A stretch of 64,000 bases of DNA. Origin: a virus. Below, one piece after another: positions 1-64,000 of the stretch. The notes beneath the pieces were generated by a model. The model saw only the letters and a program-made list of their open reading frames with translations, was not told the origin of the DNA and did not search any database. The stretch covers positions 36,912-100,911 of the IMG/VR virus record IMGVR_UViG_3300017917_004441, one strand, 5' to 3'. The translations under genes and the position numbers were made by a program. Positions within the stretch are counted from its first letter, which is position 1, and the number at the start of each line of letters is the position of its first letter.

Positions 1-1
1 C

Positions 2-484
2 AAGGCTAAATTATCACAAATTCACCCATCAGGATTTTGGGGTAGTTTTGTTTCGTTAGAAAACCAGTATGTTACAAGCACAACTACGGCCTACTCTATG
101 ACAGCAGATACACAAACCTCAGGTAACGGTGTAATTGTTTCTGCGGATACAAGATTTGTAGTTGAATATGCTGGAACTTATAATGTACAGTTCTCGAGTC
201 AAATTGAATCAACAGGTGGTGGTAATGCACAAACTATGGATATTTGGTTGGCAATAAATGGTGACAATGTACCATATAGTAATACCCAAGTTGTTGGTAA
301 TTCAAATAACGGAAGGAGTGTTGCTGCTTGGAATTTTGTAGAACCGATGAATGCTGGTGACTATTTTGAAATAAAATTCAGAGTAAGTGATATACGTTTA
401 GGTTTTGCATACGACGCAGGTCCTTTTATTAACCCACCGAGACCCGACATACCTTCGGTGATTGTCACAGTAACACAGGTCTAA
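2..484 (+). CDS. 3' part of a fibre/spike-like structural protein with a C1q/BclA-CTD-like beta-sandwich tip (5'-truncated by the window)
   Basis: The frame is open from base 2 (KAKLSQIHPSGFWGSF...) into the listed 98..484 ORF. The pattern 'AGTYNVQFSSQI...DIWLAING...WNFVEPMNAGDYFEI...PSVIVTVTQV' resembles C1q-like tips of phage fibres. Confidence 0.55.
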   Translation, partial: KAKLSQIHPSGFWGSFVSLENQYVTSTTTAYSMTADTQTSGNGVIVSADTRFVVEYAGTYNVQFSSQIESTGGGNAQTMDIWLAINGDNVPYSNTQVVGNSNNGRSVAAWNFVEPMNAGDYFEIKFRVSDIRLGFAYDAGPFINPPRPDIPSVIVTVTQV

Positions 485-552
485 ACAAATATTTTGTATC
501 TTGTTTTTTTTCGACTTCAATAAATTTACTAAAATATAGAAAATGTAATTCT

Positions 553-580
553 AACCCTCCACTTTTACAGAGGGTTTTTT
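553..580 (+). terminator. Possible intrinsic terminator
   Basis: AACCCTC-N10-GAGGGTT followed by a T-run, between the fibre gene and the GT operon. Confidence 0.45.
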
Positions 581-602
581 ATTTTAGTAAAAAACTGTTT
601 TT

Positions 603-1850
603 ATGAAGATATTTGTGCAAATTGCATCTTATAGGGATCCACAACTTATCCCAACAATCAAGAACATGTTGGAAAATGCAAAAAGACCAAAAAATTTGAG
701 AATTGGTATTGCAAGACAATTCCACCCTGAAGATAAATTTGACGATCTATCAGAATTTGAAAATGACAACAGATTCAGAATCTTAAACATTCCATATCAA
801 GAGGCTGAAGGCGTATGTTGGGCAAGAAACTTAGTTCAACAACTTTATCAGGGTGAGGAATATACACTACAGATTGATTCTCACATGAGATTTGCACCCA
901 ATTGGGATGACGAAATGATTAAGATGATCAAACAACTTCAGAAGAAAGGACATGCTAAACCATTGTTGACAGGATACGTATCATCATTTGATCCCGATAA
1001 CGACCCACAGGGTAGAGTTCAGGAACCTTGGAGAATGGTTTTTGATAGATTTATTCCCGAAGGTGCGGTGTTTTTCCTACCTGAAACTATACCTGGTTGG
1101 AGAGATATGAAACAACCTGTACCCGCGAGATTCTATTCAGCTCACTACGCTTTTACATTAGGACAGTTCTCAACAGAAGTTCAACACAATCCTGAATACT
1201 ATTTCCACGGTGAAGAAATTTCTATTTCAGCAAGAGCTTACACATGGGGATATGATTTATTTCACCCACATAAGGTTTTGATTTGGCACGAATACACTAG
1301 AAAAGGTAGAACCAAACAATGGGATGATGATAAAAAGTGGGTTGATAGAAATAACAAATCACACTTGATGAACAGAAAGTTGTTTGGTATGGATGGTTTA
1401 GAACAAGAAGGACATGATGGACTTTATGGATTTGGACCTGAAAGAACTCTACGTGACTATGAAAAGTATGCAGGTCTGTTGTTTGAAAAAAGGGCGGTAC
1501 AACAATATACCTTAGATAAGAACTATCCACCTAACCCTTACAATTACGAGAGCGAAGAAGAATGGAAAAAGAATTTTGCTTCAGTATTCAAACATTGTAT
1601 TGATATCAATTACAGTTCCGTACCTGAAAAGGATTACGAGTTTTGGGTTGTTGCATTCCACGGACCTAACGATGAAACATTGTTCAGAAAGGATGCGGAC
1701 AAGAATGAAATCCAACGTATCATGAACGATCCAGATGGGTATGGTAAAGTTTGGAGAGAATTCCAAACAGAATCTAAACCAACTTATTGGGTTGTATGGC
1801 CATACTCAACATCTAAGGGATGGTGTGAGAGAATTACAGGAAACTTATAA
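603..1850 (+). CDS. GT60-like glycosyltransferase (Skp1/polypeptide alpha-GlcNAc transferase family)
   Basis: N-terminal IFVQIASYRDP, GVCWAR, LQIDSHMRF (DSH metal motif), YFHGEE and WHEY match the Gnt1/GT60 family pattern. Confidence 0.8.
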   Translation: MKIFVQIASYRDPQLIPTIKNMLENAKRPKNLRIGIARQFHPEDKFDDLSEFENDNRFRILNIPYQEAEGVCWARNLVQQLYQGEEYTLQIDSHMRFAPNWDDEMIKMIKQLQKKGHAKPLLTGYVSSFDPDNDPQGRVQEPWRMVFDRFIPEGAVFFLPETIPGWRDMKQPVPARFYSAHYAFTLGQFSTEVQHNPEYYFHGEEISISARAYTWGYDLFHPHKVLIWHEYTRKGRTKQWDDDKKWVDRNNKSHLMNRKLFGMDGLEQEGHDGLYGFGPERTLRDYEKYAGLLFEKRAVQQYTLDKNYPPNPYNYESEEEWKKNFASVFKHCIDINYSSVPEKDYEFWVVAFHGPNDETLFRKDADKNEIQRIMNDPDGYGKVWREFQTESKPTYWVVWPYSTSKGWCERITGNL

Positions 1851-1852
1851 AA

Positions 1853-2563
1853 ATGGTTACATTTGATGGTAAAAAAATTGCGGACATTGGTTATTTTATC
1901 AATTTGGATGAAAGAACCGATAGACGTGAAAAGTTAGAATCACAACTTACTAAATTTAACATTCAGGGTGTAGAAAGGGTCTCAGCAAATAAAACTACCG
2001 ATTCAGGACCAACAAACTGTAAAAGAAGTCACTTTGACTTGTTACAGAAATTAGTTGATTCAGAACATGAGACCTTATTGGTTTTGGAGGATGATTGTTT
2101 GTTTTTGGATTTTCTATTGGAAGAATCTGATGAAATTTTTGATAACATCAACAAAACTCAATGGGATCTATTTTGGTTGGGTTGTAGAAACAGAAGAACT
2201 CCCTTACTGAAAGAAAATAATTGTTATACGGTTTCTTCAGTTTCCCACGCACAGTCTTATTTGATCAAAAAAGATTTTGCTAAACACATCTTGGAAAGAT
2301 ATCCAATATACCCCCACGATAATCATAACAACGTTCCGATTGATGAATTGTTGACTCTGTGTGTTTATGGATACGATGTTGTTGCCAATCCAAATAGTGT
2401 GAATTTTTACAATTTAGATCAACCTTTGGATGTTCTACCAACACATTACACCGCACTTTGTTATGAGAAGTCTCTAACGACCCAATACTCCTCATATAGT
2501 AATCTTTGGCATTACGAAACCCATTGGGAGGAGTATATAATCAAATCGTTCCCTAAGTGGTAA
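1853..2563 (+). CDS. GT25-family glycosyltransferase
   Basis: YFINLDERTDRR, CKRSH, LVLEDD, WDLFWLG and HAQSYLI are GT25 motifs. Confidence 0.8.
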   Translation: MVTFDGKKIADIGYFINLDERTDRREKLESQLTKFNIQGVERVSANKTTDSGPTNCKRSHFDLLQKLVDSEHETLLVLEDDCLFLDFLLEESDEIFDNINKTQWDLFWLGCRNRRTPLLKENNCYTVSSVSHAQSYLIKKDFAKHILERYPIYPHDNHNNVPIDELLTLCVYGYDVVANPNSVNFYNLDQPLDVLPTHYTALCYEKSLTTQYSSYSNLWHYETHWEEYIIKSFPKW

Positions 2564-2566
2564 AGT

Positions 2567-3304
2567 ATGAAATTAGTTAGTGTTACTTGGTCTTATGGAG
2601 ATGAATCTAATGTGAAGGATACTATCCTTTATAAAAGTTTTATCAAACACAATGATGAGAGTGATTTTGTGAATATTCACTTCAACAGATCAAAATATGC
2701 GGAATTGGAAAGTGAATTTCAATCTAAATTCGGATATCAATATGAGTTTCTATTGTATAGAATCTTTTTATTATCAGATTGGGTAAAATTGATAGATGAT
2801 GATGTTCTGATTTTTTCTGATACCACTGATGTTGTTTGTCTTGGTAAGTTGAGTGACATTGAATTTAATGGCGGTATTGTTTTCTCAGCCGAGAGACATC
2901 AATATCCAAATGACATTTCAAGTTGGGGACCAGTCAATCGTTACCCACAGGAGAATTTGGATAAGTCTAACTTCCTAAATGCGGGTCTTCAGATCTCTGA
3001 AAAAGGTTTATATTTGGAACTTCTAAGGTCTGTCATTGAGAACGTATTTCCTTTGGAATACAAAACATTTGGTGGTGATCAAGGTGTTTATATCTACTAT
3101 CTTATCAATGAAATTTCACCAAAAATTACTTTAGATATAGACCGTAAAGTGTTTGTTAGTACTTATCTAACAAGCCCTGATTGGTATAGAGTAGAGAATG
3201 AGAAATTATTATATAATCCCACAAACTCACACCCACTTTTTGTTCATGATAATGGTTGGAATTATGGAAGTCCTAAAATAATTGAGAGATATAGATTGAT
3301 ATGA
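2567..3304 (+). CDS. PLOD/LH3 glycosyltransferase-domain-like protein
   Basis: VLIFSDTTDVV, IVFSAE, FLNAG, GDQG and PLFVHDNG follow the LH3 GT-domain pattern (FTDxYDV / FSAE / LNSG / DDQ / HGNG). Confidence 0.7.
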   Translation: MKLVSVTWSYGDESNVKDTILYKSFIKHNDESDFVNIHFNRSKYAELESEFQSKFGYQYEFLLYRIFLLSDWVKLIDDDVLIFSDTTDVVCLGKLSDIEFNGGIVFSAERHQYPNDISSWGPVNRYPQENLDKSNFLNAGLQISEKGLYLELLRSVIENVFPLEYKTFGGDQGVYIYYLINEISPKITLDIDRKVFVSTYLTSPDWYRVENEKLLYNPTNSHPLFVHDNGWNYGSPKIIERYRLI

Positions 3305-4032
3305 AAAATGCTATAATTTCCACCTATTATTGTCTTGGTTGTCAAGAACCCTCAAAGGATGAATGTAGATCACGATTTGCATATGATGTTGATGATAACG
3401 ACTTCTATTTGAACTTCAGTAATGATTTCAATCCGTTTGATTTTTCCAACATATCTAATGTTGGTGTGAGTAAACGGAAGGATCTTGTATTCGGTAAGAT
3501 ATTCCGATTGAAAACTTTTATGGAAGAAAATATCTTGGGTAAGTACGATAATATTCTTCACATAGACTATTCAGATACGAAGTTTGCAAGGAGTAGTACG
3601 GAGTTGTTTGAGGACTTTATCAAGACAGGTAAAGATATTGTTATATCAACCGAAAAAAACTGTTGGCCATATCTTCACGCAGTATCAAACTGGTTTGGCA
3701 CTGAATTACCTCAGAAAGAATTTTTCTATGTAAATTCAGGAGCCGTTATATCCAAGACAGAAAAGTTTTACGAAATAATAAAAGAACTTGAATGGATATG
3801 TTTGAATTCTAACATAGACTTTTGGGACGACCAAGGTGTTTGGCAATATTACAACATAAAAGAAAATAACCTCAGTAAGGACCTCAACTCAGAATATTTC
3901 TTTTCAACCGCTGAGTTGGATGAGACTTACTATAAATTTGAAGACGGAGTTATCACTACAAAGTTCGGTACTCAACCTTACTTGATTCATGATAATTCAA
4001 GTTTTTCACTAAACCTAATAAGAAAAATTTAA
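3301..4032 (+). CDS. Second PLOD/LH3 glycosyltransferase-domain-like protein
   Basis: HIDYSD, IVISTEKNCWP, YVNSG, DDQG and PYLIHDN; likely paralog of the preceding gene, with an ATGA overlap. Confidence 0.7.
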   Translation: MKNAIISTYYCLGCQEPSKDECRSRFAYDVDDNDFYLNFSNDFNPFDFSNISNVGVSKRKDLVFGKIFRLKTFMEENILGKYDNILHIDYSDTKFARSSTELFEDFIKTGKDIVISTEKNCWPYLHAVSNWFGTELPQKEFFYVNSGAVISKTEKFYEIIKELEWICLNSNIDFWDDQGVWQYYNIKENNLSKDLNSEYFFSTAELDETYYKFEDGVITTKFGTQPYLIHDNSSFSLNLIRKI

Positions 4033-4033
4033 G

Positions 4034-4642
4034 ATGAGTGTTTCGGGACATTTTGTTTATAAGGGATTGACTATCATGCAACATCCCAACGTAGAGAAAG
4101 CTTTTGAGGAGCTTTTGATTGATCTAAAACCAACAAAAGTGTTGGAAATCGGTACTTCATCAGGAGGACTTACCCTGATGATTAGAGACATTTTGGATAG
4201 AGTTGGTCTATCAGAAACTCGTTTGGTTACCTATGACGTGTATGAACCACAATATCTGAGATATCATGTAAATGATGGTGCAAATATTGAAATCAAAGTA
4301 GAAAACGTATTCAATCACCAATATTCTGACTTGGAGAACGGTCAAGAAATAATTGATTTCATTACTTCAGAGGGAACAACTTTGGTTTTGTGTGATGGTG
4401 GAAGTAAGAAAAACGAATTCAGAATCTTGTCCAACTTCTTGAAAGTCGGTGATGTAATTATGGCTCACGACTATTCTCCTAACGAACCATATTTTAGAGA
4501 GTTTGTTCATGACACTATTTGGAGTTGGTTGGAAATCCAAGACAGTGATATTGAAGCACCCTGTCAACTCAATAATTTGGAAGGATACTTTGAAGAAACG
4601 TTTAAGAATGTCGTATGGGCATGTAGAAAAAAAATGAAATAA
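4034..4642 (+). CDS. SAM-dependent O-methyltransferase (CmcI/Methyltransf_24-like)
   Basis: KPTKVLEIGTSSGG (SAM motif I), VTYD, LCDGG and GDVIMAHD. Confidence 0.7.
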   Translation: MSVSGHFVYKGLTIMQHPNVEKAFEELLIDLKPTKVLEIGTSSGGLTLMIRDILDRVGLSETRLVTYDVYEPQYLRYHVNDGANIEIKVENVFNHQYSDLENGQEIIDFITSEGTTLVLCDGGSKKNEFRILSNFLKVGDVIMAHDYSPNEPYFREFVHDTIWSWLEIQDSDIEAPCQLNNLEGYFEETFKNVVWACRKKMK

Positions 4643-4643
4643 A

Positions 4644-6314
4644 ATGAAAGTTACTTTTGTTACAGGTCTTTGGAATATAAAACGTGATACCTTAGGTGAA
4701 GGTTGGTCAAGGTCATTTGAACATTATTTACAGAAGTTTGAACAACTGTTACAGGCGGATGTGAACTTAATAATTTTCGGTGAAAGTGATTTAGAAGAAT
4801 TCGTTTGGAATCGTCGCAGCCGAGAGAACACTCAATTTATCGTAAGAGATCAAAGTTGGTTCAAATCGGAGTTTTATGACAAGATTCAATCCATAAGGAC
4901 TAACCCTGATTGGTACGGACAAGTAGGATGGTTATCCGAATCAACACAAGCAAAACTTGAGATGTATAATCCTTTGGTGATGTCCAAAGTGTACTTACTA
5001 CATGATGCGAAGTTGATGGATCAATTCAATTCTGACTATATGTTTTGGATTGATGCTGGTCTAACTAACACGGTACACCCAGGTTATTTCACTCACGATA
5101 AAGTGCAGGAAAAATTACCAAAGTATTTTGAAAAATTATCTTTCATTTGTTTTCCTTATGAAGCCAACACTGAGATACACGGATTCAACTTTGCCAAAAT
5201 AAATCAACTTGCCGGGTCAAAAGTGGATATGGTGGCTCGTGGTGGGTTTTTCGGAGGTCCAAAACACGCAATATCAGATCTCAACAGTCTCTATTACAAC
5301 CTTATGAGTTCTACTTTGAACTCAAATTTGATGGGAACCGAGGAATCTTTGTTTACGATCCTGTGTTACAAACACCCTGATCTAATCAATTATTTTGAAA
5401 TTGAATATAATGGTTTGGTCGGTAAGTTTTTTGAAGATTTGAAAAACGAGACCTTGGTGAAAAAATCAAAAGCGCCCGTACAACCCAAAAATACAAATTT
5501 GGATACCAATAACACGGCATTGTATGTAATAACCTTCAATAGTCCAAAACAATTTGAAACATTGATCACTTCAATGTTGGAGTATGATGATGATTTTATC
5601 AACAAACCAAAGAAATTTTTGCTGGATAATTCATCAGATCTCTCAACTACTGAAAAATATAAAGAACTTTGTGATCAACATGGGTTTGAACATATCAAAA
5701 AGGATAATTTGGGAATTTGTGGAGGTAGACAATGGATTGCCGAACATGCTGATGAAAATAACTTTGATTTTTATTGGTTCTTTGAAGATGATATGTTCTT
5801 TTACCCTAAAGAAGGTTCTGTATGTAAAAACGGATTCAATAGATATGTGAAGGGATTATATAAAATTTCTATAGAAATTGCCAAGAATAATAACTTTGAT
5901 TTCTTGAAGTTGAATTATACCGAATTCTTTGGTGATAACGGTACACAATGGTCTTGGTACAACGTTCCACAATCATTCAGGGAAACAAGATGGCCCGAAA
6001 AGAGTCAATTACCTGTACACGGACAAGATCCAAATGCTCCGAGAACTCTGTTCAAGAACATCAGAAGTTATAAAGGTGTACCATTTATAAGTGGTGAAAT
6101 TTATTACTGTAACTGGCCTCAGGTGGTCACCAAAGAGGGAAATGTAAAAATGTTTCTTACTGAGAAGTGGGCGCATCCATTTGAACAGACTTGGATGAGT
6201 TACATGTATCAAGAAACAGTTGCGGGTAACTTGAACCCTGGTATGTTACTTATGACACCAACAGAACACGATAGATTTGAATTTTATGATGGTAAATTGA
6301 GAAAAGAATCCTAA
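4644..6314 (+). CDS. HtrL/YibB-like glycosyltransferase fused to a C-terminal GT-A-like domain
   Basis: N-domain VTFVTGLWNI...YNPLVMSK...FWIDAG...GGFFGG...GTEE is HtrL-like. C-domain LYVITFN...LLDNSS...NLGICGGR...FFEDD is GT-A-like. Confidence 0.7.
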   Translation: MKVTFVTGLWNIKRDTLGEGWSRSFEHYLQKFEQLLQADVNLIIFGESDLEEFVWNRRSRENTQFIVRDQSWFKSEFYDKIQSIRTNPDWYGQVGWLSESTQAKLEMYNPLVMSKVYLLHDAKLMDQFNSDYMFWIDAGLTNTVHPGYFTHDKVQEKLPKYFEKLSFICFPYEANTEIHGFNFAKINQLAGSKVDMVARGGFFGGPKHAISDLNSLYYNLMSSTLNSNLMGTEESLFTILCYKHPDLINYFEIEYNGLVGKFFEDLKNETLVKKSKAPVQPKNTNLDTNNTALYVITFNSPKQFETLITSMLEYDDDFINKPKKFLLDNSSDLSTTEKYKELCDQHGFEHIKKDNLGICGGRQWIAEHADENNFDFYWFFEDDMFFYPKEGSVCKNGFNRYVKGLYKISIEIAKNNNFDFLKLNYTEFFGDNGTQWSWYNVPQSFRETRWPEKSQLPVHGQDPNAPRTLFKNIRSYKGVPFISGEIYYCNWPQVVTKEGNVKMFLTEKWAHPFEQTWMSYMYQETVAGNLNPGMLLMTPTEHDRFEFYDGKLRKES

Positions 6315-6318
6315 CGGG

Positions 6319-6326
6319 TATTTATA
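6319..6326 (+). promoter_or_regulatory. TATTTATA putative late-promoter motif
   Basis: 14 nt upstream of the ATG at 6341; recurs before many structural genes. Confidence 0.6.
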
Positions 6327-6340
6327 ATAAAATACTATCT

Positions 6341-6742
6341 ATGGATTTTTTCATCAAAAAAAATGCGACCTTACCTCTACTGAAGATGCAAGTAGTGCAA
6401 GACGGTAGAAGTGAGTATCAATCATTTATGGAATCGTTGGCAGATGCTACAATTTCATTCACTATGATAAATGAGGCGACAGGTATCCCCAAGATCGTTT
6501 CTAAACCCGCATACATTGTTGAACTCATCGGACTTGATCCAAATGCTTTACCCGAATATTACGTATATTACAGATTCACCAAAAGAGATACCAACACGGT
6601 TGGTAGGTATGTTGGTCAATTTTTGATCAAATACAATCAAGCATTGTTGGGTGGTCCACAAGGGGATTTGATAGTACCCCTAAGGGATGAACTTTTCATC
6701 AATATCCAAGAAAGTTTCATATCTGATTCACCCTGTTGTTGA
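6341..6742 (+). CDS. BppU N-terminal-like (baseplate upper protein) structural protein
   Basis: FFIKKNATLP...ISFTM...YRFTKRDTNTVGRYVGQFLI...LIVP pattern resembles BppU_N Ig-like domains. Confidence 0.5.
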   Translation: MDFFIKKNATLPLLKMQVVQDGRSEYQSFMESLADATISFTMINEATGIPKIVSKPAYIVELIGLDPNALPEYYVYYRFTKRDTNTVGRYVGQFLIKYNQALLGGPQGDLIVPLRDELFINIQESFISDSPCC

Positions 6743-6771
6743 CGGGACTATCCCAAACTTGTATATTTATA
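6739..6771 (+). promoter_or_regulatory. sigma70-like promoter TTGACG-N17-TATATT overlapping a TATTTATA motif
   Basis: -35 at 6739-6744, -10 at 6762-6767, TATTTATA at 6764-6771; upstream of the DNA polymerase. Confidence 0.65.
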
Positions 6772-6839
6772 GTTGAATGAGGAAGACTAATTCCACACTA
6801 CGTGGAAGAGAATGTGTCACTCGGTAAATTATACATACA

Positions 6840-9683
6840 ATGATCACAAACGAAGAAATTGAAACGTTTTTACAGGGCAATGACCCCGAAGAGTTTATAG
6901 TCGCAATAGAATTTGACTACGTAACAGACTCAATATATAAAATCAAAGAAATTCCTGGTAAAGGTAAGGCAATCATCAAAGATCACTTTGTACCATTCGC
7001 ATGGGTGGGTGATCTACGTGGTTTGAATTTTTACAATGGTTCCAAATTGGAACAGAAAGCCGCAATGTCAAAACATAAGATTGTCATTGAGAAGTTGGAA
7101 ACTCACGGTAACGAACGATTAGAGAATGGTTTGACCTATTTGGTAAAGTGTTTAGCAGGTTATAGAGCACTCACTCAATTTTTCCGTGAAGGTGGAATTG
7201 ATCCTTGGGGTGATAAAGTCCGTGACTTATTTCTCATGTTACCACCCGTAGAACAATATCTCATTCAAAAAGAAAAACGACTTTTCAAAGGTTATGAAGA
7301 ATACAATGATATAACCCGATTTGTATTTGACTTGGAGACCACTTCGTTAGAACCCAAAGATGGTAGAATCTTCATGATTGGAATGAAAACTAATACAGGT
7401 TTTCACGAAGTTATTGAATGTGATACTGAAGAGAAAGAACGTATTGGTCTAATCAAGTTTTTTGACACAATTGATCATTTGAAACCATCTATTATCGGTG
7501 GTTATAACTCATTCAACTTTGACTGGTACTGGATTTTTGAACGATGTAAAGCACTTGGATTGGACGTGAAGAAGATATGTAAGTCACTCAATCCACAGAG
7601 AACTATTACACAGAAGGAACAAATGCTCAAACTTGCTAACGAAGTTGAGAAGTATCCACAGGTTTCTATTTGGGGATATAACGTTATTGATATTCTCCAT
7701 TCAGTAAGACGTGCACAGGCAATCAACTCCAACATCAAGAGTGCTGGTTTGAAATACATTACCCAATATCTTGAGATTGAAGACAATAACCGTATCTACA
7801 TTGATCACACAGATATTGGTCCTTTCTATGCCAACAAAGAAGAGTTTTGGTTGAATACTGAAAACGGTAAATATAAAAAGGCCGATAATCCCAAGTTTGT
7901 TGACCTTGATAAGAGATTTCCAAACGTATATGAAAAGGTTACAGGTGATAAGTTAGTTGAGATGTATCTTGACGATGACTTGGAGGAAACCCTCAAAGTA
8001 GACGATGAGTTCAACCAAGGTTCGTTCCTATTGGCTTCGTTAGTTCCAACAACATATGAACGAGTAAGTACGATGGGTACCGCAACTTTGTGGAAAATGA
8101 TTATGTTGGCATGGTCTTACAAACACAATTTGGCTATTCCCGCTAAGGAAACAAAAACAGATTTCGTAGGAGGTCTTTCTCGTCTAATCAAGGTAGGTTA
8201 CTCAACCAATGTATTGAAGTTGGACTTCTCTTCTCTGTATCCATCTATTCAGTTGGTTCACGATGTATTCCCAACCTGTGATGTAACAGGTGCAATGAAG
8301 GGATTACTTAAGTATTTCCGTGACACACGTATTTTGTACAAACAATTAGCTGAGGAGTTTTCTGAATCCGACCCCAAAAAGTCTAAGTCATACGATAGAA
8401 AACAATTACCTATTAAGATCTTCATCAACTCCATGTTCGGTGCATTATCGGCTCCACAGGTATATCATTGGGGTGATATGTATATGGGTGAACAAATTAC
8501 CTGTACGGGACGACAATATCTTCGTCAGATGATTTCATTCTTTATGAGTAGAGGATATGAACCTTTAGTTATGGATACGGACGGTGTCAACTTCTCAGCA
8601 CCTAAGGATGTTGAGAACCGAAAGTATATCGGACGTGGTTTGAACTGGAAGGTAAAAGAAGGTAAGGAATACACAGGTGCTGCTGCCGATATTGCTGAAT
8701 ACAATGACATCTTTATGAGGGGTGAGATGGCTTTGGATAATGATGGTGTATGGCCATCATGTATCAACTTGGCTCGTAAAAACTATGCTCTTATGACTGA
8801 CTCAGGTAAAATCAAGTTGGTTGGTAATACAATCAAATCAAAGAAGTTACCTGGTTATATTGAAGATTTCCTTGATAAGGGTATCAAGATGTTGTTGAAA
8901 GGTCAGGGTAAGGAATTCGTAGAATACTACTACGAATATTTGGAGAAAATTTACGATCAACAGATTCCACTTATCAAGATTGCTCAAAGAGCCAAGGTAA
9001 AACAAAGTTTGGAGGAGTATAAACTAAGATGTACTCAAAAGACAAAGTCAGGTTCTTTGATGGCAAGACAAGCTCACATGGAACTTGCAATCCAACACAA
9101 CTTGGCAGTAAACTTGGGTGATATCATCATGTATGTAAATAACGGTGAGAAAGCATCACACGGTGATGTTCAAAAAGTACCAGCAAAGAAATACAGTGAA
9201 CTCCAAAGAGAAAGACATTTCAAAAAGACCGGTGAAGTACTAGAGGATACTGAATCAAGAATCCAACTGAATTGTTATTTGTTGAATCAAAGTGAACTTG
9301 AAACAAACCCTGATATGACAGGTGATTACAACGTGGCAAGGGCAATCTCAACATTCAACAAACGAATTGAACCACTTATGGTTGTTTTCCAAGATGAGGT
9401 TAGAGGTAACTTACTTGTAGATAATCCTGAAAAACGAGGTATTTTCACATCAAAACAGTGTGAGTTGATCAACGGACATCCATTGTCAGATGGTGACCAA
9501 GATGATTTGGGAGATGTACTTACGGTGTCTGACCAAGAATTGAACTATTGGGGAAGACGAGGTCTAAATCCGACTTATATGTATGATATTGCTGAAGAAG
9601 GTTGGGAAAATAAGGTAACCCAATTACCAAATTTTCAATCCATCAGAGGAGAGGATGTACCAACCCTTGTTGATGCTGACTAA
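6840..9683 (+). CDS. polB: Family B DNA polymerase with 3'-5' exonuclease
   Basis: ExoI FDLET, ExoII GYNSFNFD, ExoIII YLDDD, motif A DFSSLYPS, motif B KIFINSMFG, motif C MDTDG. Confidence 0.95.
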   Translation: MITNEEIETFLQGNDPEEFIVAIEFDYVTDSIYKIKEIPGKGKAIIKDHFVPFAWVGDLRGLNFYNGSKLEQKAAMSKHKIVIEKLETHGNERLENGLTYLVKCLAGYRALTQFFREGGIDPWGDKVRDLFLMLPPVEQYLIQKEKRLFKGYEEYNDITRFVFDLETTSLEPKDGRIFMIGMKTNTGFHEVIECDTEEKERIGLIKFFDTIDHLKPSIIGGYNSFNFDWYWIFERCKALGLDVKKICKSLNPQRTITQKEQMLKLANEVEKYPQVSIWGYNVIDILHSVRRAQAINSNIKSAGLKYITQYLEIEDNNRIYIDHTDIGPFYANKEEFWLNTENGKYKKADNPKFVDLDKRFPNVYEKVTGDKLVEMYLDDDLEETLKVDDEFNQGSFLLASLVPTTYERVSTMGTATLWKMIMLAWSYKHNLAIPAKETKTDFVGGLSRLIKVGYSTNVLKLDFSSLYPSIQLVHDVFPTCDVTGAMKGLLKYFRDTRILYKQLAEEFSESDPKKSKSYDRKQLPIKIFINSMFGALSAPQVYHWGDMYMGEQITCTGRQYLRQMISFFMSRGYEPLVMDTDGVNFSAPKDVENRKYIGRGLNWKVKEGKEYTGAAADIAEYNDIFMRGEMALDNDGVWPSCINLARKNYALMTDSGKIKLVGNTIKSKKLPGYIEDFLDKGIKMLLKGQGKEFVEYYYEYLEKIYDQQIPLIKIAQRAKVKQSLEEYKLRCTQKTKSGSLMARQAHMELAIQHNLAVNLGDIIMYVNNGEKASHGDVQKVPAKKYSELQRERHFKKTGEVLEDTESRIQLNCYLLNQSELETNPDMTGDYNVARAISTFNKRIEPLMVVFQDEVRGNLLVDNPEKRGIFTSKQCELINGHPLSDGDQDDLGDVLTVSDQELNYWGRRGLNPTYMYDIAEEGWENKVTQLPNFQSIRGEDVPTLVDAD

Positions 9684-9959
9684 TTCAATACAAGCACCTC
9701 TTTCCAAACTAATTTCATCCCATTCTTCATCAATTCTACCTGAATCAGGTCGGATGATGACATTAGTCATGGCTTTGATTTTAACTCTGTCAGTTGTATT
9801 TGAATTTAATTGAAGATCACAGGAATCAACTCCCCTTACCACTATAGCATACTCACCATTTGTGGTATATTTTCTTTCAGAAACAATTGCGGACTCGGAT
9901 GTTCTTACTCTGTTTCCGTTTATAATTTTTTCTACGGGGATTGTTTTGATTATTGACAT
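9624..9959 (-). CDS. Hypothetical beta-rich protein
   Basis: 111-aa ORF coupled to the neck gene (TAATG overlap at 9959); its 3' end overlaps the polB 3' end by 60 nt. Confidence 0.6.
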   Translation of the reverse strand: MSIIKTIPVEKIINGNRVRTSESAIVSERKYTTNGEYAIVVRGVDSCDLQLNSNTTDRVKIKAMTNVIIRPDSGRIDEEWDEISLERGACIELVSINKGWYILSSDGLKIW

Positions 9960-11077
9960 TATACAACAGTGATTGGAATGGTCATCGGCCTATACTTCAA
10001 CTGAGTATTCAAGTTGGTTGCGATTTCAGCCTCTTTTTTCATTTGGTTTTCAGGACGAAGTCTCTCTAATCTCTGTTGTAATTCAGTTACAAGAGTTACT
10101 TTTTCATCCTTGGCTTCGGTTTGTAGTGATTGGTAATCCATTTGAACTTCACTATCAGGAGTTTTCAGGTTACCACTAAATTTACCACGAACACGGGCTA
10201 GTGTTTCTTTACAATATGCGGTGAACCATCTTCTTACCCAAACTCTTGCCGGTTCGTTCAAGTCAACCCACATTATTTCACTCAAAGGTACATCTGATGG
10301 AAGTTTTACGATATCAGGATTATCTTTCAAACAAAGATCTCTTTCATCACCACAAACCTCGTAATACCAATACCAAACTTTACCTCTTGTAAGTTCAGAA
10401 TCTCCAAAATCAAATTTACCACCAGGTGTATTGAACAACCATACAGCCTTTTTACCATCAGGTAATGCGGTTACTTGGTATTGTAAGTCAGGTTGAATCA
10501 ATCGTCTTTTTACGTTGATATCCTGAAGTCTTGACATAACGTCATACGATGAGAAGAAGAAGTATCCACCACCACCGTAACCTGTTTGTGCAAAACCACC
10601 AGGTCCACCCAAACCACCAGGTCCCCCTAAAGCACCGAAAGCCCAAGGGTCAAACAACATATTGTTTTCTTCAGCTGGTGAATACCACAAAAGTTGGTTG
10701 ATTTCTCTACAAGCCGGAATCTCATATATTTGTTGGTTAGGTACCAGTTCAAAATAGTCCCTTTTCAAAACATATGGACCCGCATTTTGAAGACCGGCAA
10801 TTTTTGAATAAGCATAGGTATATTGAGTTTCCCAATCCAAAGTTCTTCTGATCAAAGCGTTTGCCAATGATTCAGTTTCTAAGTTTAGTCCATATAAAGA
10901 AGTCCATTGAGATTCAATTAACCAATCTTGTACATACTGTGAATAATCTCCAATTGATAATTCTAATAAAGAATCCATCATCTCATATTCCAATTCTACA
11001 GCTCTGAGAGGTGCTCCCAACAAATTTAAAATTCTATTGTAGAATCTACTTCTTTCTGGTTCAGGGATAACTGCCAT
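9959..11077 (-). CDS. Neck/head-tail adaptor protein (T4 gp13-like)
   Basis: N-terminal LGAPLRAVEL and C-terminal WVRRWFTAYCKETLARVRGKF resemble gp13-type neck proteins; preceded by the late motif. Confidence 0.7.
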   Translation of the reverse strand: MAVIPEPERSRFYNRILNLLGAPLRAVELEYEMMDSLLELSIGDYSQYVQDWLIESQWTSLYGLNLETESLANALIRRTLDWETQYTYAYSKIAGLQNAGPYVLKRDYFELVPNQQIYEIPACREINQLLWYSPAEENNMLFDPWAFGALGGPGGLGGPGGFAQTGYGGGGYFFFSSYDVMSRLQDINVKRRLIQPDLQYQVTALPDGKKAVWLFNTPGGKFDFGDSELTRGKVWYWYYEVCGDERDLCLKDNPDIVKLPSDVPLSEIMWVDLNEPARVWVRRWFTAYCKETLARVRGKFSGNLKTPDSEVQMDYQSLQTEAKDEKVTLVTELQQRLERLRPENQMKKEAEIATNLNTQLKYRPMTIPITVV

Positions 11078-11091
11078 GTCCGTTTTTTATA

Positions 11092-11099
11092 TATAAATA
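11092..11099 (-). promoter_or_regulatory. TATTTATA motif
   Basis: On the minus strand, 14 nt upstream of the neck gene ATG. Confidence 0.6.
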
Positions 11100-11107
11100 T
11101 CCAATTA

Positions 11108-12625
11108 TCAGAATTGGTACAAAATAGAAGATTCGGGGAAGTAATATGCCCCATCTTTTATTTGGGAATCTTTGTTATCAAAAACTACAATATCTTTTCC
11201 TCTTTTGACAAAAACCATCCAATCGGTGTTGTATTTTTTGACGTTAGCACTACCCTCTATTTTGAGTTCACCATCTTCATTGATGATTGAATTGAATGGT
11301 TTGATTTGTGCGGTATACACTTTTCCATCAATTCTGATTTTCATATCTACACCCATCATATCTTCCTTACTACCCAATTCACCTATCCTGTTGATATTTT
11401 CAGGACCAAATTTTTCTTTGAATTTCTTCTCAACAAGATCTTCTGTTTTGTTACCTTTCTCTGAGGTTTTTACCAAAATATTGAAAATCGTTTGAAATGT
11501 TTTTGAATTTGGATCAAAGATTCTAAATTTCAGTTGATTCATGAATCCCAACATTCTAGCCATTTCATTAATTTGTTCTTGTTCGTTTTTTCCCACGAAG
11601 TTGATTGGTTCCATATTTGCCCTGACCAAAACCAAATTCAGATCACGCATTAGTGGACAAAAAGCACTATAATTCGTGTTCAAATAATTGATTATTGATC
11701 TACCCGGCTTTTCAAAGTCATACACACCACTACTGGTTCTTGGTGCGTATTCGTTTCTTTCATAATGCTTATCGGCAAACACCTCGGCCAAAAATTTCAT
11801 AATAGCGTCTTGATACATTGTCAAAACTGTGAGATTATTGTTGAACATTTCTCTGATTTTAGCCCTTTCTTGGTCGGAACAAGCTTGAACTTTAGTCTGT
11901 TCTTTCATAATTCTTTTGATGGAATTACTCTCTTGAATATTTTTCTTGGTCAGTCTTTCCAATTCCTCTTCAACAAATTCCCAATTCACGACTTTCCAAA
12001 AGTTTTTGATGTACTCATCTCTTTTGTTTCTGTACTTTAGATAATAGGCGTGTTCCCATAGATCCAATCCCAACAATGGATGACCACCTTGTTTTATAAC
12101 ATTCATAAGTGGGTTGTCCTGATTGGCGGTTGTCATAATTTTGAGTGTACCTCTTTTGGTTAGTACAAGCCAAACCCAACCTGATCCGAATCTTTTCTTG
12201 GCGTATTCTTCAAACTTCTTTTTGAAATTCGCGTAGGATCCAAAGTTGGAATTGATCTTCTTTAGGATACCTTCTTTGGGTTCCATCTCTGTTGGAGACA
12301 ACATTTTCCAAAATATCGCGTGGTTGTAAGCCCCACCCGCATTATCCCTTACAGACTTGGAAAACCTTTCAATTGTTTTGATAATTTCTTCCAACGAAAG
12401 ATCACCATAATTTTTTCCTTCTAATGCGTCATTGAGTTTGGAGATGTATCCTTTATAGTGTTTGTTATAATGGATGTTCATTGTCTCGGGGTCAATGAAC
12501 TGACGTAAGGCTGAATATCCGTAGGGTAATTTCTCTGCTCTGATTTTTTTGGCTTCGTGAAGTTGTTCTTGGTTTTGACGGATACGTTCTTCTAAGAGTT
12601 GTATTTTGTTTTTTATATTTCTCAT
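11108..12625 (-). CDS. sodA: Mn/Fe superoxide dismutase fused to a C-terminal PD-(D/E)XK-like domain
   Basis: LPYGYSAL, H52, NAGGAYNH (H102), FGSGWVWL, NQD and DLWEHAYY (D188/H192). GG and NQD suggest Mn type. About 280 extra C-terminal residues contain KGNKTE...GVD...QIK. Confidence 0.85.
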   Translation of the reverse strand: MRNIKNKIQLLEERIRQNQEQLHEAKKIRAEKLPYGYSALRQFIDPETMNIHYNKHYKGYISKLNDALEGKNYGDLSLEEIIKTIERFSKSVRDNAGGAYNHAIFWKMLSPTEMEPKEGILKKINSNFGSYANFKKKFEEYAKKRFGSGWVWLVLTKRGTLKIMTTANQDNPLMNVIKQGGHPLLGLDLWEHAYYLKYRNKRDEYIKNFWKVVNWEFVEEELERLTKKNIQESNSIKRIMKEQTKVQACSDQERAKIREMFNNNLTVLTMYQDAIMKFLAEVFADKHYERNEYAPRTSSGVYDFEKPGRSIINYLNTNYSAFCPLMRDLNLVLVRANMEPINFVGKNEQEQINEMARMLGFMNQLKFRIFDPNSKTFQTIFNILVKTSEKGNKTEDLVEKKFKEKFGPENINRIGELGSKEDMMGVDMKIRIDGKVYTAQIKPFNSIINEDGELKIEGSANVKKYNTDWMVFVKRGKDIVVFDNKDSQIKDGAYYFPESSILYQF

Positions 12626-12650
12626 ATCTCGGGTACTATCATTTATTGAT

Positions 12651-12658
12651 TATAAATA
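12651..12658 (-). promoter_or_regulatory. TATTTATA motif
   Basis: On the minus strand, 25 nt upstream of the SOD gene ATG. Confidence 0.6.
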
Positions 12659-12668
12659 CCCCCACTTT

Positions 12669-14435
12669 TTATCTTCTGCTATTAATTGACTTGAGAATTT
12701 CTTCTACATAGTCACCACTTGATTCCTTATCACCCATGATAGTTTCAAAAATATCCTTTTTCTTTTTTAGAATATCGTAAATAATTCCTTCAATTGTGTT
12801 GTCAAAAATCGGGTAATAAACCAATACATTGTTTTTTTGTCCGTATCGGTATGCTCTGTCCTCAGCTTGTGAGTGGTCTGATGGAAGGAACGATAAATCG
12901 TTCATCACCACCGCTTCTCCTGAGGTCAGGGTAATACCAGTACCTGCCGCTTTGATGTTTCCAACAAATACTTTTACTGACTCATCATTTTGGAACTTGT
13001 CAACGGATTCTTGACGTTCTCTTTGGTTCATTGAACCATCAAGTCTCACCGCCTTTTTTCCAAAGTGTTCCAATATCATCTCAAGGGTTTTGGTAAAGTT
13101 GGTAAAGACAATAACCTTCTTGTCTTGTTCAATAATGTTCTCACACAGTTCAATGGTTGAGGATACTTTCTCTTGGGCGATACATTGGCGAACTTGGGTT
13201 AGTTTGGTGAACTGAAGGGTCAGGGAGTCCGCCTCACCACTTTTATCATACCAATCGTAATAGTCCCCCATAAGTTCCTCATATTGTCGTGAGCGAAGTC
13301 TCAGGTATACTGGAGTGATGATTTTATCGGGTAGATCAAGTACGTTTTCTTTTAGTCTACGTAAAACCTGTGGTTTTGTTCTGTCACGGAGTTCTTCCAA
13401 ATTGGATGATCCACTGACGTTCCACACTTTTCTTTTTCCCGCTCTGAATTGGAATCCGTTACAGTATCTTTTTACATAAGCCATCCAGTTCACCGCAACG
13501 GGTGAGTCAATCAGGTTCAGAAGATTGTAATAATTGATAGGACGACTTGTGATGGGGGTACCAGTGAGTAACCACAAGCGTTCTACTTTTGAAGCAAAAT
13601 CATTTATGAGTTTGGTTCTTTGGGCTTGTTTGTTTTGAATATAATGAGCCTCGTCAATAATAACCAAGTCAAACCCAGAATTAAGAATAATTGAATCTTT
13701 CCGATTTTTCTCATCGTGGAAATTTTTAATGATATCGTAGTTTATAATTACAAAGTCGGCGTCCTCCCATTTCTTACCTTCAATGATTGAAGTGGTACGA
13801 TCGGTGTAATTTTCAATTTCTCTTTGCCAGTTGATCTTCAGAGATGCTGGACAAATGATGAGGATTTTCTTTGACTTTGTCTCAAGTGCCGCTATGATGG
13901 TTGAGGTTGTCTTACCCAATCCCATGTCGTCAGCCAAAATCATTTTTTTGTTCTCACACAACTTTTGGATTGCCTCCTTTTGGTGTTCAAGTGGCGGACG
14001 GTGTGAATAGTTTGAATAGTCAATCTCAACATTCTTTACCGTATTGTCTTTGATAAGGGCAACTTTTGGTAACCAAAAGTCGTGAACAAAATCTTTTTCA
14101 AAAAACTTACCCCAAATATGATATGAGGTATCTTTTTCCACCAATAACTTTTCAATGTAAACTTGTTGGGGTATTGAGGTGAACAGTTTGTCATCGGCAA
14201 TCTTCTGTGCGAAATATGGGTCCAAGTCAACCCACTTTTTGGCTACTTTGGGAACCCTTGAATGGAAGTTGATGATGTATTCTGACTGTGCACGGGTGGG
14301 GTAAAACTTTGGATTGTCCAACATTTTGGTTTTCAAACGCAAGATATAATTGTTGGCACCTTCGTATTTTTCCAACAGTTCCAATGCTTTACGCTCCAAA
14401 ACGCCTACAGCTGATATGTTTGTCTGTTCTTCCAA
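12669..14435 (-). CDS. SNF2-family (SMARCAL1/HARP-like) helicase/translocase
   Basis: LADDMGLGKT, ICPASL, DEAH, LTGTP and QAEDRAYRYGQ; TTG start. Confidence 0.9.
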   Translation of the reverse strand: MEEQTNISAVGVLERKALELLEKYEGANNYILRLKTKMLDNPKFYPTRAQSEYIINFHSRVPKVAKKWVDLDPYFAQKIADDKLFTSIPQQVYIEKLLVEKDTSYHIWGKFFEKDFVHDFWLPKVALIKDNTVKNVEIDYSNYSHRPPLEHQKEAIQKLCENKKMILADDMGLGKTTSTIIAALETKSKKILIICPASLKINWQREIENYTDRTTSIIEGKKWEDADFVIINYDIIKNFHDEKNRKDSIILNSGFDLVIIDEAHYIQNKQAQRTKLINDFASKVERLWLLTGTPITSRPINYYNLLNLIDSPVAVNWMAYVKRYCNGFQFRAGKRKVWNVSGSSNLEELRDRTKPQVLRRLKENVLDLPDKIITPVYLRLRSRQYEELMGDYYDWYDKSGEADSLTLQFTKLTQVRQCIAQEKVSSTIELCENIIEQDKKVIVFTNFTKTLEMILEHFGKKAVRLDGSMNQRERQESVDKFQNDESVKVFVGNIKAAGTGITLTSGEAVVMNDLSFLPSDHSQAEDRAYRYGQKNNVLVYYPIFDNTIEGIIYDILKKKKDIFETIMGDKESSGDYVEEILKSINSRR

Positions 14436-14462
14436 TACGTAAAAAGATAATGTTTATTGGTA

Positions 14463-14469
14463 TATTTAT
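14463..14469 (+). promoter_or_regulatory. TATTTAT motif
   Basis: 8 nt upstream of the ATG at 14478, in the short divergent intergenic region. Confidence 0.5.
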
Positions 14470-14477
14470 CAAGTAAG

Positions 14478-14993
14478 ATGATGCAGAAACTCGTTCCAAT
14501 TACAAGATTAGGTAAATTCTTCGGTAGTGAAGATTTTGGTTTGGACATATCCATGGGTCGTGAATGGCTTGATGGGGATATGAATTTCCAAGTGGTTCTA
14601 TATAGAGTAGACAGAACTAAAAGTATCAACGATGACGTTTATGGTGAAGTAGTAAAAGATGGAATTCAATTCCTTCCACCTATCTCTATAAATGCCTATG
14701 TAAGAATTGAAGAAGCAACAGAACAATTCTTGGGTACCAGTAAAGTCATTCAAAACGAACCTGGTGTTCTGAAGTTTAGTGTATATCAAAAAGAACTTGA
14801 AGACTTGGAAGTCAACATCCAACTTGGTGATTATATCGGTTATTGGATTACTGAAGATCAGGTGAGATACTACTCAATCGTGGATGCGGGTTCACCGAAC
14901 TATGATAATAAACACACCTATGGAGGTTATAAGAAATTCTACTTCTCTTATACGGCAACCCCTGTTAGTGAAAATGAATTTAGAGGTCTATAA
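14478..14993 (+). CDS. Putative head-closure/neck protein (gp14-like)
   Basis: VVLYRVD...DDVYGE...LGDYIGY pattern and position before the tail terminator and sheath. The ATG at 14478 is preferred over the upstream TTG. Confidence 0.5.
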   Translation: MMQKLVPITRLGKFFGSEDFGLDISMGREWLDGDMNFQVVLYRVDRTKSINDDVYGEVVKDGIQFLPPISINAYVRIEEATEQFLGTSKVIQNEPGVLKFSVYQKELEDLEVNIQLGDYIGYWITEDQVRYYSIVDAGSPNYDNKHTYGGYKKFYFSYTATPVSENEFRGL

Positions 14994-16036
14994 TGGCACT
15001 TCCAAAAAAACAAATAATTCCAAATATCAATCTTACCCCTGAAAAGATTCTTTATCAGAGGAGAGAACAACTATTGGATTATATCAAAGATGACGGAACT
15101 TATCTTCCAAAGAGTTTATTACACGCTGATTTGGATAAGGGGTTCTTGGATTTTGTAAAAGAAGATTTACGAACGGTAGTTGAAGGGTCTGTTATTCAAA
15201 CCGTTGATATAATTATCACCACACAAAATTGGGCTCAGTTGACTGAGACTTGGAATTTTTCGGATTTAAATGGAAATCCTGAATTACCTTTTATTACAAC
15301 AGTAAGAAATCCTGATGTAAAATATGGTAGTAATCCAGCCATCATTTATAACATACCCAATCGTAGAGAATATTTTTATGCCGCGGTTCCTTCGTGGAAT
15401 GGTAACGTAAAAGGTTTGGATATTTACAAAATCCCACAACCTGTTCCTGTGGATATCACTTATAACGTGAAAATATTGAGTAATCGTATGAGGGAACTCA
15501 ATGAATTCAATAAAAACGTTATTCAGACTTTTGCCTCAAGACAAGCCTACAGACAAATCAACGGACATTACATTCCTATTATTATGAATAATATTACAGA
15601 TGAGTCTGTCGTTGATATAGGGAGACGTAGATTTTACATCCAAAACTATGAGTTCACGATGTTAGCATTTCTTTTGGATGAGGACGAGTTTGAAGTTGCT
15701 CCCGCAGTCTCAAGAGTATTCAACACCTTTGAGTTAGTGAACAACGTAAGACCTAGTAAGAAAAAATCCTTTCCCGAAAACCCTGACACATTTGAATACT
15801 CAATGATCTACCCCCCAAGTGGATTGACTAAATCAATAGTCGTGGATTATACGGGTGACTTATCAATTAACAGAACTGTTAACGTGTCAACCTATGACGT
15901 GTATATCAACGATGATTTTTACGGGTCTGATGTCAGTTTGATTCAGGTAAATACTAATGAAACTCTAAGGGTTGATATAACCCCCACTGACTTGACTCAA
16001 CCATCTGAGATAGTCTACGGGGTCAAGTTAGTATGA
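14993..16036 (+). CDS. Putative tail terminator/sheath stabiliser (gp15-like)
   Basis: LPFITTVR and PVPVDITYNVKILS...ELNEF pattern; position upstream of the sheath. Confidence 0.55.
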   Translation: MALPKKQIIPNINLTPEKILYQRREQLLDYIKDDGTYLPKSLLHADLDKGFLDFVKEDLRTVVEGSVIQTVDIIITTQNWAQLTETWNFSDLNGNPELPFITTVRNPDVKYGSNPAIIYNIPNRREYFYAAVPSWNGNVKGLDIYKIPQPVPVDITYNVKILSNRMRELNEFNKNVIQTFASRQAYRQINGHYIPIIMNNITDESVVDIGRRRFYIQNYEFTMLAFLLDEDEFEVAPAVSRVFNTFELVNNVRPSKKKSFPENPDTFEYSMIYPPSGLTKSIVVDYTGDLSINRTVNVSTYDVYINDDFYGSDVSLIQVNTNETLRVDITPTDLTQPSEIVYGVKLV

Positions 16037-16186
16037 GTCTCCGTAGATGTCCCTTTTTTCCTGACATTTTTCCAAAATAAGGTTCTCTAAAAACTTATAC
16101 ATTTTCAAACCGTTCTTGTCACAATATTTTTTCAGAACAGAATGCGTCTGAGATGATATCTTTAGATTTTTGATTTCTTTTTTCAT
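16028..16186 (-). CDS. Small ribbon-helix-helix-like DNA-binding protein
   Basis: MKKEIKNLKISSQTHSVLKKYCDKNGLKMYKFLENLILE has a beta-helix-helix RHH pattern; TATTTATA lies on the minus strand at 16222-16229. Confidence 0.6.
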   Translation of the reverse strand: MKKEIKNLKISSQTHSVLKKYCDKNGLKMYKFLENLILEKCQEKRDIYGDSY

Positions 16187-16265
16187 AGTGAGAAAAAAGG
16201 CAGAAAAAAAACTGCCCATTTTATAAATAGAAAAGATTAAGTAAAGTTTTTGGGTTTTTGCCGAA

Positions 16266-16272
16266 TATTTAT
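16266..16272 (+). promoter_or_regulatory. TATTTAT motif
   Basis: Upstream of the tail sheath; divergent from the copy at 16222-16229 on the minus strand. Confidence 0.55.
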
Positions 16273-16307
16273 GTAATAAAAATAAATTTTATTGAACCTA
16301 AAACAAA

Positions 16308-19300
16308 ATGGCAGTATCAAATAAAATATTCGTATCTCCTGGAGTCTATACTTCTGAAAGAGATTTGAGTTTTGTAGCTCAAAGTGTGGGTGTAACAACT
16401 TTGGGTCTGGTTGGTGAAACACAAATCGGTCCCGCATTTGAGCCAATCTTTATAACAAATTACGATGAGTTCGAAGCTTTCTTCGGTGGAACTCTTCCGG
16501 AAAAATTTGAAAACACACAAATTCCTAAATATGAATTGGCGTACATCGCCAAATCTTACCTACAACAGTCTAACCAATTGTTTGTTACTCGTGTACTTGG
16601 TCTATCAGGTTATGATGCGGGTCCTTCTTGGTCTTTATTGACTGTTGCGAACGTTGATTCTGCCACTGTTGCTTTGAATGGTTTGTCAACATCTTTCTCT
16701 GTAGGATTCACAGGATGTACTAATGGAACAGGTGTTACTTTTACAGGTGGTGCTTTCGCTCCTCAGATCTTAGGAAATCTAAACAGTCCTTACCCTATGT
16801 TGAATGGTGGTGAGAGTACTATCGCAACTGACGTATCTGATTTCCTTCAAGGAATCATTGACCTACCAGCATCTTCAGGTTACACCGCAGCTTACTTCGG
16901 TACTATTCCTGACGCTAACTTCAATGCTTTGTCACCAACTTATACTGCATCAACAAACGTATTCGGAGTATCAGGTCTTTCTGAATCAACCGCTGACTAC
17001 ACTTCACCAAACAACGACTCTTGGTACTACTCTAACTTTGATTTGACAGGTGGAACAGGATATTCAGGTTACTCATTCTTTGGAGTGGTAACTCAATTGG
17101 ATGCTTTTGGTCCTTCAGGATGTTTCTCAGGAACAGTATCAGGTACGGTATTCAACTACGCAGGTACTGCATATGATGGTTGGGGAGACTTGGTTGTTGC
17201 AACTTGGAGATCTCGTGGTATTTCTCTTTATGGTACTGGTCAAGACGGTCCATCTTATGTTGTGACAGGAACTACCGATGTTATCATTGACTGTTCAGGA
17301 ATTTACTCAGGTATCACATTCAATCCATATGCTACTTTCAACCTTTCAGGTGTTACTGCAGACGGTACTGATTTCGCATTTACAACTTCTATGAACTCAG
17401 GTGATCCAAACTACATCACCAAGGTATTCGGTATAACTAACTTTGGTAAACCAAGAAATGAGGTTCCGTTGTTCGTTGAAGAACAATTCCAAAATATGTT
17501 GAACTACGGTTACAACCAAGGATTCATTCGCGGTCTACAATGTGCACCATTGGCACTTCCTGGTTTGAGATATTCTCCTAACACAGCAACTATTGCTAAC
17601 TACGTTGAAAAATACCAAGACGCTGAATCACCATGGGTGGTTTCTGAATTGGAAGGCACAACTGTTGACAGATTGTTCAGAGTTATCACTATTGCTGACG
17701 GTAATGGAGCAAACGCTCAAATCAAAGTAACAATTGAAAACATCTCTTTCAACAGTGCATCATTTGACGTTGGTGTAAGAAGTTTCTTTGACACTGACTC
17801 AAACCCTGTTTACTTGGAGAAATTTACTCAGTGTACTATGGATCCATCAAGCAACAGTTACATCGGTGTGAAAATCGGTACTGCTGATGGTGAGTACGCA
17901 CTTCTTTCTAAGTACATCATGTTGGAGTTGAACGACAAAGCTAACCCTGATTCAGTACCTTGTGGTTTTGAAGGTTATGTTATTCGTTCATACGGATCTG
18001 CTCAACCACCATACCCTGTTTACAAAACAGCATATAACTACCCTGGTGAAGTTGTAGGTAACCCACCTTTCAACATTCCTTTCGGTCCAAACCAAATCTT
18101 GTCACCTGGTGACAACGTAAGACGTACCTTCTTGGGAATTTCTTCACAAATAGGTTATGACCCTGATTTCTTCCAATACAAGGGAAGACAAGCACCAATT
18201 AATTTGTGTAACGTTGATTCACTTCCATGGAATTACATCACAAAAGGATTCCACATGGATTCAGGAGCAACTGTTGTAACAATCACCTCAGGTCCTACCG
18301 CAGGTACACCAGCATTTGATTGTGGTGATGCTTCCTTCCAATCTAATCCTACAGATCCAGCTAACCCATACTACACAATCCAAGCTCGTAAATTTGCATT
18401 CTTGGTACAAGGTGGATTTGATGGTTGGGACATTTACCGTGAGTACAGAACTAACGATGACAGATACCAAATTGGTGGTTCATTGTGGCAGAGAGGTGCT
18501 TGTCCATCAACTCGTTACCCACTAGCAGATGGTTGGGGAGCATTCAAATTGATTGACCAAGATGGTTTCTCTGAGTTCTCAACTTCTGACTACTACGCAT
18601 ACCTATTGGGTATTTCAACTTTCAGTAACCCTGAAGCGGTAAACATCAACGTGTTCGCTACTCCTGGTATTGACTACATCAACAACTCTAACTTGGTTGA
18701 ACAAGCAATTGATATGGTTACATATCAGAGAGCTGACTCACTTTACATCGTGACAACTCCTGACTGTAACGTTCTTATCCCAACAAACACGGATAACATT
18801 GTTCCTCCAACTGAAGCTGTTGATAACTTGAATAACACAGGTATTGATTCTAACTACACAGCAACATACTACCCATGGATCTTGGTTAGAGATACTGTAA
18901 ACAACACCCAAATCTACATCCCACCAACAAATGAGGTTTGTAGAAACTTGGCTCTTACAGATAACATATCATTCCCATGGTTCGCAACCGCGGGTTACAC
19001 AAGAGGTTTGGTAAATGCTGTCAAGGCACGTATCAAACTAACACAAGACCAAAGAGATACTCTTTACCAAGGTCGTATCAACCCAATTGCTACCTTCTCT
19101 GACGTAGGTACTGTAATTTGGGGTAACAAGACTCTTCAAATCGCTGACACTGCTCTAAACAGAATCAACGTAAGAAGATTGTTACTACAGGCTCGTAAGT
19201 TGATCTCAGCAGTTGCGGTTAGATTGTTGTTTGAACAAAATGACGCTAAAGTACGTCAAGACTTCCTTGACTCAGTAAACCCAATCCTTGACGCAATCAG

Positions 19301-19469
19301 AAGAGACCGTGGTCTATACGATTTCCGTGTAACAGTTTCTAATGATCCTGCTGATTTGGATAGAAATACTTTGACAGGTAAGATCTACTTGAAACCTACC
19401 AAGGCTCTTGAATTCATTGATATTGAGTTCTTGATCACTCCGACAGGTGCATCGTTTGAGAATATCTAA
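16308..19469 (+). CDS. Contractile tail sheath protein
   Basis: VSPGVYTSERD N-terminus; C-terminal PWFATAGYTRG, RDTLYQGRINPI, WGNKTL, RINVRRLL, FEQND and LEFIDIEF. Confidence 0.95.
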   Translation: MAVSNKIFVSPGVYTSERDLSFVAQSVGVTTLGLVGETQIGPAFEPIFITNYDEFEAFFGGTLPEKFENTQIPKYELAYIAKSYLQQSNQLFVTRVLGLSGYDAGPSWSLLTVANVDSATVALNGLSTSFSVGFTGCTNGTGVTFTGGAFAPQILGNLNSPYPMLNGGESTIATDVSDFLQGIIDLPASSGYTAAYFGTIPDANFNALSPTYTASTNVFGVSGLSESTADYTSPNNDSWYYSNFDLTGGTGYSGYSFFGVVTQLDAFGPSGCFSGTVSGTVFNYAGTAYDGWGDLVVATWRSRGISLYGTGQDGPSYVVTGTTDVIIDCSGIYSGITFNPYATFNLSGVTADGTDFAFTTSMNSGDPNYITKVFGITNFGKPRNEVPLFVEEQFQNMLNYGYNQGFIRGLQCAPLALPGLRYSPNTATIANYVEKYQDAESPWVVSELEGTTVDRLFRVITIADGNGANAQIKVTIENISFNSASFDVGVRSFFDTDSNPVYLEKFTQCTMDPSSNSYIGVKIGTADGEYALLSKYIMLELNDKANPDSVPCGFEGYVIRSYGSAQPPYPVYKTAYNYPGEVVGNPPFNIPFGPNQILSPGDNVRRTFLGISSQIGYDPDFFQYKGRQAPINLCNVDSLPWNYITKGFHMDSGATVVTITSGPTAGTPAFDCGDASFQSNPTDPANPYYTIQARKFAFLVQGGFDGWDIYREYRTNDDRYQIGGSLWQRGACPSTRYPLADGWGAFKLIDQDGFSEFSTSDYYAYLLGISTFSNPEAVNINVFATPGIDYINNSNLVEQAIDMVTYQRADSLYIVTTPDCNVLIPTNTDNIVPPTEAVDNLNNTGIDSNYTATYYPWILVRDTVNNTQIYIPPTNEVCRNLALTDNISFPWFATAGYTRGLVNAVKARIKLTQDQRDTLYQGRINPIATFSDVGTVIWGNKTLQIADTALNRINVRRLLLQARKLISAVAVRLLFEQNDAKVRQDFLDSVNPILDAIRRDRGLYDFRVTVSNDPADLDRNTLTGKIYLKPTKALEFIDIEFLITPTGASFENI

Positions 19470-19480
19470 TATAAACAAAT

Positions 19481-19500
19481 GGTGGGGGGAAACCCCCACC
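19481..19500 (+). terminator. Stable hairpin after the sheath gene
   Basis: GGTGGGGG-GAAA-CCCCCACC (8 bp stem, GNRA loop) with only a weak T-tract. Confidence 0.55.
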
Positions 19501-19519
19501 TTAGCCTTTAAAATAATTT

Positions 19520-20329
19520 ATGAGTAAAATAATAGAAGAAGGATTTGATGATTTGGGGATGCCAACTCTCAAATACTATGCTTTTGACTGGGATGACAAT
19601 TTGATGTTCATGCCGACCAAGATTATTGTTCAGGATGAAGACGGAAAAGAAATCGGTATGTCTACCGAAGATTTCGCGGAACACAGAACAAAGATCGGCA
19701 AGGAACCATTCAAATACGAAGGTAAGACCATTACTGGTTTTGCATCCGATCCGTTCAGAAACTTCACTACAAAGGGTGACAAACAGTTTTTGATTGACAG
19801 TATGAAGGCAAAACCCGGACCGGCTTGGGCGGATTTCGTAGAGGCGGTAAATAACGGGTCTATCTTCTCAATTATCACGGCAAGAGGACACAATCCAAAC
19901 ACACTAAAAGAAGCGGTTTACAATATGATTGTGTCTGACCATATGGGTCTGAATAAAGATTTATTGATTAAGAATCTTAAAAAATTCCGTGACTTTGTGG
20001 GTGATGGAAAAAAAGGGAAACAAGATATGATCCGTGAATATATGGACCTTCTCAAGTTCTATCCTGTAACCTATGGTGAGGGTTCGGCTTCTAATCCTGA
20101 AGAACTAAAAGTTCAAGCAATGAAAGAATTCATTTCCTATGTAAAGCAACAAGCAAAAGAACTAGGACAGAATGTATTCTTAAAGGACGATGTAAAGAAC
20201 AGATTTATACCTCAAATAGGATTTTCAGATGATGATATAAGAAATGTAGAAGTAATGAAGAAGCATTTTGAAGATGAACCAGTTCTTAAGACTTATTCTA
20301 CTGCTGGAGGTGTTAAGACTAGATATTAG
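19520..20329 (+). CDS. HAD-superfamily phosphatase-like protein
   Basis: Motif I FDWDDNL, motif II ITARG, motif III K, motif IV FSDDD. Confidence 0.7.
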   Translation: MSKIIEEGFDDLGMPTLKYYAFDWDDNLMFMPTKIIVQDEDGKEIGMSTEDFAEHRTKIGKEPFKYEGKTITGFASDPFRNFTTKGDKQFLIDSMKAKPGPAWADFVEAVNNGSIFSIITARGHNPNTLKEAVYNMIVSDHMGLNKDLLIKNLKKFRDFVGDGKKGKQDMIREYMDLLKFYPVTYGEGSASNPEELKVQAMKEFISYVKQQAKELGQNVFLKDDVKNRFIPQIGFSDDDIRNVEVMKKHFEDEPVLKTYSTAGGVKTRY

Positions 20330-20381
20330 AGAGAATAAATTTTTGAAAAACAAAGTAAAGTCAAAAAATTTTAAACGGCAG

Positions 20382-20389
20382 TATTTATA
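20382..20389 (+). promoter_or_regulatory. TATTTATA motif
   Basis: Upstream of the tail tube gene. Confidence 0.6.
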
Positions 20390-20426
20390 ATAAACTAAAA
20401 TAAAAAAACAAAAAAAATAACATACC

Positions 20427-20915
20427 ATGGCAGACTTATTAATGAAAATGCCGGTTCCTTATGAACCAAAAAGAACCAACAGGTTTATCCTACGTTTTGA
20501 TTCCACGTTGGGTATTAACGAATGGTTCGTTGAATCAACGGGTCGTCCAAGTATTGACATCAACCCTGTTGAGATTCCATTCTTGAACACTTCTACATTT
20601 GTTGCAGGAAGATTCAAATGGAATTCTATAAATGTTAAATTCCGTGACCCAATCGGTCCATCAGCAACTCAGGCTCTTATGGAGTGGGTTCGTCTACACG
20701 CTGAATCAGTGACTGGTCGTATGGGTTACGCTGCGGGATATAAGAAAAACGTTGACCTTGAAATGTTGGACCCAACAGGAGTTGTTGTGGAAAAATGGAT
20801 TTTGGAAGGAACGATGATTACAAAAACAGCTTGGTCTGAAGCTAACTACTCTCAGGACTCATTGGCTACTTTGGATGCAACTCTCCAAATGGATCGTTGT
20901 ATCTTGGTTTACTAA
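20427..20915 (+). CDS. Tail tube protein (gp19-like)
   Basis: EPKRTNRF, GRFKWNSINVKFRD, YKKNVDLEMLDPTGVVVEKWILEG; located after the sheath. Confidence 0.85.
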   Translation: MADLLMKMPVPYEPKRTNRFILRFDSTLGINEWFVESTGRPSIDINPVEIPFLNTSTFVAGRFKWNSINVKFRDPIGPSATQALMEWVRLHAESVTGRMGYAAGYKKNVDLEMLDPTGVVVEKWILEGTMITKTAWSEANYSQDSLATLDATLQMDRCILVY

Positions 20916-20933
20916 GGTGTTTACTTTTTATTG

Positions 20934-20961
20934 TTGATTAATAAGCAACTCATGGTATAAT
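20934..20961 (+). promoter_or_regulatory. sigma70-like promoter TTGATT-N16-TATAAT with extended -10 TG
   Basis: Read directly from the sequence; abuts a terminator hairpin. Confidence 0.5.
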
Positions 20962-20962
20962 T

Positions 20963-20994
20963 AACACAGGGACAAACTCCCTGTGTTTTTTTTT
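20963..20994 (+). terminator. Intrinsic terminator after the tail tube gene
   Basis: AACACAGGGA-CAAAC-TCCCTGTGTT followed by a T-run. Confidence 0.75.
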
Positions 20995-21744
20995 ATGGAA
21001 AATGATGTAAAAATGTACGGACAACAAGATTTTTCACTTCCACACGATGTGGTGAAACTTCCGTCTGAAGGAAAATTTTATAAGAATAAAAAGAAGAGTG
21101 TCAAAGTCGGATACCTCACAGCTGCGGATGAAAACATCATTATGGCGGCAAAAGCTGAAGATATGATTATGACACTCCTTAGAGCAAAGGTCTACGAACC
21201 TGACCTTCGTCCCGATGATATGTTGAATGGAGACATTGAGGCAATCCTCATTTTCTTGAGAAACACATCATTTGGTTCTGAATACAAAATTCAAGTAACC
21301 GACCCCGAGACAGGGAAAAGATTTGCAAGTGAAATCCAATTGGATGAGTTGGATATCAAAAGAGGAGAAGTAGAACCTCAAGAAGATGGTACATTTTTGG
21401 TTGAGTTACCAAAGTCAGGTGTCCAAGTAAAAATTCGTCCTCTAACCTATAAGGAGATTATGGAGATTAACAAACAGGCTGAATCATATCCTGTTGGAAG
21501 AGTTGCACCAAAAGTAACTTGGAAACTTCAAAAACAAATTGTCTCTGTCGGTGGTGATGAAAACCCATCAACAATTGTCAAATTTATTGAGGGTCTACCC
21601 ATAATGGATTCAAAATTCATCCGAAACTTTTTGGATGCCAACGAACCAAGATTGGATCTAAGAAGATCTGTAACCGCCCCGTCAGGAGAAAGAGTGACCG
21701 TTGATGTCACTTTCGGGGCTGAATTTTTTCGCGTTTTCTTCTGA
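20995..21744 (+). CDS. Baseplate hub/tail assembly chaperone (T4 gp26-like)
   Basis: VKLPSEGKFY, LTAADENI, GDIEAILIFLR...FGSEY and the C-terminal FGAEFF; lies between tube and tape measure. Confidence 0.75.
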   Translation: MENDVKMYGQQDFSLPHDVVKLPSEGKFYKNKKKSVKVGYLTAADENIIMAAKAEDMIMTLLRAKVYEPDLRPDDMLNGDIEAILIFLRNTSFGSEYKIQVTDPETGKRFASEIQLDELDIKRGEVEPQEDGTFLVELPKSGVQVKIRPLTYKEIMEINKQAESYPVGRVAPKVTWKLQKQIVSVGGDENPSTIVKFIEGLPIMDSKFIRNFLDANEPRLDLRRSVTAPSGERVTVDVTFGAEFFRVFF

Positions 21745-21883
21745 TTATTCCAAGTACCAATTAGACGAATTCTTTGTCTTGGCAAAACAATTGGGTATTT
21801 CGTGGACGGAATACCACAAAATACCGACATATGCTCGGAGATATTTGATTGACAAAGTTTTGGAGACAACTAAAAAAGATTGA
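21704..21883 (+). CDS. Short gp51-like ORF, probably a frameshift extension of the chaperone
   Basis: QLDEFFVLAKQLGISWTEYHKIPTYARRYLI lies in the +1 frame overlapping the end of the gp26-like gene, across TTTTTTC. Confidence 0.6.
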   Translation: MSLSGLNFFAFSSDYSKYQLDEFFVLAKQLGISWTEYHKIPTYARRYLIDKVLETTKKD

Positions 21884-21915
21884 TGATTCTATTTATTAGA
21901 ATCAGATAAGATCGC

Positions 21916-23751
21916 ATGCAAGCACCAAATCCGAACCCAAATCCTACACCAAACCAAAACCCTAGTCAGATTGCTCAAATTGTTGAGAAGTTAAGACAGG
22001 GTGTTGAGGATGCCTTTTCCACATTGAGTGCCCGTACAGTTGAATTGGAGAGGGACTTTACGACTTTTAATGCAAAGTTTGCCGGTGAAATAGGACAAAC
22101 ACAAAAAGCAATTATCGGATTACGCGAGGAGATTGCTGTTGCTACACCTGGTATATCGGGTTTGGGTGGTGATTTACAAGATGTGTTGAATATTGAGTTA
22201 TCAATAGCTCGAGCCTTAGGTACAAACATTATCACATTAGGTGAGACAGTAGAAGACCTGTTCGTGGCGGGTAAAGCTGTTGGTGTTGCCTCTGATGAAG
22301 TTGGTGCCATGGTTGGATACTTCAAAGATGCGGGTATTGAAGCCGGTCTTCTAAGAGACAGAATCCAAGAGACTGTGGATATTTCACGAAGTATTGGTGT
22401 CAACACCACCGCGGTTTTTGAACTCGTACAGAAAAATTTAGGACAACTAAATGAATACGGATTTGAAAACGGTGTTGCGGGATTATCATCTATGGCAGCA
22501 AAAGCGGTAATGATGAGAACCGACATGAGTAGAATATTCACGTTTGCTGAAAGAGTATTCTCCCCCGACAGTGCCATCAACACCGTTGCCGCATTCCAGA
22601 GGTTAGGAGTGGCTGTTGGTGATTTAGCGGATCCGTTCAGATTGATGTATTTGGCATCCGAAGACGTAGGTGAACTACAGAATCAGGTAATCAAGATGAC
22701 ATCAACGATGACATACTTTGACGAGAAAACAAAAGAATTCAAAGTATTCCCAAATGCTAAGAGAGATCTTCGTGAAATCGCTCAAGAAACTGGACTTGCT
22801 TATGACGATTTGGTGAAGTTCTCAATAGGACAACAAAAACTCAACATGATTGCCAAGGATTTCAGAATTCAAGGTATTGATGAAGAGTCAAAAATGTTTA
22901 TCTCAAACTTAGCGACCTACAGTAAAGATAGAGGAGGTTTTGTTGTCAAGATCGGAAAGGATGAAAAACTTGTCACGGAACTTACACAAGCCGATATTGA
23001 CCAATTACAACAAGAACCTGTTACTTTGGAGGAACTTGCTAAAGCATCTCTTACTGAGGACGAACTACAAACCGCTTTATTACAACAGTTGGTGGATACA
23101 TTTGCAGCCCCAACCGCGGCTTCAAGACTTGCCACTGACCCAAGAGAAGTTGCTCGTGGGATAATGATGGGGGTAAGTACTACAATGGATACTGCCATCG
23201 GAAACCAAAGAGCTGGTATTGATGCAGTGAACAAATTTGTTGAAAATTCATCCAAAAGTATTATGGACTTATTGAGTGGAGAGGGATCTCTTTCAGAGTT
23301 GTCCCAAGTAATTGGTAAAACCACGATGGATATTGAAGGTGGTTTTACAAGAATTGCTGACACAATAACTAATATGAATTTGGGTGAAGTTGTGTCTAAG
23401 TATACCTCATCAGGAAACATCATTTATGAAGGTGCTGTAAAAGCCTACGAAGGGTTGAATAATCTATATCAAAAGGTAAATAATTTTACAGTTGATAATG
23501 TAATTACACCAACTGAAAAATTACAAGCGGCACCCACAAAAACTGTAGTAGAATTTGCCGATGTCAAATATCAAGGTAATTTGAATGTTGTATTATCAAC
23601 TCCGACAGGAACACCACAGGCAGTTGCCATCACAGATCAGATGGCATATGACTTATTCCAAAACCCGACATTCCAAAAACAAAACCAAGCCGCAATACAA
23701 CAAGCATTAGCACAAAACAATTATGCGGCATTACCCAACACAGCGTCATAA
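21916..23751 (+). CDS. Putative tape measure protein
   Basis: Helical Ala/Gln-rich 611-aa ORF directly after the chaperone genes; TATTTAT at 21890-21896. Confidence 0.6.
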   Translation: MQAPNPNPNPTPNQNPSQIAQIVEKLRQGVEDAFSTLSARTVELERDFTTFNAKFAGEIGQTQKAIIGLREEIAVATPGISGLGGDLQDVLNIELSIARALGTNIITLGETVEDLFVAGKAVGVASDEVGAMVGYFKDAGIEAGLLRDRIQETVDISRSIGVNTTAVFELVQKNLGQLNEYGFENGVAGLSSMAAKAVMMRTDMSRIFTFAERVFSPDSAINTVAAFQRLGVAVGDLADPFRLMYLASEDVGELQNQVIKMTSTMTYFDEKTKEFKVFPNAKRDLREIAQETGLAYDDLVKFSIGQQKLNMIAKDFRIQGIDEESKMFISNLATYSKDRGGFVVKIGKDEKLVTELTQADIDQLQQEPVTLEELAKASLTEDELQTALLQQLVDTFAAPTAASRLATDPREVARGIMMGVSTTMDTAIGNQRAGIDAVNKFVENSSKSIMDLLSGEGSLSELSQVIGKTTMDIEGGFTRIADTITNMNLGEVVSKYTSSGNIIYEGAVKAYEGLNNLYQKVNNFTVDNVITPTEKLQAAPTKTVVEFADVKYQGNLNVVLSTPTGTPQAVAITDQMAYDLFQNPTFQKQNQAAIQQALAQNNYAALPNTAS

Positions 23752-23794
23752 AAAAAAATATAACTTATCCTATTTATAGTAATAAGTAAAAAGG

Positions 23795-26700
23795 ATGCCA
23801 AGTAGCTTATCATTTCTAGCCACCAAAGCGATACGAGAAAAGTTATTGCTGAGAAACCTGAAGCCATACTCCAAACCTGGAGTATTCGCTCCACAGTCTC
23901 AGCCAGCTAGTGGTGAACTTATTCAGAACGATTATAACGTAATTGATTCACCTGATGTTCTGATTGACGCTAACCCATATGCTAATGTATTGGGGGTAAA
24001 AAACGAGTTTGGACCTAATGGGGGTTATAACTTGGACATCTCAGGACTTATATCAACAGCACAAAACACTCCAAACCGAGGACCCTATGGTCCATATCCA
24101 CCCTATACGGATGCCTTGGAAGTATATTCAACCACCTTCCAAAAAAGACAATACATCAAAAACGAGTATGTACCTCAATTTGGGTATCTAAGATATTACG
24201 AAATTGGTGACATTATCAAACCTCAAAGGAATCAAACCTATTGGGAGCCACCAAGTTTCAGACCTTCTATATACTCACCATACTCAATCTTGATCCAAGA
24301 AGACCCAGCCGGTGACGCTGGTGTTGTTTCCCAGGACTCCAGAATGATGCAGATTGCTGCCGAGAGAGCCAAGTACAGTTTCCAACAAAGAGTAAATCAG
24401 AATGTAAGAACCCAAACTATAGGTAGAGTAAACATTCTAAATGGTCTACAAGATCCAGTCAACTTGTCACAAATCCTTGCTGGACGTAGACCAATCATTG
24501 ATAGAGACTGGCAGATCACTACAGGTGGAGGAAATATCCTATCACAAGGACAGGATATTGTTCAAAGAATTGCGGGGTTCACTCTACCGTTCTCACCTAT
24601 TCCTGGTGACTACTTTGAACAAGATAATCTACAAAGAGATTTTGATACTACACAATCTTTAGGTGCAGCCGAAGGAGGACTGGCGGCGAGAATTGTTGGA
24701 GGATTATTTGGACTTCGTGGATCAAGACCGAAGTCACCATCACAGGTATTCTTAGATTATACAGGTGCTGGACAAAGAGCACAGTTGACATCCAATTTGG
24801 ACCTCAACAGATACCGTCCTCAATACAACACCGGTGGGACAGGAATTATTTCAGCACTCGGAAATGCCATCAGAGCGGCATTCGCTGCCGACAACGGGGC
24901 GGGATTCTACTATGTAGGAAGTCCCGAACGTGAACCACAATACTTGGTATCACCTCCTGGTGAAGTACCTATTGATCCATTTGGATCTCAAATTTTAGCA
25001 CCTGTTTATGGGCCTGACGTTCTTGGTAAAGAATACGAAGGACCTGAACAAAATTTCCAATTTGGTTTAGCCGGTAGAGCATTTGAAGACGATGGTAGTC
25101 TATCGGGTGGTTTTACATGGGTAAATGGTAAATGGGCTCCCAACTCAGGTAGAAGACAAAAACCTGGTGGGGATTACACAACCGAAGATCCCGATTTCCA
25201 ACTTATTGCTGGTCCATTTGAGGGTACACAGTCAATTAATTATGAATTCAAACCAGGATCCATACTGGATGATACCCAACGTCTTATTGACTCTGTACCA
25301 AACACAGGAGCAAGATTCGGACATGTTGGTAACGCCATTGATCAAACATCCAAAGTATTCTTTGACGGTTACAAAGAAATCACCAAAGGTTCTCAAGTCA
25401 TCAAATACACCGATGGACAAGAGAACGTTGGGATTGAATATTGTAGAGTCTTTACAAAAGATACTCCATATTACACATTCACTGACCTTCAGAAATACGA
25501 GGGTAACATCAGAAAGTTCAAATACTCAATTCTTGACTCTACATTCAATCTGAACATAACCCCAACCAAAGGGGAGGATTCTACAAACATCATTGATGGA
25601 CAAGTAACCAAATACATGTTCTCAATTGAAAACTTGGCTTGGAGAACAGGTAGTCGTCCTGGATTTAGATACAATGACCTTCCTGTGTGTGAGAAGGGAC
25701 CAAACGGTGGTAGAATTATGTGGTTCCCACCATATGACCTTACATTCAGTGAGGATACAACTCCATCATTCAATGAGACGTCATTCTTGGGTAGACCCGA
25801 GCCAATTTACACTTACAAGTCAACACAAAGAAGTGGAACCCTAAAGTGGAAGATCATTGTGGACCACCCATCTATTTTGAATTTGATAGTACAGAAGGTG
25901 TTGGCTAACGAGGGGGACAGACCAAAAGTAGATTCTATTGTAAACTCATTCTTTGCGGGTTGTAAGAAGTACGACTTGTATGAATTAGCAAAAATTTATA
26001 ACACGGTTCCACTCACTGAATTACAGGCTTGGCAAGAAGTTATCAATAACCCAAACACAACAAACGAACAGTATAAAGATGCGGTGAATTTCTTACAGGG
26101 AAATGAAACTGTTGCTCCAACTGGTGGGGGAACGGGACCATCTTCATCTGAAGCGATTTCTGCTGATTTCTTGTCATCGTATGAAAAAAATGGATTTTAT
26201 TTTGATAATGATATTCCTGGCACAAACCCTAATTTGACGACATCAACAAGTTTTGAAGTATTCTATAATTCTTATACATCGGCGGCAAACAAACAAGAAT
26301 ATCAGGCTAAAGCCATACAAAAAACTAATGTTGATTTATTTTTCCAAGACACCGTTGAGAGTAATTACACTCAAATTCAAGAACTTGGGAAAAAAATATA
26401 TGATATTTTACAACAACCCCAAGCCTCAAAAGTTGTTATTGATTTAGTGGGTAGTGCTTCATCACCACAAGAAGTGGCTTACAATAAGAAACTTTCATCA
26501 AGAAGAATAAGTTCGGTAGAAAATTTCTTTAAGAGTTTTAATTTTCCTGGTGGTGTTTCCCTAAGTAAATTTATTTCGGAGGGTAAAGTTGTGTTTACTG
26601 CAAATCCACAAGGTGAACAAAGTACGGCAACACCAAGAGCAGGTACTACTGCTTTGGGACCATTTTCTTGTACAGAAAATCTTACTGGTGCAAACAAAAT

Positions 26701-28720
26701 ATATTCGGTTCAAGCCATGGCGTGTAGAGCGGTAATAATCAACAAGATTACTATTGAACCAATTGTAGAACAACCTACACCAAACAACGTTGGGGTAAAT
26801 GCACAATTACAACAAGATGGTCAAAAACCACAACCAGTCAAACCAGGAACTGGTAATACACAAGCATTACAACAACCGACACAGTACCTATACAAAGGGG
26901 CTTCTAAGAAGTTGTTGAGATATCTTTTAAGTGAATGTGATTACTTTGAGGTTATGAAAGCGTCAAATCCGTTTATTTACGACTCAATCAAAGAAAAAAT
27001 CAAATACTTCCAACCATCATTCCACTCTATGACACCTGAGGGATTGAATTCAAGATTGACCTTTTTACAACAATGTACAAGACCTGGTGATACAATTCCT
27101 ACTATTGGTGCTAATGGTCAGAAATTATATAATGACGCTACAAATACATCATTTGGGGCACCACCTGTTTTGGTACTAAGAATTGGTGACTTTTACAACA
27201 CTAAGATTATACCAAAGAGTATCAACTTTACTTACGATAAGACATTTGACATAAATCCAGAAGGTATTGGATTTCAACCAATGATAGTGGATGTACAAAT
27301 GAGTTTCAATTTTGTTGGTGGAATGGGGCTTAAAAATCCAATTGACACGTTACAAAATGCATTATCATTCAACTACTACGCCAACACTGAAATGTATGAC
27401 GAAAGGGCTGAAGCAACAGAAGATACGACAAAACTTGATAGAGAAATAATACAGGCAATCCAAAACCAAACTCCTGTTGTTGGTGCTAAGAATGTTCAAA
27501 ACAACCTTACAACTGATGGAGGAAATACCATTGGAGTTCAGGTTGTCACAGGACAGACTTCTTCAGGTGTTACAGGAACAATTGAATATAAAACATTTAT
27601 GAACTCATTGGTTGACCAAACCAAGGACTACTTCAATGGTGGATTAACTTATTTTGAGAACCTTCTGAATAATTATAACTATGGTATTCTGTCGTTGGTA
27701 AACGATACATCAGGAAACAACGTTGGATATAACACAGGTGTAATCAACAGTAATACAACATCAATTATTGGTAAGAGTTTACAAGTCCAAAAGAATTTGG
27801 ATAACTCATTCTCAAAACTAATCTCGGCAATCAATGATGATGATCTTCCAATATTTAGTAGTCAAGCCTTTGTCAATCCATTGATAACAAACGCCCAAAA
27901 GAGATTGTTCAAGAAAAACTACAAGGATTTTGTGAACACATACAAGAATAATTTTGCGGATGGAATATCTGAAAACATTTCTACTATTGTACAAATCCAA
28001 CAAAACTTGGTTTTCAATTTTGATAGATTAAACTTTGTATTAGCAGGACCATCTGCGGGAAGTGGGTATGATGGAAAGATCAACAAACAAAATATTGCGG
28101 AGATTTTCATCACAAGTGGAACAACAGAAACATTCAACGGGAACCCTATTAATACCTATGTTCAGTTAGGTTTGGATGCTACCACGCTATCCATAAACAT
28201 AAATAACTATGTGACACAATTACAAGGAAAACAAATATATGTCGGGACTGCTTATAATAAAACCAGCGGGGCATACACACCACCAACTTCTGATACTATT
28301 ACCAACACTTTGTTACCAACTGACTTTGCAAAACTTGAGTTTATGTTGATGTCAAAAGCCATGTTGAAAGACAACAAACAAATTTTCTTGAATGCTTTGA
28401 AACAAGGATTGGATCAAGCCACTACAAATGCGATTGATTTCTATTATGATGGAATTGGTAATGCATCTTCAAGATATAATGTTTGGAAACAAATTTATGA
28501 TCAAAATAAAACTTTGATTACAACCTTCAAAACTTCCACAGTTGGACTATCTTTTGTTGAATACACTCCACCTTTTGGTAAAACTCAAGAAAGGATTACA
28601 GTTTTTGAGACAACCCTAACACCGCCGAACAATATCAAGAATACATTACAGAATATCTATTTACCTAAAAACGATTCATCTCAGATAAACCCATATAACT
28701 TCAAGAGAAAGTTTAACTAA
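23795..28720 (+). CDS. Large baseplate/tube-initiator-like protein with an inserted OmpA-like domain
   Basis: Tube-like segments (FPPYDLTFSE...LGRPEPIYTY...; APPVLVLRIGD...PMIVDVQMSF) flank YFDND...GSAS...YNKKLSSRRISSV; TATTTATA at 23771-23778. Confidence 0.6.
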   Translation: MPSSLSFLATKAIREKLLLRNLKPYSKPGVFAPQSQPASGELIQNDYNVIDSPDVLIDANPYANVLGVKNEFGPNGGYNLDISGLISTAQNTPNRGPYGPYPPYTDALEVYSTTFQKRQYIKNEYVPQFGYLRYYEIGDIIKPQRNQTYWEPPSFRPSIYSPYSILIQEDPAGDAGVVSQDSRMMQIAAERAKYSFQQRVNQNVRTQTIGRVNILNGLQDPVNLSQILAGRRPIIDRDWQITTGGGNILSQGQDIVQRIAGFTLPFSPIPGDYFEQDNLQRDFDTTQSLGAAEGGLAARIVGGLFGLRGSRPKSPSQVFLDYTGAGQRAQLTSNLDLNRYRPQYNTGGTGIISALGNAIRAAFAADNGAGFYYVGSPEREPQYLVSPPGEVPIDPFGSQILAPVYGPDVLGKEYEGPEQNFQFGLAGRAFEDDGSLSGGFTWVNGKWAPNSGRRQKPGGDYTTEDPDFQLIAGPFEGTQSINYEFKPGSILDDTQRLIDSVPNTGARFGHVGNAIDQTSKVFFDGYKEITKGSQVIKYTDGQENVGIEYCRVFTKDTPYYTFTDLQKYEGNIRKFKYSILDSTFNLNITPTKGEDSTNIIDGQVTKYMFSIENLAWRTGSRPGFRYNDLPVCEKGPNGGRIMWFPPYDLTFSEDTTPSFNETSFLGRPEPIYTYKSTQRSGTLKWKIIVDHPSILNLIVQKVLANEGDRPKVDSIVNSFFAGCKKYDLYELAKIYNTVPLTELQAWQEVINNPNTTNEQYKDAVNFLQGNETVAPTGGGTGPSSSEAISADFLSSYEKNGFYFDNDIPGTNPNLTTSTSFEVFYNSYTSAANKQEYQAKAIQKTNVDLFFQDTVESNYTQIQELGKKIYDILQQPQASKVVIDLVGSASSPQEVAYNKKLSSRRISSVENFFKSFNFPGGVSLSKFISEGKVVFTANPQGEQSTATPRAGTTALGPFSCTENLTGANKIYSVQAMACRAVIINKITIEPIVEQPTPNNVGVNAQLQQDGQKPQPVKPGTGNTQALQQPTQYLYKGASKKLLRYLLSECDYFEVMKASNPFIYDSIKEKIKYFQPSFHSMTPEGLNSRLTFLQQCTRPGDTIPTIGANGQKLYNDATNTSFGAPPVLVLRIGDFYNTKIIPKSINFTYDKTFDINPEGIGFQPMIVDVQMSFNFVGGMGLKNPIDTLQNALSFNYYANTEMYDERAEATEDTTKLDREIIQAIQNQTPVVGAKNVQNNLTTDGGNTIGVQVVTGQTSSGVTGTIEYKTFMNSLVDQTKDYFNGGLTYFENLLNNYNYGILSLVNDTSGNNVGYNTGVINSNTTSIIGKSLQVQKNLDNSFSKLISAINDDDLPIFSSQAFVNPLITNAQKRLFKKNYKDFVNTYKNNFADGISENISTIVQIQQNLVFNFDRLNFVLAGPSAGSGYDGKINKQNIAEIFITSGTTETFNGNPINTYVQLGLDATTLSININNYVTQLQGKQIYVGTAYNKTSGAYTPPTSDTITNTLLPTDFAKLEFMLMSKAMLKDNKQIFLNALKQGLDQATTNAIDFYYDGIGNASSRYNVWKQIYDQNKTLITTFKTSTVGLSFVEYTPPFGKTQERITVFETTLTPPNNIKNTLQNIYLPKNDSSQINPYNFKRKFN

Positions 28721-28721
28721 T

Positions 28722-29042
28722 ATGCAAACATACTACAATAGATATCAACAATTTTTCGTGAATGGAGAACAAACCGTGGTTCCTTTTATTCCATTACCAT
28801 CAAAAACAACTGATCAGAGGTATGTCTATAGAGTTGGTGTTAGTAGGTTAGATAAAGTTTCCCAAGAATACTATGGATCACCATTTTTCGGATGGTTAAT
28901 CCTTCAAGCCAATCCTGAATTCGGTGGTTTGGAATGGAACATACCTAATAACTCTGTGTTGACTATTCCATTCCCACTTGTATCATCATTACAAGATTAT
29001 AAAAATGGTGTAGACAACTACTTCTTCTATTATGGCAGATAA
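28722..29042 (+). CDS. LysM-like baseplate wedge protein (gp53/gpX-like)
   Basis: RLDKVSQEYYGSPFFGWLILQANP...LTIP. Confidence 0.7.
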   Translation: MQTYYNRYQQFFVNGEQTVVPFIPLPSKTTDQRYVYRVGVSRLDKVSQEYYGSPFFGWLILQANPEFGGLEWNIPNNSVLTIPFPLVSSLQDYKNGVDNYFFYYGR

Positions 29043-32000
29043 TTTAGGAAATAACGATAATATATTTGTAGATTTTGATTGTCAAAACATCATATTGGTT
29101 GACCCCAATAAAACTCAAAATGATGATGGTACAGTTTCAGAAAGAAAACTAGCGCACGAAGATTTGGTTATGTATGCCAACTTGGAGGCGAGAGTTATCC
29201 CAAGAACAAAATTGGCTGTTGGAGCACCAATTTCGGACGCTGTTAGAAATATACCTTTGGCCTCCATGAATTTTCTCAGACCTGGTGGAAGAACACAACT
29301 GAGAAATGATTATTTAGATGAGATTACGGGATTGAATTCCCAAAGTGGTAAAGGTACTAACCAACCTAGTAGGAATAGTATCCAACAAGAAAACAAAACT
29401 GACGAATTCTACATTTCAGAAAATGTCATCAACCCGTTAGACACAGGTCTTTTGGGTATTGAATCCATCAGAATTCAAAACAACAGGAGCGTTACACCGA
29501 CTGTACAAATGGTTTTGATAGATACACAAGGTAGGGCACTATTTGAAAAAGGAGAGAACTCTGAATATGCTGCATTCTTTAATCTACCATATCCTATATT
29601 TTATTTGACGCTAAAAGGATACTACGGGAAGGCTATCAGATATCAGTTAATACTGACAAATTTTTCAGCGGCTTTTGAAGGTAACACAGGTAATTACAGA
29701 ATAAACCTAACTTTTTACTCTTACAAATATACCATTTTAGCTGAGACACAAGTTGGTGCTTTGTTTGCGTTACCATACATGTATGCTAGTGATTTTAGAG
29801 TACAATCAACGGGGTTAGAGCCAGCTGCAGTCCAAGCCGCCCGAGCCTCATTAGGGAATGACAAAACTACAACTCAAGTCATACGATCAACCAAAGGGTA
29901 TTCCAATATCCGAAACATGTATGCAAAATACAAAGCTCTTGGATTGATACCAAAAGATTTACCTGAATTATCAATACCGGAATTGCTAGCCAGACTTGAG
30001 TTATTACAAAGAAATATAATTCAAGGATTCGGACAGGCTGACTTTAGTCCATTGTCGGACATACAGAATTACAACAAACTTCTCACTGATTTTTACAATG
30101 ATGTTTATTCTTCTAACGAAAATTCTTGGTTTTCAAGGTACATAGACCGAGAAAATATTTTTGTATTCAAATCAAAGGTTGAAGACACCCCACCTAACGA
30201 AGAACCTGAATTACAGTATGTTTATTTGTATAAGAATAACATCGGTTCAGATACTCAAGCAAGTTTGGATGCCTACACACAATTGAAACAGATTGTAGAC
30301 TCATACAAATCCGCCTTAGCAAAAAACCCAACATTAGGTTTGAACGGGTCGTATACAATAGATGGTGTAAAAGATGACTCAACTAAAATAACGGCAATCA
30401 ATAAAATCAATGTAATCAATCCATCCAAGAGTTTGGATCAGAGTAAGGTTCTCATTGAGGATACTTTCAGAAAGGCAATTGGACTCAATGATATTGATTG
30501 GGAAGCGACATATGTGGCACGGAACAAACGAGAGGGTACCGCCTTTGAAGTATTGGAGTTACAAACCAAATCCGCAAATTTATTCAGACCTACTCAAACA
30601 AACGTAGGTGGATTGGCAATATTCTACCCCACTTACAATTTTATTTTTGAGGGTAAAAATCAATTTACAGGAATTTACCAACAAATTTTCAATGATGTAA
30701 ACAAACAGAAAGAAAAAATTGTTTTGGCTCTTGGTGCCTTTTTAGAAAAGAAAATTGAAGGTCCAAATGGATTAGGGTTTAGACCATCACTGAGAAACAT
30801 TATGGCCATGATATTCGCATCTATTGAAGGTTTCTATCTTCTATTAGATGATGTACACACGGACGCTTGGTCTCAAAGACTCAATAAAAAAAGAAAACAG
30901 GCCATATTCAACCCAACCATTTCTTCAGCAAATCCTGACACATATCAAAATACACCAACAACAACTGCTCCTAATTTGGGGGATATACCGGTTTACCCAT
31001 GGCCTCAATACTTGGTTGACACCAACGCTGAGGATGATGAACCGTTTGAAATAAGATATCCTGGTGAACCAAGTCAAATCGCAAGGACAGGCGCGAACGA
31101 TTTTGTTGCTTGGCCTGAAGTAGAATTTGTTGAGGAATATATCAAAGGATTATCTAAAACTTTGGATGCACCACCGTCTCCAAATGGAAATGCCAATCTA
31201 TCAAGAACTATATCAAGGATTTCAGTAAATGCCGTTGAATTCCCAATGACAAATATTCCATATTCTGATTACCAAGCAGTAAAGTTTTTGTATGAAATAT
31301 ACGAGCGTGTTTTATTGGCGGCATATTGGGACCGACTATCAAAAGGAGGACAAGAAAATTTTGAAATTTACAAAACACTATCCGACTTAGAAAACGTAAA
31401 CATACAAACATCATTACTTGGGGCTAGCCCACAATTGACTAAAATCCTTAAAAATGTTGCTTTATCACCTATAAATTATTTGGACGTTTTGAGAAATTCT
31501 TCCAACGATGGTACAGGACCAAGTTGGCAACAACTTATTCGTGGTATTTTCACCTCTGAGTATCTAAGGGGTATCACGACTAAGGATTATGGTATTCTCC
31601 CTAATACAACATTTTCTAACTCGTCTGAATCAACTAATCAAAGTGTTGATTCATTAGGTAAGATTCAACAATTTATTAAGGACACAAAATCCAATCAAAC
31701 TGACATTGCAGATTTATATCCTTTTGTTGATACCAATTGGACTAAATTCAATTTGTCTTCCTTTGTTAGTACGGAGAATACATATTTGACAACCAAGAGC
31801 CTGTATGTCAACGACACAAAAAAGTTCATCACCAATTTCCAAGACGGTCTATCTCAGAATGAAAATAGGCCTTTCACAAGTGGTGAATTTTTGATTGTAA
31901 ATCTTCCTGAACTTGACAACTCAAATGGGCAGAACAAAAGTTTTGATACGTTCTACTTGGAGAGAACTCTATCGGGTAATTACTTGGTAACAGAAGGACC

Positions 32001-35000
32001 TGTCAATTATCAAAATAAAACAGGTAAAGTTATTGCGGAACAAACAACCTCAATGATGAATACACCGTTTTTTATCAACGCAATTGATGATGCGGTAACA
32101 AGACAAAAATCCGCAGATTTAAATCCATATATACTTCCAGCGTATTTGTTTTTGAACTCACTACCTTTGAGTACACTTAGAGAAAAATACAAAAACGTTA
32201 GTCCAACACAAAATACAGATTTAGATTACATATTTGCAACGATGACCAAGTTTGGTGGTATTCACAAAGTACCATATGCTTGGGTTCTAAAATATGGTTC
32301 TATTTGGCACAGATATAAAAAGTGGATTGAGACAAGTACTGACATACTGAATCCTATTTGGAGTAACATCAATTACTTTGATCTGTATGATCCTATCACT
32401 CAGAACCTACAGAAATTTTATTCCTTCCAAAACCAACAGAACAAAAATGTTGATATTGTTGCTCAAAATAATGTGAACATTGTTGGAGTAACAATCTCCA
32501 CAATGAACGTAGGTTTCTATCCTAAGTTGATCAACGATTACTATTATATTTTTACAGGTCAAGATTTGTTTACTACCTATTCGGACTCTGAATTCCAAAG
32601 TGCGGTAACACAGGGACTGAATTTGGGTAATATACAGAAGAGTTCTATCGAACTTCCATTGGGTTTTGATAATTCACAACCAGGTAGAGTCCTGAACTAC
32701 CGTACTTGGTTTACAAGTTTTGACTCAAAAGATTCACCGAAGTTTACACCGTCGTTACAAAATCAAACAATTGTAATACCATCTTTTGGTAGTAATTTCA
32801 GTCAGGTGACCGATGAGTGTTTTGTGAACACTCCAACTGGTAAAACACTTAGCCAAGAGGTATTCAATAACACTGCGATTTATGACGGATCCGCAAGACC
32901 ATTTTGGGCGGCACCTAACTTTGGATATTTTGAATTACCAAGTATAACCAAACCAAGATATGATGAATACTTCAAGGAGATCAATCCAAATGGATTCAAT
33001 CCTGAAGCCTTTGAACTACAAAACGAATATAGTAACATTGAAGAAATATTCGGTGTTCTCAAAAAAGAAATATTGGATGAGTTTGAAACTGAGTTCTTAA
33101 ATTTTTGTGCCCCACAGACAGATAGTTCTTTGGATTTTTCAATTTTGGTAAACAAGAATTTCCAAACATTACTTCAAGAACTCATGTCAATCAATGTTGT
33201 TGACAATCAAAAAACATACGAAAATTACGTAAAAGATGTTTCTGTAGCTCAAGCCGAAAAAGTTACCAACACAATAAGAACATTCCTAAATTACGATGTT
33301 GCGTTGAAGATTGGTAACCCAAGTAATTTTGATAGAAGATTGTGGGGTAGTTTCACTACAAATCCTTCAAACGAAATAGTTGATGGATTTACATGGAATG
33401 CTTATATAAACAATTCATTACCATCATCCACGGGATCAACGACTTTGGCGCTATCTATTGCCCAATATCCTCAAGCGTGGCAGAACATGTACACTTACGT
33501 TGGATTTGCATCACAAACAGGATTGACATACAGTAATAGTGGAAGTTATTATACTGATTTTTTTGTTGACTTGAATATTGAATTCACCCCAACAAATGTT
33601 CAAAACTTTGCACCACTAATTAAGATCTATGGAACACAAAAATTGTTGGCTAACGGATCATATAATTCAGTCAACTTTACACAAGATATAAATGAGTATT
33701 ACACAAATAACGATAAGTTCATAAGTCTAATTTTGACTCAGTTATTTTTTAGTCTTCAGAAACAACTTCCGAATGTAGAACAAAGTAATGAAAAACCAAT
33801 TCTTAGTGGGTTAGACGGTAATCAACAAAAAATTGATTATTGGGAGACATTCAAAGCCTTCAACGACAAATGGATTGCTGGTGGAGAATTTAGAGAAAAA
33901 ACATTATTCCAAGACGTTCTATTCTTGGATCGTGCCAACCGAGATATTGGTAATGACGTACTGATGGATGTGATAAAACTAAAAGATTTCCTATCAGGAA
34001 GTACGGTAACTAATGCCAGGGTAATTGATTTTGTTAGCAAAATCTTTATTGATAACAAGTTTCAAATGATGCCGATGCCTGCCTATATCAACTTTTGGGG
34101 TGTTGGAGAAGTTGTCAACGGACAACGACCAAGAACTGAAACAAGTCAGGATATGGCTAACTCATTGTTCGGAACCTTCTTGGATGTAGACTACAGAGAA
34201 GCTTCACCGAAGTTAGTTTGTTATTATGTTGGTAAACCATCGGAACATTTGAACCTCAAAGGTAATGAAAACTACAGATGGAAGACAGATTCCTTTGACT
34301 TTAATTGTGGTGGGGATCAACCCCTAGCGAGTGACTTGAAGAATAAGACTGACTTTGCCCTTTCAAATAGAGTTGTTGGATTCAACGTAGATTTTGGTAC
34401 AAGAAATCAAGGGGTATTTTACAGTATACAATTAGATCAGAACGGAGCTGCTGCGACATCCGAAGCTAACCGAGTAGTCACAGATATTGCATTACAGGCC
34501 GGAGGTAAAAGGGCTCAATCTCAAAGTGTATCGTTATACAATTATTATAAAGTAAGGAGCTATGAATGTAGAGTAGAAGCACTTGGAAATATGATGATTC
34601 AACCTACGATGTACTTCAATTTACAGAGAGTACCAATGTTTTATGGTCCTTATATGGTTCAGTCCGTGGAACACGTAATCCAACCCGGAGATTTCAAAAC
34701 TTATTTTACGGGAATCAGAATGCCTGTTGCGTCAATACCGAAACTGACACAACAACTTGTGAGTTTGAATGAAAATTTGTTGAGTGAATTAGTACAACAA
34801 GTACAGAGACTTAAGGAGACTGAATCTCAGTCAGTTACTAACAACGTGATTTCGGTTGGAAATTCAATAAGAAGTAACCAAGTGTTTACGGCGGCTTCGC
34901 CAGCACGTTGTGTTGCGGACATGCAAGTTGCAAACGTTAGATATAGAAATTACCAAGGTATTGAAACAACAAAGAGAGAAATTACTTTTTCTGAGTTATC

Positions 35001-35520
35001 TACAAAAATCAAATCTAAAATCTCAGATAACGCTCTGAAAGGTATTGTATTCTTCACTGCATACTTGAATGGACATACGGATAATAAATTCATCACTTGG
35101 GATTATGATTTGGGTGGAACACCGTTCGGTGGAACAATCTACAGTGGGATTTCATATAGTGAAAGAAGAGTTTTCTTCAGACCTGAGTATGGATGTAGAA
35201 CTAGTAGTGATGGTGTGTCAGTTCCATATGCGGTATTTGATTCATTTGAAAAGTCTATTGATTTTATAAATGATTATTTCAAAACCTTATACCTTAGTAC
35301 AAACTCAGTCACACAGACAAAACTAAATTGGACTACCAAGTCAGAGTACATTGCCAGTTTGGTGATACTTTGGACGGAGTGGTGGCCAACCAAAAAATTC
35401 CAAACTCCACAGCAATACCTTGGTTGGTTAAATTCCAACAAAAGTGTTGTTGAAAGTTTGAAAAAACAAGCGGAAGAAGCGGTTGAAAAAGCCATTTCTT
35501 TAGGACTTATTAACTTTTAA
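29032..35520 (+). CDS. Giant baseplate hub protein (gp27/gpD-like)
   Basis: N-terminal LGIESIRI...LTLKGYYG and near-C-terminal VEALGNMMIQPTMYF...GPYMVQSVEH...FKTYFTGIR hub signature; follows the LysM-like gene. Confidence 0.6.
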   Translation: MADNLGNNDNIFVDFDCQNIILVDPNKTQNDDGTVSERKLAHEDLVMYANLEARVIPRTKLAVGAPISDAVRNIPLASMNFLRPGGRTQLRNDYLDEITGLNSQSGKGTNQPSRNSIQQENKTDEFYISENVINPLDTGLLGIESIRIQNNRSVTPTVQMVLIDTQGRALFEKGENSEYAAFFNLPYPIFYLTLKGYYGKAIRYQLILTNFSAAFEGNTGNYRINLTFYSYKYTILAETQVGALFALPYMYASDFRVQSTGLEPAAVQAARASLGNDKTTTQVIRSTKGYSNIRNMYAKYKALGLIPKDLPELSIPELLARLELLQRNIIQGFGQADFSPLSDIQNYNKLLTDFYNDVYSSNENSWFSRYIDRENIFVFKSKVEDTPPNEEPELQYVYLYKNNIGSDTQASLDAYTQLKQIVDSYKSALAKNPTLGLNGSYTIDGVKDDSTKITAINKINVINPSKSLDQSKVLIEDTFRKAIGLNDIDWEATYVARNKREGTAFEVLELQTKSANLFRPTQTNVGGLAIFYPTYNFIFEGKNQFTGIYQQIFNDVNKQKEKIVLALGAFLEKKIEGPNGLGFRPSLRNIMAMIFASIEGFYLLLDDVHTDAWSQRLNKKRKQAIFNPTISSANPDTYQNTPTTTAPNLGDIPVYPWPQYLVDTNAEDDEPFEIRYPGEPSQIARTGANDFVAWPEVEFVEEYIKGLSKTLDAPPSPNGNANLSRTISRISVNAVEFPMTNIPYSDYQAVKFLYEIYERVLLAAYWDRLSKGGQENFEIYKTLSDLENVNIQTSLLGASPQLTKILKNVALSPINYLDVLRNSSNDGTGPSWQQLIRGIFTSEYLRGITTKDYGILPNTTFSNSSESTNQSVDSLGKIQQFIKDTKSNQTDIADLYPFVDTNWTKFNLSSFVSTENTYLTTKSLYVNDTKKFITNFQDGLSQNENRPFTSGEFLIVNLPELDNSNGQNKSFDTFYLERTLSGNYLVTEGPVNYQNKTGKVIAEQTTSMMNTPFFINAIDDAVTRQKSADLNPYILPAYLFLNSLPLSTLREKYKNVSPTQNTDLDYIFATMTKFGGIHKVPYAWVLKYGSIWHRYKKWIETSTDILNPIWSNINYFDLYDPITQNLQKFYSFQNQQNKNVDIVAQNNVNIVGVTISTMNVGFYPKLINDYYYIFTGQDLFTTYSDSEFQSAVTQGLNLGNIQKSSIELPLGFDNSQPGRVLNYRTWFTSFDSKDSPKFTPSLQNQTIVIPSFGSNFSQVTDECFVNTPTGKTLSQEVFNNTAIYDGSARPFWAAPNFGYFELPSITKPRYDEYFKEINPNGFNPEAFELQNEYSNIEEIFGVLKKEILDEFETEFLNFCAPQTDSSLDFSILVNKNFQTLLQELMSINVVDNQKTYENYVKDVSVAQAEKVTNTIRTFLNYDVALKIGNPSNFDRRLWGSFTTNPSNEIVDGFTWNAYINNSLPSSTGSTTLALSIAQYPQAWQNMYTYVGFASQTGLTYSNSGSYYTDFFVDLNIEFTPTNVQNFAPLIKIYGTQKLLANGSYNSVNFTQDINEYYTNNDKFISLILTQLFFSLQKQLPNVEQSNEKPILSGLDGNQQKIDYWETFKAFNDKWIAGGEFREKTLFQDVLFLDRANRDIGNDVLMDVIKLKDFLSGSTVTNARVIDFVSKIFIDNKFQMMPMPAYINFWGVGEVVNGQRPRTETSQDMANSLFGTFLDVDYREASPKLVCYYVGKPSEHLNLKGNENYRWKTDSFDFNCGGDQPLASDLKNKTDFALSNRVVGFNVDFGTRNQGVFYSIQLDQNGAAATSEANRVVTDIALQAGGKRAQSQSVSLYNYYKVRSYECRVEALGNMMIQPTMYFNLQRVPMFYGPYMVQSVEHVIQPGDFKTYFTGIRMPVASIPKLTQQLVSLNENLLSELVQQVQRLKETESQSVTNNVISVGNSIRSNQVFTAASPARCVADMQVANVRYRNYQGIETTKREITFSELSTKIKSKISDNALKGIVFFTAYLNGHTDNKFITWDYDLGGTPFGGTIYSGISYSERRVFFRPEYGCRTSSDGVSVPYAVFDSFEKSIDFINDYFKTLYLSTNSVTQTKLNWTTKSEYIASLVILWTEWWPTKKFQTPQQYLGWLNSNKSVVESLKKQAEEAVEKAISLGLINF

Positions 35521-35542
35521 GGATATTTATAGATAAAAAACC

Positions 35543-35767
35543 ATGGACATCAAGAAACATTTGGATAACTATCTTGGAAAAAACACAAGATTTTCCGAAA
35601 AAGCCACAGGGAACGGATACACAGAAGTGTGTGATCTAGATACAGGTGATTGCTACACAGTCAGAGATCGTGACGGTCTCATTGAAAGAGTAGATAACAC
35701 CATGAGAACTAATAGAAGAGTTCAAGTTGAAACACCACATGGAGTTAAACAATTATTAAACGGATAA
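35543..35767 (+). CDS. Hypothetical protein
   Basis: 74 aa; TATTTATA at 35524-35531; contains CDLDTGDC. Confidence 0.6.
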   Translation: MDIKKHLDNYLGKNTRFSEKATGNGYTEVCDLDTGDCYTVRDRDGLIERVDNTMRTNRRVQVETPHGVKQLLNG

Positions 35768-36424
35768 GTGATGAGTAACGTTGACAACAAAATAATGGAA
35801 GAATTGAAAAGATACAATTCTATCAACAAATATATTACAGAACAAGAAGCTGTTGCTCCTGATGTTGATTTGGCTGCGGCTACAGCTGATGCGGCACCTG
35901 AAGCTGATCCAACTATTGCGGATGCACCACCCGCAACACCTGAAGTGATTGATGTAAGTCAGGATTCTGAAGTTGAGAAAATTTCTGATACAGGTGAGAC
36001 TGAATCAGAGGAATCTTCATCAGAGGAATTGGAAATTACCGATTTGGTAAATTCCCAAAAATCAATTGAAGAAAAACAAGCACAATACTTTGATTCAATG
36101 TTCCAACAATTGAACCAACTTCAAAGTAAGTTGAGTGAAATGGATGGTTTGGTTCAGAAACTAAATGACATTGAAACCAAAATTGAAAAATACAGACCTA
36201 AAACCCCTGAAGAAAAACTTGAACTAAGAAGTTTGGATTCAGGACCATATCATCAGAAACTATCTGATTTCTTTCAAGACAAACAGGAAGATATGAGAAA
36301 GGCAGGAAAGAATGAATACGTTCTAACCGCTGATGAGGTAGAACAATTCACACCGTCAGAAATCTCTAAAACTTTTGATGACTACGGTGCTGAACCAACC
36401 GGTTCCAAATTCAAAATGTATTGA
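35768..36424 (+). CDS. Acidic coiled-coil protein, possibly a head core/internal protein
   Basis: N-terminal IMEELKR...ITEQE, an acidic Ala/Pro linker and a central coiled coil. Confidence 0.5.
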   Translation: MMSNVDNKIMEELKRYNSINKYITEQEAVAPDVDLAAATADAAPEADPTIADAPPATPEVIDVSQDSEVEKISDTGETESEESSSEELEITDLVNSQKSIEEKQAQYFDSMFQQLNQLQSKLSEMDGLVQKLNDIETKIEKYRPKTPEEKLELRSLDSGPYHQKLSDFFQDKQEDMRKAGKNEYVLTADEVEQFTPSEISKTFDDYGAEPTGSKFKMY

Positions 36425-36450
36425 TTCATGAACAAAATGAATTATATTAA

Positions 36451-36475
36451 AGGGGTCACATTGTGACCCTTTTTA
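36451..36475 (+). terminator. Intrinsic terminator
   Basis: GGGTCAC-ATT-GTGACCC followed by TTTTT. Confidence 0.75.
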
Positions 36476-36488
36476 TTTGGCGAATGAT

Positions 36489-36517
36489 TTGACGGAACAA
36501 TAAACTTGGCGTATACT
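36489..36517 (+). promoter_or_regulatory. sigma70-like promoter TTGACG-N17-TATACT
   Basis: Near-consensus; upstream of ssb; shares TTGACGG and AAACTT with the polB promoter. Confidence 0.7.
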
Positions 36518-36550
36518 TTCTATGTCTAACAATTAATTTTTTTTACAACT

Positions 36551-37393
36551 ATGGCTAGTCCACTTGACGCAGTTCTCGCTCAATACGAGAAAAACACCCA
36601 ATCCTATGACAACTCAGGTAAGATGTCACAGGAAGAACGAATGAAGAAATACTTCGCTTGTATCCTACCGCAAGGTCAGGCTCAAGGTCAACGAAGAGTC
36701 CGAATTCTCCCCACTAAAGACGGATCATCACCTTTCGTAGAGGTCTACTACCACGAACTACAGGTTGGTGGTAAATGGCAGAAATTCTATGATCCGGGAA
36801 AGAATGACAACGAGCGTTCACCCTTGAATGAAGTTTATGAAGAACTCATGGCTACAGGAAAAGAGGCTGATAAAGAATTAGCTCGTCAGTACAAATCACG
36901 CAAATTTTACATCGCTAAGGTCGTTGACCGTGACGCTGAAGAAGAAGGTGTAAAATTCTGGCGTTTCAAACACAACTACAAGAACGAAGGTATTCTTGAT
37001 AAAATCATTCCTATTTGGAGACAAAAGGGTGATATCACCGATCCCGAAAAAGGTCGTGACCTTATCATCCAATTGGTAAAGCAAAAGACTCCAGGTGGTA
37101 AAGATTACACTTCAATCCAAACTATTATGCATGACGATCCTTCAGCACTTCACACTGATGAGGCGGTTATGAAAGAATGGTTGGCAGATGAATTGACATG
37201 GCAAGATGTCTACTCTAAAAAACCTGTTGAGTACTTGGAAGCTATCGCTCGTGGTGAGGAACCTCGTTGGGATTCTGAGACAGGTAAATATGTTTATGGT
37301 GATGATGCCCTTCTATCTATGGGAGGCGGTAAATCAACCCCATTGGCAGATCCACAAGCAGGTGCAGATCCTGACGAAGATCTACCATTCTAA
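36551..37393 (+). CDS. Single-stranded DNA-binding protein (T4 gp32-like)
   Basis: RVRILP...PFVEVYYH, DITDPEKGRDLII and an acidic tail DPDEDLPF; first gene of the replication module. Confidence 0.8.
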   Translation: MASPLDAVLAQYEKNTQSYDNSGKMSQEERMKKYFACILPQGQAQGQRRVRILPTKDGSSPFVEVYYHELQVGGKWQKFYDPGKNDNERSPLNEVYEELMATGKEADKELARQYKSRKFYIAKVVDRDAEEEGVKFWRFKHNYKNEGILDKIIPIWRQKGDITDPEKGRDLIIQLVKQKTPGGKDYTSIQTIMHDDPSALHTDEAVMKEWLADELTWQDVYSKKPVEYLEAIARGEEPRWDSETGKYVYGDDALLSMGGGKSTPLADPQAGADPDEDLPF

Positions 37394-37398
37394 ATTTC

Positions 37399-37437
37399 GG
37401 ATGGTGCAGGCGTTGTCTGCACCATTCTTTTTTTTTA
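37399..37437 (+). terminator. Intrinsic terminator after ssb
   Basis: GGATGGTGCAG...CTGCACCATTC followed by a long T-run. Confidence 0.75.
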
Positions 37438-37441
37438 TAAC

Positions 37442-37621
37442 ATGGCAAGAATTGTAAAAATATCACCAGTTTATCGTTACTACGAATTACAACTCACTGA
37501 AGAACAACAAAAAATCTATGAAGAATCTCCAAATGAATTCTTGAATGATATTGTAAAAGACGAGGATTGGGTTTATATTGAAAGTACTGTCGGAGCCGAC
37601 GAATACGAATTTAAGAAATAA
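37442..37621 (+). CDS. Small acidic hypothetical protein (59 aa; absent from the ORF track)
   Basis: MARIVKISPVYRYYELQLTEEQQKIYEESPNEFLNDIVKDEDWVYIESTVGADEYEFKK fills the gap and stops 1 nt before the recA ATG. Confidence 0.65.
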   Translation: MARIVKISPVYRYYELQLTEEQQKIYEESPNEFLNDIVKDEDWVYIESTVGADEYEFKK

Positions 37622-37622
37622 T

Positions 37623-38633
37623 ATGGCACTAAAGAAAAATGATTTCTCATCACTGAAGAAGAAATTCTCTACTTCAGCAAAATACAAACCCCAACGTTTC
37701 TTTGACTTGGGTAAAGAGTTCTTGGAGGCGGTCGGTCTACCAGGACCTGCAATCGGACACATCAATATGTTCTTGGGACATAGTGATACCGGTAAAACCA
37801 CTGCTTTGGTAAAATCTGCGGTGAGTGCTCAAAAACAAGGAGTACTTCCTGTCTTTATCATCACCGAACAGAAATGGAGTTTTGAACACGCTCAGTTGAT
37901 GGGATTTGAGTGTCAAGAAGCCGTTGACGAAGAGACTGGCGAAATTGATTGGGACGGATTTTTCATCTTTAACAACAACTTCAGTTACATTGAACAAATC
38001 ACTGATTACATCAATGAATTGTTGGATGCTCAAGAGAAGGGTGAGTTGGAGTATGACTTGTTGTTCCTTTGGGATTCTATTGGTTCTATTCCATCGAAAA
38101 TGACTTATGAAGGTAAGGGTGGTAAGCAACACAACGCAGCCACACTTGCTGACAAGATTGGTATGGGAATCAACCAAAGAATTTCAGGTTCACGTAAGGC
38201 TGACTCAAAGTTTGAGAATACCCTTGTAATTGTGAACCAACCTTGGGTTGAACTTCCCGATAATCCATTCGGTCAACCTAAAATCAAAGCTAAGGGTGGT
38301 GAGTCAGTTTGGCTCAACTCATCATTAGTGTTCTTGTTCGGTAATCAAAAAGGTGCTGGCACCACGAAGATCACCGCAACAAAGGACAAGAGAACGGTAA
38401 AGTTTGCAACCCGTTCAAAAATCTCCGTCATGAAAAACCACATCAATGGATTGGGTTATGAAGATGGGAAGATCATTGTTACCCCTCACGGTTTCTTGGC
38501 AGGAAAAGATACCACCGAGGAGAAGGCTTCTATTGAATCATACAAGAAAGAATATTCTGACTACTGGAAGGGTATTATCGGTTCAGACGGGGACTTTTCC
38601 CTTCACGAGGAGAAAGACCCTGAAACACTCTAA
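37623..38633 (+). CDS. recA: RecA/UvsX-like recombinase
   Basis: Walker A GHSDTGKT, Walker B LFLWDSIG, IVNQ and KAKGG; the ATG at 37623 is preferred. Confidence 0.85.
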   Translation: MALKKNDFSSLKKKFSTSAKYKPQRFFDLGKEFLEAVGLPGPAIGHINMFLGHSDTGKTTALVKSAVSAQKQGVLPVFIITEQKWSFEHAQLMGFECQEAVDEETGEIDWDGFFIFNNNFSYIEQITDYINELLDAQEKGELEYDLLFLWDSIGSIPSKMTYEGKGGKQHNAATLADKIGMGINQRISGSRKADSKFENTLVIVNQPWVELPDNPFGQPKIKAKGGESVWLNSSLVFLFGNQKGAGTTKITATKDKRTVKFATRSKISVMKNHINGLGYEDGKIIVTPHGFLAGKDTTEEKASIESYKKEYSDYWKGIIGSDGDFSLHEEKDPETL

Positions 38634-38634
38634 T

Positions 38635-38742
38635 ATGATGCTTGCTGTAGGTTATTTTCTCATGGGTTTTGGTCTTGCAGGACTTCTGCGCAACATTTAT
38701 GAAATTTATACTTTGTTGAACCCTTCAACAGGTAACAAGTGA
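38635..38742 (+). CDS. 35-aa putative membrane peptide
   Basis: MMLAVGYFLMGFGLAGLLRNIYEIYTLLNPSTGNK fills the recA-exonuclease gap, with a GTGA overlap into the next gene. Confidence 0.45.
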   Translation: MMLAVGYFLMGFGLAGLLRNIYEIYTLLNPSTGNK

Positions 38743-39743
38743 AAACTCTCTTAGTAGATGGAGATAATTTATTTAAAATCGGATTCCACGGAGTCCGCGA
38801 ATTCTTCGTTGATGGAAATCACATCGGCGGAGTCTTCCACTTTCTCAACACACTTAGAAAACAGTTGGATGAGCACAACTACGACAAAGTCATTGTCTTT
38901 TGGGACGGTGACGGCAACTCATCCCAACGACGTGAAATATACCCCAAGTACAAACTGAACCGGCGTCAGGATATGAACGAATTCAAATTTGAATCGTATC
39001 TTATCCAAAAACAACGAGTCAAGGAATATTTGGAGGAATGTTTTGTGCGTCAACTTCGTGTTGATAACAACGAATCAGATGACCTTATAGCATATTATTG
39101 TCAGGTGGCCAAAGATGAGGATAAAACCATCTTTACCGCCGACAAGGATCTGCTACAACTCATTGATTCAACCACATCCATCTATTCACCGATGATCAAA
39201 GTGATGTATAAGATGGGGGACAAAGTATCCATTATGGGTACCCAAATCCCTCATCAGAACATCCTGACACTCAAGGTGATAATGGGTGACAAGAGCGATA
39301 ATATTGATGGGATTGAAAGACTCGGTGAAAAGACTTTTCTAAAGTTTTTTCCTGAGGTCCTTGACAGGGGGGTTTCAGTAGATGATATTTTATCTAAAAC
39401 CAATCAACTTCTTCAAGAAAATGGAACCAACAAAGCACTTCAAAATTTGGTCAATGGAAAGACTAAAGAGGGGGAACTCGGTATGGAATTTTTCAAGATC
39501 AATAAGAAAATCGTGGATTTGTCGGATCCAATGATTACTGAAGAAGGTAAAGAACTTGTCCAACTTTATTATCGTGAAACAATAGACCCCGAGGGTAGGG
39601 GGTCAAAGAATCTTATCAGAATGATGACAGACGATGGTTTCTTTAAGTTCCTACCCAAAACCGATGAAGCTTTTCTAAACTTCGTCAGACCGTTTACAAA
39701 ACTAACAAGAAAAGAAAAAAGACAATTCAAACAATCAAATTAA
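38739..39743 (+). CDS. 5'-3' exonuclease/flap endonuclease (T4 RNase H-like)
   Basis: LLVDGDN, VFWDG, YKLNR, ESDDLIA, TADKDLLQL and GDKSDNIDG..GEKT. Confidence 0.9.
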   Translation: MKTLLVDGDNLFKIGFHGVREFFVDGNHIGGVFHFLNTLRKQLDEHNYDKVIVFWDGDGNSSQRREIYPKYKLNRRQDMNEFKFESYLIQKQRVKEYLEECFVRQLRVDNNESDDLIAYYCQVAKDEDKTIFTADKDLLQLIDSTTSIYSPMIKVMYKMGDKVSIMGTQIPHQNILTLKVIMGDKSDNIDGIERLGEKTFLKFFPEVLDRGVSVDDILSKTNQLLQENGTNKALQNLVNGKTKEGELGMEFFKINKKIVDLSDPMITEEGKELVQLYYRETIDPEGRGSKNLIRMMTDDGFFKFLPKTDEAFLNFVRPFTKLTRKEKRQFKQSN

Positions 39744-39749
39744 TTTATT

Positions 39750-40199
39750 ATGAAAGAACAAGATATTGTTAAAATGGAGTTTTTGATCACATTGAATAAC
39801 AACATAGTTATTCAACGATACTTCAATGTACGAGGATACAACTCCACCGCGAGAGTTTCTGTTGACCTTTATGAATATGTAAAAGGATTGGTGGAAGCAT
39901 TTGAACAAACTCAAAAAATGAGAACTGTTGTGTACATGCTTGACAACCAATTTGACATTATGGAAGATTCAACAATTTTGGACACTGACAATACCGACGG
40001 ACCAGAAATTTTCAATTTCTACATCAAAATCGGCGAACAGACAATTTGTCATAGAACTCTGGATGCAAAAAATTTCCCACCTAAAATAAGATACACCGTA
40101 GACATACGCCAAGAGGCAAAAAGTATACTTCGGGACCTAACTGACATCTTTTCAGGACGAGAATTTAACACTCAGTACCTGAACTATACATTGGCTTGA
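39750..40199 (+). CDS. Hypothetical protein in the replication module
   Basis: 149-aa ORF tightly packed between the exonuclease and the helicase. Confidence 0.65.
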   Translation: MKEQDIVKMEFLITLNNNIVIQRYFNVRGYNSTARVSVDLYEYVKGLVEAFEQTQKMRTVVYMLDNQFDIMEDSTILDTDNTDGPEIFNFYIKIGEQTICHRTLDAKNFPPKIRYTVDIRQEAKSILRDLTDIFSGREFNTQYLNYTLA

Positions 40200-40235
40200 G
40201 CGTATTTATAACTTACAGAAAAGGGAATAAAAATT

Positions 40236-41612
40236 ATGTCAAATAGGAACTTCGAATATCTCGGGAATACATTTCAATTACAACTACTCAACCAACTTAT
40301 TTTAGATAAGGATTTTTCGCATTCAATTATTGACGTAATAGAACCCTCTCACTTTGAGAACAAGTACTTCAAGACCCTGATTCAGTTGATCAAGGAGTAT
40401 TATGTAAAATACGACTGTACACCATCATACGAAACATTATCGCAGATTGTCAAAAGTGAGTTCCCACAGGAGCTCATGTTGAAAATCCTGAACGATACAA
40501 TCAAACAAATTCAAGACGCACCAATTGATGGTGCTAGTTTTGTCCAAGAAAAAGCACTCAAGTTCTGTAAACAACAAGAGTTACAAAAAGCTATTTCCAA
40601 GTCACAAAAAATCTTGGATAACGGTGATTTTGAGAACTACGATAAATTGGAGGAATTGTTCAGAACTGCTATTCAAATTGGAGAGAACAACAACAAAATT
40701 GAGGACGTATTCACTAACTTAGATGATGTCCTAAATGAGGACTTCAGACACCCTATTCCCATGGGAATTGCTGGTATTGACCGACTTCTCAAAGGAGGAT
40801 TGGCAAAGGGTGAGTTGGGGGTAATCTTGGCACCAACTGGTGTAGGTAAAACTACTATCCTATCTAAGATTGCCAACAGTGCATTCAACACAGGATATAA
40901 CGTTCTACAATTGTTTTTTGAGGACAACCCAAAGGTTATCCAAAGAAAACACTTTACTATGTGGACAGGAATAGCTCCTGACGAATTGCCCAATCATCGT
41001 GAAGAAGTTCTTGAAAAAGCACGTCAAGTAAAAGAGGAGATGACAAACAAGTTATACTTGAAGAAACTTCCCTCTGATACACACACCATGACTCAAATCA
41101 AAAATATGATCCGTAAAATGATTGCTGATGGACATAAGATTGATATGATATTGGTTGACTACATTGACTGTATCGTGCCCGATAAAAACTTGGGTGATGA
41201 ATGGAAAAGTGAAGGTTCTGTCATGAGAGGTTTTGAAGCTCTCTGTCATGAATTGAATGTTGTAGGTTGGACCGCAACACAGGGTAACAGAAGCTCTATA
41301 TCTTCTGAGGTAGTCACCACCGACCAGATGGGTGGTAGTATTAAGAAGGCTCAAGTAGGTCACGTTATCATTTCCGTGGCAAAGACCTTACAACAAAAAG
41401 AAATGAACTTGGCAACCATCGCCATAACCAAATCTCGTATTGGTAAAGATGGTGTTGTTTTTGAGAACTGTAAGTTTGATAACGAAATGTTAGATATTGA
41501 CACGGAGAGTTCAGTAACCTTCTTAGGATTTGAAGAGAAGAAGGAAGAACAGAAACGTGATCGTATCAAAGAACTGATGGAGAAACGAAAACAACGTGAA
41601 CAACAAAACTAA
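40236..41612 (+). CDS. dnaB: Replicative DNA helicase (DnaB/T4 gp41-like)
   Basis: APTGVGKT, LVDYID, WTATQGNR and KSRIG; TATTTATA at 40203-40210. Confidence 0.9.
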   Translation: MSNRNFEYLGNTFQLQLLNQLILDKDFSHSIIDVIEPSHFENKYFKTLIQLIKEYYVKYDCTPSYETLSQIVKSEFPQELMLKILNDTIKQIQDAPIDGASFVQEKALKFCKQQELQKAISKSQKILDNGDFENYDKLEELFRTAIQIGENNNKIEDVFTNLDDVLNEDFRHPIPMGIAGIDRLLKGGLAKGELGVILAPTGVGKTTILSKIANSAFNTGYNVLQLFFEDNPKVIQRKHFTMWTGIAPDELPNHREEVLEKARQVKEEMTNKLYLKKLPSDTHTMTQIKNMIRKMIADGHKIDMILVDYIDCIVPDKNLGDEWKSEGSVMRGFEALCHELNVVGWTATQGNRSSISSEVVTTDQMGGSIKKAQVGHVIISVAKTLQQKEMNLATIAITKSRIGKDGVVFENCKFDNEMLDIDTESSVTFLGFEEKKEEQKRDRIKELMEKRKQREQQN

Positions 41613-41631
41613 ATTATAAAAATTATAAGCA

Positions 41632-42912
41632 ATGGAAGAGTTATTAGATATTATATCTAGTGATACCCGATATGTGATCAAACGTAGCGGTGATAGAGTT
41701 TTATTTGAGTCTGATAAAATCAAAAATGCGGTTATGAAAGCTATGTTCAGCGTTGGTAAAGTTGACGAAGAAATGGCTGAAAAAATTGCAAGACTTACCA
41801 AGAAAAGTCTCTACAGAGGTGATAAACTCAGAGTACCACATGTTGATGAAATCCACGATATGGTGGAAAATAAATTGATGGATAACGGTTTGAATGATGT
41901 TGCTAAGGAATACATTATCTATCGTTCAGTTCATCGTCCAAATATTTTTTCAAAACGAGTGAACTTGAAACCTTACGAGTATCCCGAGTTAGTTGAATAT
42001 GTTGACGCAATTCGTCACTCATACTGGGTTCACACCGAGTTCAACTTTACATCTGATATTCAAGATTTCAAAGTACACTTGAATGAAAAAGAGAAGTCAG
42101 CGGTTCAGAGAGCTATGTTGGCAATCTCACAGATTGAAATCGCAGTTAAAACCTTTTGGGGGGACATCTACAAAAGAATGCCCAAACCCGAAATCGGTAA
42201 TGTGGGTGCAACGTTTGCAGAGTCTGAAGTAAGACACGCAGATGCTTACTCTCACTTGATTCAATTGTTGGGACTGAATTCTGAATTTCAGAACTTGTTG
42301 GAAGTACCGGCAATTAGAAGAAGAATCAAATATTTGGAAAAAACTATTGCAAACTCTAAGACGGTAGAAAACCAAGATTACTTTGAATCAGTAGTCCTAT
42401 TCTCAATGTTTGTAGAAAACGTTTCGTTGTTCTCACAATTCTTGGTTATTATGTCCTTCAACAAACACAAGAATGTTTTGAAAGGTATTAGTAACGCTGT
42501 GGAAGCAACTTCAAAAGAAGAAAACATTCACGCAGAATTTGGATTTGATTTGGTGAATACAATCAAAAAAGAGAATCCTAATTGGTGGACACCACAGTTG
42601 GTTGAAGACATCTTAGATGCTACCATTGAAGCGTACGAAGCTGAGGCTGAGATTGTGGATTGGATCTTTGAGTTGGGTGATATGGATTTCCTTACAAAAG
42701 CTCAAACCTTGGAGTTTATTAAACACAGATTCAACCTATCATTGAATTCTATCGGTATTGAGGACGCGTTCAAAGTTGATAAGAAATTGTTGGAGACCAC
42801 CGAGTGGTTTGACGATGAAATCCTAACAACGAAACACACAGATTTCTTCAATAAGAGAAGTATCAATTACAGTAAAAAATCAAAATCAATTACGTTAAAC
42901 GACTTATTTTAA
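41632..42912 (+). CDS. nrdB: Ribonucleotide reductase small subunit with an N-terminal ATP-cone (class Id-like)
   Basis: ATP-cone VIKRSG...KIKNAV...VDEIHDMVE...VAKEYIIYR; ferritin-like ligands QIE, ESEVRH, VENVSLF, EENIH; C-terminal DFFNKRSINY. Confidence 0.92.
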   Translation: MEELLDIISSDTRYVIKRSGDRVLFESDKIKNAVMKAMFSVGKVDEEMAEKIARLTKKSLYRGDKLRVPHVDEIHDMVENKLMDNGLNDVAKEYIIYRSVHRPNIFSKRVNLKPYEYPELVEYVDAIRHSYWVHTEFNFTSDIQDFKVHLNEKEKSAVQRAMLAISQIEIAVKTFWGDIYKRMPKPEIGNVGATFAESEVRHADAYSHLIQLLGLNSEFQNLLEVPAIRRRIKYLEKTIANSKTVENQDYFESVVLFSMFVENVSLFSQFLVIMSFNKHKNVLKGISNAVEATSKEENIHAEFGFDLVNTIKKENPNWWTPQLVEDILDATIEAYEAEAEIVDWIFELGDMDFLTKAQTLEFIKHRFNLSLNSIGIEDAFKVDKKLLETTEWFDDEILTTKHTDFFNKRSINYSKKSKSITLNDLF

Positions 42913-42929
42913 TATATAAAAAAACAAAC

Positions 42930-44636
42930 ATGGAAAATAGAAAACCTTTTGACTGGATAAATGAGGAATCAATCACATTTCTTCGTAGAGGATATTTGAG
43001 TGAGGGTGAACAACCTTTGGAAAGAATCAAAGTCATTGCTGATCATGCAGAAAAACTATTGGGAATTGAAGGATTCGCTGATAAGTTTTACGATTATATG
43101 GGTAAAGGATGGTATTCTTTATCATCACCTGTATGGGCTAACTTTGGTAAAAAAAGAGGACTACCTGTAAGTTGTTTCGGATCAAATGTCGGAGACAATA
43201 TTGAATCAATTCTTTACACACAAGCTGAAGTAGGAGAGATGAGTAAAATGGGTGGTGGAACCTCAGGATATTTTGGTAACATCCGTGGACGTGGTGCTAA
43301 AATCACTGACAACGGACACGCACCAGGAGCGGTTCACTTTATGAACTTATTCCAAAGTGTTGTGGACAATATATCTCAAGGATCAACTCGTAGAGGTCGT
43401 TTTTCACCATATCTTCCAGTTGAACACCCTGACATCATGGAATTCTTGGAAATCGGTACAGAAGGTTTCCCAATTCAGGACCTTACACACGCTGTAACAG
43501 TTACCGATGAATTTATGAAGGAAATGATTGCAGGTGATGAGGATAAGAGAGCGGTGTGGGCAAAAGTTATTCAACGTAGAGGTGAGATCGGATATCCTTA
43601 TATCATGTTCACCGATACTATGAACAACGGAGCTCCTGAGGTATACAAGGACAAGGATATGAAAATTTACAATTCAAACCTCTGTTCTGAAATCGCTCTA
43701 CATAATTCAGAAGAAGAGTCGTTCGTTTGTGTTCTTTCATCTATGAATCTACTTCACTACGATGAGTGGAAAGACACCGATGCTGTTGAAACCATGATTT
43801 ATTTCTTGGATGCGGTTGTAACTGAATTCGTTAGTAAAATTGATGATATTCGTAACAGTGGTACCTTGGAAGGTCAAAGAGCTTTCTTCTACTTGGAAAA
43901 AGCTTACAACTTCGCTAAAAGACAAAGAGCACTTGGACTTGGAGTCTTGGGTTGGCACTCTCTATTACAATCAAAGAATTTACCTTTTGATAGTAAGGAC
44001 ACTGCAAGATTGAACGTTGAGGTATTCAAACTCATCAAAGATAAGTCATACAAAGCATCTGCAGAATTGGCGGAAATGTTTGGTGAACCCGAAACCTTGA
44101 TTGGTTACGGAAGACGTAATGTTACTTTGAATGCGATTGCACCAACAACATCTTCAGCTTTTATTTTGGGACAGGTGTCACAGTCAATTGAACCTATTTG
44201 GTCAAATGCTTATGTGAAGGACGTTGCTAAATTGAAAGTTACAATCAAGAACCCAGTCTTGAAGAAACTTTTGTCTGAGATGGGTAAAGATACCAAAGAG
44301 GTATGGGATAGTATCAAGAAATACGATGGTTCCGTACAACACTTGGAATTTTTGACTGATGAACAAAAAGACGTTTTCAGAACTTTTGCTGAAGTCAATC
44401 AATCATCAATTATCAACCAAGCGGCGGTAAGACAAGATTTTATTGATCAGTCTCAATCGTTGAACCTAATGATTTCACCTGACATGCCAACCAAGGATGT
44501 CAACAAATTGTTGATTGACGCATGGAAGTTAGGGGTAAAGACATTGTACTACCAACACTCAATGAACTCGGCACAGGCTTTCGCAAGAAAGAAATTGAAC
44601 CTAAATGACCTTGAATGCGTGGCTTGTCAGGCATAA
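42930..44636 (+). CDS. nrdA: Ribonucleotide reductase large subunit (class I, no ATP-cone)
   Basis: PVSCF, SNLCSEI, FVCVL, APTTSS, KTLYY and a C-terminal CVAC; 568 aa. Confidence 0.93.
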   Translation: MENRKPFDWINEESITFLRRGYLSEGEQPLERIKVIADHAEKLLGIEGFADKFYDYMGKGWYSLSSPVWANFGKKRGLPVSCFGSNVGDNIESILYTQAEVGEMSKMGGGTSGYFGNIRGRGAKITDNGHAPGAVHFMNLFQSVVDNISQGSTRRGRFSPYLPVEHPDIMEFLEIGTEGFPIQDLTHAVTVTDEFMKEMIAGDEDKRAVWAKVIQRRGEIGYPYIMFTDTMNNGAPEVYKDKDMKIYNSNLCSEIALHNSEEESFVCVLSSMNLLHYDEWKDTDAVETMIYFLDAVVTEFVSKIDDIRNSGTLEGQRAFFYLEKAYNFAKRQRALGLGVLGWHSLLQSKNLPFDSKDTARLNVEVFKLIKDKSYKASAELAEMFGEPETLIGYGRRNVTLNAIAPTTSSAFILGQVSQSIEPIWSNAYVKDVAKLKVTIKNPVLKKLLSEMGKDTKEVWDSIKKYDGSVQHLEFLTDEQKDVFRTFAEVNQSSIINQAAVRQDFIDQSQSLNLMISPDMPTKDVNKLLIDAWKLGVKTLYYQHSMNSAQAFARKKLNLNDLECVACQA

Positions 44637-44665
44637 AGACTCAAAAAGGTACATAATGTACAATA

Positions 44666-44694
44666 AACCCATCACTAAAGTGGTGGGTTTTTTT
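44666..44694 (+). terminator. Intrinsic terminator after nrdA
   Basis: AACCCATCAC-TAAA-GTGGTGGGTT followed by a T-run. Confidence 0.7.
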
Positions 44695-44731
44695 ATGTCC
44701 TAAAAAAAATAATGGGATATATTTATCAGAT

Positions 44732-45193
44732 ATGGCAAATGGTAAAACATATGGATTAACTTTTCCCTTCGTAGATTCGTTTGATGGAAAGTATTTGGAT
44801 CTCACTGATTATCCTGCTGAGGAAGTCAGAAGTAACCTTATTCACCTTTTATTGACAAGGAAAGGTTCACGTTACTTTTTACCTGACTTTGGGACAAGAT
44901 TATTAGAATACATTTTTGAACCTTTGGATGGCCCAACATTCCAAAGTATTGAAGCGGAAATCAGAGATTCAGTACAAAAATTTATGCCACAATTACAACT
45001 TACAAATATCTCCATTACATCACCGACAGGAGAAGCTGCAGGTCTTACGGCAACTGAAGCGGGTGGGGTGATAGATCCGGGCATTAGAAGATACAATCAA
45101 GACGTTAGTGAATACACCGCAACAGTAAGGATTGATTATTCAATAACAAATGATGTTTTCAACACAAAAGATTTCGTCATCATAAATATTTAA
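44732..45193 (+). CDS. Baseplate wedge/sheath initiator (gp25-like)
   Basis: NLIHLLLTRKGSRYFLPDFGTRLLEYIFEP; TATTTAT at 44720-44726. Confidence 0.85.
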   Translation: MANGKTYGLTFPFVDSFDGKYLDLTDYPAEEVRSNLIHLLLTRKGSRYFLPDFGTRLLEYIFEPLDGPTFQSIEAEIRDSVQKFMPQLQLTNISITSPTGEAAGLTATEAGGVIDPGIRRYNQDVSEYTATVRIDYSITNDVFNTKDFVIINI

Positions 45194-45197
45194 GATT

Positions 45198-47039
45198 ATG
45201 GCTGAAAGAAGAATTTCCTATACTGTAAGAGACTTTGCGGCAATCCGTCAAGAACTTATCAATTACACAAAAACATATTACCCTGAATTGATAGATAACT
45301 TCAATGATGCATCTGTCTTTTCAGTTTTCTTAGATTTGAATGCCGCAGTTGCCGACAACCTACATTATCACATTGATAGAAGTATCCAAGAAACAGTTCT
45401 TCAATATGCCCAACAAAGATCTTCAATTTACAATATTGCAAGGACATATGGTTTGAAAATTCCTGGTCAGAGACCATCTATCGCTTTGATAGACTTTTCC
45501 ATTACAGTACCAGCCTTCGGTGATAAAGAAGATGAAAGATACTTGGGTATCCTCAGAGCGGGTAGTCAGGTTATTGGATCAGGACAAATCTTTGAAAATT
45601 TATATGATGTAAATTTTGCATCACCATTCAACCAAGATGGTTTCCCAAACAGATTGAAGATTCCAAATTTTGATGCGAGTGGTAATTTGATCAACTACAC
45701 CATCACAAAAAGAGAAACAGTCGTAAACGGTATTACCAAGGTATTCAAGAGAGTTATTACACCTAATGATGTACGTCCATTTTTTGAATTCTTTTTACCT
45801 GAAAAAAATGTTCTCGGTGTAACATCAATTATCCAAAGAGATGGTACCTCATATTCTAACGTACCAACACCACAGGAATTCTTGGGGGCTCAAGGAAGGT
45901 GGTATGAAGTACCAGCTTTGGCTGACGATAGAGTTTTTATTGAGGATCCTACAAAACCATCTGATGATCCGGCAATCAAAGTTGGTAGATATATCCAAAC
46001 ACAACAGAGATTTATAACAGAATACACACCTGAAGGTTTCTTGAAGATTACTTTCGGTGGGGGTACAAATACTGCGGAGGATCAACTACGTGAGTTTACT
46101 GCTTTAGATGTTCCTTTGAAGATTCAAAGGTACCAAAATAACATGATGTCTTTGGGATCAACACCTAAGGCAAATACAACTTTGTTTATTCAATATAGAA
46201 TTGGTGGAGGACTTGGAACTAATTTAGGTGTGAATGTCATCAACCAAATTGGAGCCGTAGACTTTTTTGTCAATGGACCATCGGATGTAATCAACAACTC
46301 AGTAATCAATTCCTTGGCTTGTAACAACGTTACAGCTGCAATTGGTGGTGCAGGGTACCCTTCAACAGAAGAGGTCAGAAACTACGTTACATTCAACTTC
46401 TCAGCACAAAACAGAGCGGTTACCATCAATGACTATGAGGCAATCATCAGAAACATGCCAGGTCAATTCGGAGCACCTGCTAAAGTTTCAATCACAGAGA
46501 ATAATAATAAGATTCTGATCAACGTTTTATCATACGACTCATCAGGAAATCTTACCTCGGAAGTTTCACAAACTTTGAAACAGAACTTGGCTGAGTATCT
46601 GTCAAATTACAGAATGATCAATGACTATGTACAAATCGGAAGTGCTCAGGTTATTGATTTGGCAGTTGATGTCCAAGCAGTATTAGACTCAACACAAAAC
46701 CAAGGTGCTGTAATATCCAACATTATTGATAGAGTCACAACCTTCTTTAGCCCAACAATTAGAGAGATGGGTGAAGATATTTTGGTATCTGAACTCAACA
46801 GATTGATTCAATCTGAAAACGGTGTAATAAGTGTTGGTGAAATCAAAATATTCAATAAGGTAGGTGGACAATACAGTTCATCACAAACATCAATGCCATA
46901 TTCAGATGCTGCAACCAAAGAAATCTCATTGGTTGACAACACAATATTTGCAGAACCAAATCAAATCTATCAGATTAGATTCCCAGCGAAGGACATTACA
47001 GTTAGAGTTAAGAATTACCAAACAACAAACTTCTCGTAA
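45198..47039 (+). CDS. Baseplate wedge protein (gp6/J-like)
   Basis: RDFAAIRQEL, ITFGGG, YRIGGG and AQNRAVTINDY. Confidence 0.85.
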   Translation: MAERRISYTVRDFAAIRQELINYTKTYYPELIDNFNDASVFSVFLDLNAAVADNLHYHIDRSIQETVLQYAQQRSSIYNIARTYGLKIPGQRPSIALIDFSITVPAFGDKEDERYLGILRAGSQVIGSGQIFENLYDVNFASPFNQDGFPNRLKIPNFDASGNLINYTITKRETVVNGITKVFKRVITPNDVRPFFEFFLPEKNVLGVTSIIQRDGTSYSNVPTPQEFLGAQGRWYEVPALADDRVFIEDPTKPSDDPAIKVGRYIQTQQRFITEYTPEGFLKITFGGGTNTAEDQLREFTALDVPLKIQRYQNNMMSLGSTPKANTTLFIQYRIGGGLGTNLGVNVINQIGAVDFFVNGPSDVINNSVINSLACNNVTAAIGGAGYPSTEEVRNYVTFNFSAQNRAVTINDYEAIIRNMPGQFGAPAKVSITENNNKILINVLSYDSSGNLTSEVSQTLKQNLAEYLSNYRMINDYVQIGSAQVIDLAVDVQAVLDSTQNQGAVISNIIDRVTTFFSPTIREMGEDILVSELNRLIQSENGVISVGEIKIFNKVGGQYSSSQTSMPYSDAATKEISLVDNTIFAEPNQIYQIRFPAKDITVRVKNYQTTNFS

Positions 47040-47114
47040 TCTATAGTTTTCCCAACTTTAGATTACTTTTTATAAAATAGTGGATAAACTATTTATCATA
47101 GAAAGTTTGTTTTA

Positions 47115-50100
47115 ATGTCCAAGTCATACAGAATAAGAACCCAAGTAGGTGTAGATAGACAAATCAATGTACAATTAGATCAAGACTTTGATCAGATTGA
47201 AATTCTATCTCTGAAGATCAGAAGTGAAGATGTTTTCACAAGAATGTGTGCGGACTATGGTGTTGTCGTTGGTCGTGTTTTTGCCAACGGTGGTTATGGT
47301 ATCCCAAACGCCAAACTATCAATTTTTGTCCCAATCACAGATGAGGATCTCAATAATGAAATTATCCGAGAACTATATCCTTACGAAACAATTGAAGACG
47401 TAAATGAGGACGGCTATCGTTACAATCTTTTACCCTATGAAAAAAGTCACTCAGGACACGTCCCGACGGGAACCTTCCCAAGTAGGAATGATATTCTTTC
47501 TAATCCAGCCCTAATTCAGGTATACGACAAATACTACAAGTACACAGTCAAAACAAACGGAAGTGGTGACTTTATGATTATGGGGGTTCCAATCGGAACT
47601 CAAACTTTAGTAATGAACTTGGACTTATCAGATATGGGTCCGTTCTCCCTGTCCCCACAAGATTTGGTAAGAATGGGTAGAGCAAGTTCAAGTGACTTCA
47701 ACTCAGCAACATTTAGTACTTCATCGGACTTCCAATCACTCCCTCAAATTGTGACTCTGAATCAGAGTGTCAACGTACAACCATTTTGGGGACAACCTGA
47801 ATTATGTGAAGTTGGTATTGTTAGATACGACTTCAATTTGGGTGATGTAGGTGTAACAATTGAACCAACGGCATTGTTCATGGGTTCATTGGTTAGTAAC
47901 CAAAGTGATCAAGCAATATCAAGGAATTGTGTACCACCATCAGAGATGGGGGACTTATGTAATTTGAATGTAGCACCAGGAGAAATTGTTGCAATCAGAC
48001 AAACGATATTCCAAGACACAAATGGTCTACCAATATTGGAACAAGCCGAATTACCAAATGGTGGAAAAGTAATTGACGAAGATGGAACTTGGTTATTGGA
48101 GGTTCCAATGAATCTTGATTATGTTACTACAAACGAATTTGGTGAACAAGTTTTGAGTCAGGATCCTGAAGTCGGGGTACCAACTCAAGGAAAATATAGA
48201 TTTAAGGTCAAATGGGATCAATCTCCAAGTTTGGAACTTAGTGAAACTAGAAGAGCTTACTTCTTGGTACCGAATATTAAGGAATACGGTTGGAGTAATT
48301 CCTCAGCCGATCCGGCTTTTACTTTGAATCCCAATAGTCAACAATATCAGGATTTTATTGGTTCTTACTATTTTGGTTTGGAATGGAGTGGGTATACAAA
48401 CGTAACTGCCGCTGTAAATTGTGAAGATACATTCTACAATTTTCAATATAATAAAGTCTATACCGTTTCAGGATTGGTAGACCAATATTATAAAGGTTTG
48501 AATCGTGGAAACTTTTTAGGTATCAAAGAGATTACCGATAACACTTGTGCCGATGAAAATAATAAATTTCCGGCTACAGATGGAGTTAGAAATTTTGACT
48601 TTTTGTTTTTTGTAACAAACCTCTTATTAACTATTCTGTCTCCACTCGCGGTTGTTGTAATCCCCATTTTGCATTTAATAGCCCAATTTTGGCCACAATT
48701 CAGGTGGTTGATACAAAACGTATTTCCAATATGGCTTGGATTCAACGCCTTAATCAGTACAATAAACGCAGCATCGGCATATCCTGCGATCGGACTGATA
48801 GTCACAAACGCTTTATGGGCCATTGCATGGGCGGCAGCAGCGGTAGGATTTACTCGTGTTGTTAGACCTTTATTGGACAACTTCACCTTGAAACAATTTC
48901 AATTACCAATGTTGTCATATCCAACATGTGAAGCTTGTGAATGTTCCAACGATGATATTATTTTACCTGAAATTACCGAGAATATTTTCGGTGGTTCTTC
49001 AAGGATTGGAGTGCAAAAAATTGGAGATTATAAAATCTATTCAAGAATTTCCTCATCAACTCTGATTAGTTCAAACACACCTTCTCTTTGGGGTGATTTG
49101 ACTGGAGACCCTGGTGATACTGCTCCTGAGGGTATAGACCCTGATTTGTATAATAATAATAATGCAAATAAACGCCAAAACAAATACATTGCCGATCTCA
49201 ATGGATTTCAATATGCATTAGCAGGTTATCCGTTAGTAGATCCGTTATATGTAACTCCGAGTACGAACAATTTTACAAGTACACTTGAGTATGGACGAGG
49301 AAGAGTTGCCGGTACTCCTGTTGTTAGGACTTACGCTAATGATGATACGGAAGGTATAGTTGGAAGAGATATCAATTTATCACAGTCTCTGAACCTTATG
49401 AACTTGAGAGAAAGATACTTTGAAAGTTCAAATATTATTACAACAACAATAAACCCAACCACGACTTCATCACAACCATTTACTGATATGCCAATGATTT
49501 TGGTGTGTCAACCAGGGTCTACGTTTGTTGCTGGAGATGTACTAACATTTGTAAATCCTGAACAACAATTGGATCCTAATTTCAGTGGTCAGTCCCTAAA
49601 CCAATTCGGATCCAATTCAATTACGGGAACTTCAGTATCGGGGGTGAACATTTCAACAAACGTCACCTATATTCAACCCAACGGTACGGTGTCTACGGCA
49701 CAAGTATTTTTGAATTCTACAAAACAAGAAAGAGATTATAATGCTAAGACCGGTATTGAGTACTTCCAAGTAATAACGAGTGATACTGCGGAATCCGTTT
49801 ATAATGATTTAAGTCCAAACCCTTCTGTTCTTAGAAAATATCTGTTTGACAAACAACAGGAGATCACATACATAGATGCTAATAACGGTGTAAGAACTGT
49901 AACCTTGAATTCATTTTTCTCAATTGGAGATTCATGGAAAGATTATTTGATTGTATTCTTGACAAGAGGAGTTGATCCATGGACTGAAAAACAAGAAATC
50001 AATTACGATTTATCCAAAATATATGGATACTCACTGAATAGTAATACTGTTGGTATTACAGGTTCATACTACATGAACGTGCCTATACAACCTAACAGTG

Positions 50101-52202
50101 GTTCGGGTACTTGGTTCACAAGTTATAAGACACCTGAATCCCATAATGTCCCTTATACAACTTCAAAAATATTTTTCAAACCGTTCAACTTTACACCAGA
50201 CTCAACGCAATTTACTACCGTACAGACTACCCAACCCAAACTTTATTCCTCATTAGATAAATCAACATCTAACTTCAGGCCTTACAACGGGGATAAGAAT
50301 GTTGGATATTATTTGAATTCTAATTTTTCTGATGACGGAGTTGTTCAACAAGATATGAAATTTTTCAACACATCCTACCAAGGAGTTGTTGAGGGTGGTA
50401 CATTGATTGGATCTACTGATGGACAAATTCAGAAAAGTATGTTGCAGATGGATTCAAGACTATACTCACCAGCCTATACTTCTTACCCTAATTTACCATC
50501 TACAAGTATTTCATATCTCGGGGCAATAAACAATGCTAAATTGGTTATGAGATCAGATAGACTTCCATCATCGGATGTTTATCAGAAAACAACTTGGACT
50601 CCATATGTAAGTGCAGGTAATACAATGTTATTACACCAAAATGATAATTTTGTGATTTATAAGATTGCAAGTGGAGGTGAGGGATCAATATCTACACCAT
50701 TCAATTTTGATTTGGGATTAGGGTTACAATATGAGAGTACAGGTTTGAATAATAATTTTGATCGTGTGCTTGATACCTTTAGTTGTCAGGGTATGGTCCC
50801 ATTAAGATGTTACACAGTGAATGCTAACGGGGAACTTGAGGTTTTGGATCCATGTCCGGCCAATGAAGATCCTATTAGAGTTGAGGGTGGTTGTTACGAT
50901 TTATTATCGCCTGATGAAAATGGTAGTTATATTCGTACCATAAGACCGGCAATCCAAAATTATTTTGAATGGGCTCAAAGATTCAGGTTAACTTTTGCAA
51001 TCTGTCGTGGAGTGTTCTCACATATTTTTGTAAACTCATGGGTGAATGGAACCCTGTTTGCATTCCCATTTAGAAACAAACCAACCTTCAACGCAAACAA
51101 TCAACTTGAAGTAAGACGAGTCATTTCAGTTCAAACTCCGTTTGGACAACAACAAAAAGTTTCATACTCTTTCTGTTCGGACACAATTGCATTTGAACCG
51201 AATTCTAACAACTTCTATTATCGTTCATCACCATGGAGTGGAACAAAATTCATCGGTAAAAAATCACCAACACAAACTGGTACTATTGTCGGTGGAGCTT
51301 CGTTCACACCATTGAACAGATATAACCTGTTGTTCCCGACAACTATTATGGATTTGGGTCCAAAATATTTTTGGACTAAGGATGTCAACCTTTCACCTGA
51401 TTATTATGGATATCAGATGGATAAAATGAACACATCATCTTGGAACGAGGTTTCCAATTTGATACAACTTTTCACTATTTCAAGATTGGTAAACATATCT
51501 TTCTTGGAAAGTATATTCAGTACTGGTGATGCTGCTTTATCGGGGTATTTCAGTAGAGACGGACAAAGAGTTGATGGGGACTACGCTCAGATGTTACAAA
51601 TTAACTCACAATACGGGGTATCACCTCTTAACGAAGGTAATTACGTTGATGATCCAACAATACCGGGTGATAACCCAATTTACATTTCTTCAGATTCACA
51701 GGGTAATCCTGTATTTGGTGTTTTCTATAATTCATACCCATCTGATAGAGATTTGATTTCACCTCGTAGAATTGACAGAAACACTACAGGTTCTATTCTG
51801 ATTGCTGACTATTTAGGTACCAAATCACAAGAAGTTCCCTTCTACAATTGGAGAAATAATGGTTGGTCTCCAACACCGGAAAACTCCATTTTCGGTAATG
51901 ATAAAAACACTTGGTATACTGATTACAATCTAATATTGAATTTGGGTAGAAATATCTACAGTGAAAAATATCAAGAATTAGATAGACTCAATGCACCATA
52001 TTTCTTGGGAAACAACGGATTAATTCAAAATCAACAAGGGTTCATATTCCAACGAAACGGTTTGAACCAATACGATCCTCAAAACACAAGTCCAAATAAT
52101 TTTTCTACAATCACTTCAGCCCCATGGTATTTCTACTTTGGATTGAAGGTAGGTAGAAGTGCTATGGATAAATTCAGACAGACATACATAGGTGGAGAAT
52201 GA
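47115..52202 (+). CDS. Large structural protein with an N-terminal carboxypeptidase-regulatory-like domain and an internal hydrophobic segment
   Basis: GVVVGRV...GIPNAKLSIF...KTNGSGDFMIMGVP; hydrophobic helices at about 48590-48870; TATTTAT at 47090-47096. Confidence 0.5.
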   Translation: MSKSYRIRTQVGVDRQINVQLDQDFDQIEILSLKIRSEDVFTRMCADYGVVVGRVFANGGYGIPNAKLSIFVPITDEDLNNEIIRELYPYETIEDVNEDGYRYNLLPYEKSHSGHVPTGTFPSRNDILSNPALIQVYDKYYKYTVKTNGSGDFMIMGVPIGTQTLVMNLDLSDMGPFSLSPQDLVRMGRASSSDFNSATFSTSSDFQSLPQIVTLNQSVNVQPFWGQPELCEVGIVRYDFNLGDVGVTIEPTALFMGSLVSNQSDQAISRNCVPPSEMGDLCNLNVAPGEIVAIRQTIFQDTNGLPILEQAELPNGGKVIDEDGTWLLEVPMNLDYVTTNEFGEQVLSQDPEVGVPTQGKYRFKVKWDQSPSLELSETRRAYFLVPNIKEYGWSNSSADPAFTLNPNSQQYQDFIGSYYFGLEWSGYTNVTAAVNCEDTFYNFQYNKVYTVSGLVDQYYKGLNRGNFLGIKEITDNTCADENNKFPATDGVRNFDFLFFVTNLLLTILSPLAVVVIPILHLIAQFWPQFRWLIQNVFPIWLGFNALISTINAASAYPAIGLIVTNALWAIAWAAAAVGFTRVVRPLLDNFTLKQFQLPMLSYPTCEACECSNDDIILPEITENIFGGSSRIGVQKIGDYKIYSRISSSTLISSNTPSLWGDLTGDPGDTAPEGIDPDLYNNNNANKRQNKYIADLNGFQYALAGYPLVDPLYVTPSTNNFTSTLEYGRGRVAGTPVVRTYANDDTEGIVGRDINLSQSLNLMNLRERYFESSNIITTTINPTTTSSQPFTDMPMILVCQPGSTFVAGDVLTFVNPEQQLDPNFSGQSLNQFGSNSITGTSVSGVNISTNVTYIQPNGTVSTAQVFLNSTKQERDYNAKTGIEYFQVITSDTAESVYNDLSPNPSVLRKYLFDKQQEITYIDANNGVRTVTLNSFFSIGDSWKDYLIVFLTRGVDPWTEKQEINYDLSKIYGYSLNSNTVGITGSYYMNVPIQPNSGSGTWFTSYKTPESHNVPYTTSKIFFKPFNFTPDSTQFTTVQTTQPKLYSSLDKSTSNFRPYNGDKNVGYYLNSNFSDDGVVQQDMKFFNTSYQGVVEGGTLIGSTDGQIQKSMLQMDSRLYSPAYTSYPNLPSTSISYLGAINNAKLVMRSDRLPSSDVYQKTTWTPYVSAGNTMLLHQNDNFVIYKIASGGEGSISTPFNFDLGLGLQYESTGLNNNFDRVLDTFSCQGMVPLRCYTVNANGELEVLDPCPANEDPIRVEGGCYDLLSPDENGSYIRTIRPAIQNYFEWAQRFRLTFAICRGVFSHIFVNSWVNGTLFAFPFRNKPTFNANNQLEVRRVISVQTPFGQQQKVSYSFCSDTIAFEPNSNNFYYRSSPWSGTKFIGKKSPTQTGTIVGGASFTPLNRYNLLFPTTIMDLGPKYFWTKDVNLSPDYYGYQMDKMNTSSWNEVSNLIQLFTISRLVNISFLESIFSTGDAALSGYFSRDGQRVDGDYAQMLQINSQYGVSPLNEGNYVDDPTIPGDNPIYISSDSQGNPVFGVFYNSYPSDRDLISPRRIDRNTTGSILIADYLGTKSQEVPFYNWRNNGWSPTPENSIFGNDKNTWYTDYNLILNLGRNIYSEKYQELDRLNAPYFLGNNGLIQNQQGFIFQRNGLNQYDPQNTSPNNFSTITSAPWYFYFGLKVGRSAMDKFRQTYIGGE

Positions 52203-53929
52203 GTAACAATCAATACAATGTAATTAAACCTGACTTACAGTTTGCCTCAGCACCTGAAAGTGATATTTCTATCAATACTTATTTGGATCAAACACAATCT
52301 GAAGTAATTGATTACGATAGGACTGTGACTGTCAATTTGGCAACATTGTTTGACAACGAAAGAAATCAATCAAATATTTTCAGACCAATCCTAAAGATTT
52401 CTTATATCTATGAAAATTCATTGGTAGGATCAACTGAATATGAAATTTATCGTGACAGTTTATACTATGTAAATCCTGAGAAGTCGACACCTATCCTTGG
52501 CGGAAATAACATTTGGAGTGGTTTACCCTCTTACCAAGAATTTGAGTTTATCAGAACCGACGCTACAAACCCACAAGTTTCCTACAGAGCCAAAAGTGCA
52601 TCATCATACAACTGGAGTGTTGTTTACTCATACCCATATCTGAACGACTTCAATGTTCCCATGGATTATTATTTTGCGGACAATTCATCATTACCTACTT
52701 GGGTATCAGGTGACGGTATACCATTTTACATATCAACAGGGGCAGATAATGGATTACCTATTATACAATTCAATTGTATTGCACAACACGGATTGACTCA
52801 GGGTGAATGGGTGGAATTATCATTTGGATATCAAGGAACCAACACATTCCAAGTGTATTCTTTGGGTAATGGAACTGAGGGTTCTAATGAGTACGTATTC
52901 AACTTAGAAAACGTAGGATACACGGGAACCACTTTCAACACGGGTAACGATGGAACTTTCAAACGTATTGTTGACATCAACAATTCGGGTGAAACAAAAT
53001 CAATCTATTATGTTAGAGTCCATAAAGTAATTACTAATCCTGAAGATAGTTTGATTACTTTGAACGGGTTTGAGTTGAACTCATTCCAAGATTATGCCGC
53101 TTATCAATTCTCATCTCTGACCCCAAACAATATTGCTTCGGTGGCTAAGTGGCAGAGTTCCAATAGTTACAATCTTACGGTTGCTCGTGATTTAGAAATC
53201 ACTGAAAGACTTATTGATAACAACAACAGACCTGTTAGTCAAATTTTTGCCACATTCCAAAATGTTGGACAATATGGTTGGTGGAACAAACTAAGACGTG
53301 GATGGGAATTCAATATGTTACCTGGTCAAACAAACCCATGGTGGGATCTAACCAATGGACTTGCTTTGGAGTCAAACTCAACAACAACCTACACAAGAAA
53401 TATTGATGGATCTACGGTATGTGTGAATCCACCCGATTGTTACACTTTTACCGTAAACTTACCAAGAGTAAGTGGTGATACTCTGTATGGTGATTGGTGT
53501 GAGTTCAACAATATCACACAAAGAGAAAGAGTGATATCCAAATACATGAACAAGATGACTTATTACACCAAAGCTTTTGATGTATCAAGTCAACCAACTT
53601 CAAATCCAAATGGATATTACTATCAGGTTCACTTCCCTGTTGTCTTGAAATACTTCTCGGATTATATAGAATCTGCTGATCCTGACTTTGTACAGGATAT
53701 ACCAAATTACGCTTACTATAGTCAAACCCTCAAGAGTTGGTTATGGAGAGACCTGTATCCTTTGGGATTCATTGACACAAACGGTGATGGAGTGGACTAT
53801 CCATTCTTGAACGACAGCCATTATCCATTTACGGATATAATATTTAGATTATACCCCGAGGGTGCGTCATTTGACATAAATTCAATATACTCGGTCGTTC
53901 CCGATCCAATTATAGATGGCTGTGAATAA
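52199..53929 (+). CDS. Putative baseplate/tail structural protein
   Basis: Coupled overlaps within the structural operon; beta-rich composition. Confidence 0.5.
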   Translation: MSNNQYNVIKPDLQFASAPESDISINTYLDQTQSEVIDYDRTVTVNLATLFDNERNQSNIFRPILKISYIYENSLVGSTEYEIYRDSLYYVNPEKSTPILGGNNIWSGLPSYQEFEFIRTDATNPQVSYRAKSASSYNWSVVYSYPYLNDFNVPMDYYFADNSSLPTWVSGDGIPFYISTGADNGLPIIQFNCIAQHGLTQGEWVELSFGYQGTNTFQVYSLGNGTEGSNEYVFNLENVGYTGTTFNTGNDGTFKRIVDINNSGETKSIYYVRVHKVITNPEDSLITLNGFELNSFQDYAAYQFSSLTPNNIASVAKWQSSNSYNLTVARDLEITERLIDNNNRPVSQIFATFQNVGQYGWWNKLRRGWEFNMLPGQTNPWWDLTNGLALESNSTTTYTRNIDGSTVCVNPPDCYTFTVNLPRVSGDTLYGDWCEFNNITQRERVISKYMNKMTYYTKAFDVSSQPTSNPNGYYYQVHFPVVLKYFSDYIESADPDFVQDIPNYAYYSQTLKSWLWRDLYPLGFIDTNGDGVDYPFLNDSHYPFTDIIFRLYPEGASFDINSIYSVVPDPIIDGCE

Positions 53930-54698
53930 TAGAAGAATAGTGATCCCCAACGCTGTGGGAACAACTTTGGATATTCCAATTGAACAAACTTGGGATTTTC
54001 AAGGATTGCAAGAATCCATAGAACAATACGAACTCAGTGTATTGGAACAGGTAATCAACAAAGACGAAGACTTTGAGGTAACCCGATTTGCTCACGCTGA
54101 AGATCAAAATGATGAAACGTCAATTTCATACATTTTCAACTTTTGGAATCCAAGTATTTTGGGTGGGGTTTATGAAGAATCGTACACATCAAAGTTTACT
54201 GTAGATCAAATCTACTACTACACACCACCTTTTACAAAGTCGTTTTGGAAACTTGACTTGTATACCTCACCCCTCAATAGAGATCAACAAGCGTACATTA
54301 CAATTATATTACCAACTCAACAAGGATTCAGAGAAAATGCGGTGTTGAATGGAACAACAAATGTCACCATAAAAAAACCTTCTTACCGATTGGATTATGT
54401 TGGTGATAAAGAAGGTTTCTTTATTTACTGGTTGAAGAAAAGGGATTTCTTGAATATTACTGACTTTTATATGACCGCAAAATTCTTTGACGGCAGTACT
54501 GGTCAATTTATCAAAATGATGAATACACCACAAAATACTTTATCAAATCCTTCTGATTTCCCACAAGAAGAATATTTCTATTATAAAGTGGTATTGGATT
54601 ATCCAACTCAAAAATACGAGGTTTATCATTACCCTACTTTGGTAAAAGTGGGGACGAAAACAAACCCGATAACTTGGTATGAATACGTAAACCCATAA
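53916..54698 (+). CDS. Putative structural protein
   Basis: Overlapping ORF in the same operon. Confidence 0.5.
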   Translation: MAVNNRRIVIPNAVGTTLDIPIEQTWDFQGLQESIEQYELSVLEQVINKDEDFEVTRFAHAEDQNDETSISYIFNFWNPSILGGVYEESYTSKFTVDQIYYYTPPFTKSFWKLDLYTSPLNRDQQAYITIILPTQQGFRENAVLNGTTNVTIKKPSYRLDYVGDKEGFFIYWLKKRDFLNITDFYMTAKFFDGSTGQFIKMMNTPQNTLSNPSDFPQEEYFYYKVVLDYPTQKYEVYHYPTLVKVGTKTNPITWYEYVNP

Positions 54699-55777
54699 TG
54701 GAAAGTCAAACAATGTATGTGAATATTTCACCAGGGGTTCTGTCCACTTTGGTGCACGATGTGACGGTTTCAGGAGATACCTTCGGTGTGTACTCAGGTA
54801 TGACTCAGATGCTCACAGGTGGAACCAACAATACATCATTGTTTACTGGTTTGACGATCCCAATTTTACTTGTCCAAAACACAATTGATTTGGGATACTA
54901 TTCTGTTTTTGACGGAGCAATCCTTCAACAGAATGTTGTAACAAACTTTATTTTTTCATCAACAACTGCAAATCCATATGAATGGAATGTGTATAATACA
55001 GTTGATGCGGACTTCAATGCCTTTCTACAACTATCAAGTTACTTTATAGATTGGGGGGATGGTAGTCCATTACAACAGATTACAAACTACGCACCAAACT
55101 CTATATCACACGTATATCCTTCAGTAAGTTCTGAATACACCATCACGATGTTTCAGAATAATCCTTGGGGAAATACCACGGTAAGTAAGACAATTCAAGC
55201 ACCATTTGTTGATGTTCCCAATTTCAATCCACAAGGGACGGCGTATTTCACTCCAAATGTTGGTGCTTGGACAGGTACACCAATCTCGTACAACTACATA
55301 TTCACAGGAGATAGTGTGAATGTTGTTAGTGCTCAGACATCTAACAATTATACAACAGTTCCGTTTACAATAACGGGTTTGACCTCTTCAAGAATTACGG
55401 AACTTGCTCAATATGGTACTGACAGGTATGTTCTATTGTTACCAGTTAAGAAAGAAGGAATTGATTACGGTATCATCACAGACATAAATTTATCTTATAC
55501 TGCTTACACCATACAGGATGTAAACTATATTGATTTTGCGGATGGAACCACAATATATGAAATTCAATCGTCAGGATTGATTCAAGATTGGATGGTTGCA
55601 GAGCCATTAGTGAAAGATGAATTATTATTAGGTGTTGCAGGTCAAGCAGAAATTCAATCTAATGTATTTATAGAACGAGGGAAAAACTCTGCATATGAAC
55701 GAGTCCAAAGAATTGGTGAAGTTGATAATTTGGGTGATCTCATAAAATATGGATATAGATTTTTTAACGTAATATAA
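54698..55777 (+). CDS. Structural protein with a PKD-like domain
   Basis: YFIDWGDGSP...SHVYP...YTIT matches the PKD signature. Confidence 0.55.
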   Translation: MESQTMYVNISPGVLSTLVHDVTVSGDTFGVYSGMTQMLTGGTNNTSLFTGLTIPILLVQNTIDLGYYSVFDGAILQQNVVTNFIFSSTTANPYEWNVYNTVDADFNAFLQLSSYFIDWGDGSPLQQITNYAPNSISHVYPSVSSEYTITMFQNNPWGNTTVSKTIQAPFVDVPNFNPQGTAYFTPNVGAWTGTPISYNYIFTGDSVNVVSAQTSNNYTTVPFTITGLTSSRITELAQYGTDRYVLLLPVKKEGIDYGIITDINLSYTAYTIQDVNYIDFADGTTIYEIQSSGLIQDWMVAEPLVKDELLLGVAGQAEIQSNVFIERGKNSAYERVQRIGEVDNLGDLIKYGYRFFNVI

Positions 55778-55778
55778 C

Positions 55779-56687
55779 ATGGCAACAGGAACCTATGGAA
55801 CAATTAGACCGGCAGATGTTTCTCCTGAGGATGTTCAAATTATAATGAACTACACACCCTCAAGGGATGTAACAGATAATTTTGTGTTGACACAACTCAA
55901 TGCAAGTCAAATACTACGTCCATATTTCAACAACAACCAAACAGGTGGAAATACGAACGAAATTTTGGGTGGTTTATACAACCTAAGATTACCATCTAAC
56001 GTATTCAATCAGTTAGGTATCTATACTTTATACATCAGACCGGCAGAAATAAGAACAACAATTACAGATTGTGGTGTTTTATCGGCACTTCCAAACGTAA
56101 AAGGAATCGTGATTGATTTATCAAATGTACCAAACCAATTCGTAAACAAATTTATTGCTCAAGGATTGGTTGGATTCAGAGTTGAATATCTAAATCCTGA
56201 TGGTAGTAAGATTCCAAACTTTTTCAGAATCATTACATCTAACTTCTTTTGTGAACCTATTGTTCAGAACCTGACCAACACACAACAGAAATCAGTTAGA
56301 TACCGATACACTGAGGGTCAAACAAACTTGGTGTTCTGTACTTTGTCACCGAGTTCGGCACCTACTAACAAACCTAATGCAACGCCATTTATCGGACAAC
56401 CCGATCAAAATATTATCCTTTCAAATACATTCTTCAATCCACTTACATTAGAGGTGACAGTTGGACAGTACGACTTGGATACTCTTGGAATTGCCTTCTA
56501 CGGTAATCAAACTAAGAGTATGGAGGATGGTATCTACACGATCTACGACGAGGAGAACAACATCTATCAACAATTCAACTTGTACGAAATCAAAGATGAC
56601 TTCAATAATCTTCTTTATGAGGTCAAAGAGAATCGTGGTGATAATATTGATTTTAGTAAAAACTTCCAAAACATTACTGAACAATAA
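55779..56687 (+). CDS. Putative structural protein
   Basis: 302-aa ORF within the baseplate operon. Confidence 0.5.
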   Translation: MATGTYGTIRPADVSPEDVQIIMNYTPSRDVTDNFVLTQLNASQILRPYFNNNQTGGNTNEILGGLYNLRLPSNVFNQLGIYTLYIRPAEIRTTITDCGVLSALPNVKGIVIDLSNVPNQFVNKFIAQGLVGFRVEYLNPDGSKIPNFFRIITSNFFCEPIVQNLTNTQQKSVRYRYTEGQTNLVFCTLSPSSAPTNKPNATPFIGQPDQNIILSNTFFNPLTLEVTVGQYDLDTLGIAFYGNQTKSMEDGIYTIYDEENNIYQQFNLYEIKDDFNNLLYEVKENRGDNIDFSKNFQNITEQ

Positions 56688-56689
56688 TA

Positions 56690-59644
56690 ATGGCTAAAAA
56701 GTTCATTCCAAATACTGCAGCATCGGGAGCTGGAACTCCCTTTGATAATATTGTCGGTTTGCAGACTGTACAAGGGGGTGGACTTACGCAAGGAAATTTT
56801 GAATTCTCAACTCAGTTATCTGAGAAGGTAAACAGAACCTTCAACATCGGTGTTTTCCAAGATCCAATCAATTTGGAAAACTTAGACATAGAATCGGTAA
56901 ACGAAGCAAGAGAATTATTGGCAAAAGAATACCGAGTTTATCCTAACTACGATCTCTCTCAAGTAACAAACTTTACAATATTTGGTTCACTTCAAAAAAG
57001 ACTTGAGGTCTCAGTTCAAAGAATTCTTAACTTTTTCCCCGCAGCAATTGAGGTTGATAGAGTTTACTATGATTACTCAACTGGGTTGACAGTAACAAAT
57101 ATAACGTATGATTCTGTAAATAATGAGACACAATTTGAGATCAACGTATCAAGAATTAAAAACCCATTCTCGTTAGACTATTCAGTAAACTCAGTAATCA
57201 ATTTACAAAACAGAGAGTCTGAGTTTTCACCAATCAGAGATTTGACAAACCGATATAGAGATTATTCTTTATTCACGGTATTAGGTGAGTTCCCAATTGT
57301 GGACTTCACACCGTCTCAGAGTTTGTTTAGTGGAACTATTGTGGTTGTGGTAACAGGAGATGCATTTCCTGGTCTAAGTAACACCACAGAGAGTATCTAT
57401 ATCAAACCCAATACATATTACACTGAAAAATCATTTACCGAAGATTTTGATGAAGTTGAAAAATTCTTACTTAATAGATTATCAAATCCGATCTACACGG
57501 CAACATTCTCAGTCCCTGTTGAAAGTGAAAACGGTGTCCTGACTATATCAAGTCAAAGTGTTACTTGGCCGTTAGATGGATTATGGAACTTAGATATTAG
57601 AAGTGATAGGTTTGAATTATACCTTGAACAACTCAACCAAATAGGTGTTGAGTTTGATGCCTTCAAAACAAATCTCATCGCGAGATTCCTTGTTACAGAA
57701 TCACTCTTGGAGTTTGATACGCCTGACCACAAAGTTAGAAAAGTTTTACAGATATACGGAAGAAGTTTTGATCAGATCAAACAATTCATTGATGCCTTGG
57801 CATACATGAACTCAGTATCGTACAACCCTGGTAATGACATACCTTCCATGTTATTGAAAAACTTGGCAGCTACTTTGGGTTGGGGTACAAACATATCACC
57901 GATTACTGAAGAAGGTTTCTTAAATTCCGTGTATTCATCAAGTGGTGTAACTCAATACGCAGGATTCTCAAGAGAACTTACACCGAGTGAATTGAACTAT
58001 CAGTTCTATAGGAACTTGATTTTGAACTCCGCCTATCTGTTCAAATCAAAAGGAACAAGAAGATCAATTGAATTCACATTGAGATTGGTCGGTGCTCCTG
58101 ATGCCTTGATTGAATTCAACGAACATGTTTATCTTGCGGATCAGAGAATCAATATGAGACAATTCAACCAACAGTTTGCTCAGATAACTGGAGGAACTTA
58201 TGTTGATGTGGAAACACAATATGTACCTGGTGATACCTTCACAATTTTGGGTGTTCCGTACACAGGATTTGCTACAACGTCTCAGATCTTTATTGTGGAT
58301 GAAGTACGTGAAGATTATCCTGTGGATGAATTTGGATACCCACAAGCACCATTGGAAAATGATGACTACTTCTTTGAGAAAGGTGCTGGTTGGTTTGAAT
58401 CTACACCACAACACAGAAGCCCAGAATTAGTCAATCAATCACTATCTGTATTTACGGGTAGTAGTCCGAACGTTCAAACTTTCTTAGAACCTTTCACTTA
58501 TGGACAATTGTACTTCAGTAAGTTCAGAAATTTCCCTTACATGAATCTTGGGTTCAAACTGAAGTATACAATCGACAACAAGAAGAGTTGGCAACCACCT
58601 GTATTCAGAGTTGCTAGAAATGCTGGATATGAAGCCTATTACACAGTCGGAGACGAGAGATTAGTTCTCAATGCGAAGAACGTCGATTTATTTATCAACC
58701 CATCACAAGGTATTTTGTACAACGTATGGCAAATGTCATCTAATTACAATTACCCAATACCAAACAGTGGATATACCCCAACCTACCCAAGTTTGGGACA
58801 AAACAACTGGTCATTTATTGATCCACAACCAAACAAAAAGACATTCTTTGAATTTGCTCAAACCTTTGTAAAATCTACAATCAACATCAGAGACAGATGG
58901 TATTCAACAGATGGAAAAACAAGTGGATATCCTGACTTGTTGAACATTTTTTACAAGTATCTTTTGTCAGATCAAAATGTAGGGATTCCAAATGACAATT
59001 TCTTGTATCAAAAACTTATTGAATACGTACAAGGAATAGGTCCATATTGGATTCGTTTGACACAACAAATGATACCCGCCACAACAATTTGGAACACGGG
59101 TGTAAAGTTTGAGAACTCAGCACTTCAGAGACAAAAATTTGTCTACAGAAGACAAAGAGGTTGTCAGTTGATTCCAATTGAGGTAGATCCTTGTGTTGCT
59201 ATAGGAACACTCTATGGATCTGATTGTTTACGTGAAAGTGCGGATTGTTTTGTGTATCCTTGGATCGGACAGACGAGTGGAGTTACTTCATTCTCACAAA
59301 TACTATACTCAGTATTGAATTCGTATTTGAATTCAAATGGATTGTTGATTGGAGATTGTGACACTAACTCACTTTATTCACAATGGTTTGTGGAAGTAAA
59401 AATTGACGGAACTACAATTATACAAAACCAATTCTTTACAGGATATGGTATTGGACAAGTTCCAACAAACATTCAATGGAAATCTGCTTTGGTATTTTAC
59501 CTAAGTCAACTCATTTCATTTGGATATTACTTTACCTTGAATGGTAATACAGTTACAGTTTACAAAGTAGGATGTGCTGAAGATACTACACCGAGTACTC
59601 TACAAATCAATGTGGGGATAAATATTGATATAGATTGTGTATAA
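56690..59644 (+). CDS. Baseplate wedge protein (gp7/P2 gpI-like)
   Basis: [10 protein letters not shown]...[22 protein letters not shown] pattern. Confidence 0.6.
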
Positions 59645-62600
59645 TGCCTTGTAGTAATTCAGTTTATTTAGTTTGTTGTTATGATCCCACAAGGTCCTTT
59701 TCAGCCTGTACTCCAACAATTGACGGAGTACCAAATTCTTCGTTTGTTGATGGTGGATTTTACTTAGGAAGTGATCCACTAAACGCTAACATTTGTTATT
59801 CTGCAACGTCCACTCCTGTTGGAACCGTATATAACTTACAGCAATCAAGCTATACCACACAAGTAGATTGCGATACATGTCAACTCAATTACGGTGGAGG
59901 ATGTCCTTCAGTTGTAACCTTTACAAACGCCATATTGGTAAACTGTTGTGATCCGACCGATACTCTCAACGCTAGTGTACCTAACACCTATTCTGTAGGG
60001 ATTCAGGCAATTAGATATAATGATAAATGTTGGACCGTTCAATCATTTGGTGGTGTTGGAGGTGAAGAACTTTACGCAGGATATGATGGATGTGGTGATT
60101 GTTTGAATAATTTTCCATGTTGTGGATGTTACGAGCTTGAAGTTGGACCCCTTTTCCCACTTGTTGTGGATAATGGAGATGTTTTCATTGATTACACAAA
60201 CTGTTCAGGTAATTTACAAACAGCAACTGCAACCACAGGTAACCTTACATTCAACATATGTTCTCAATCGGGTGAAACTATCACAACAAGATTTGATGTG
60301 GGAGGATCACCTTATACAGGGGATACCTACCCCTATGAGCCTTTCGGGGGACCAAACCCAGACCTAACGGTTTATGTAACGAATTTAGAAGAGGTATGTA
60401 GTGGAGAACCTTGTGGTCCGTTGCCATCGGCTACACCAACACCTACACCAACAATTACACCAACCCCCACTATAACTGTAACCCCCACGGTAACACCAAC
60501 ACCTACAAGTTCACCTCCGTTTTTACCTTCACCTCTGAATTACACTTTGAGTATCACAGGGACATGTACTTCAGCAACTGGCGCGATATGTGTTGTTCCA
60601 TCGGGTGGTGTTCCACCTTATACAGTGGAATGGTTGACCCCGAATTTGGGTTTTGGTCTTTGTAAAACTGGTCTTACCGCGGGTAGCTACTCAATCAAAC
60701 TTACGGATTCGTCATCACCTGTAAACCAAACAAATTACATCAATGCGGTTGTTGGAAATTCATTGTCACTTGCAATTTCAAGTGTCAATGACACAACATG
60801 TGGATTGGATAATGGAGATGTTGTTGTTTATGCCGTAAGTAATAACTTAGATATTACATATTATTTGTATTCGGGATCAAGTGTTCTGAATTCAACTACA
60901 ACCACAAATGGAATTGCCTCGTTCAACCAGTTGGCTTCGGGTAATTACTACGTCTATGGTGTAGGTGTTGATGGATGTACGGCAACAACGGCAAACTTTG
61001 TGGTGGATCCATCAGATCCTTTGGACTTTGGATTCTATGTGGTGAATGATACTCAGTGTTTGAGTCCATCAGGAAAACTTTATGTTACGGGTCTAACAGG
61101 AAACGCACCATACACTTATCTATGGAACAACTTGGAGACTACTTCAAGTATAACAGGACTAAGTGCTGGGTCTTATTCAGTAACCGTTACTGATAACCAA
61201 GGTTGTACGGTTACCAAGAGTGCTTTGGTTGACTACGTACCTGGTTTAGGACTTGGATCTTGGACAAGTACGGATCCAACTTGTTTCAATTCAGACGGAA
61301 GCCTTACGTTGACAATAACGGGTGGAACGGGTCCTTATTTCTATTCGGGAAGTAATGGTACCACGATAGTTACCTACGCCACGTCCTATACATTTACAAA
61401 TCTTTCTGCGGGACCGTTCTTTGTTACAGTTACCGATGCCGCACTTTGTAAACAAACCTTCAGTGCCACATTACTAACACCAACAGCTTTTTATAATGTC
61501 GTTGCAAATGTTACAAATTCAACATGTTCATCACAAAATGGATCTATAAATGTTTCCTTACAAGGGGGTAGTCCGCCTTATACGTATAGTTTGAGTTCGG
61601 TAACATCAACAACAAGTGCCACGACAAACTCAACACAATACATTTTCAGTAATCTGTCAAACGGAACATATAATTTGACAATTAGTGATGGGGGTGAGTG
61701 TGAATACAACTCAACGTTGGTTGTAAACTCAACAAATCTTTTCTCAGTGTCAGTGTCGGCAACCACAGCTAGTTGTGGACTTGATAATGGTTCAATTGTT
61801 TTGACAGCAACGGCGGGTGGTGTACTTCCATATACTTACACCTTGGACAATGGACAAACCATAACAACCACAAGTTTATCAACTACGTTCTCATCTCTAC
61901 CGAGTGGTCCGTATCAATATTATGTGACTGACGCCAATGGTTGTACCGTATCAGGTAACACAAGTGTTGCGGATTTGAGTCCTTTAAATTTCTCTTTGTT
62001 CCCAACACAACCAGTGTATCCTTCAACCACAGGTAATATATCGGTATTGATATCACAAGGTCAGCCACCATTTACATTCACATGGTCTCCGAACATTCCA
62101 AGTAATCCACAATCAATTTTTGTCACAGGTCTAACTGCCGATACCTACACCTTGACAATTGTTGATGATAATGGATGTACCCAAACAAGAAGTACGGTTA
62201 TAGAACAACCCAATTTCCAACAAACTTATCAAACATTCACAATGTGTGAGTCTGATTTTGTTTTCACCTCGGCAACAAGAAGATCAATGTTGGATATGGT
62301 CTATGACGGATTTATAGATCTGACAACACCTGAAACTGGATGTACATTATCCTCAACTACTTTCACAATAGAAGTGGAAGTTAGTGGTAATACATATTCA
62401 AATTCTTTCTATACAGGATACACTTTGACAGATGTACCAACAGACACTGAATACTTCACCGCAGTTGAAAATTTATTGACAGGAATACCAGGAGTTTCAC
62501 AAGTAATAATTGATCCCGTAACATCTCAGGTTTCAATATTTACTGAAGGTGAATTGGCAAACAAACCCGTAGTAATTGATTTGATAATTGATTACATAAT

Positions 62601-63270
62601 ATTGTGTCCGACACCATGTCCATCAGCGACACCTACGGTCACACCTACTATTACAACAACACCTACGGTAACACCTACTATTACCGAGACCCCAACACAG
62701 ACACCTACTCCAACATCAAGTAGTACAACACAAACACCGACCCCAACTAGTACTGTAACCCCGACAGTGACTCCGACTATAACTGAAACTTCTACTCAAA
62801 CGCCAACTCCAACACCAACAATAACCGAAACACCGACAAATACGCCAACATCAACAATTACACAGACACCAACTCAAACTCCTTCAGTAACACCTACCCT
62901 AACTCCAACGGTTACACCTTCATCTGATCCGTATCCATACTTCTTGGCGGGTTATTGTTATGATGGAAGAATGTATGCTGATGGCGGAAGTTTCTCATCA
63001 AATTGTACGCAAGTTCAAAGTGGTTTGGGATCCGCTACTCGTTATAAGTCAAATTATCCGTATAGTTATTTGTACAGTGGATTGTGGAGTACAGTCAATA
63101 TGTTTATTTATGATACTGTCACTGCAAGTTTATTGAGTTCAAAACCAATCGCCGATGGATGTCAGTATTGGGAAACTAGTAGTTTGGGTAAAGTTATTGC
63201 AGGATATCCACAAGTTGGATTTGATTGTACAACCCCTGGAGGTTGTTGTCCTGGTACCGCACCAAGTTAA
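59644..63270 (+). CDS. Adhesin/fibre-like protein with Cys-rich modules, SprB-like repeats and Thr/Pro mucin-like tracts
   Basis: Repeated C...G.I.....GG..PYTY.W......GL.AG.Y.VTVTD..GC units and (TP)n tracts; the ATG at 59644 is coupled by TAATG. Confidence 0.7.
60424..60519 (+). repeat. Thr/Pro low-complexity coding repeat
   Basis: Encodes [32 protein letters not shown]. Confidence 0.85.
62608..62925 (+). repeat. Thr/Pro low-complexity coding repeat
   Basis: About 105 aa of [17 protein letters not shown]-type units with diverged codons. Confidence 0.9.
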
Positions 63271-63283
63271 ATAAATAATCGTT

Positions 63284-64000
63284 ATGCCATCACAAATTCA
63301 AATAACAAGTTTTACGGGGGGGTTACCAGCACAGGTATTCGTATCTGACGTATATGGTAATAACAATACGTTTGTGGGATCTATAGTTTCGGCGATTCCA
63401 CCAACAATTTATTTCACGTTACCATCTTTATTTGATTTTGCACCTGCGGTTAAAATAACCATAATAGATTCAAATGGTTGTGAAGAATTTACAATTGATG
63501 AGTGTCTGACCATTTTCCCGAGTCCCACACCAACTCCAACAGTAACTCCAACAATCACCAACACACCGACTGTTACTCCAACAATAACGAACACATCAAC
63601 TTCAACGCCAACACCAACGGTTACCGAAACACCAACAAGTACTCCTACACCAACTATTTCTGAAACTCCAACTCAGACACCAACTGTTACACCAACTTCA
63701 GATCCTACACAAACTCCAACCTCTACTATCACTCCAACGGTAACACCAACAATTACTGAGACTCCAACAAATACTCCGACGGCAACAGTAACCGAGACAC
63801 CAACCAATACTCCTACGACAACCGCAACTCAAACTCCGACAGTTACTCTTTCGCCAAATCCAACCCAAACTCCGACACCAAGTATTACACCAACAGTAAC
63901 GGATACTCCAACAGCAACACCGACTCAAACTCCAACCGTAACACCAACATCGGATCCTACCCAAACACCAACGCCAAGTATCACACCAACTGTGACTCCA
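63284..64000 (+). CDS. Thr/Pro-rich mucin-like protein (3'-truncated; absent from the ORF track)
   Basis: [25 protein letters not shown]...DSNGCEE, then about 160 aa of TP repeats, open to the window end. Confidence 0.8.
63518..64000 (+). repeat. Thr/Pro low-complexity coding repeat
   Basis: [22 protein letters not shown]... continuing to the window edge. Confidence 0.9.

Follow-up and report, generated by a model that had tools for sequence, protein, structure and literature searches.

GT60 enzymes are polypeptide alpha-GlcNAc-transferases whose acceptors are Thr-rich mucin domains or Skp1-Hyp (PMC8724618, PMC3769586), and in the glycosylation of Skp1 a GT60 enzyme is followed by a bifunctional diglycosyltransferase (PMC8724618). 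The GT27 and GT60 families both exhibit a DxH motif instead of DxD (PMC7185993). Among phages, the mycobacteriophages Che8 and Rita encode glycosyltransferases (GTs) that act in the host cytoplasm on structural proteins of the same phage, as far as the work of Freeman et al. 2023 is described in PMC11256854. The virions of the Xanthomonas jumbo phage XacN1 exhibit at least two PAS-positive glycoprotein bands, not assigned to genes, and the authors suggested that phage GTs make the virion glycoproteins (PMC5852040).

The window analysed here is a 64-kb stretch of DNA corresponding to the 3' part of the 100.9-kb IMG/VR contig IMGVR_UViG_3300017917_004441, itself a fragment (~34%) of an uncultured jumbo phage. 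At positions 603-6314, it comprises six tightly packed genes, all on the + strand, with successive intergenic gaps of 2, 3, -4, 1, and 1 nt. The first-pass annotation had described these as coupled genes for a GT60-like enzyme, a GT25, two PLOD/LH3-like GTs, a methyltransferase, and an HtrL+GT-A fusion; the ORF coordinates proved exact and profile matches agree with each family. The cluster and its flanks are as follows.

2..484 (contig 36808-37395), + strand: 3' part of a 195-aa ORF, possible fibre-tip domain, with a sub-threshold BclA_C match (E 0.0054, 17 bits; cut-off 38)
603..1850, + strand: GT60-like polypeptide HexNAc-transferase candidate, putative initiating enzyme (PF11397, phrog_24687, DxH motif, AF2 fold)
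1853..2563, + strand: GT25-family glycosyltransferase, variable cassette (PF01755, E 3.7e-9)
2567..3304, + strand: LH3/PLOD-type GT-A domain protein a, variable cassette (PF25342, GT_PLOD, E 7e-7)
3301..4032, + strand: LH3/PLOD-type GT-A domain protein b, variable cassette (PF25342, GT_PLOD, E 3e-9)
4034..4642, + strand: class I SAM methyltransferase, variable cassette (PF04989, RMNT_CmcI, E 8e-6; PF13578, Methyltransf_24, E 3e-5)
4644..6314, + strand: candidate bifunctional HtrL (GT6-like) + GT-A (GnT-I/B4GALNT1-like) diglycosyltransferase, HtrL-GT (PF09612, HtrL_YibB, E 5e-20; AF2)
6341..6742, + strand: conserved 133-aa protein with no assigned function, which follows HtrL-GT in the lineage
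6840-9683: family B DNA polymerase, downstream of the 133-aa ORF

The cluster had also been described as lying between two structural-type genes. This is correct for the upstream side only, where the 195-aa ORF, the last gene ahead of the cluster, starts 22 nt past a 1064-aa TP-tract protein and forms, with this protein and a 1282-aa one, both of virion type, a fibre-type set. On the downstream side, the 133-aa protein and then the DNA polymerase are found, so that the cluster borders the replication module, which counts against a role in virion glycosylation. A homologue of the 133-aa protein (40-95% identical) is present directly 3' of HtrL-GT in nearly all related loci; Pfam and PHROG searches with this protein gave no match. 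No hydrophobic segments were found in any of the six cluster proteins, which are therefore probably soluble enzymes.

The protein encoded at 603-1850 matches PF11397 (GlcNAc/GT60) with an E-value of 3e-69 (234 bits; cut-off 21) and phrog_24687 with an E-value of 5e-169. It comprises a catalytic domain (residues 1-~327) and a C-terminal beta-sandwich (~325-415), and an invariant D92-x-H94 forms the DxH motif that replaces DxD. The folds closest to its AF2 model (pLDDT 94.9) are those of the GT27 ppGalNAc-Ts, which take all of the first 21 places in Foldseek and the first 29 in VIA (Z 19.3-22.5, with ~270 residues aligned), whereas generic GT2 enzymes rank below (Z <= 17.9). The metazoan GT27 enzymes, which act on dense Thr/Pro tracts, are thus the best structural match (Z 19-22, DxH), but the phage enzyme shares only ~12% identity with them, has no signal anchor, Golgi context, or ricin lectin domain, and does not fall into GT27 by HMM. 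With the GT60 enzymes of Dictyostelium (Gnt1/Gnt2) and Trypanosoma cruzi (OGNT), it shares PF11397, the DxH motif, a GT27-like catalytic fold, and the absence of a ricin-type lectin domain. Like Gnt1, it is predicted to be soluble and nucleotide-sugar dependent, and its Thr/Pro-rich acceptor candidates are similar to protist mucin domains. In contrast to these enzymes, it is encoded by a phage, as well as by many bacteria, and carries the extra ~90-aa beta-sandwich. The checks of family and structure proposed by the first-pass annotation therefore place this protein in GT60 by HMM, with the DxH present and a fold nearest to GT27, the other genes encoding probable soluble extending or tailoring enzymes.

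The AF2 model of HtrL-GT (pLDDT 86) exhibits two GT-A domains, the N-terminal one being similar to GT6 enzymes (Z~13) and the C-terminal one to B4GALNT1/GnT-I/POMGnT1 (Z~14.7). HtrL-GT accompanies GT60 in phages and in bacteria. A candidate GT60 initiation followed by the action of this candidate diglycosyltransferase would parallel the succession of Gnt1 and PgtA in the Skp1 pathway, although the phage partner is an HtrL(GT6-like)+GT-A fusion and not GT2+GT74, and the phage downstream steps are located in a hypervariable cassette. This cassette, bounded by GT60 and HtrL-GT, comprises 57 gene families across the 75 loci compared. The GT25 (family c1) is found in 41 of these loci, the methyltransferase (c2) in 16, and LH3/PLOD-type protein a (c5), a paralogue of protein b, in only 8. 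The methyltransferase, which shows a weak CmcI match in the PDB, is probably a sugar O-methyltransferase.

Several of these proteins resemble enzymes of collagen hydroxylysine glycosylation (COLGALT1/GT25 and LH3). The GT25 ORF directly matches the catalytic domain of human COLGALT1 (E 9e-5), residues 69-239 of LH3/PLOD-type protein b match the human LH3 GT domain (E 1.6e-6), and the whole HtrL-GT model is similar to LH3, COLGALT1, LARGE1, and Mimivirus R699 (R699/R655-type enzymes), LH3, R699 and COLGALT1 sharing its tandem GT-A organisation. The GT25 and LH3-type enzymes could thus modify a collagen-like (Gly-Ser/Thr-Ser)n fibre here, echoing the Gal-Glc of collagen, instead of building a glycan on TP tracts: a GXY repeat of ~636 aa is present in a 798-aa ORF of the same contig, and the gene preceding the cluster shows the weak BclA_C match. 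We consider this improbable, as the phage genes comprise no lysyl hydroxylase domain, the collagen-like repeat has no Lys, and the collagen-like gene lies 35 kb from the cluster. Moreover, these genes form an optional cassette that only 4 genomes share, and the near-complete relative G001 has collagen-like genes and a cassette without an LH3-type GT.

The contig-wide scan for TP tracts revealed 11 tracts with a total of 914 aa, including 369 Thr. Seven of the 11, including the densest, belong to a pair of giant + strand genes that immediately precede the cluster, just outside the window; one of the two matches a virion-structural PHROG. Within the window, the Thr/Pro tracts reported at 60424-60519, 62608-62925, and 63518-64000 were recovered in frame in two ORFs (59635-63270 and 63284->64000), with the slightly different bounds given by the scan.

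59635..63270, + strand: 1211-aa Cys-rich SprB-repeat fibre-type protein, candidate acceptor (PF13573 SprB, E 1e-24; TP tracts 60397-60549 and 62590-62937)
63284..64000, + strand: 5' part of a TP-tract protein, candidate acceptor (tract 63491-63997 continues up to the end of the contig)

Both genes come after a baseplate wedge gene (45198-47039), the first being within a run of large genes.

Based on these observations, we favour, with moderate confidence, a phage-encoded cytoplasmic system for mucin-type protein O-glycosylation. The soluble GT60-like enzyme would use a UDP-sugar to attach a HexNAc to Thr (or Ser) within the long TP tracts of fibre or baseplate-attached proteins encoded by the phage itself, during their synthesis in the host cytoplasm. 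HtrL-GT, as one conserved two-domain enzyme, would add two further sugars, and the GT25, the two LH3-type GTs, and the O-methyltransferase would extend and decorate the chain. We infer the acceptor, the identity of the sugars, the order of the steps, and a "capping" function for the methyltransferase. As the GT60-like-led cluster lies right beside the phage's own Thr/Pro-rich fibre proteins, the virions are probably sugar-coated, and as the middle part appears to be a swappable cassette that differs between close relatives, each phage would display its own type of fibre glycan. Such a glycan may provide protease resistance, adhesion, or shielding.

The O-glycosylation function proposed by the first-pass annotation, which remains putative, is supported in silico by family, fold, and the co-occurrence of GT60 with TP tracts. 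This co-occurrence holds in the phage lineage and in the distant XacN1 group, as well as, independently, among bacteria belonging to several phyla. Of 42 related phage contigs, 37 (88%) have TP tracts in the 8 kb preceding GT60, with a mean of 410 aa and always on the same strand; tracts downstream of it are present in only 5 of 74. The association is weakened by the relatedness of its carriers, since 13 of the 17 GT60-positive viral contigs with TP tracts belong to the same lineage and the bacterial loci are not all independent. In addition, 7 of 11 near-complete TP-bearing viral genomes have no GT60, indicating that TP tracts do not depend on it; they could be plain linkers.

In bacteria, S/T/P-rich ORFs are enriched near GT60 homologues: they account for 18 of 348 ORFs at most three genes away, versus 3 of 493 at a greater distance within these loci (odds ratio 8.9, p = 4e-5, for loci that are not all independent). 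In Saprospiraceae, Lewinellaceae, and Acidimicrobiaceae MAGs, neighbours of GT60 combine an RR-type signal (Tat-like, read by eye) with an STP tract, and the GT60-homologue loci in T6SS clusters of Burkholderiales include VgrG spikes whose C-terminal region carries (TP)n or PPPTE tracts. PqqD-type peptide-recognition genes are present in the same bacterial clusters as GT60 homologues, and one bacterial protein joins a PqqD-like N-terminus (read by eye) to a TP tract. In loci from Acidobacteriota, Vicinamibacterales, and alphaproteobacteria, the GT60/HtrL-GT pair is accompanied by PqqD-like recognition elements and by HPr-kinase-like genes, a RiPP-style set, so that a small peptide, a metabolite, or a non-virion protein of the phage could be the acceptor instead of the fibre TP tracts. 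The carbamoyl- and methyl-transferases of the cassettes are also known from natural-product pathways. Nevertheless, the probability of this is low: the phage cluster comprises neither a PqqD-like gene nor a short precursor-like ORF, the giant TP-tract genes are constant neighbours of GT60 in phages, and the PqqD context itself favours a polypeptide substrate.

The bacterial neighbourhoods also bear on the host surface as a target. The likely host clades, Saprospiraceae and Lewinellaceae, encode a GT60 of 63-70% identity, together with HtrL-GT, next to secreted STP proteins, so the cluster might glycosylate TP/STP-tract proteins secreted by the host during infection, or build or alter host LPS core, O-antigen, or capsule; superinfection could be blocked or cell properties changed. 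The GT25 and HtrL_YibB families were first recognised in LPS core loci, cassette hypervariability is similar to that of O-antigen loci, and polymorphic GT clusters of jumbo phages were read as host capsule/LPS modification by Iyer et al. (PMC7824862). The contig also encodes an NDP-heptose-type pathway (PfkB kinase and a cytidylyltransferase-like gene, HldE-like), a cupin, and a HAD phosphatase, with GT2, GT4, and GT31-like genes on the other strand. However, both the family and the fold of the putative initiating enzyme are polypeptide-directed, and the six soluble proteins include no membrane protein, flippase, polymerase, ligase, or polyprenyl-phosphate GT. Furthermore, bacterial GT60 neighbourhoods are not LPS/CPS loci, and in 88% of the relatives the phage's own TP-tract genes lie directly upstream of the cluster. 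A host-surface target is therefore unlikely, and host-envelope and DNA targets both have little support.

For DNA, the enzymes would glycosylate a modified base as a protection against restriction, cassette variability reflecting an arms race with modification-dependent nucleases. The cluster is near DNA polymerase B, DNA sugar patterns vary among phages (PMC13326640), and the C-terminal domain of HtrL-GT weakly matches TAGT (E 0.0012, 19 bits; cut-off 27.5) and a beta-glucosyl-HMC alpha-glucosyltransferase PHROG (E 1e-5). Conversely, five long relatives yielded no Tet/JBP gene; one of them, a 295-kb genome that is 98% complete, has no thymidylate-synthase-family gene either. Three relatives have ThyA-like genes, which match canonical thymidylate synthases (E 1e-74), none of the 60 matches listed for them being named hydroxymethylase. 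For the DNA glycosyltransferases characterised in PMC13326640, the best structural matches are bacterial enzymes of GT4 type, among them BshA and sucrose-phosphate synthase, whereas the fold matches obtained here are protein- or glycan-directed GT-A enzymes. A DNA target is thus highly improbable.

Virion O-glycosylation would be similar, by description, to that of Che8 and Rita, in that a glycan coat is made by phage-encoded GTs; for these phages, glycans are reported on major capsid proteins, whereas the candidate acceptors here are fibre/baseplate TP tracts. XacN1 and Xoo-sp13 encode a GT60 (47% identity) and an HtrL-GT (40%) next to a fibre-type protein of 3313 aa that carries PT tracts, which, together with the PAS-positive bands of XacN1 virions, speaks for such glycosylation. 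In the XacN1 ORF334-ORF330 locus, which adjoins the baseplate and giant-fibre module, these two genes likewise bracket other tailoring genes. XacN1 differs in its cassette, which consists of a carbamoyltransferase and two ORFs, in its short PT tracts (~25 aa), and in its gammaproteobacterial host.

The window forms the final 64 kb of a 100,911-bp IMG/VR viral contig that CheckV rates as ~34% complete; the full genome, that of a jumbo phage, would thus measure about 300 kb. The cluster at 603-6314 comprises six ORFs, separated from 5' to 3' by 2, 3, -4, 1 and 1 nt:

603-1850, + strand: PF11397 'GlcNAc' (CAZy GT60), E 3e-69 (Pfam)
1853-2563, + strand: GT25, E 3.7e-9 (Pfam)
2567-3304, + strand: GT_PLOD, E 7e-7 (Pfam), GT domain only, 243-245 aa like the next ORF
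3301-4032, + strand: GT_PLOD, E 3e-9 (Pfam), GT domain only
4034-4642, + strand: RMNT_CmcI / Methyltransf_24 (Pfam)
4644-6314, + strand: HtrL_YibB, E 5e-20 (Pfam), plus a second GT-A-like part at the C-terminus (hereafter HtrL-GT)

The tightly coupled genes and the enzyme families reported for this cluster in the first-pass annotation are borne out. Its placement between two structural-type genes fails on the downstream side, where a conserved 133-aa protein of no assigned family is followed by DNA polymerase B; on the upstream side, the immediate neighbour is the tail of a 195-aa ORF with a sub-threshold BclA_C match only. As in Che8-type systems, the GT genes are linked to structural genes, the cluster lying directly 3' of three co-oriented fibre-type genes. 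None of the seven proteins scored contains a hydrophobic segment (19-residue hydropathy maximum <= 1.17), which indicates that the cluster proteins are all soluble. A scan of positions 1-7000 for sigma-70 promoters and terminators gave a site count no higher than in shuffled sequence, and a megablast comparison of the cluster with 50,697 phage records returned no match.

With regard to the GT60-like enzyme, the match to PF11397 reaches 234.6 bits, against a cut-off of 21, and covers profile positions 2-44 and 95-351. The protein exhibits D92-S-H94, and D92-x-H94 is invariant in an alignment of 35 homologues sharing 35-95% identity; a DxH variant replacing the DxD motif is the mark of GT27 and GT60 (PMC7185993). 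Polypeptide GalNAc-transferases (ppGalNAc-Ts) fill Foldseek ranks 1-21 and VIA-align ranks 1-29 for the AlphaFold model (pLDDT 94.9), with Z 19.3-22.5 over ~270 residues of model residues 1-~327, after which VIA drops to generic GT2 enzymes (Z <= 17.9). The predicted model shows a GT27/GT60-type GT-A domain without a ricin lectin domain; where the animal enzymes have the latter, residues ~325-415 form a small C-terminal beta-sandwich of ~90 aa. Family match, motif and top structural matches agree with the GT60-like identity first proposed for this ORF. Single-sequence and profile searches of PDB sequences gave no useful match. GT60 enzymes are described as polypeptide alpha-GlcNAc-transferases whose substrates are the Thr-rich mucin domains of Dictyostelium and T. 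cruzi, as well as Skp1 hydroxyproline (PMC8724618, PMC3769586). The literature searched yielded no GT60 enzyme of prokaryotic or phage origin with a characterised function. Its genomic association with proteins bearing Thr/Pro-rich (TP) or Ser/Thr/Pro-rich (STP) tracts makes the phage enzyme a candidate HexNAc-transferase on Thr/Ser.

The model of HtrL-GT (pLDDT 86) comprises two GT-A domains. Residues 1-266, the HtrL part, have GT6 retaining transferases as their closest matches (Z~13), whereas those of the C-terminal part, residues 285-556, are B4GALNT1, GnT-I and POMGnT1 (Z~14.7). The full-length model aligns to tandem-GT proteins such as LH3, Mimivirus R699, COLGALT1, LARGE1 and K4CP; a sequence search of the PDB gave no useful match. 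As judged from the predicted fold, the structural matches of HtrL-GT are glycan-extending enzymes. In Skp1 glycosylation, a GT60 enzyme is followed by a bifunctional second enzyme (PMC8724618), and the phage GT60 and the two-domain HtrL-GT would likewise be an initiating and a bifunctional enzyme.

PDB sequence searches align the GT25 ORF with human COLGALT1 in its catalytic domain (E 9e-5) and one PLOD-like ORF with the GT domain of LH3 (E 1.6e-6). The GT25/LH3-type genes could act on a collagen-like (Gly-Ser/Thr-Ser)n fibre: outside the window, at 542-2938 (+) of the source contig (locus L005), a 798-aa ORF contains a ~636-aa collagen-like Gly-(Ser/Thr/Asn)-Ser repeat with 0 Lys and 1 Pro, and similar genes are present at both contig ends of the 98%-complete relative G001. 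This is possible but less likely, as the PLOD-like ORFs have no lysyl hydroxylase domain and the repeat offers no Lys, both of which argue against a collagen Hyl system. Covariation of the collagen-like fibre with an LH3-type cassette was not seen in the single genome open to check (G001).

The three TP tracts that the first-pass annotation named as acceptors proved to be real and in frame with their ORFs. Across the whole contig, 5 ORFs contain 11 TP tracts that add up to 914 residues, 369 of them Thr and 202 Pro. The 1282-aa and 1064-aa genes, co-oriented with the cluster and directly 5' of it, account for 7 of these tracts. Laminin_G_3 domains are found in the 1064-aa product, which also matches a 'virion structural protein' PHROG. 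The TP-tract genes of the window come after the baseplate-wedge gene (45198-47039), and one of their products contains SprB repeats, which point to a Bacteroidota host.

The GT60 protein is very common in metagenomes: a word-limited protein search yielded 7,315 matches, and the confirmed IMG/VR loci number 407. Across 75 related loci, the conserved genes for GT60 (77-95% identity) and HtrL-GT (53-85%) act as bookends, separated by 0.8-9.3 kb, and by 17.5 kb in the 98%-complete, 295-kb relative. The cassette between them draws on 57 gene families across these loci, including GT25, GT10 fucosyltransferase-like, GT4-like, FkbM and CmcI-type methyltransferases and carbamoyltransferase; the cassette of the window recurs in three other contigs only. 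This hypervariability suggests strong selection on a fibre-displayed glycan, which would bear on host recognition, resistance to proteases or grazers, and the origin of phage 'serotypes'. Upstream of GT60, 37 of 42 loci have TP tracts within 8 kb (mean 410 aa, on the same strand in every case); within 8 kb downstream, only 5 of 74 loci have any. The expected co-occurrence of GT60 and TP repeats is therefore found in related phages, with the caveat that 7 of the 11 complete viral genomes bearing TP tracts are without GT60. When viral contigs were chosen by their TP-coding DNA pattern, 17 of 46 had GT60, a count that lends weak support only, because 13 of these 17 come from the same lineage and there is no matched control set.

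Only four cultured phages have a GT60 homologue (tblastn), namely the Xanthomonas/Stenotrophomonas jumbo phages XacN1, Xoo-sp13, CM1 and RAS14. In the two records looked at in detail, XacN1 and Xoo-sp13, the GT60/HtrL-GT pair flanks a carbamoyltransferase and two ORFs, and its neighbours are baseplate genes and the gene for a protein of ~3,300 aa in which the PT tracts are short. XacN1 virions exhibit at least 2 PAS-positive proteins, and the authors suggested phage GTs as their makers (PMC5852040); these bands, from a distant relative, are the sole data on glycan on virion proteins. Based on the predicted structures and on gene content, mucin-type glycosylation of the virion, that is, HexNAc on dense Thr/Pro tracts begun by a ppGalNAc-T-like enzyme, is the best explanation of the cluster and probably the correct one; within it, we infer the sugar identities, the order of the steps and the biological benefit.

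Glycosylation of phage DNA bases by the cluster enzymes is, by comparison, very unlikely. The TAGT match of 19.2 bits is under the 27.5 cut-off, no known DNA glycosyltransferase family was reached, and the fold matches of the HtrL-GT model are protein- or glycan-directed GT-A enzymes, at least as predicted. The DNA glycosyltransferases characterised in PMC13326640 match GT4-type bacterial enzymes. Neither is there a match to Tet/JBP (PF12851) in 5 long relatives or to the thymidylate-synthase family (PF00303) in G001, and the ThyA-like genes of three other relatives match canonical thymidylate synthases; the absence of an acceptor-base enzyme is nevertheless not proven, because the TET control search was likewise without a match anywhere and the contig of the window is only ~34% complete.

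Remodelling of the host envelope has more in its favour, as comparable jumbo-phage GT clusters have been read in this way (PMC7824862), and HldE-like sugar-activation genes and extra GTs lie on the other strand of the same contig. We consider it unlikely, however, since flippase, polymerase, ligase, Gtr-type and polyprenyl-phosphate GT are without a Pfam match in the cluster, the initiating enzyme belongs to a type directed at polypeptides, and the bacterial neighbourhoods of GT60 are other than LPS/CPS loci. This second sugar gene set, outside the window at 13038-27112 (-) (L005, L006), comprises GT2, GT4-like, PhoH, PfkB kinase, a cytidylyltransferase-like gene (split HldE-like), cupin, HAD phosphatase, GT31-like, Glyco_tranf_2_5 and a phrog_7162 GT, interleaved with dUTPase and exonuclease. 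A donor of the NDP-heptose type may be its product.

In bacteria, at least 559 GT60 loci emerged from a scan of GTDB species genomes. The closest homologues, at 63-70% identity, are on MAG contigs of Saprospiraceae and Lewinellaceae, of which one spans 610 kb, and these families are likely the host clade of the phage lineage. The commonest neighbour of GT60 is HtrL-GT (19 of 65 loci, in several phyla). Three further contexts are listed below.

L278:8861-9130, L285:4270-4536, L272 and L280: PqqD-type (PF05402) / HPr-kinase-like set with GT60/HtrL-GT, Acidobacteriota and Vicinamibacterales
L267, L287, L290, L295 and L318, about 10 kb around position 10001: GT60 in a T6SS cluster, Burkholderiales genomes
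L245:8504-9649 (-), L249:7997-9751 (-) and L286:11563-12243 (+): RR-signal STP/TP proteins, HtrL-GT also present in L245 and L249

In the first context, which extends to some alphaproteobacterial loci (MAG or genome), GT60/HtrL has beside it a gene for peptide recognition of the PqqD type (PF05402, E 1e-11), an HPr-kinase-like gene or, in most cases, the two together. An acceptor that is a RiPP-like peptide or a small molecule is possible but less likely than the TP tracts. In the Burkholderiales, GT60 lies beside TssE, TssF, TssA, a fimbrial/MrkD-like protein, VgrG and Rhs, and the C-terminal long (TP)n or PPPTE/PPPSE tracts of the nearby VgrG suggest a glycosylated T6SS spike. The third context, found in three lineages, consists of GT60-adjacent proteins that combine an RR-type (Tat-like) signal with an STP/TP tract of 70-150 aa; two of them, both from Bacteroidota, also exhibit a T9SS-like C-terminus (all by eye). 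A Tat route would fit cytoplasmic modification ahead of export. More generally, ORFs with a segment of >=72% S/T/P number 18 among the 348 that lie no more than three genes from GT60, and 3 among the 493 farther off in the same loci (odds ratio 8.9, p = 4e-5, the latter indicative only because the bacterial loci are not all independent). Those close to GT60 comprise, among others, the VgrG proteins, the RR-signal proteins and a PqqD-like fusion protein.

Two single loci were also observed. A Gemmatimonadaceae MAG (L255:8510-9235) encodes a PqqD-like N-terminus (by eye) fused to a TP/STP tract. A Planctomycetaceae TMED10 MAG contig (L262, 614-3445 and 7502-9265) encodes two proteins with many Cys-bordered TP tracts, styled as in the phage of the window, near a GT60 of 46% identity, and may be a misbinned phage.

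More tentatively, a cytoplasmic pathway with GT60 and HtrL-GT at its centre could carry out mucin-type O-glycosylation of TP/STP-tract proteins across the prokaryotes. Among its targets would be the fibres of phages, the VgrG spikes of the T6SS and secreted proteins with RR-type (Tat-like) signals and T9SS-like C-termini. An abundant environmental jumbo-phage lineage would have put a hypervariable tailoring cassette between the core genes, so that close phages show differing fibre 'glycotypes', the virion counterpart of O-antigen serotypes. Phage-encoded virion glycosylation is already known in a few mycobacteriophages and merely hinted at in XacN1. The literature searched does not describe a mucin-type system that is GT60/ppGalNAc-T-like, has a hypervariable cassette and is common to phages and bacteria; within those limits, the GT60-based version with a swappable cassette would be new. 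If this is true, mucin-type O-glycosylation is no longer a eukaryotic speciality, and the system is at work in a metagenome-abundant phage lineage and in bacteria of many phyla.

Several features of the contig and of other phages stand apart from the cluster. In the complete 108-kb phage G039, the region L242:9504-12740, in the structural module near a portal-like gene, has a distant GT60-like gene (28% identity, 339 aa) and, directly adjoining it, the gene for a fibre-like protein of 735 aa whose (Gly-Val)n repeats are long; a TP tract at first assigned to this position was dropped, being an opposite-strand reading of the repeat. The thymidylate synthases of G002, G005 and G004 (L088, L089, L090), whose gene is absent from G001, are 357-411 aa long, compared with ~264-316 aa for solved enzymes, and match in two or three pieces, which, together with the extra length, suggests an insertion. 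In the window, 1641-aa and 2162-aa ORFs (23795-28720 and 29032-35520) follow the tail tube and baseplate-hub genes and match no PHROG at E <= 0.001. At 40236-44636, the tail genes are separated from the baseplate-wedge gene by a DnaB-like helicase and the two ribonucleotide reductase subunits, and the replication and structural modules are thus interleaved.
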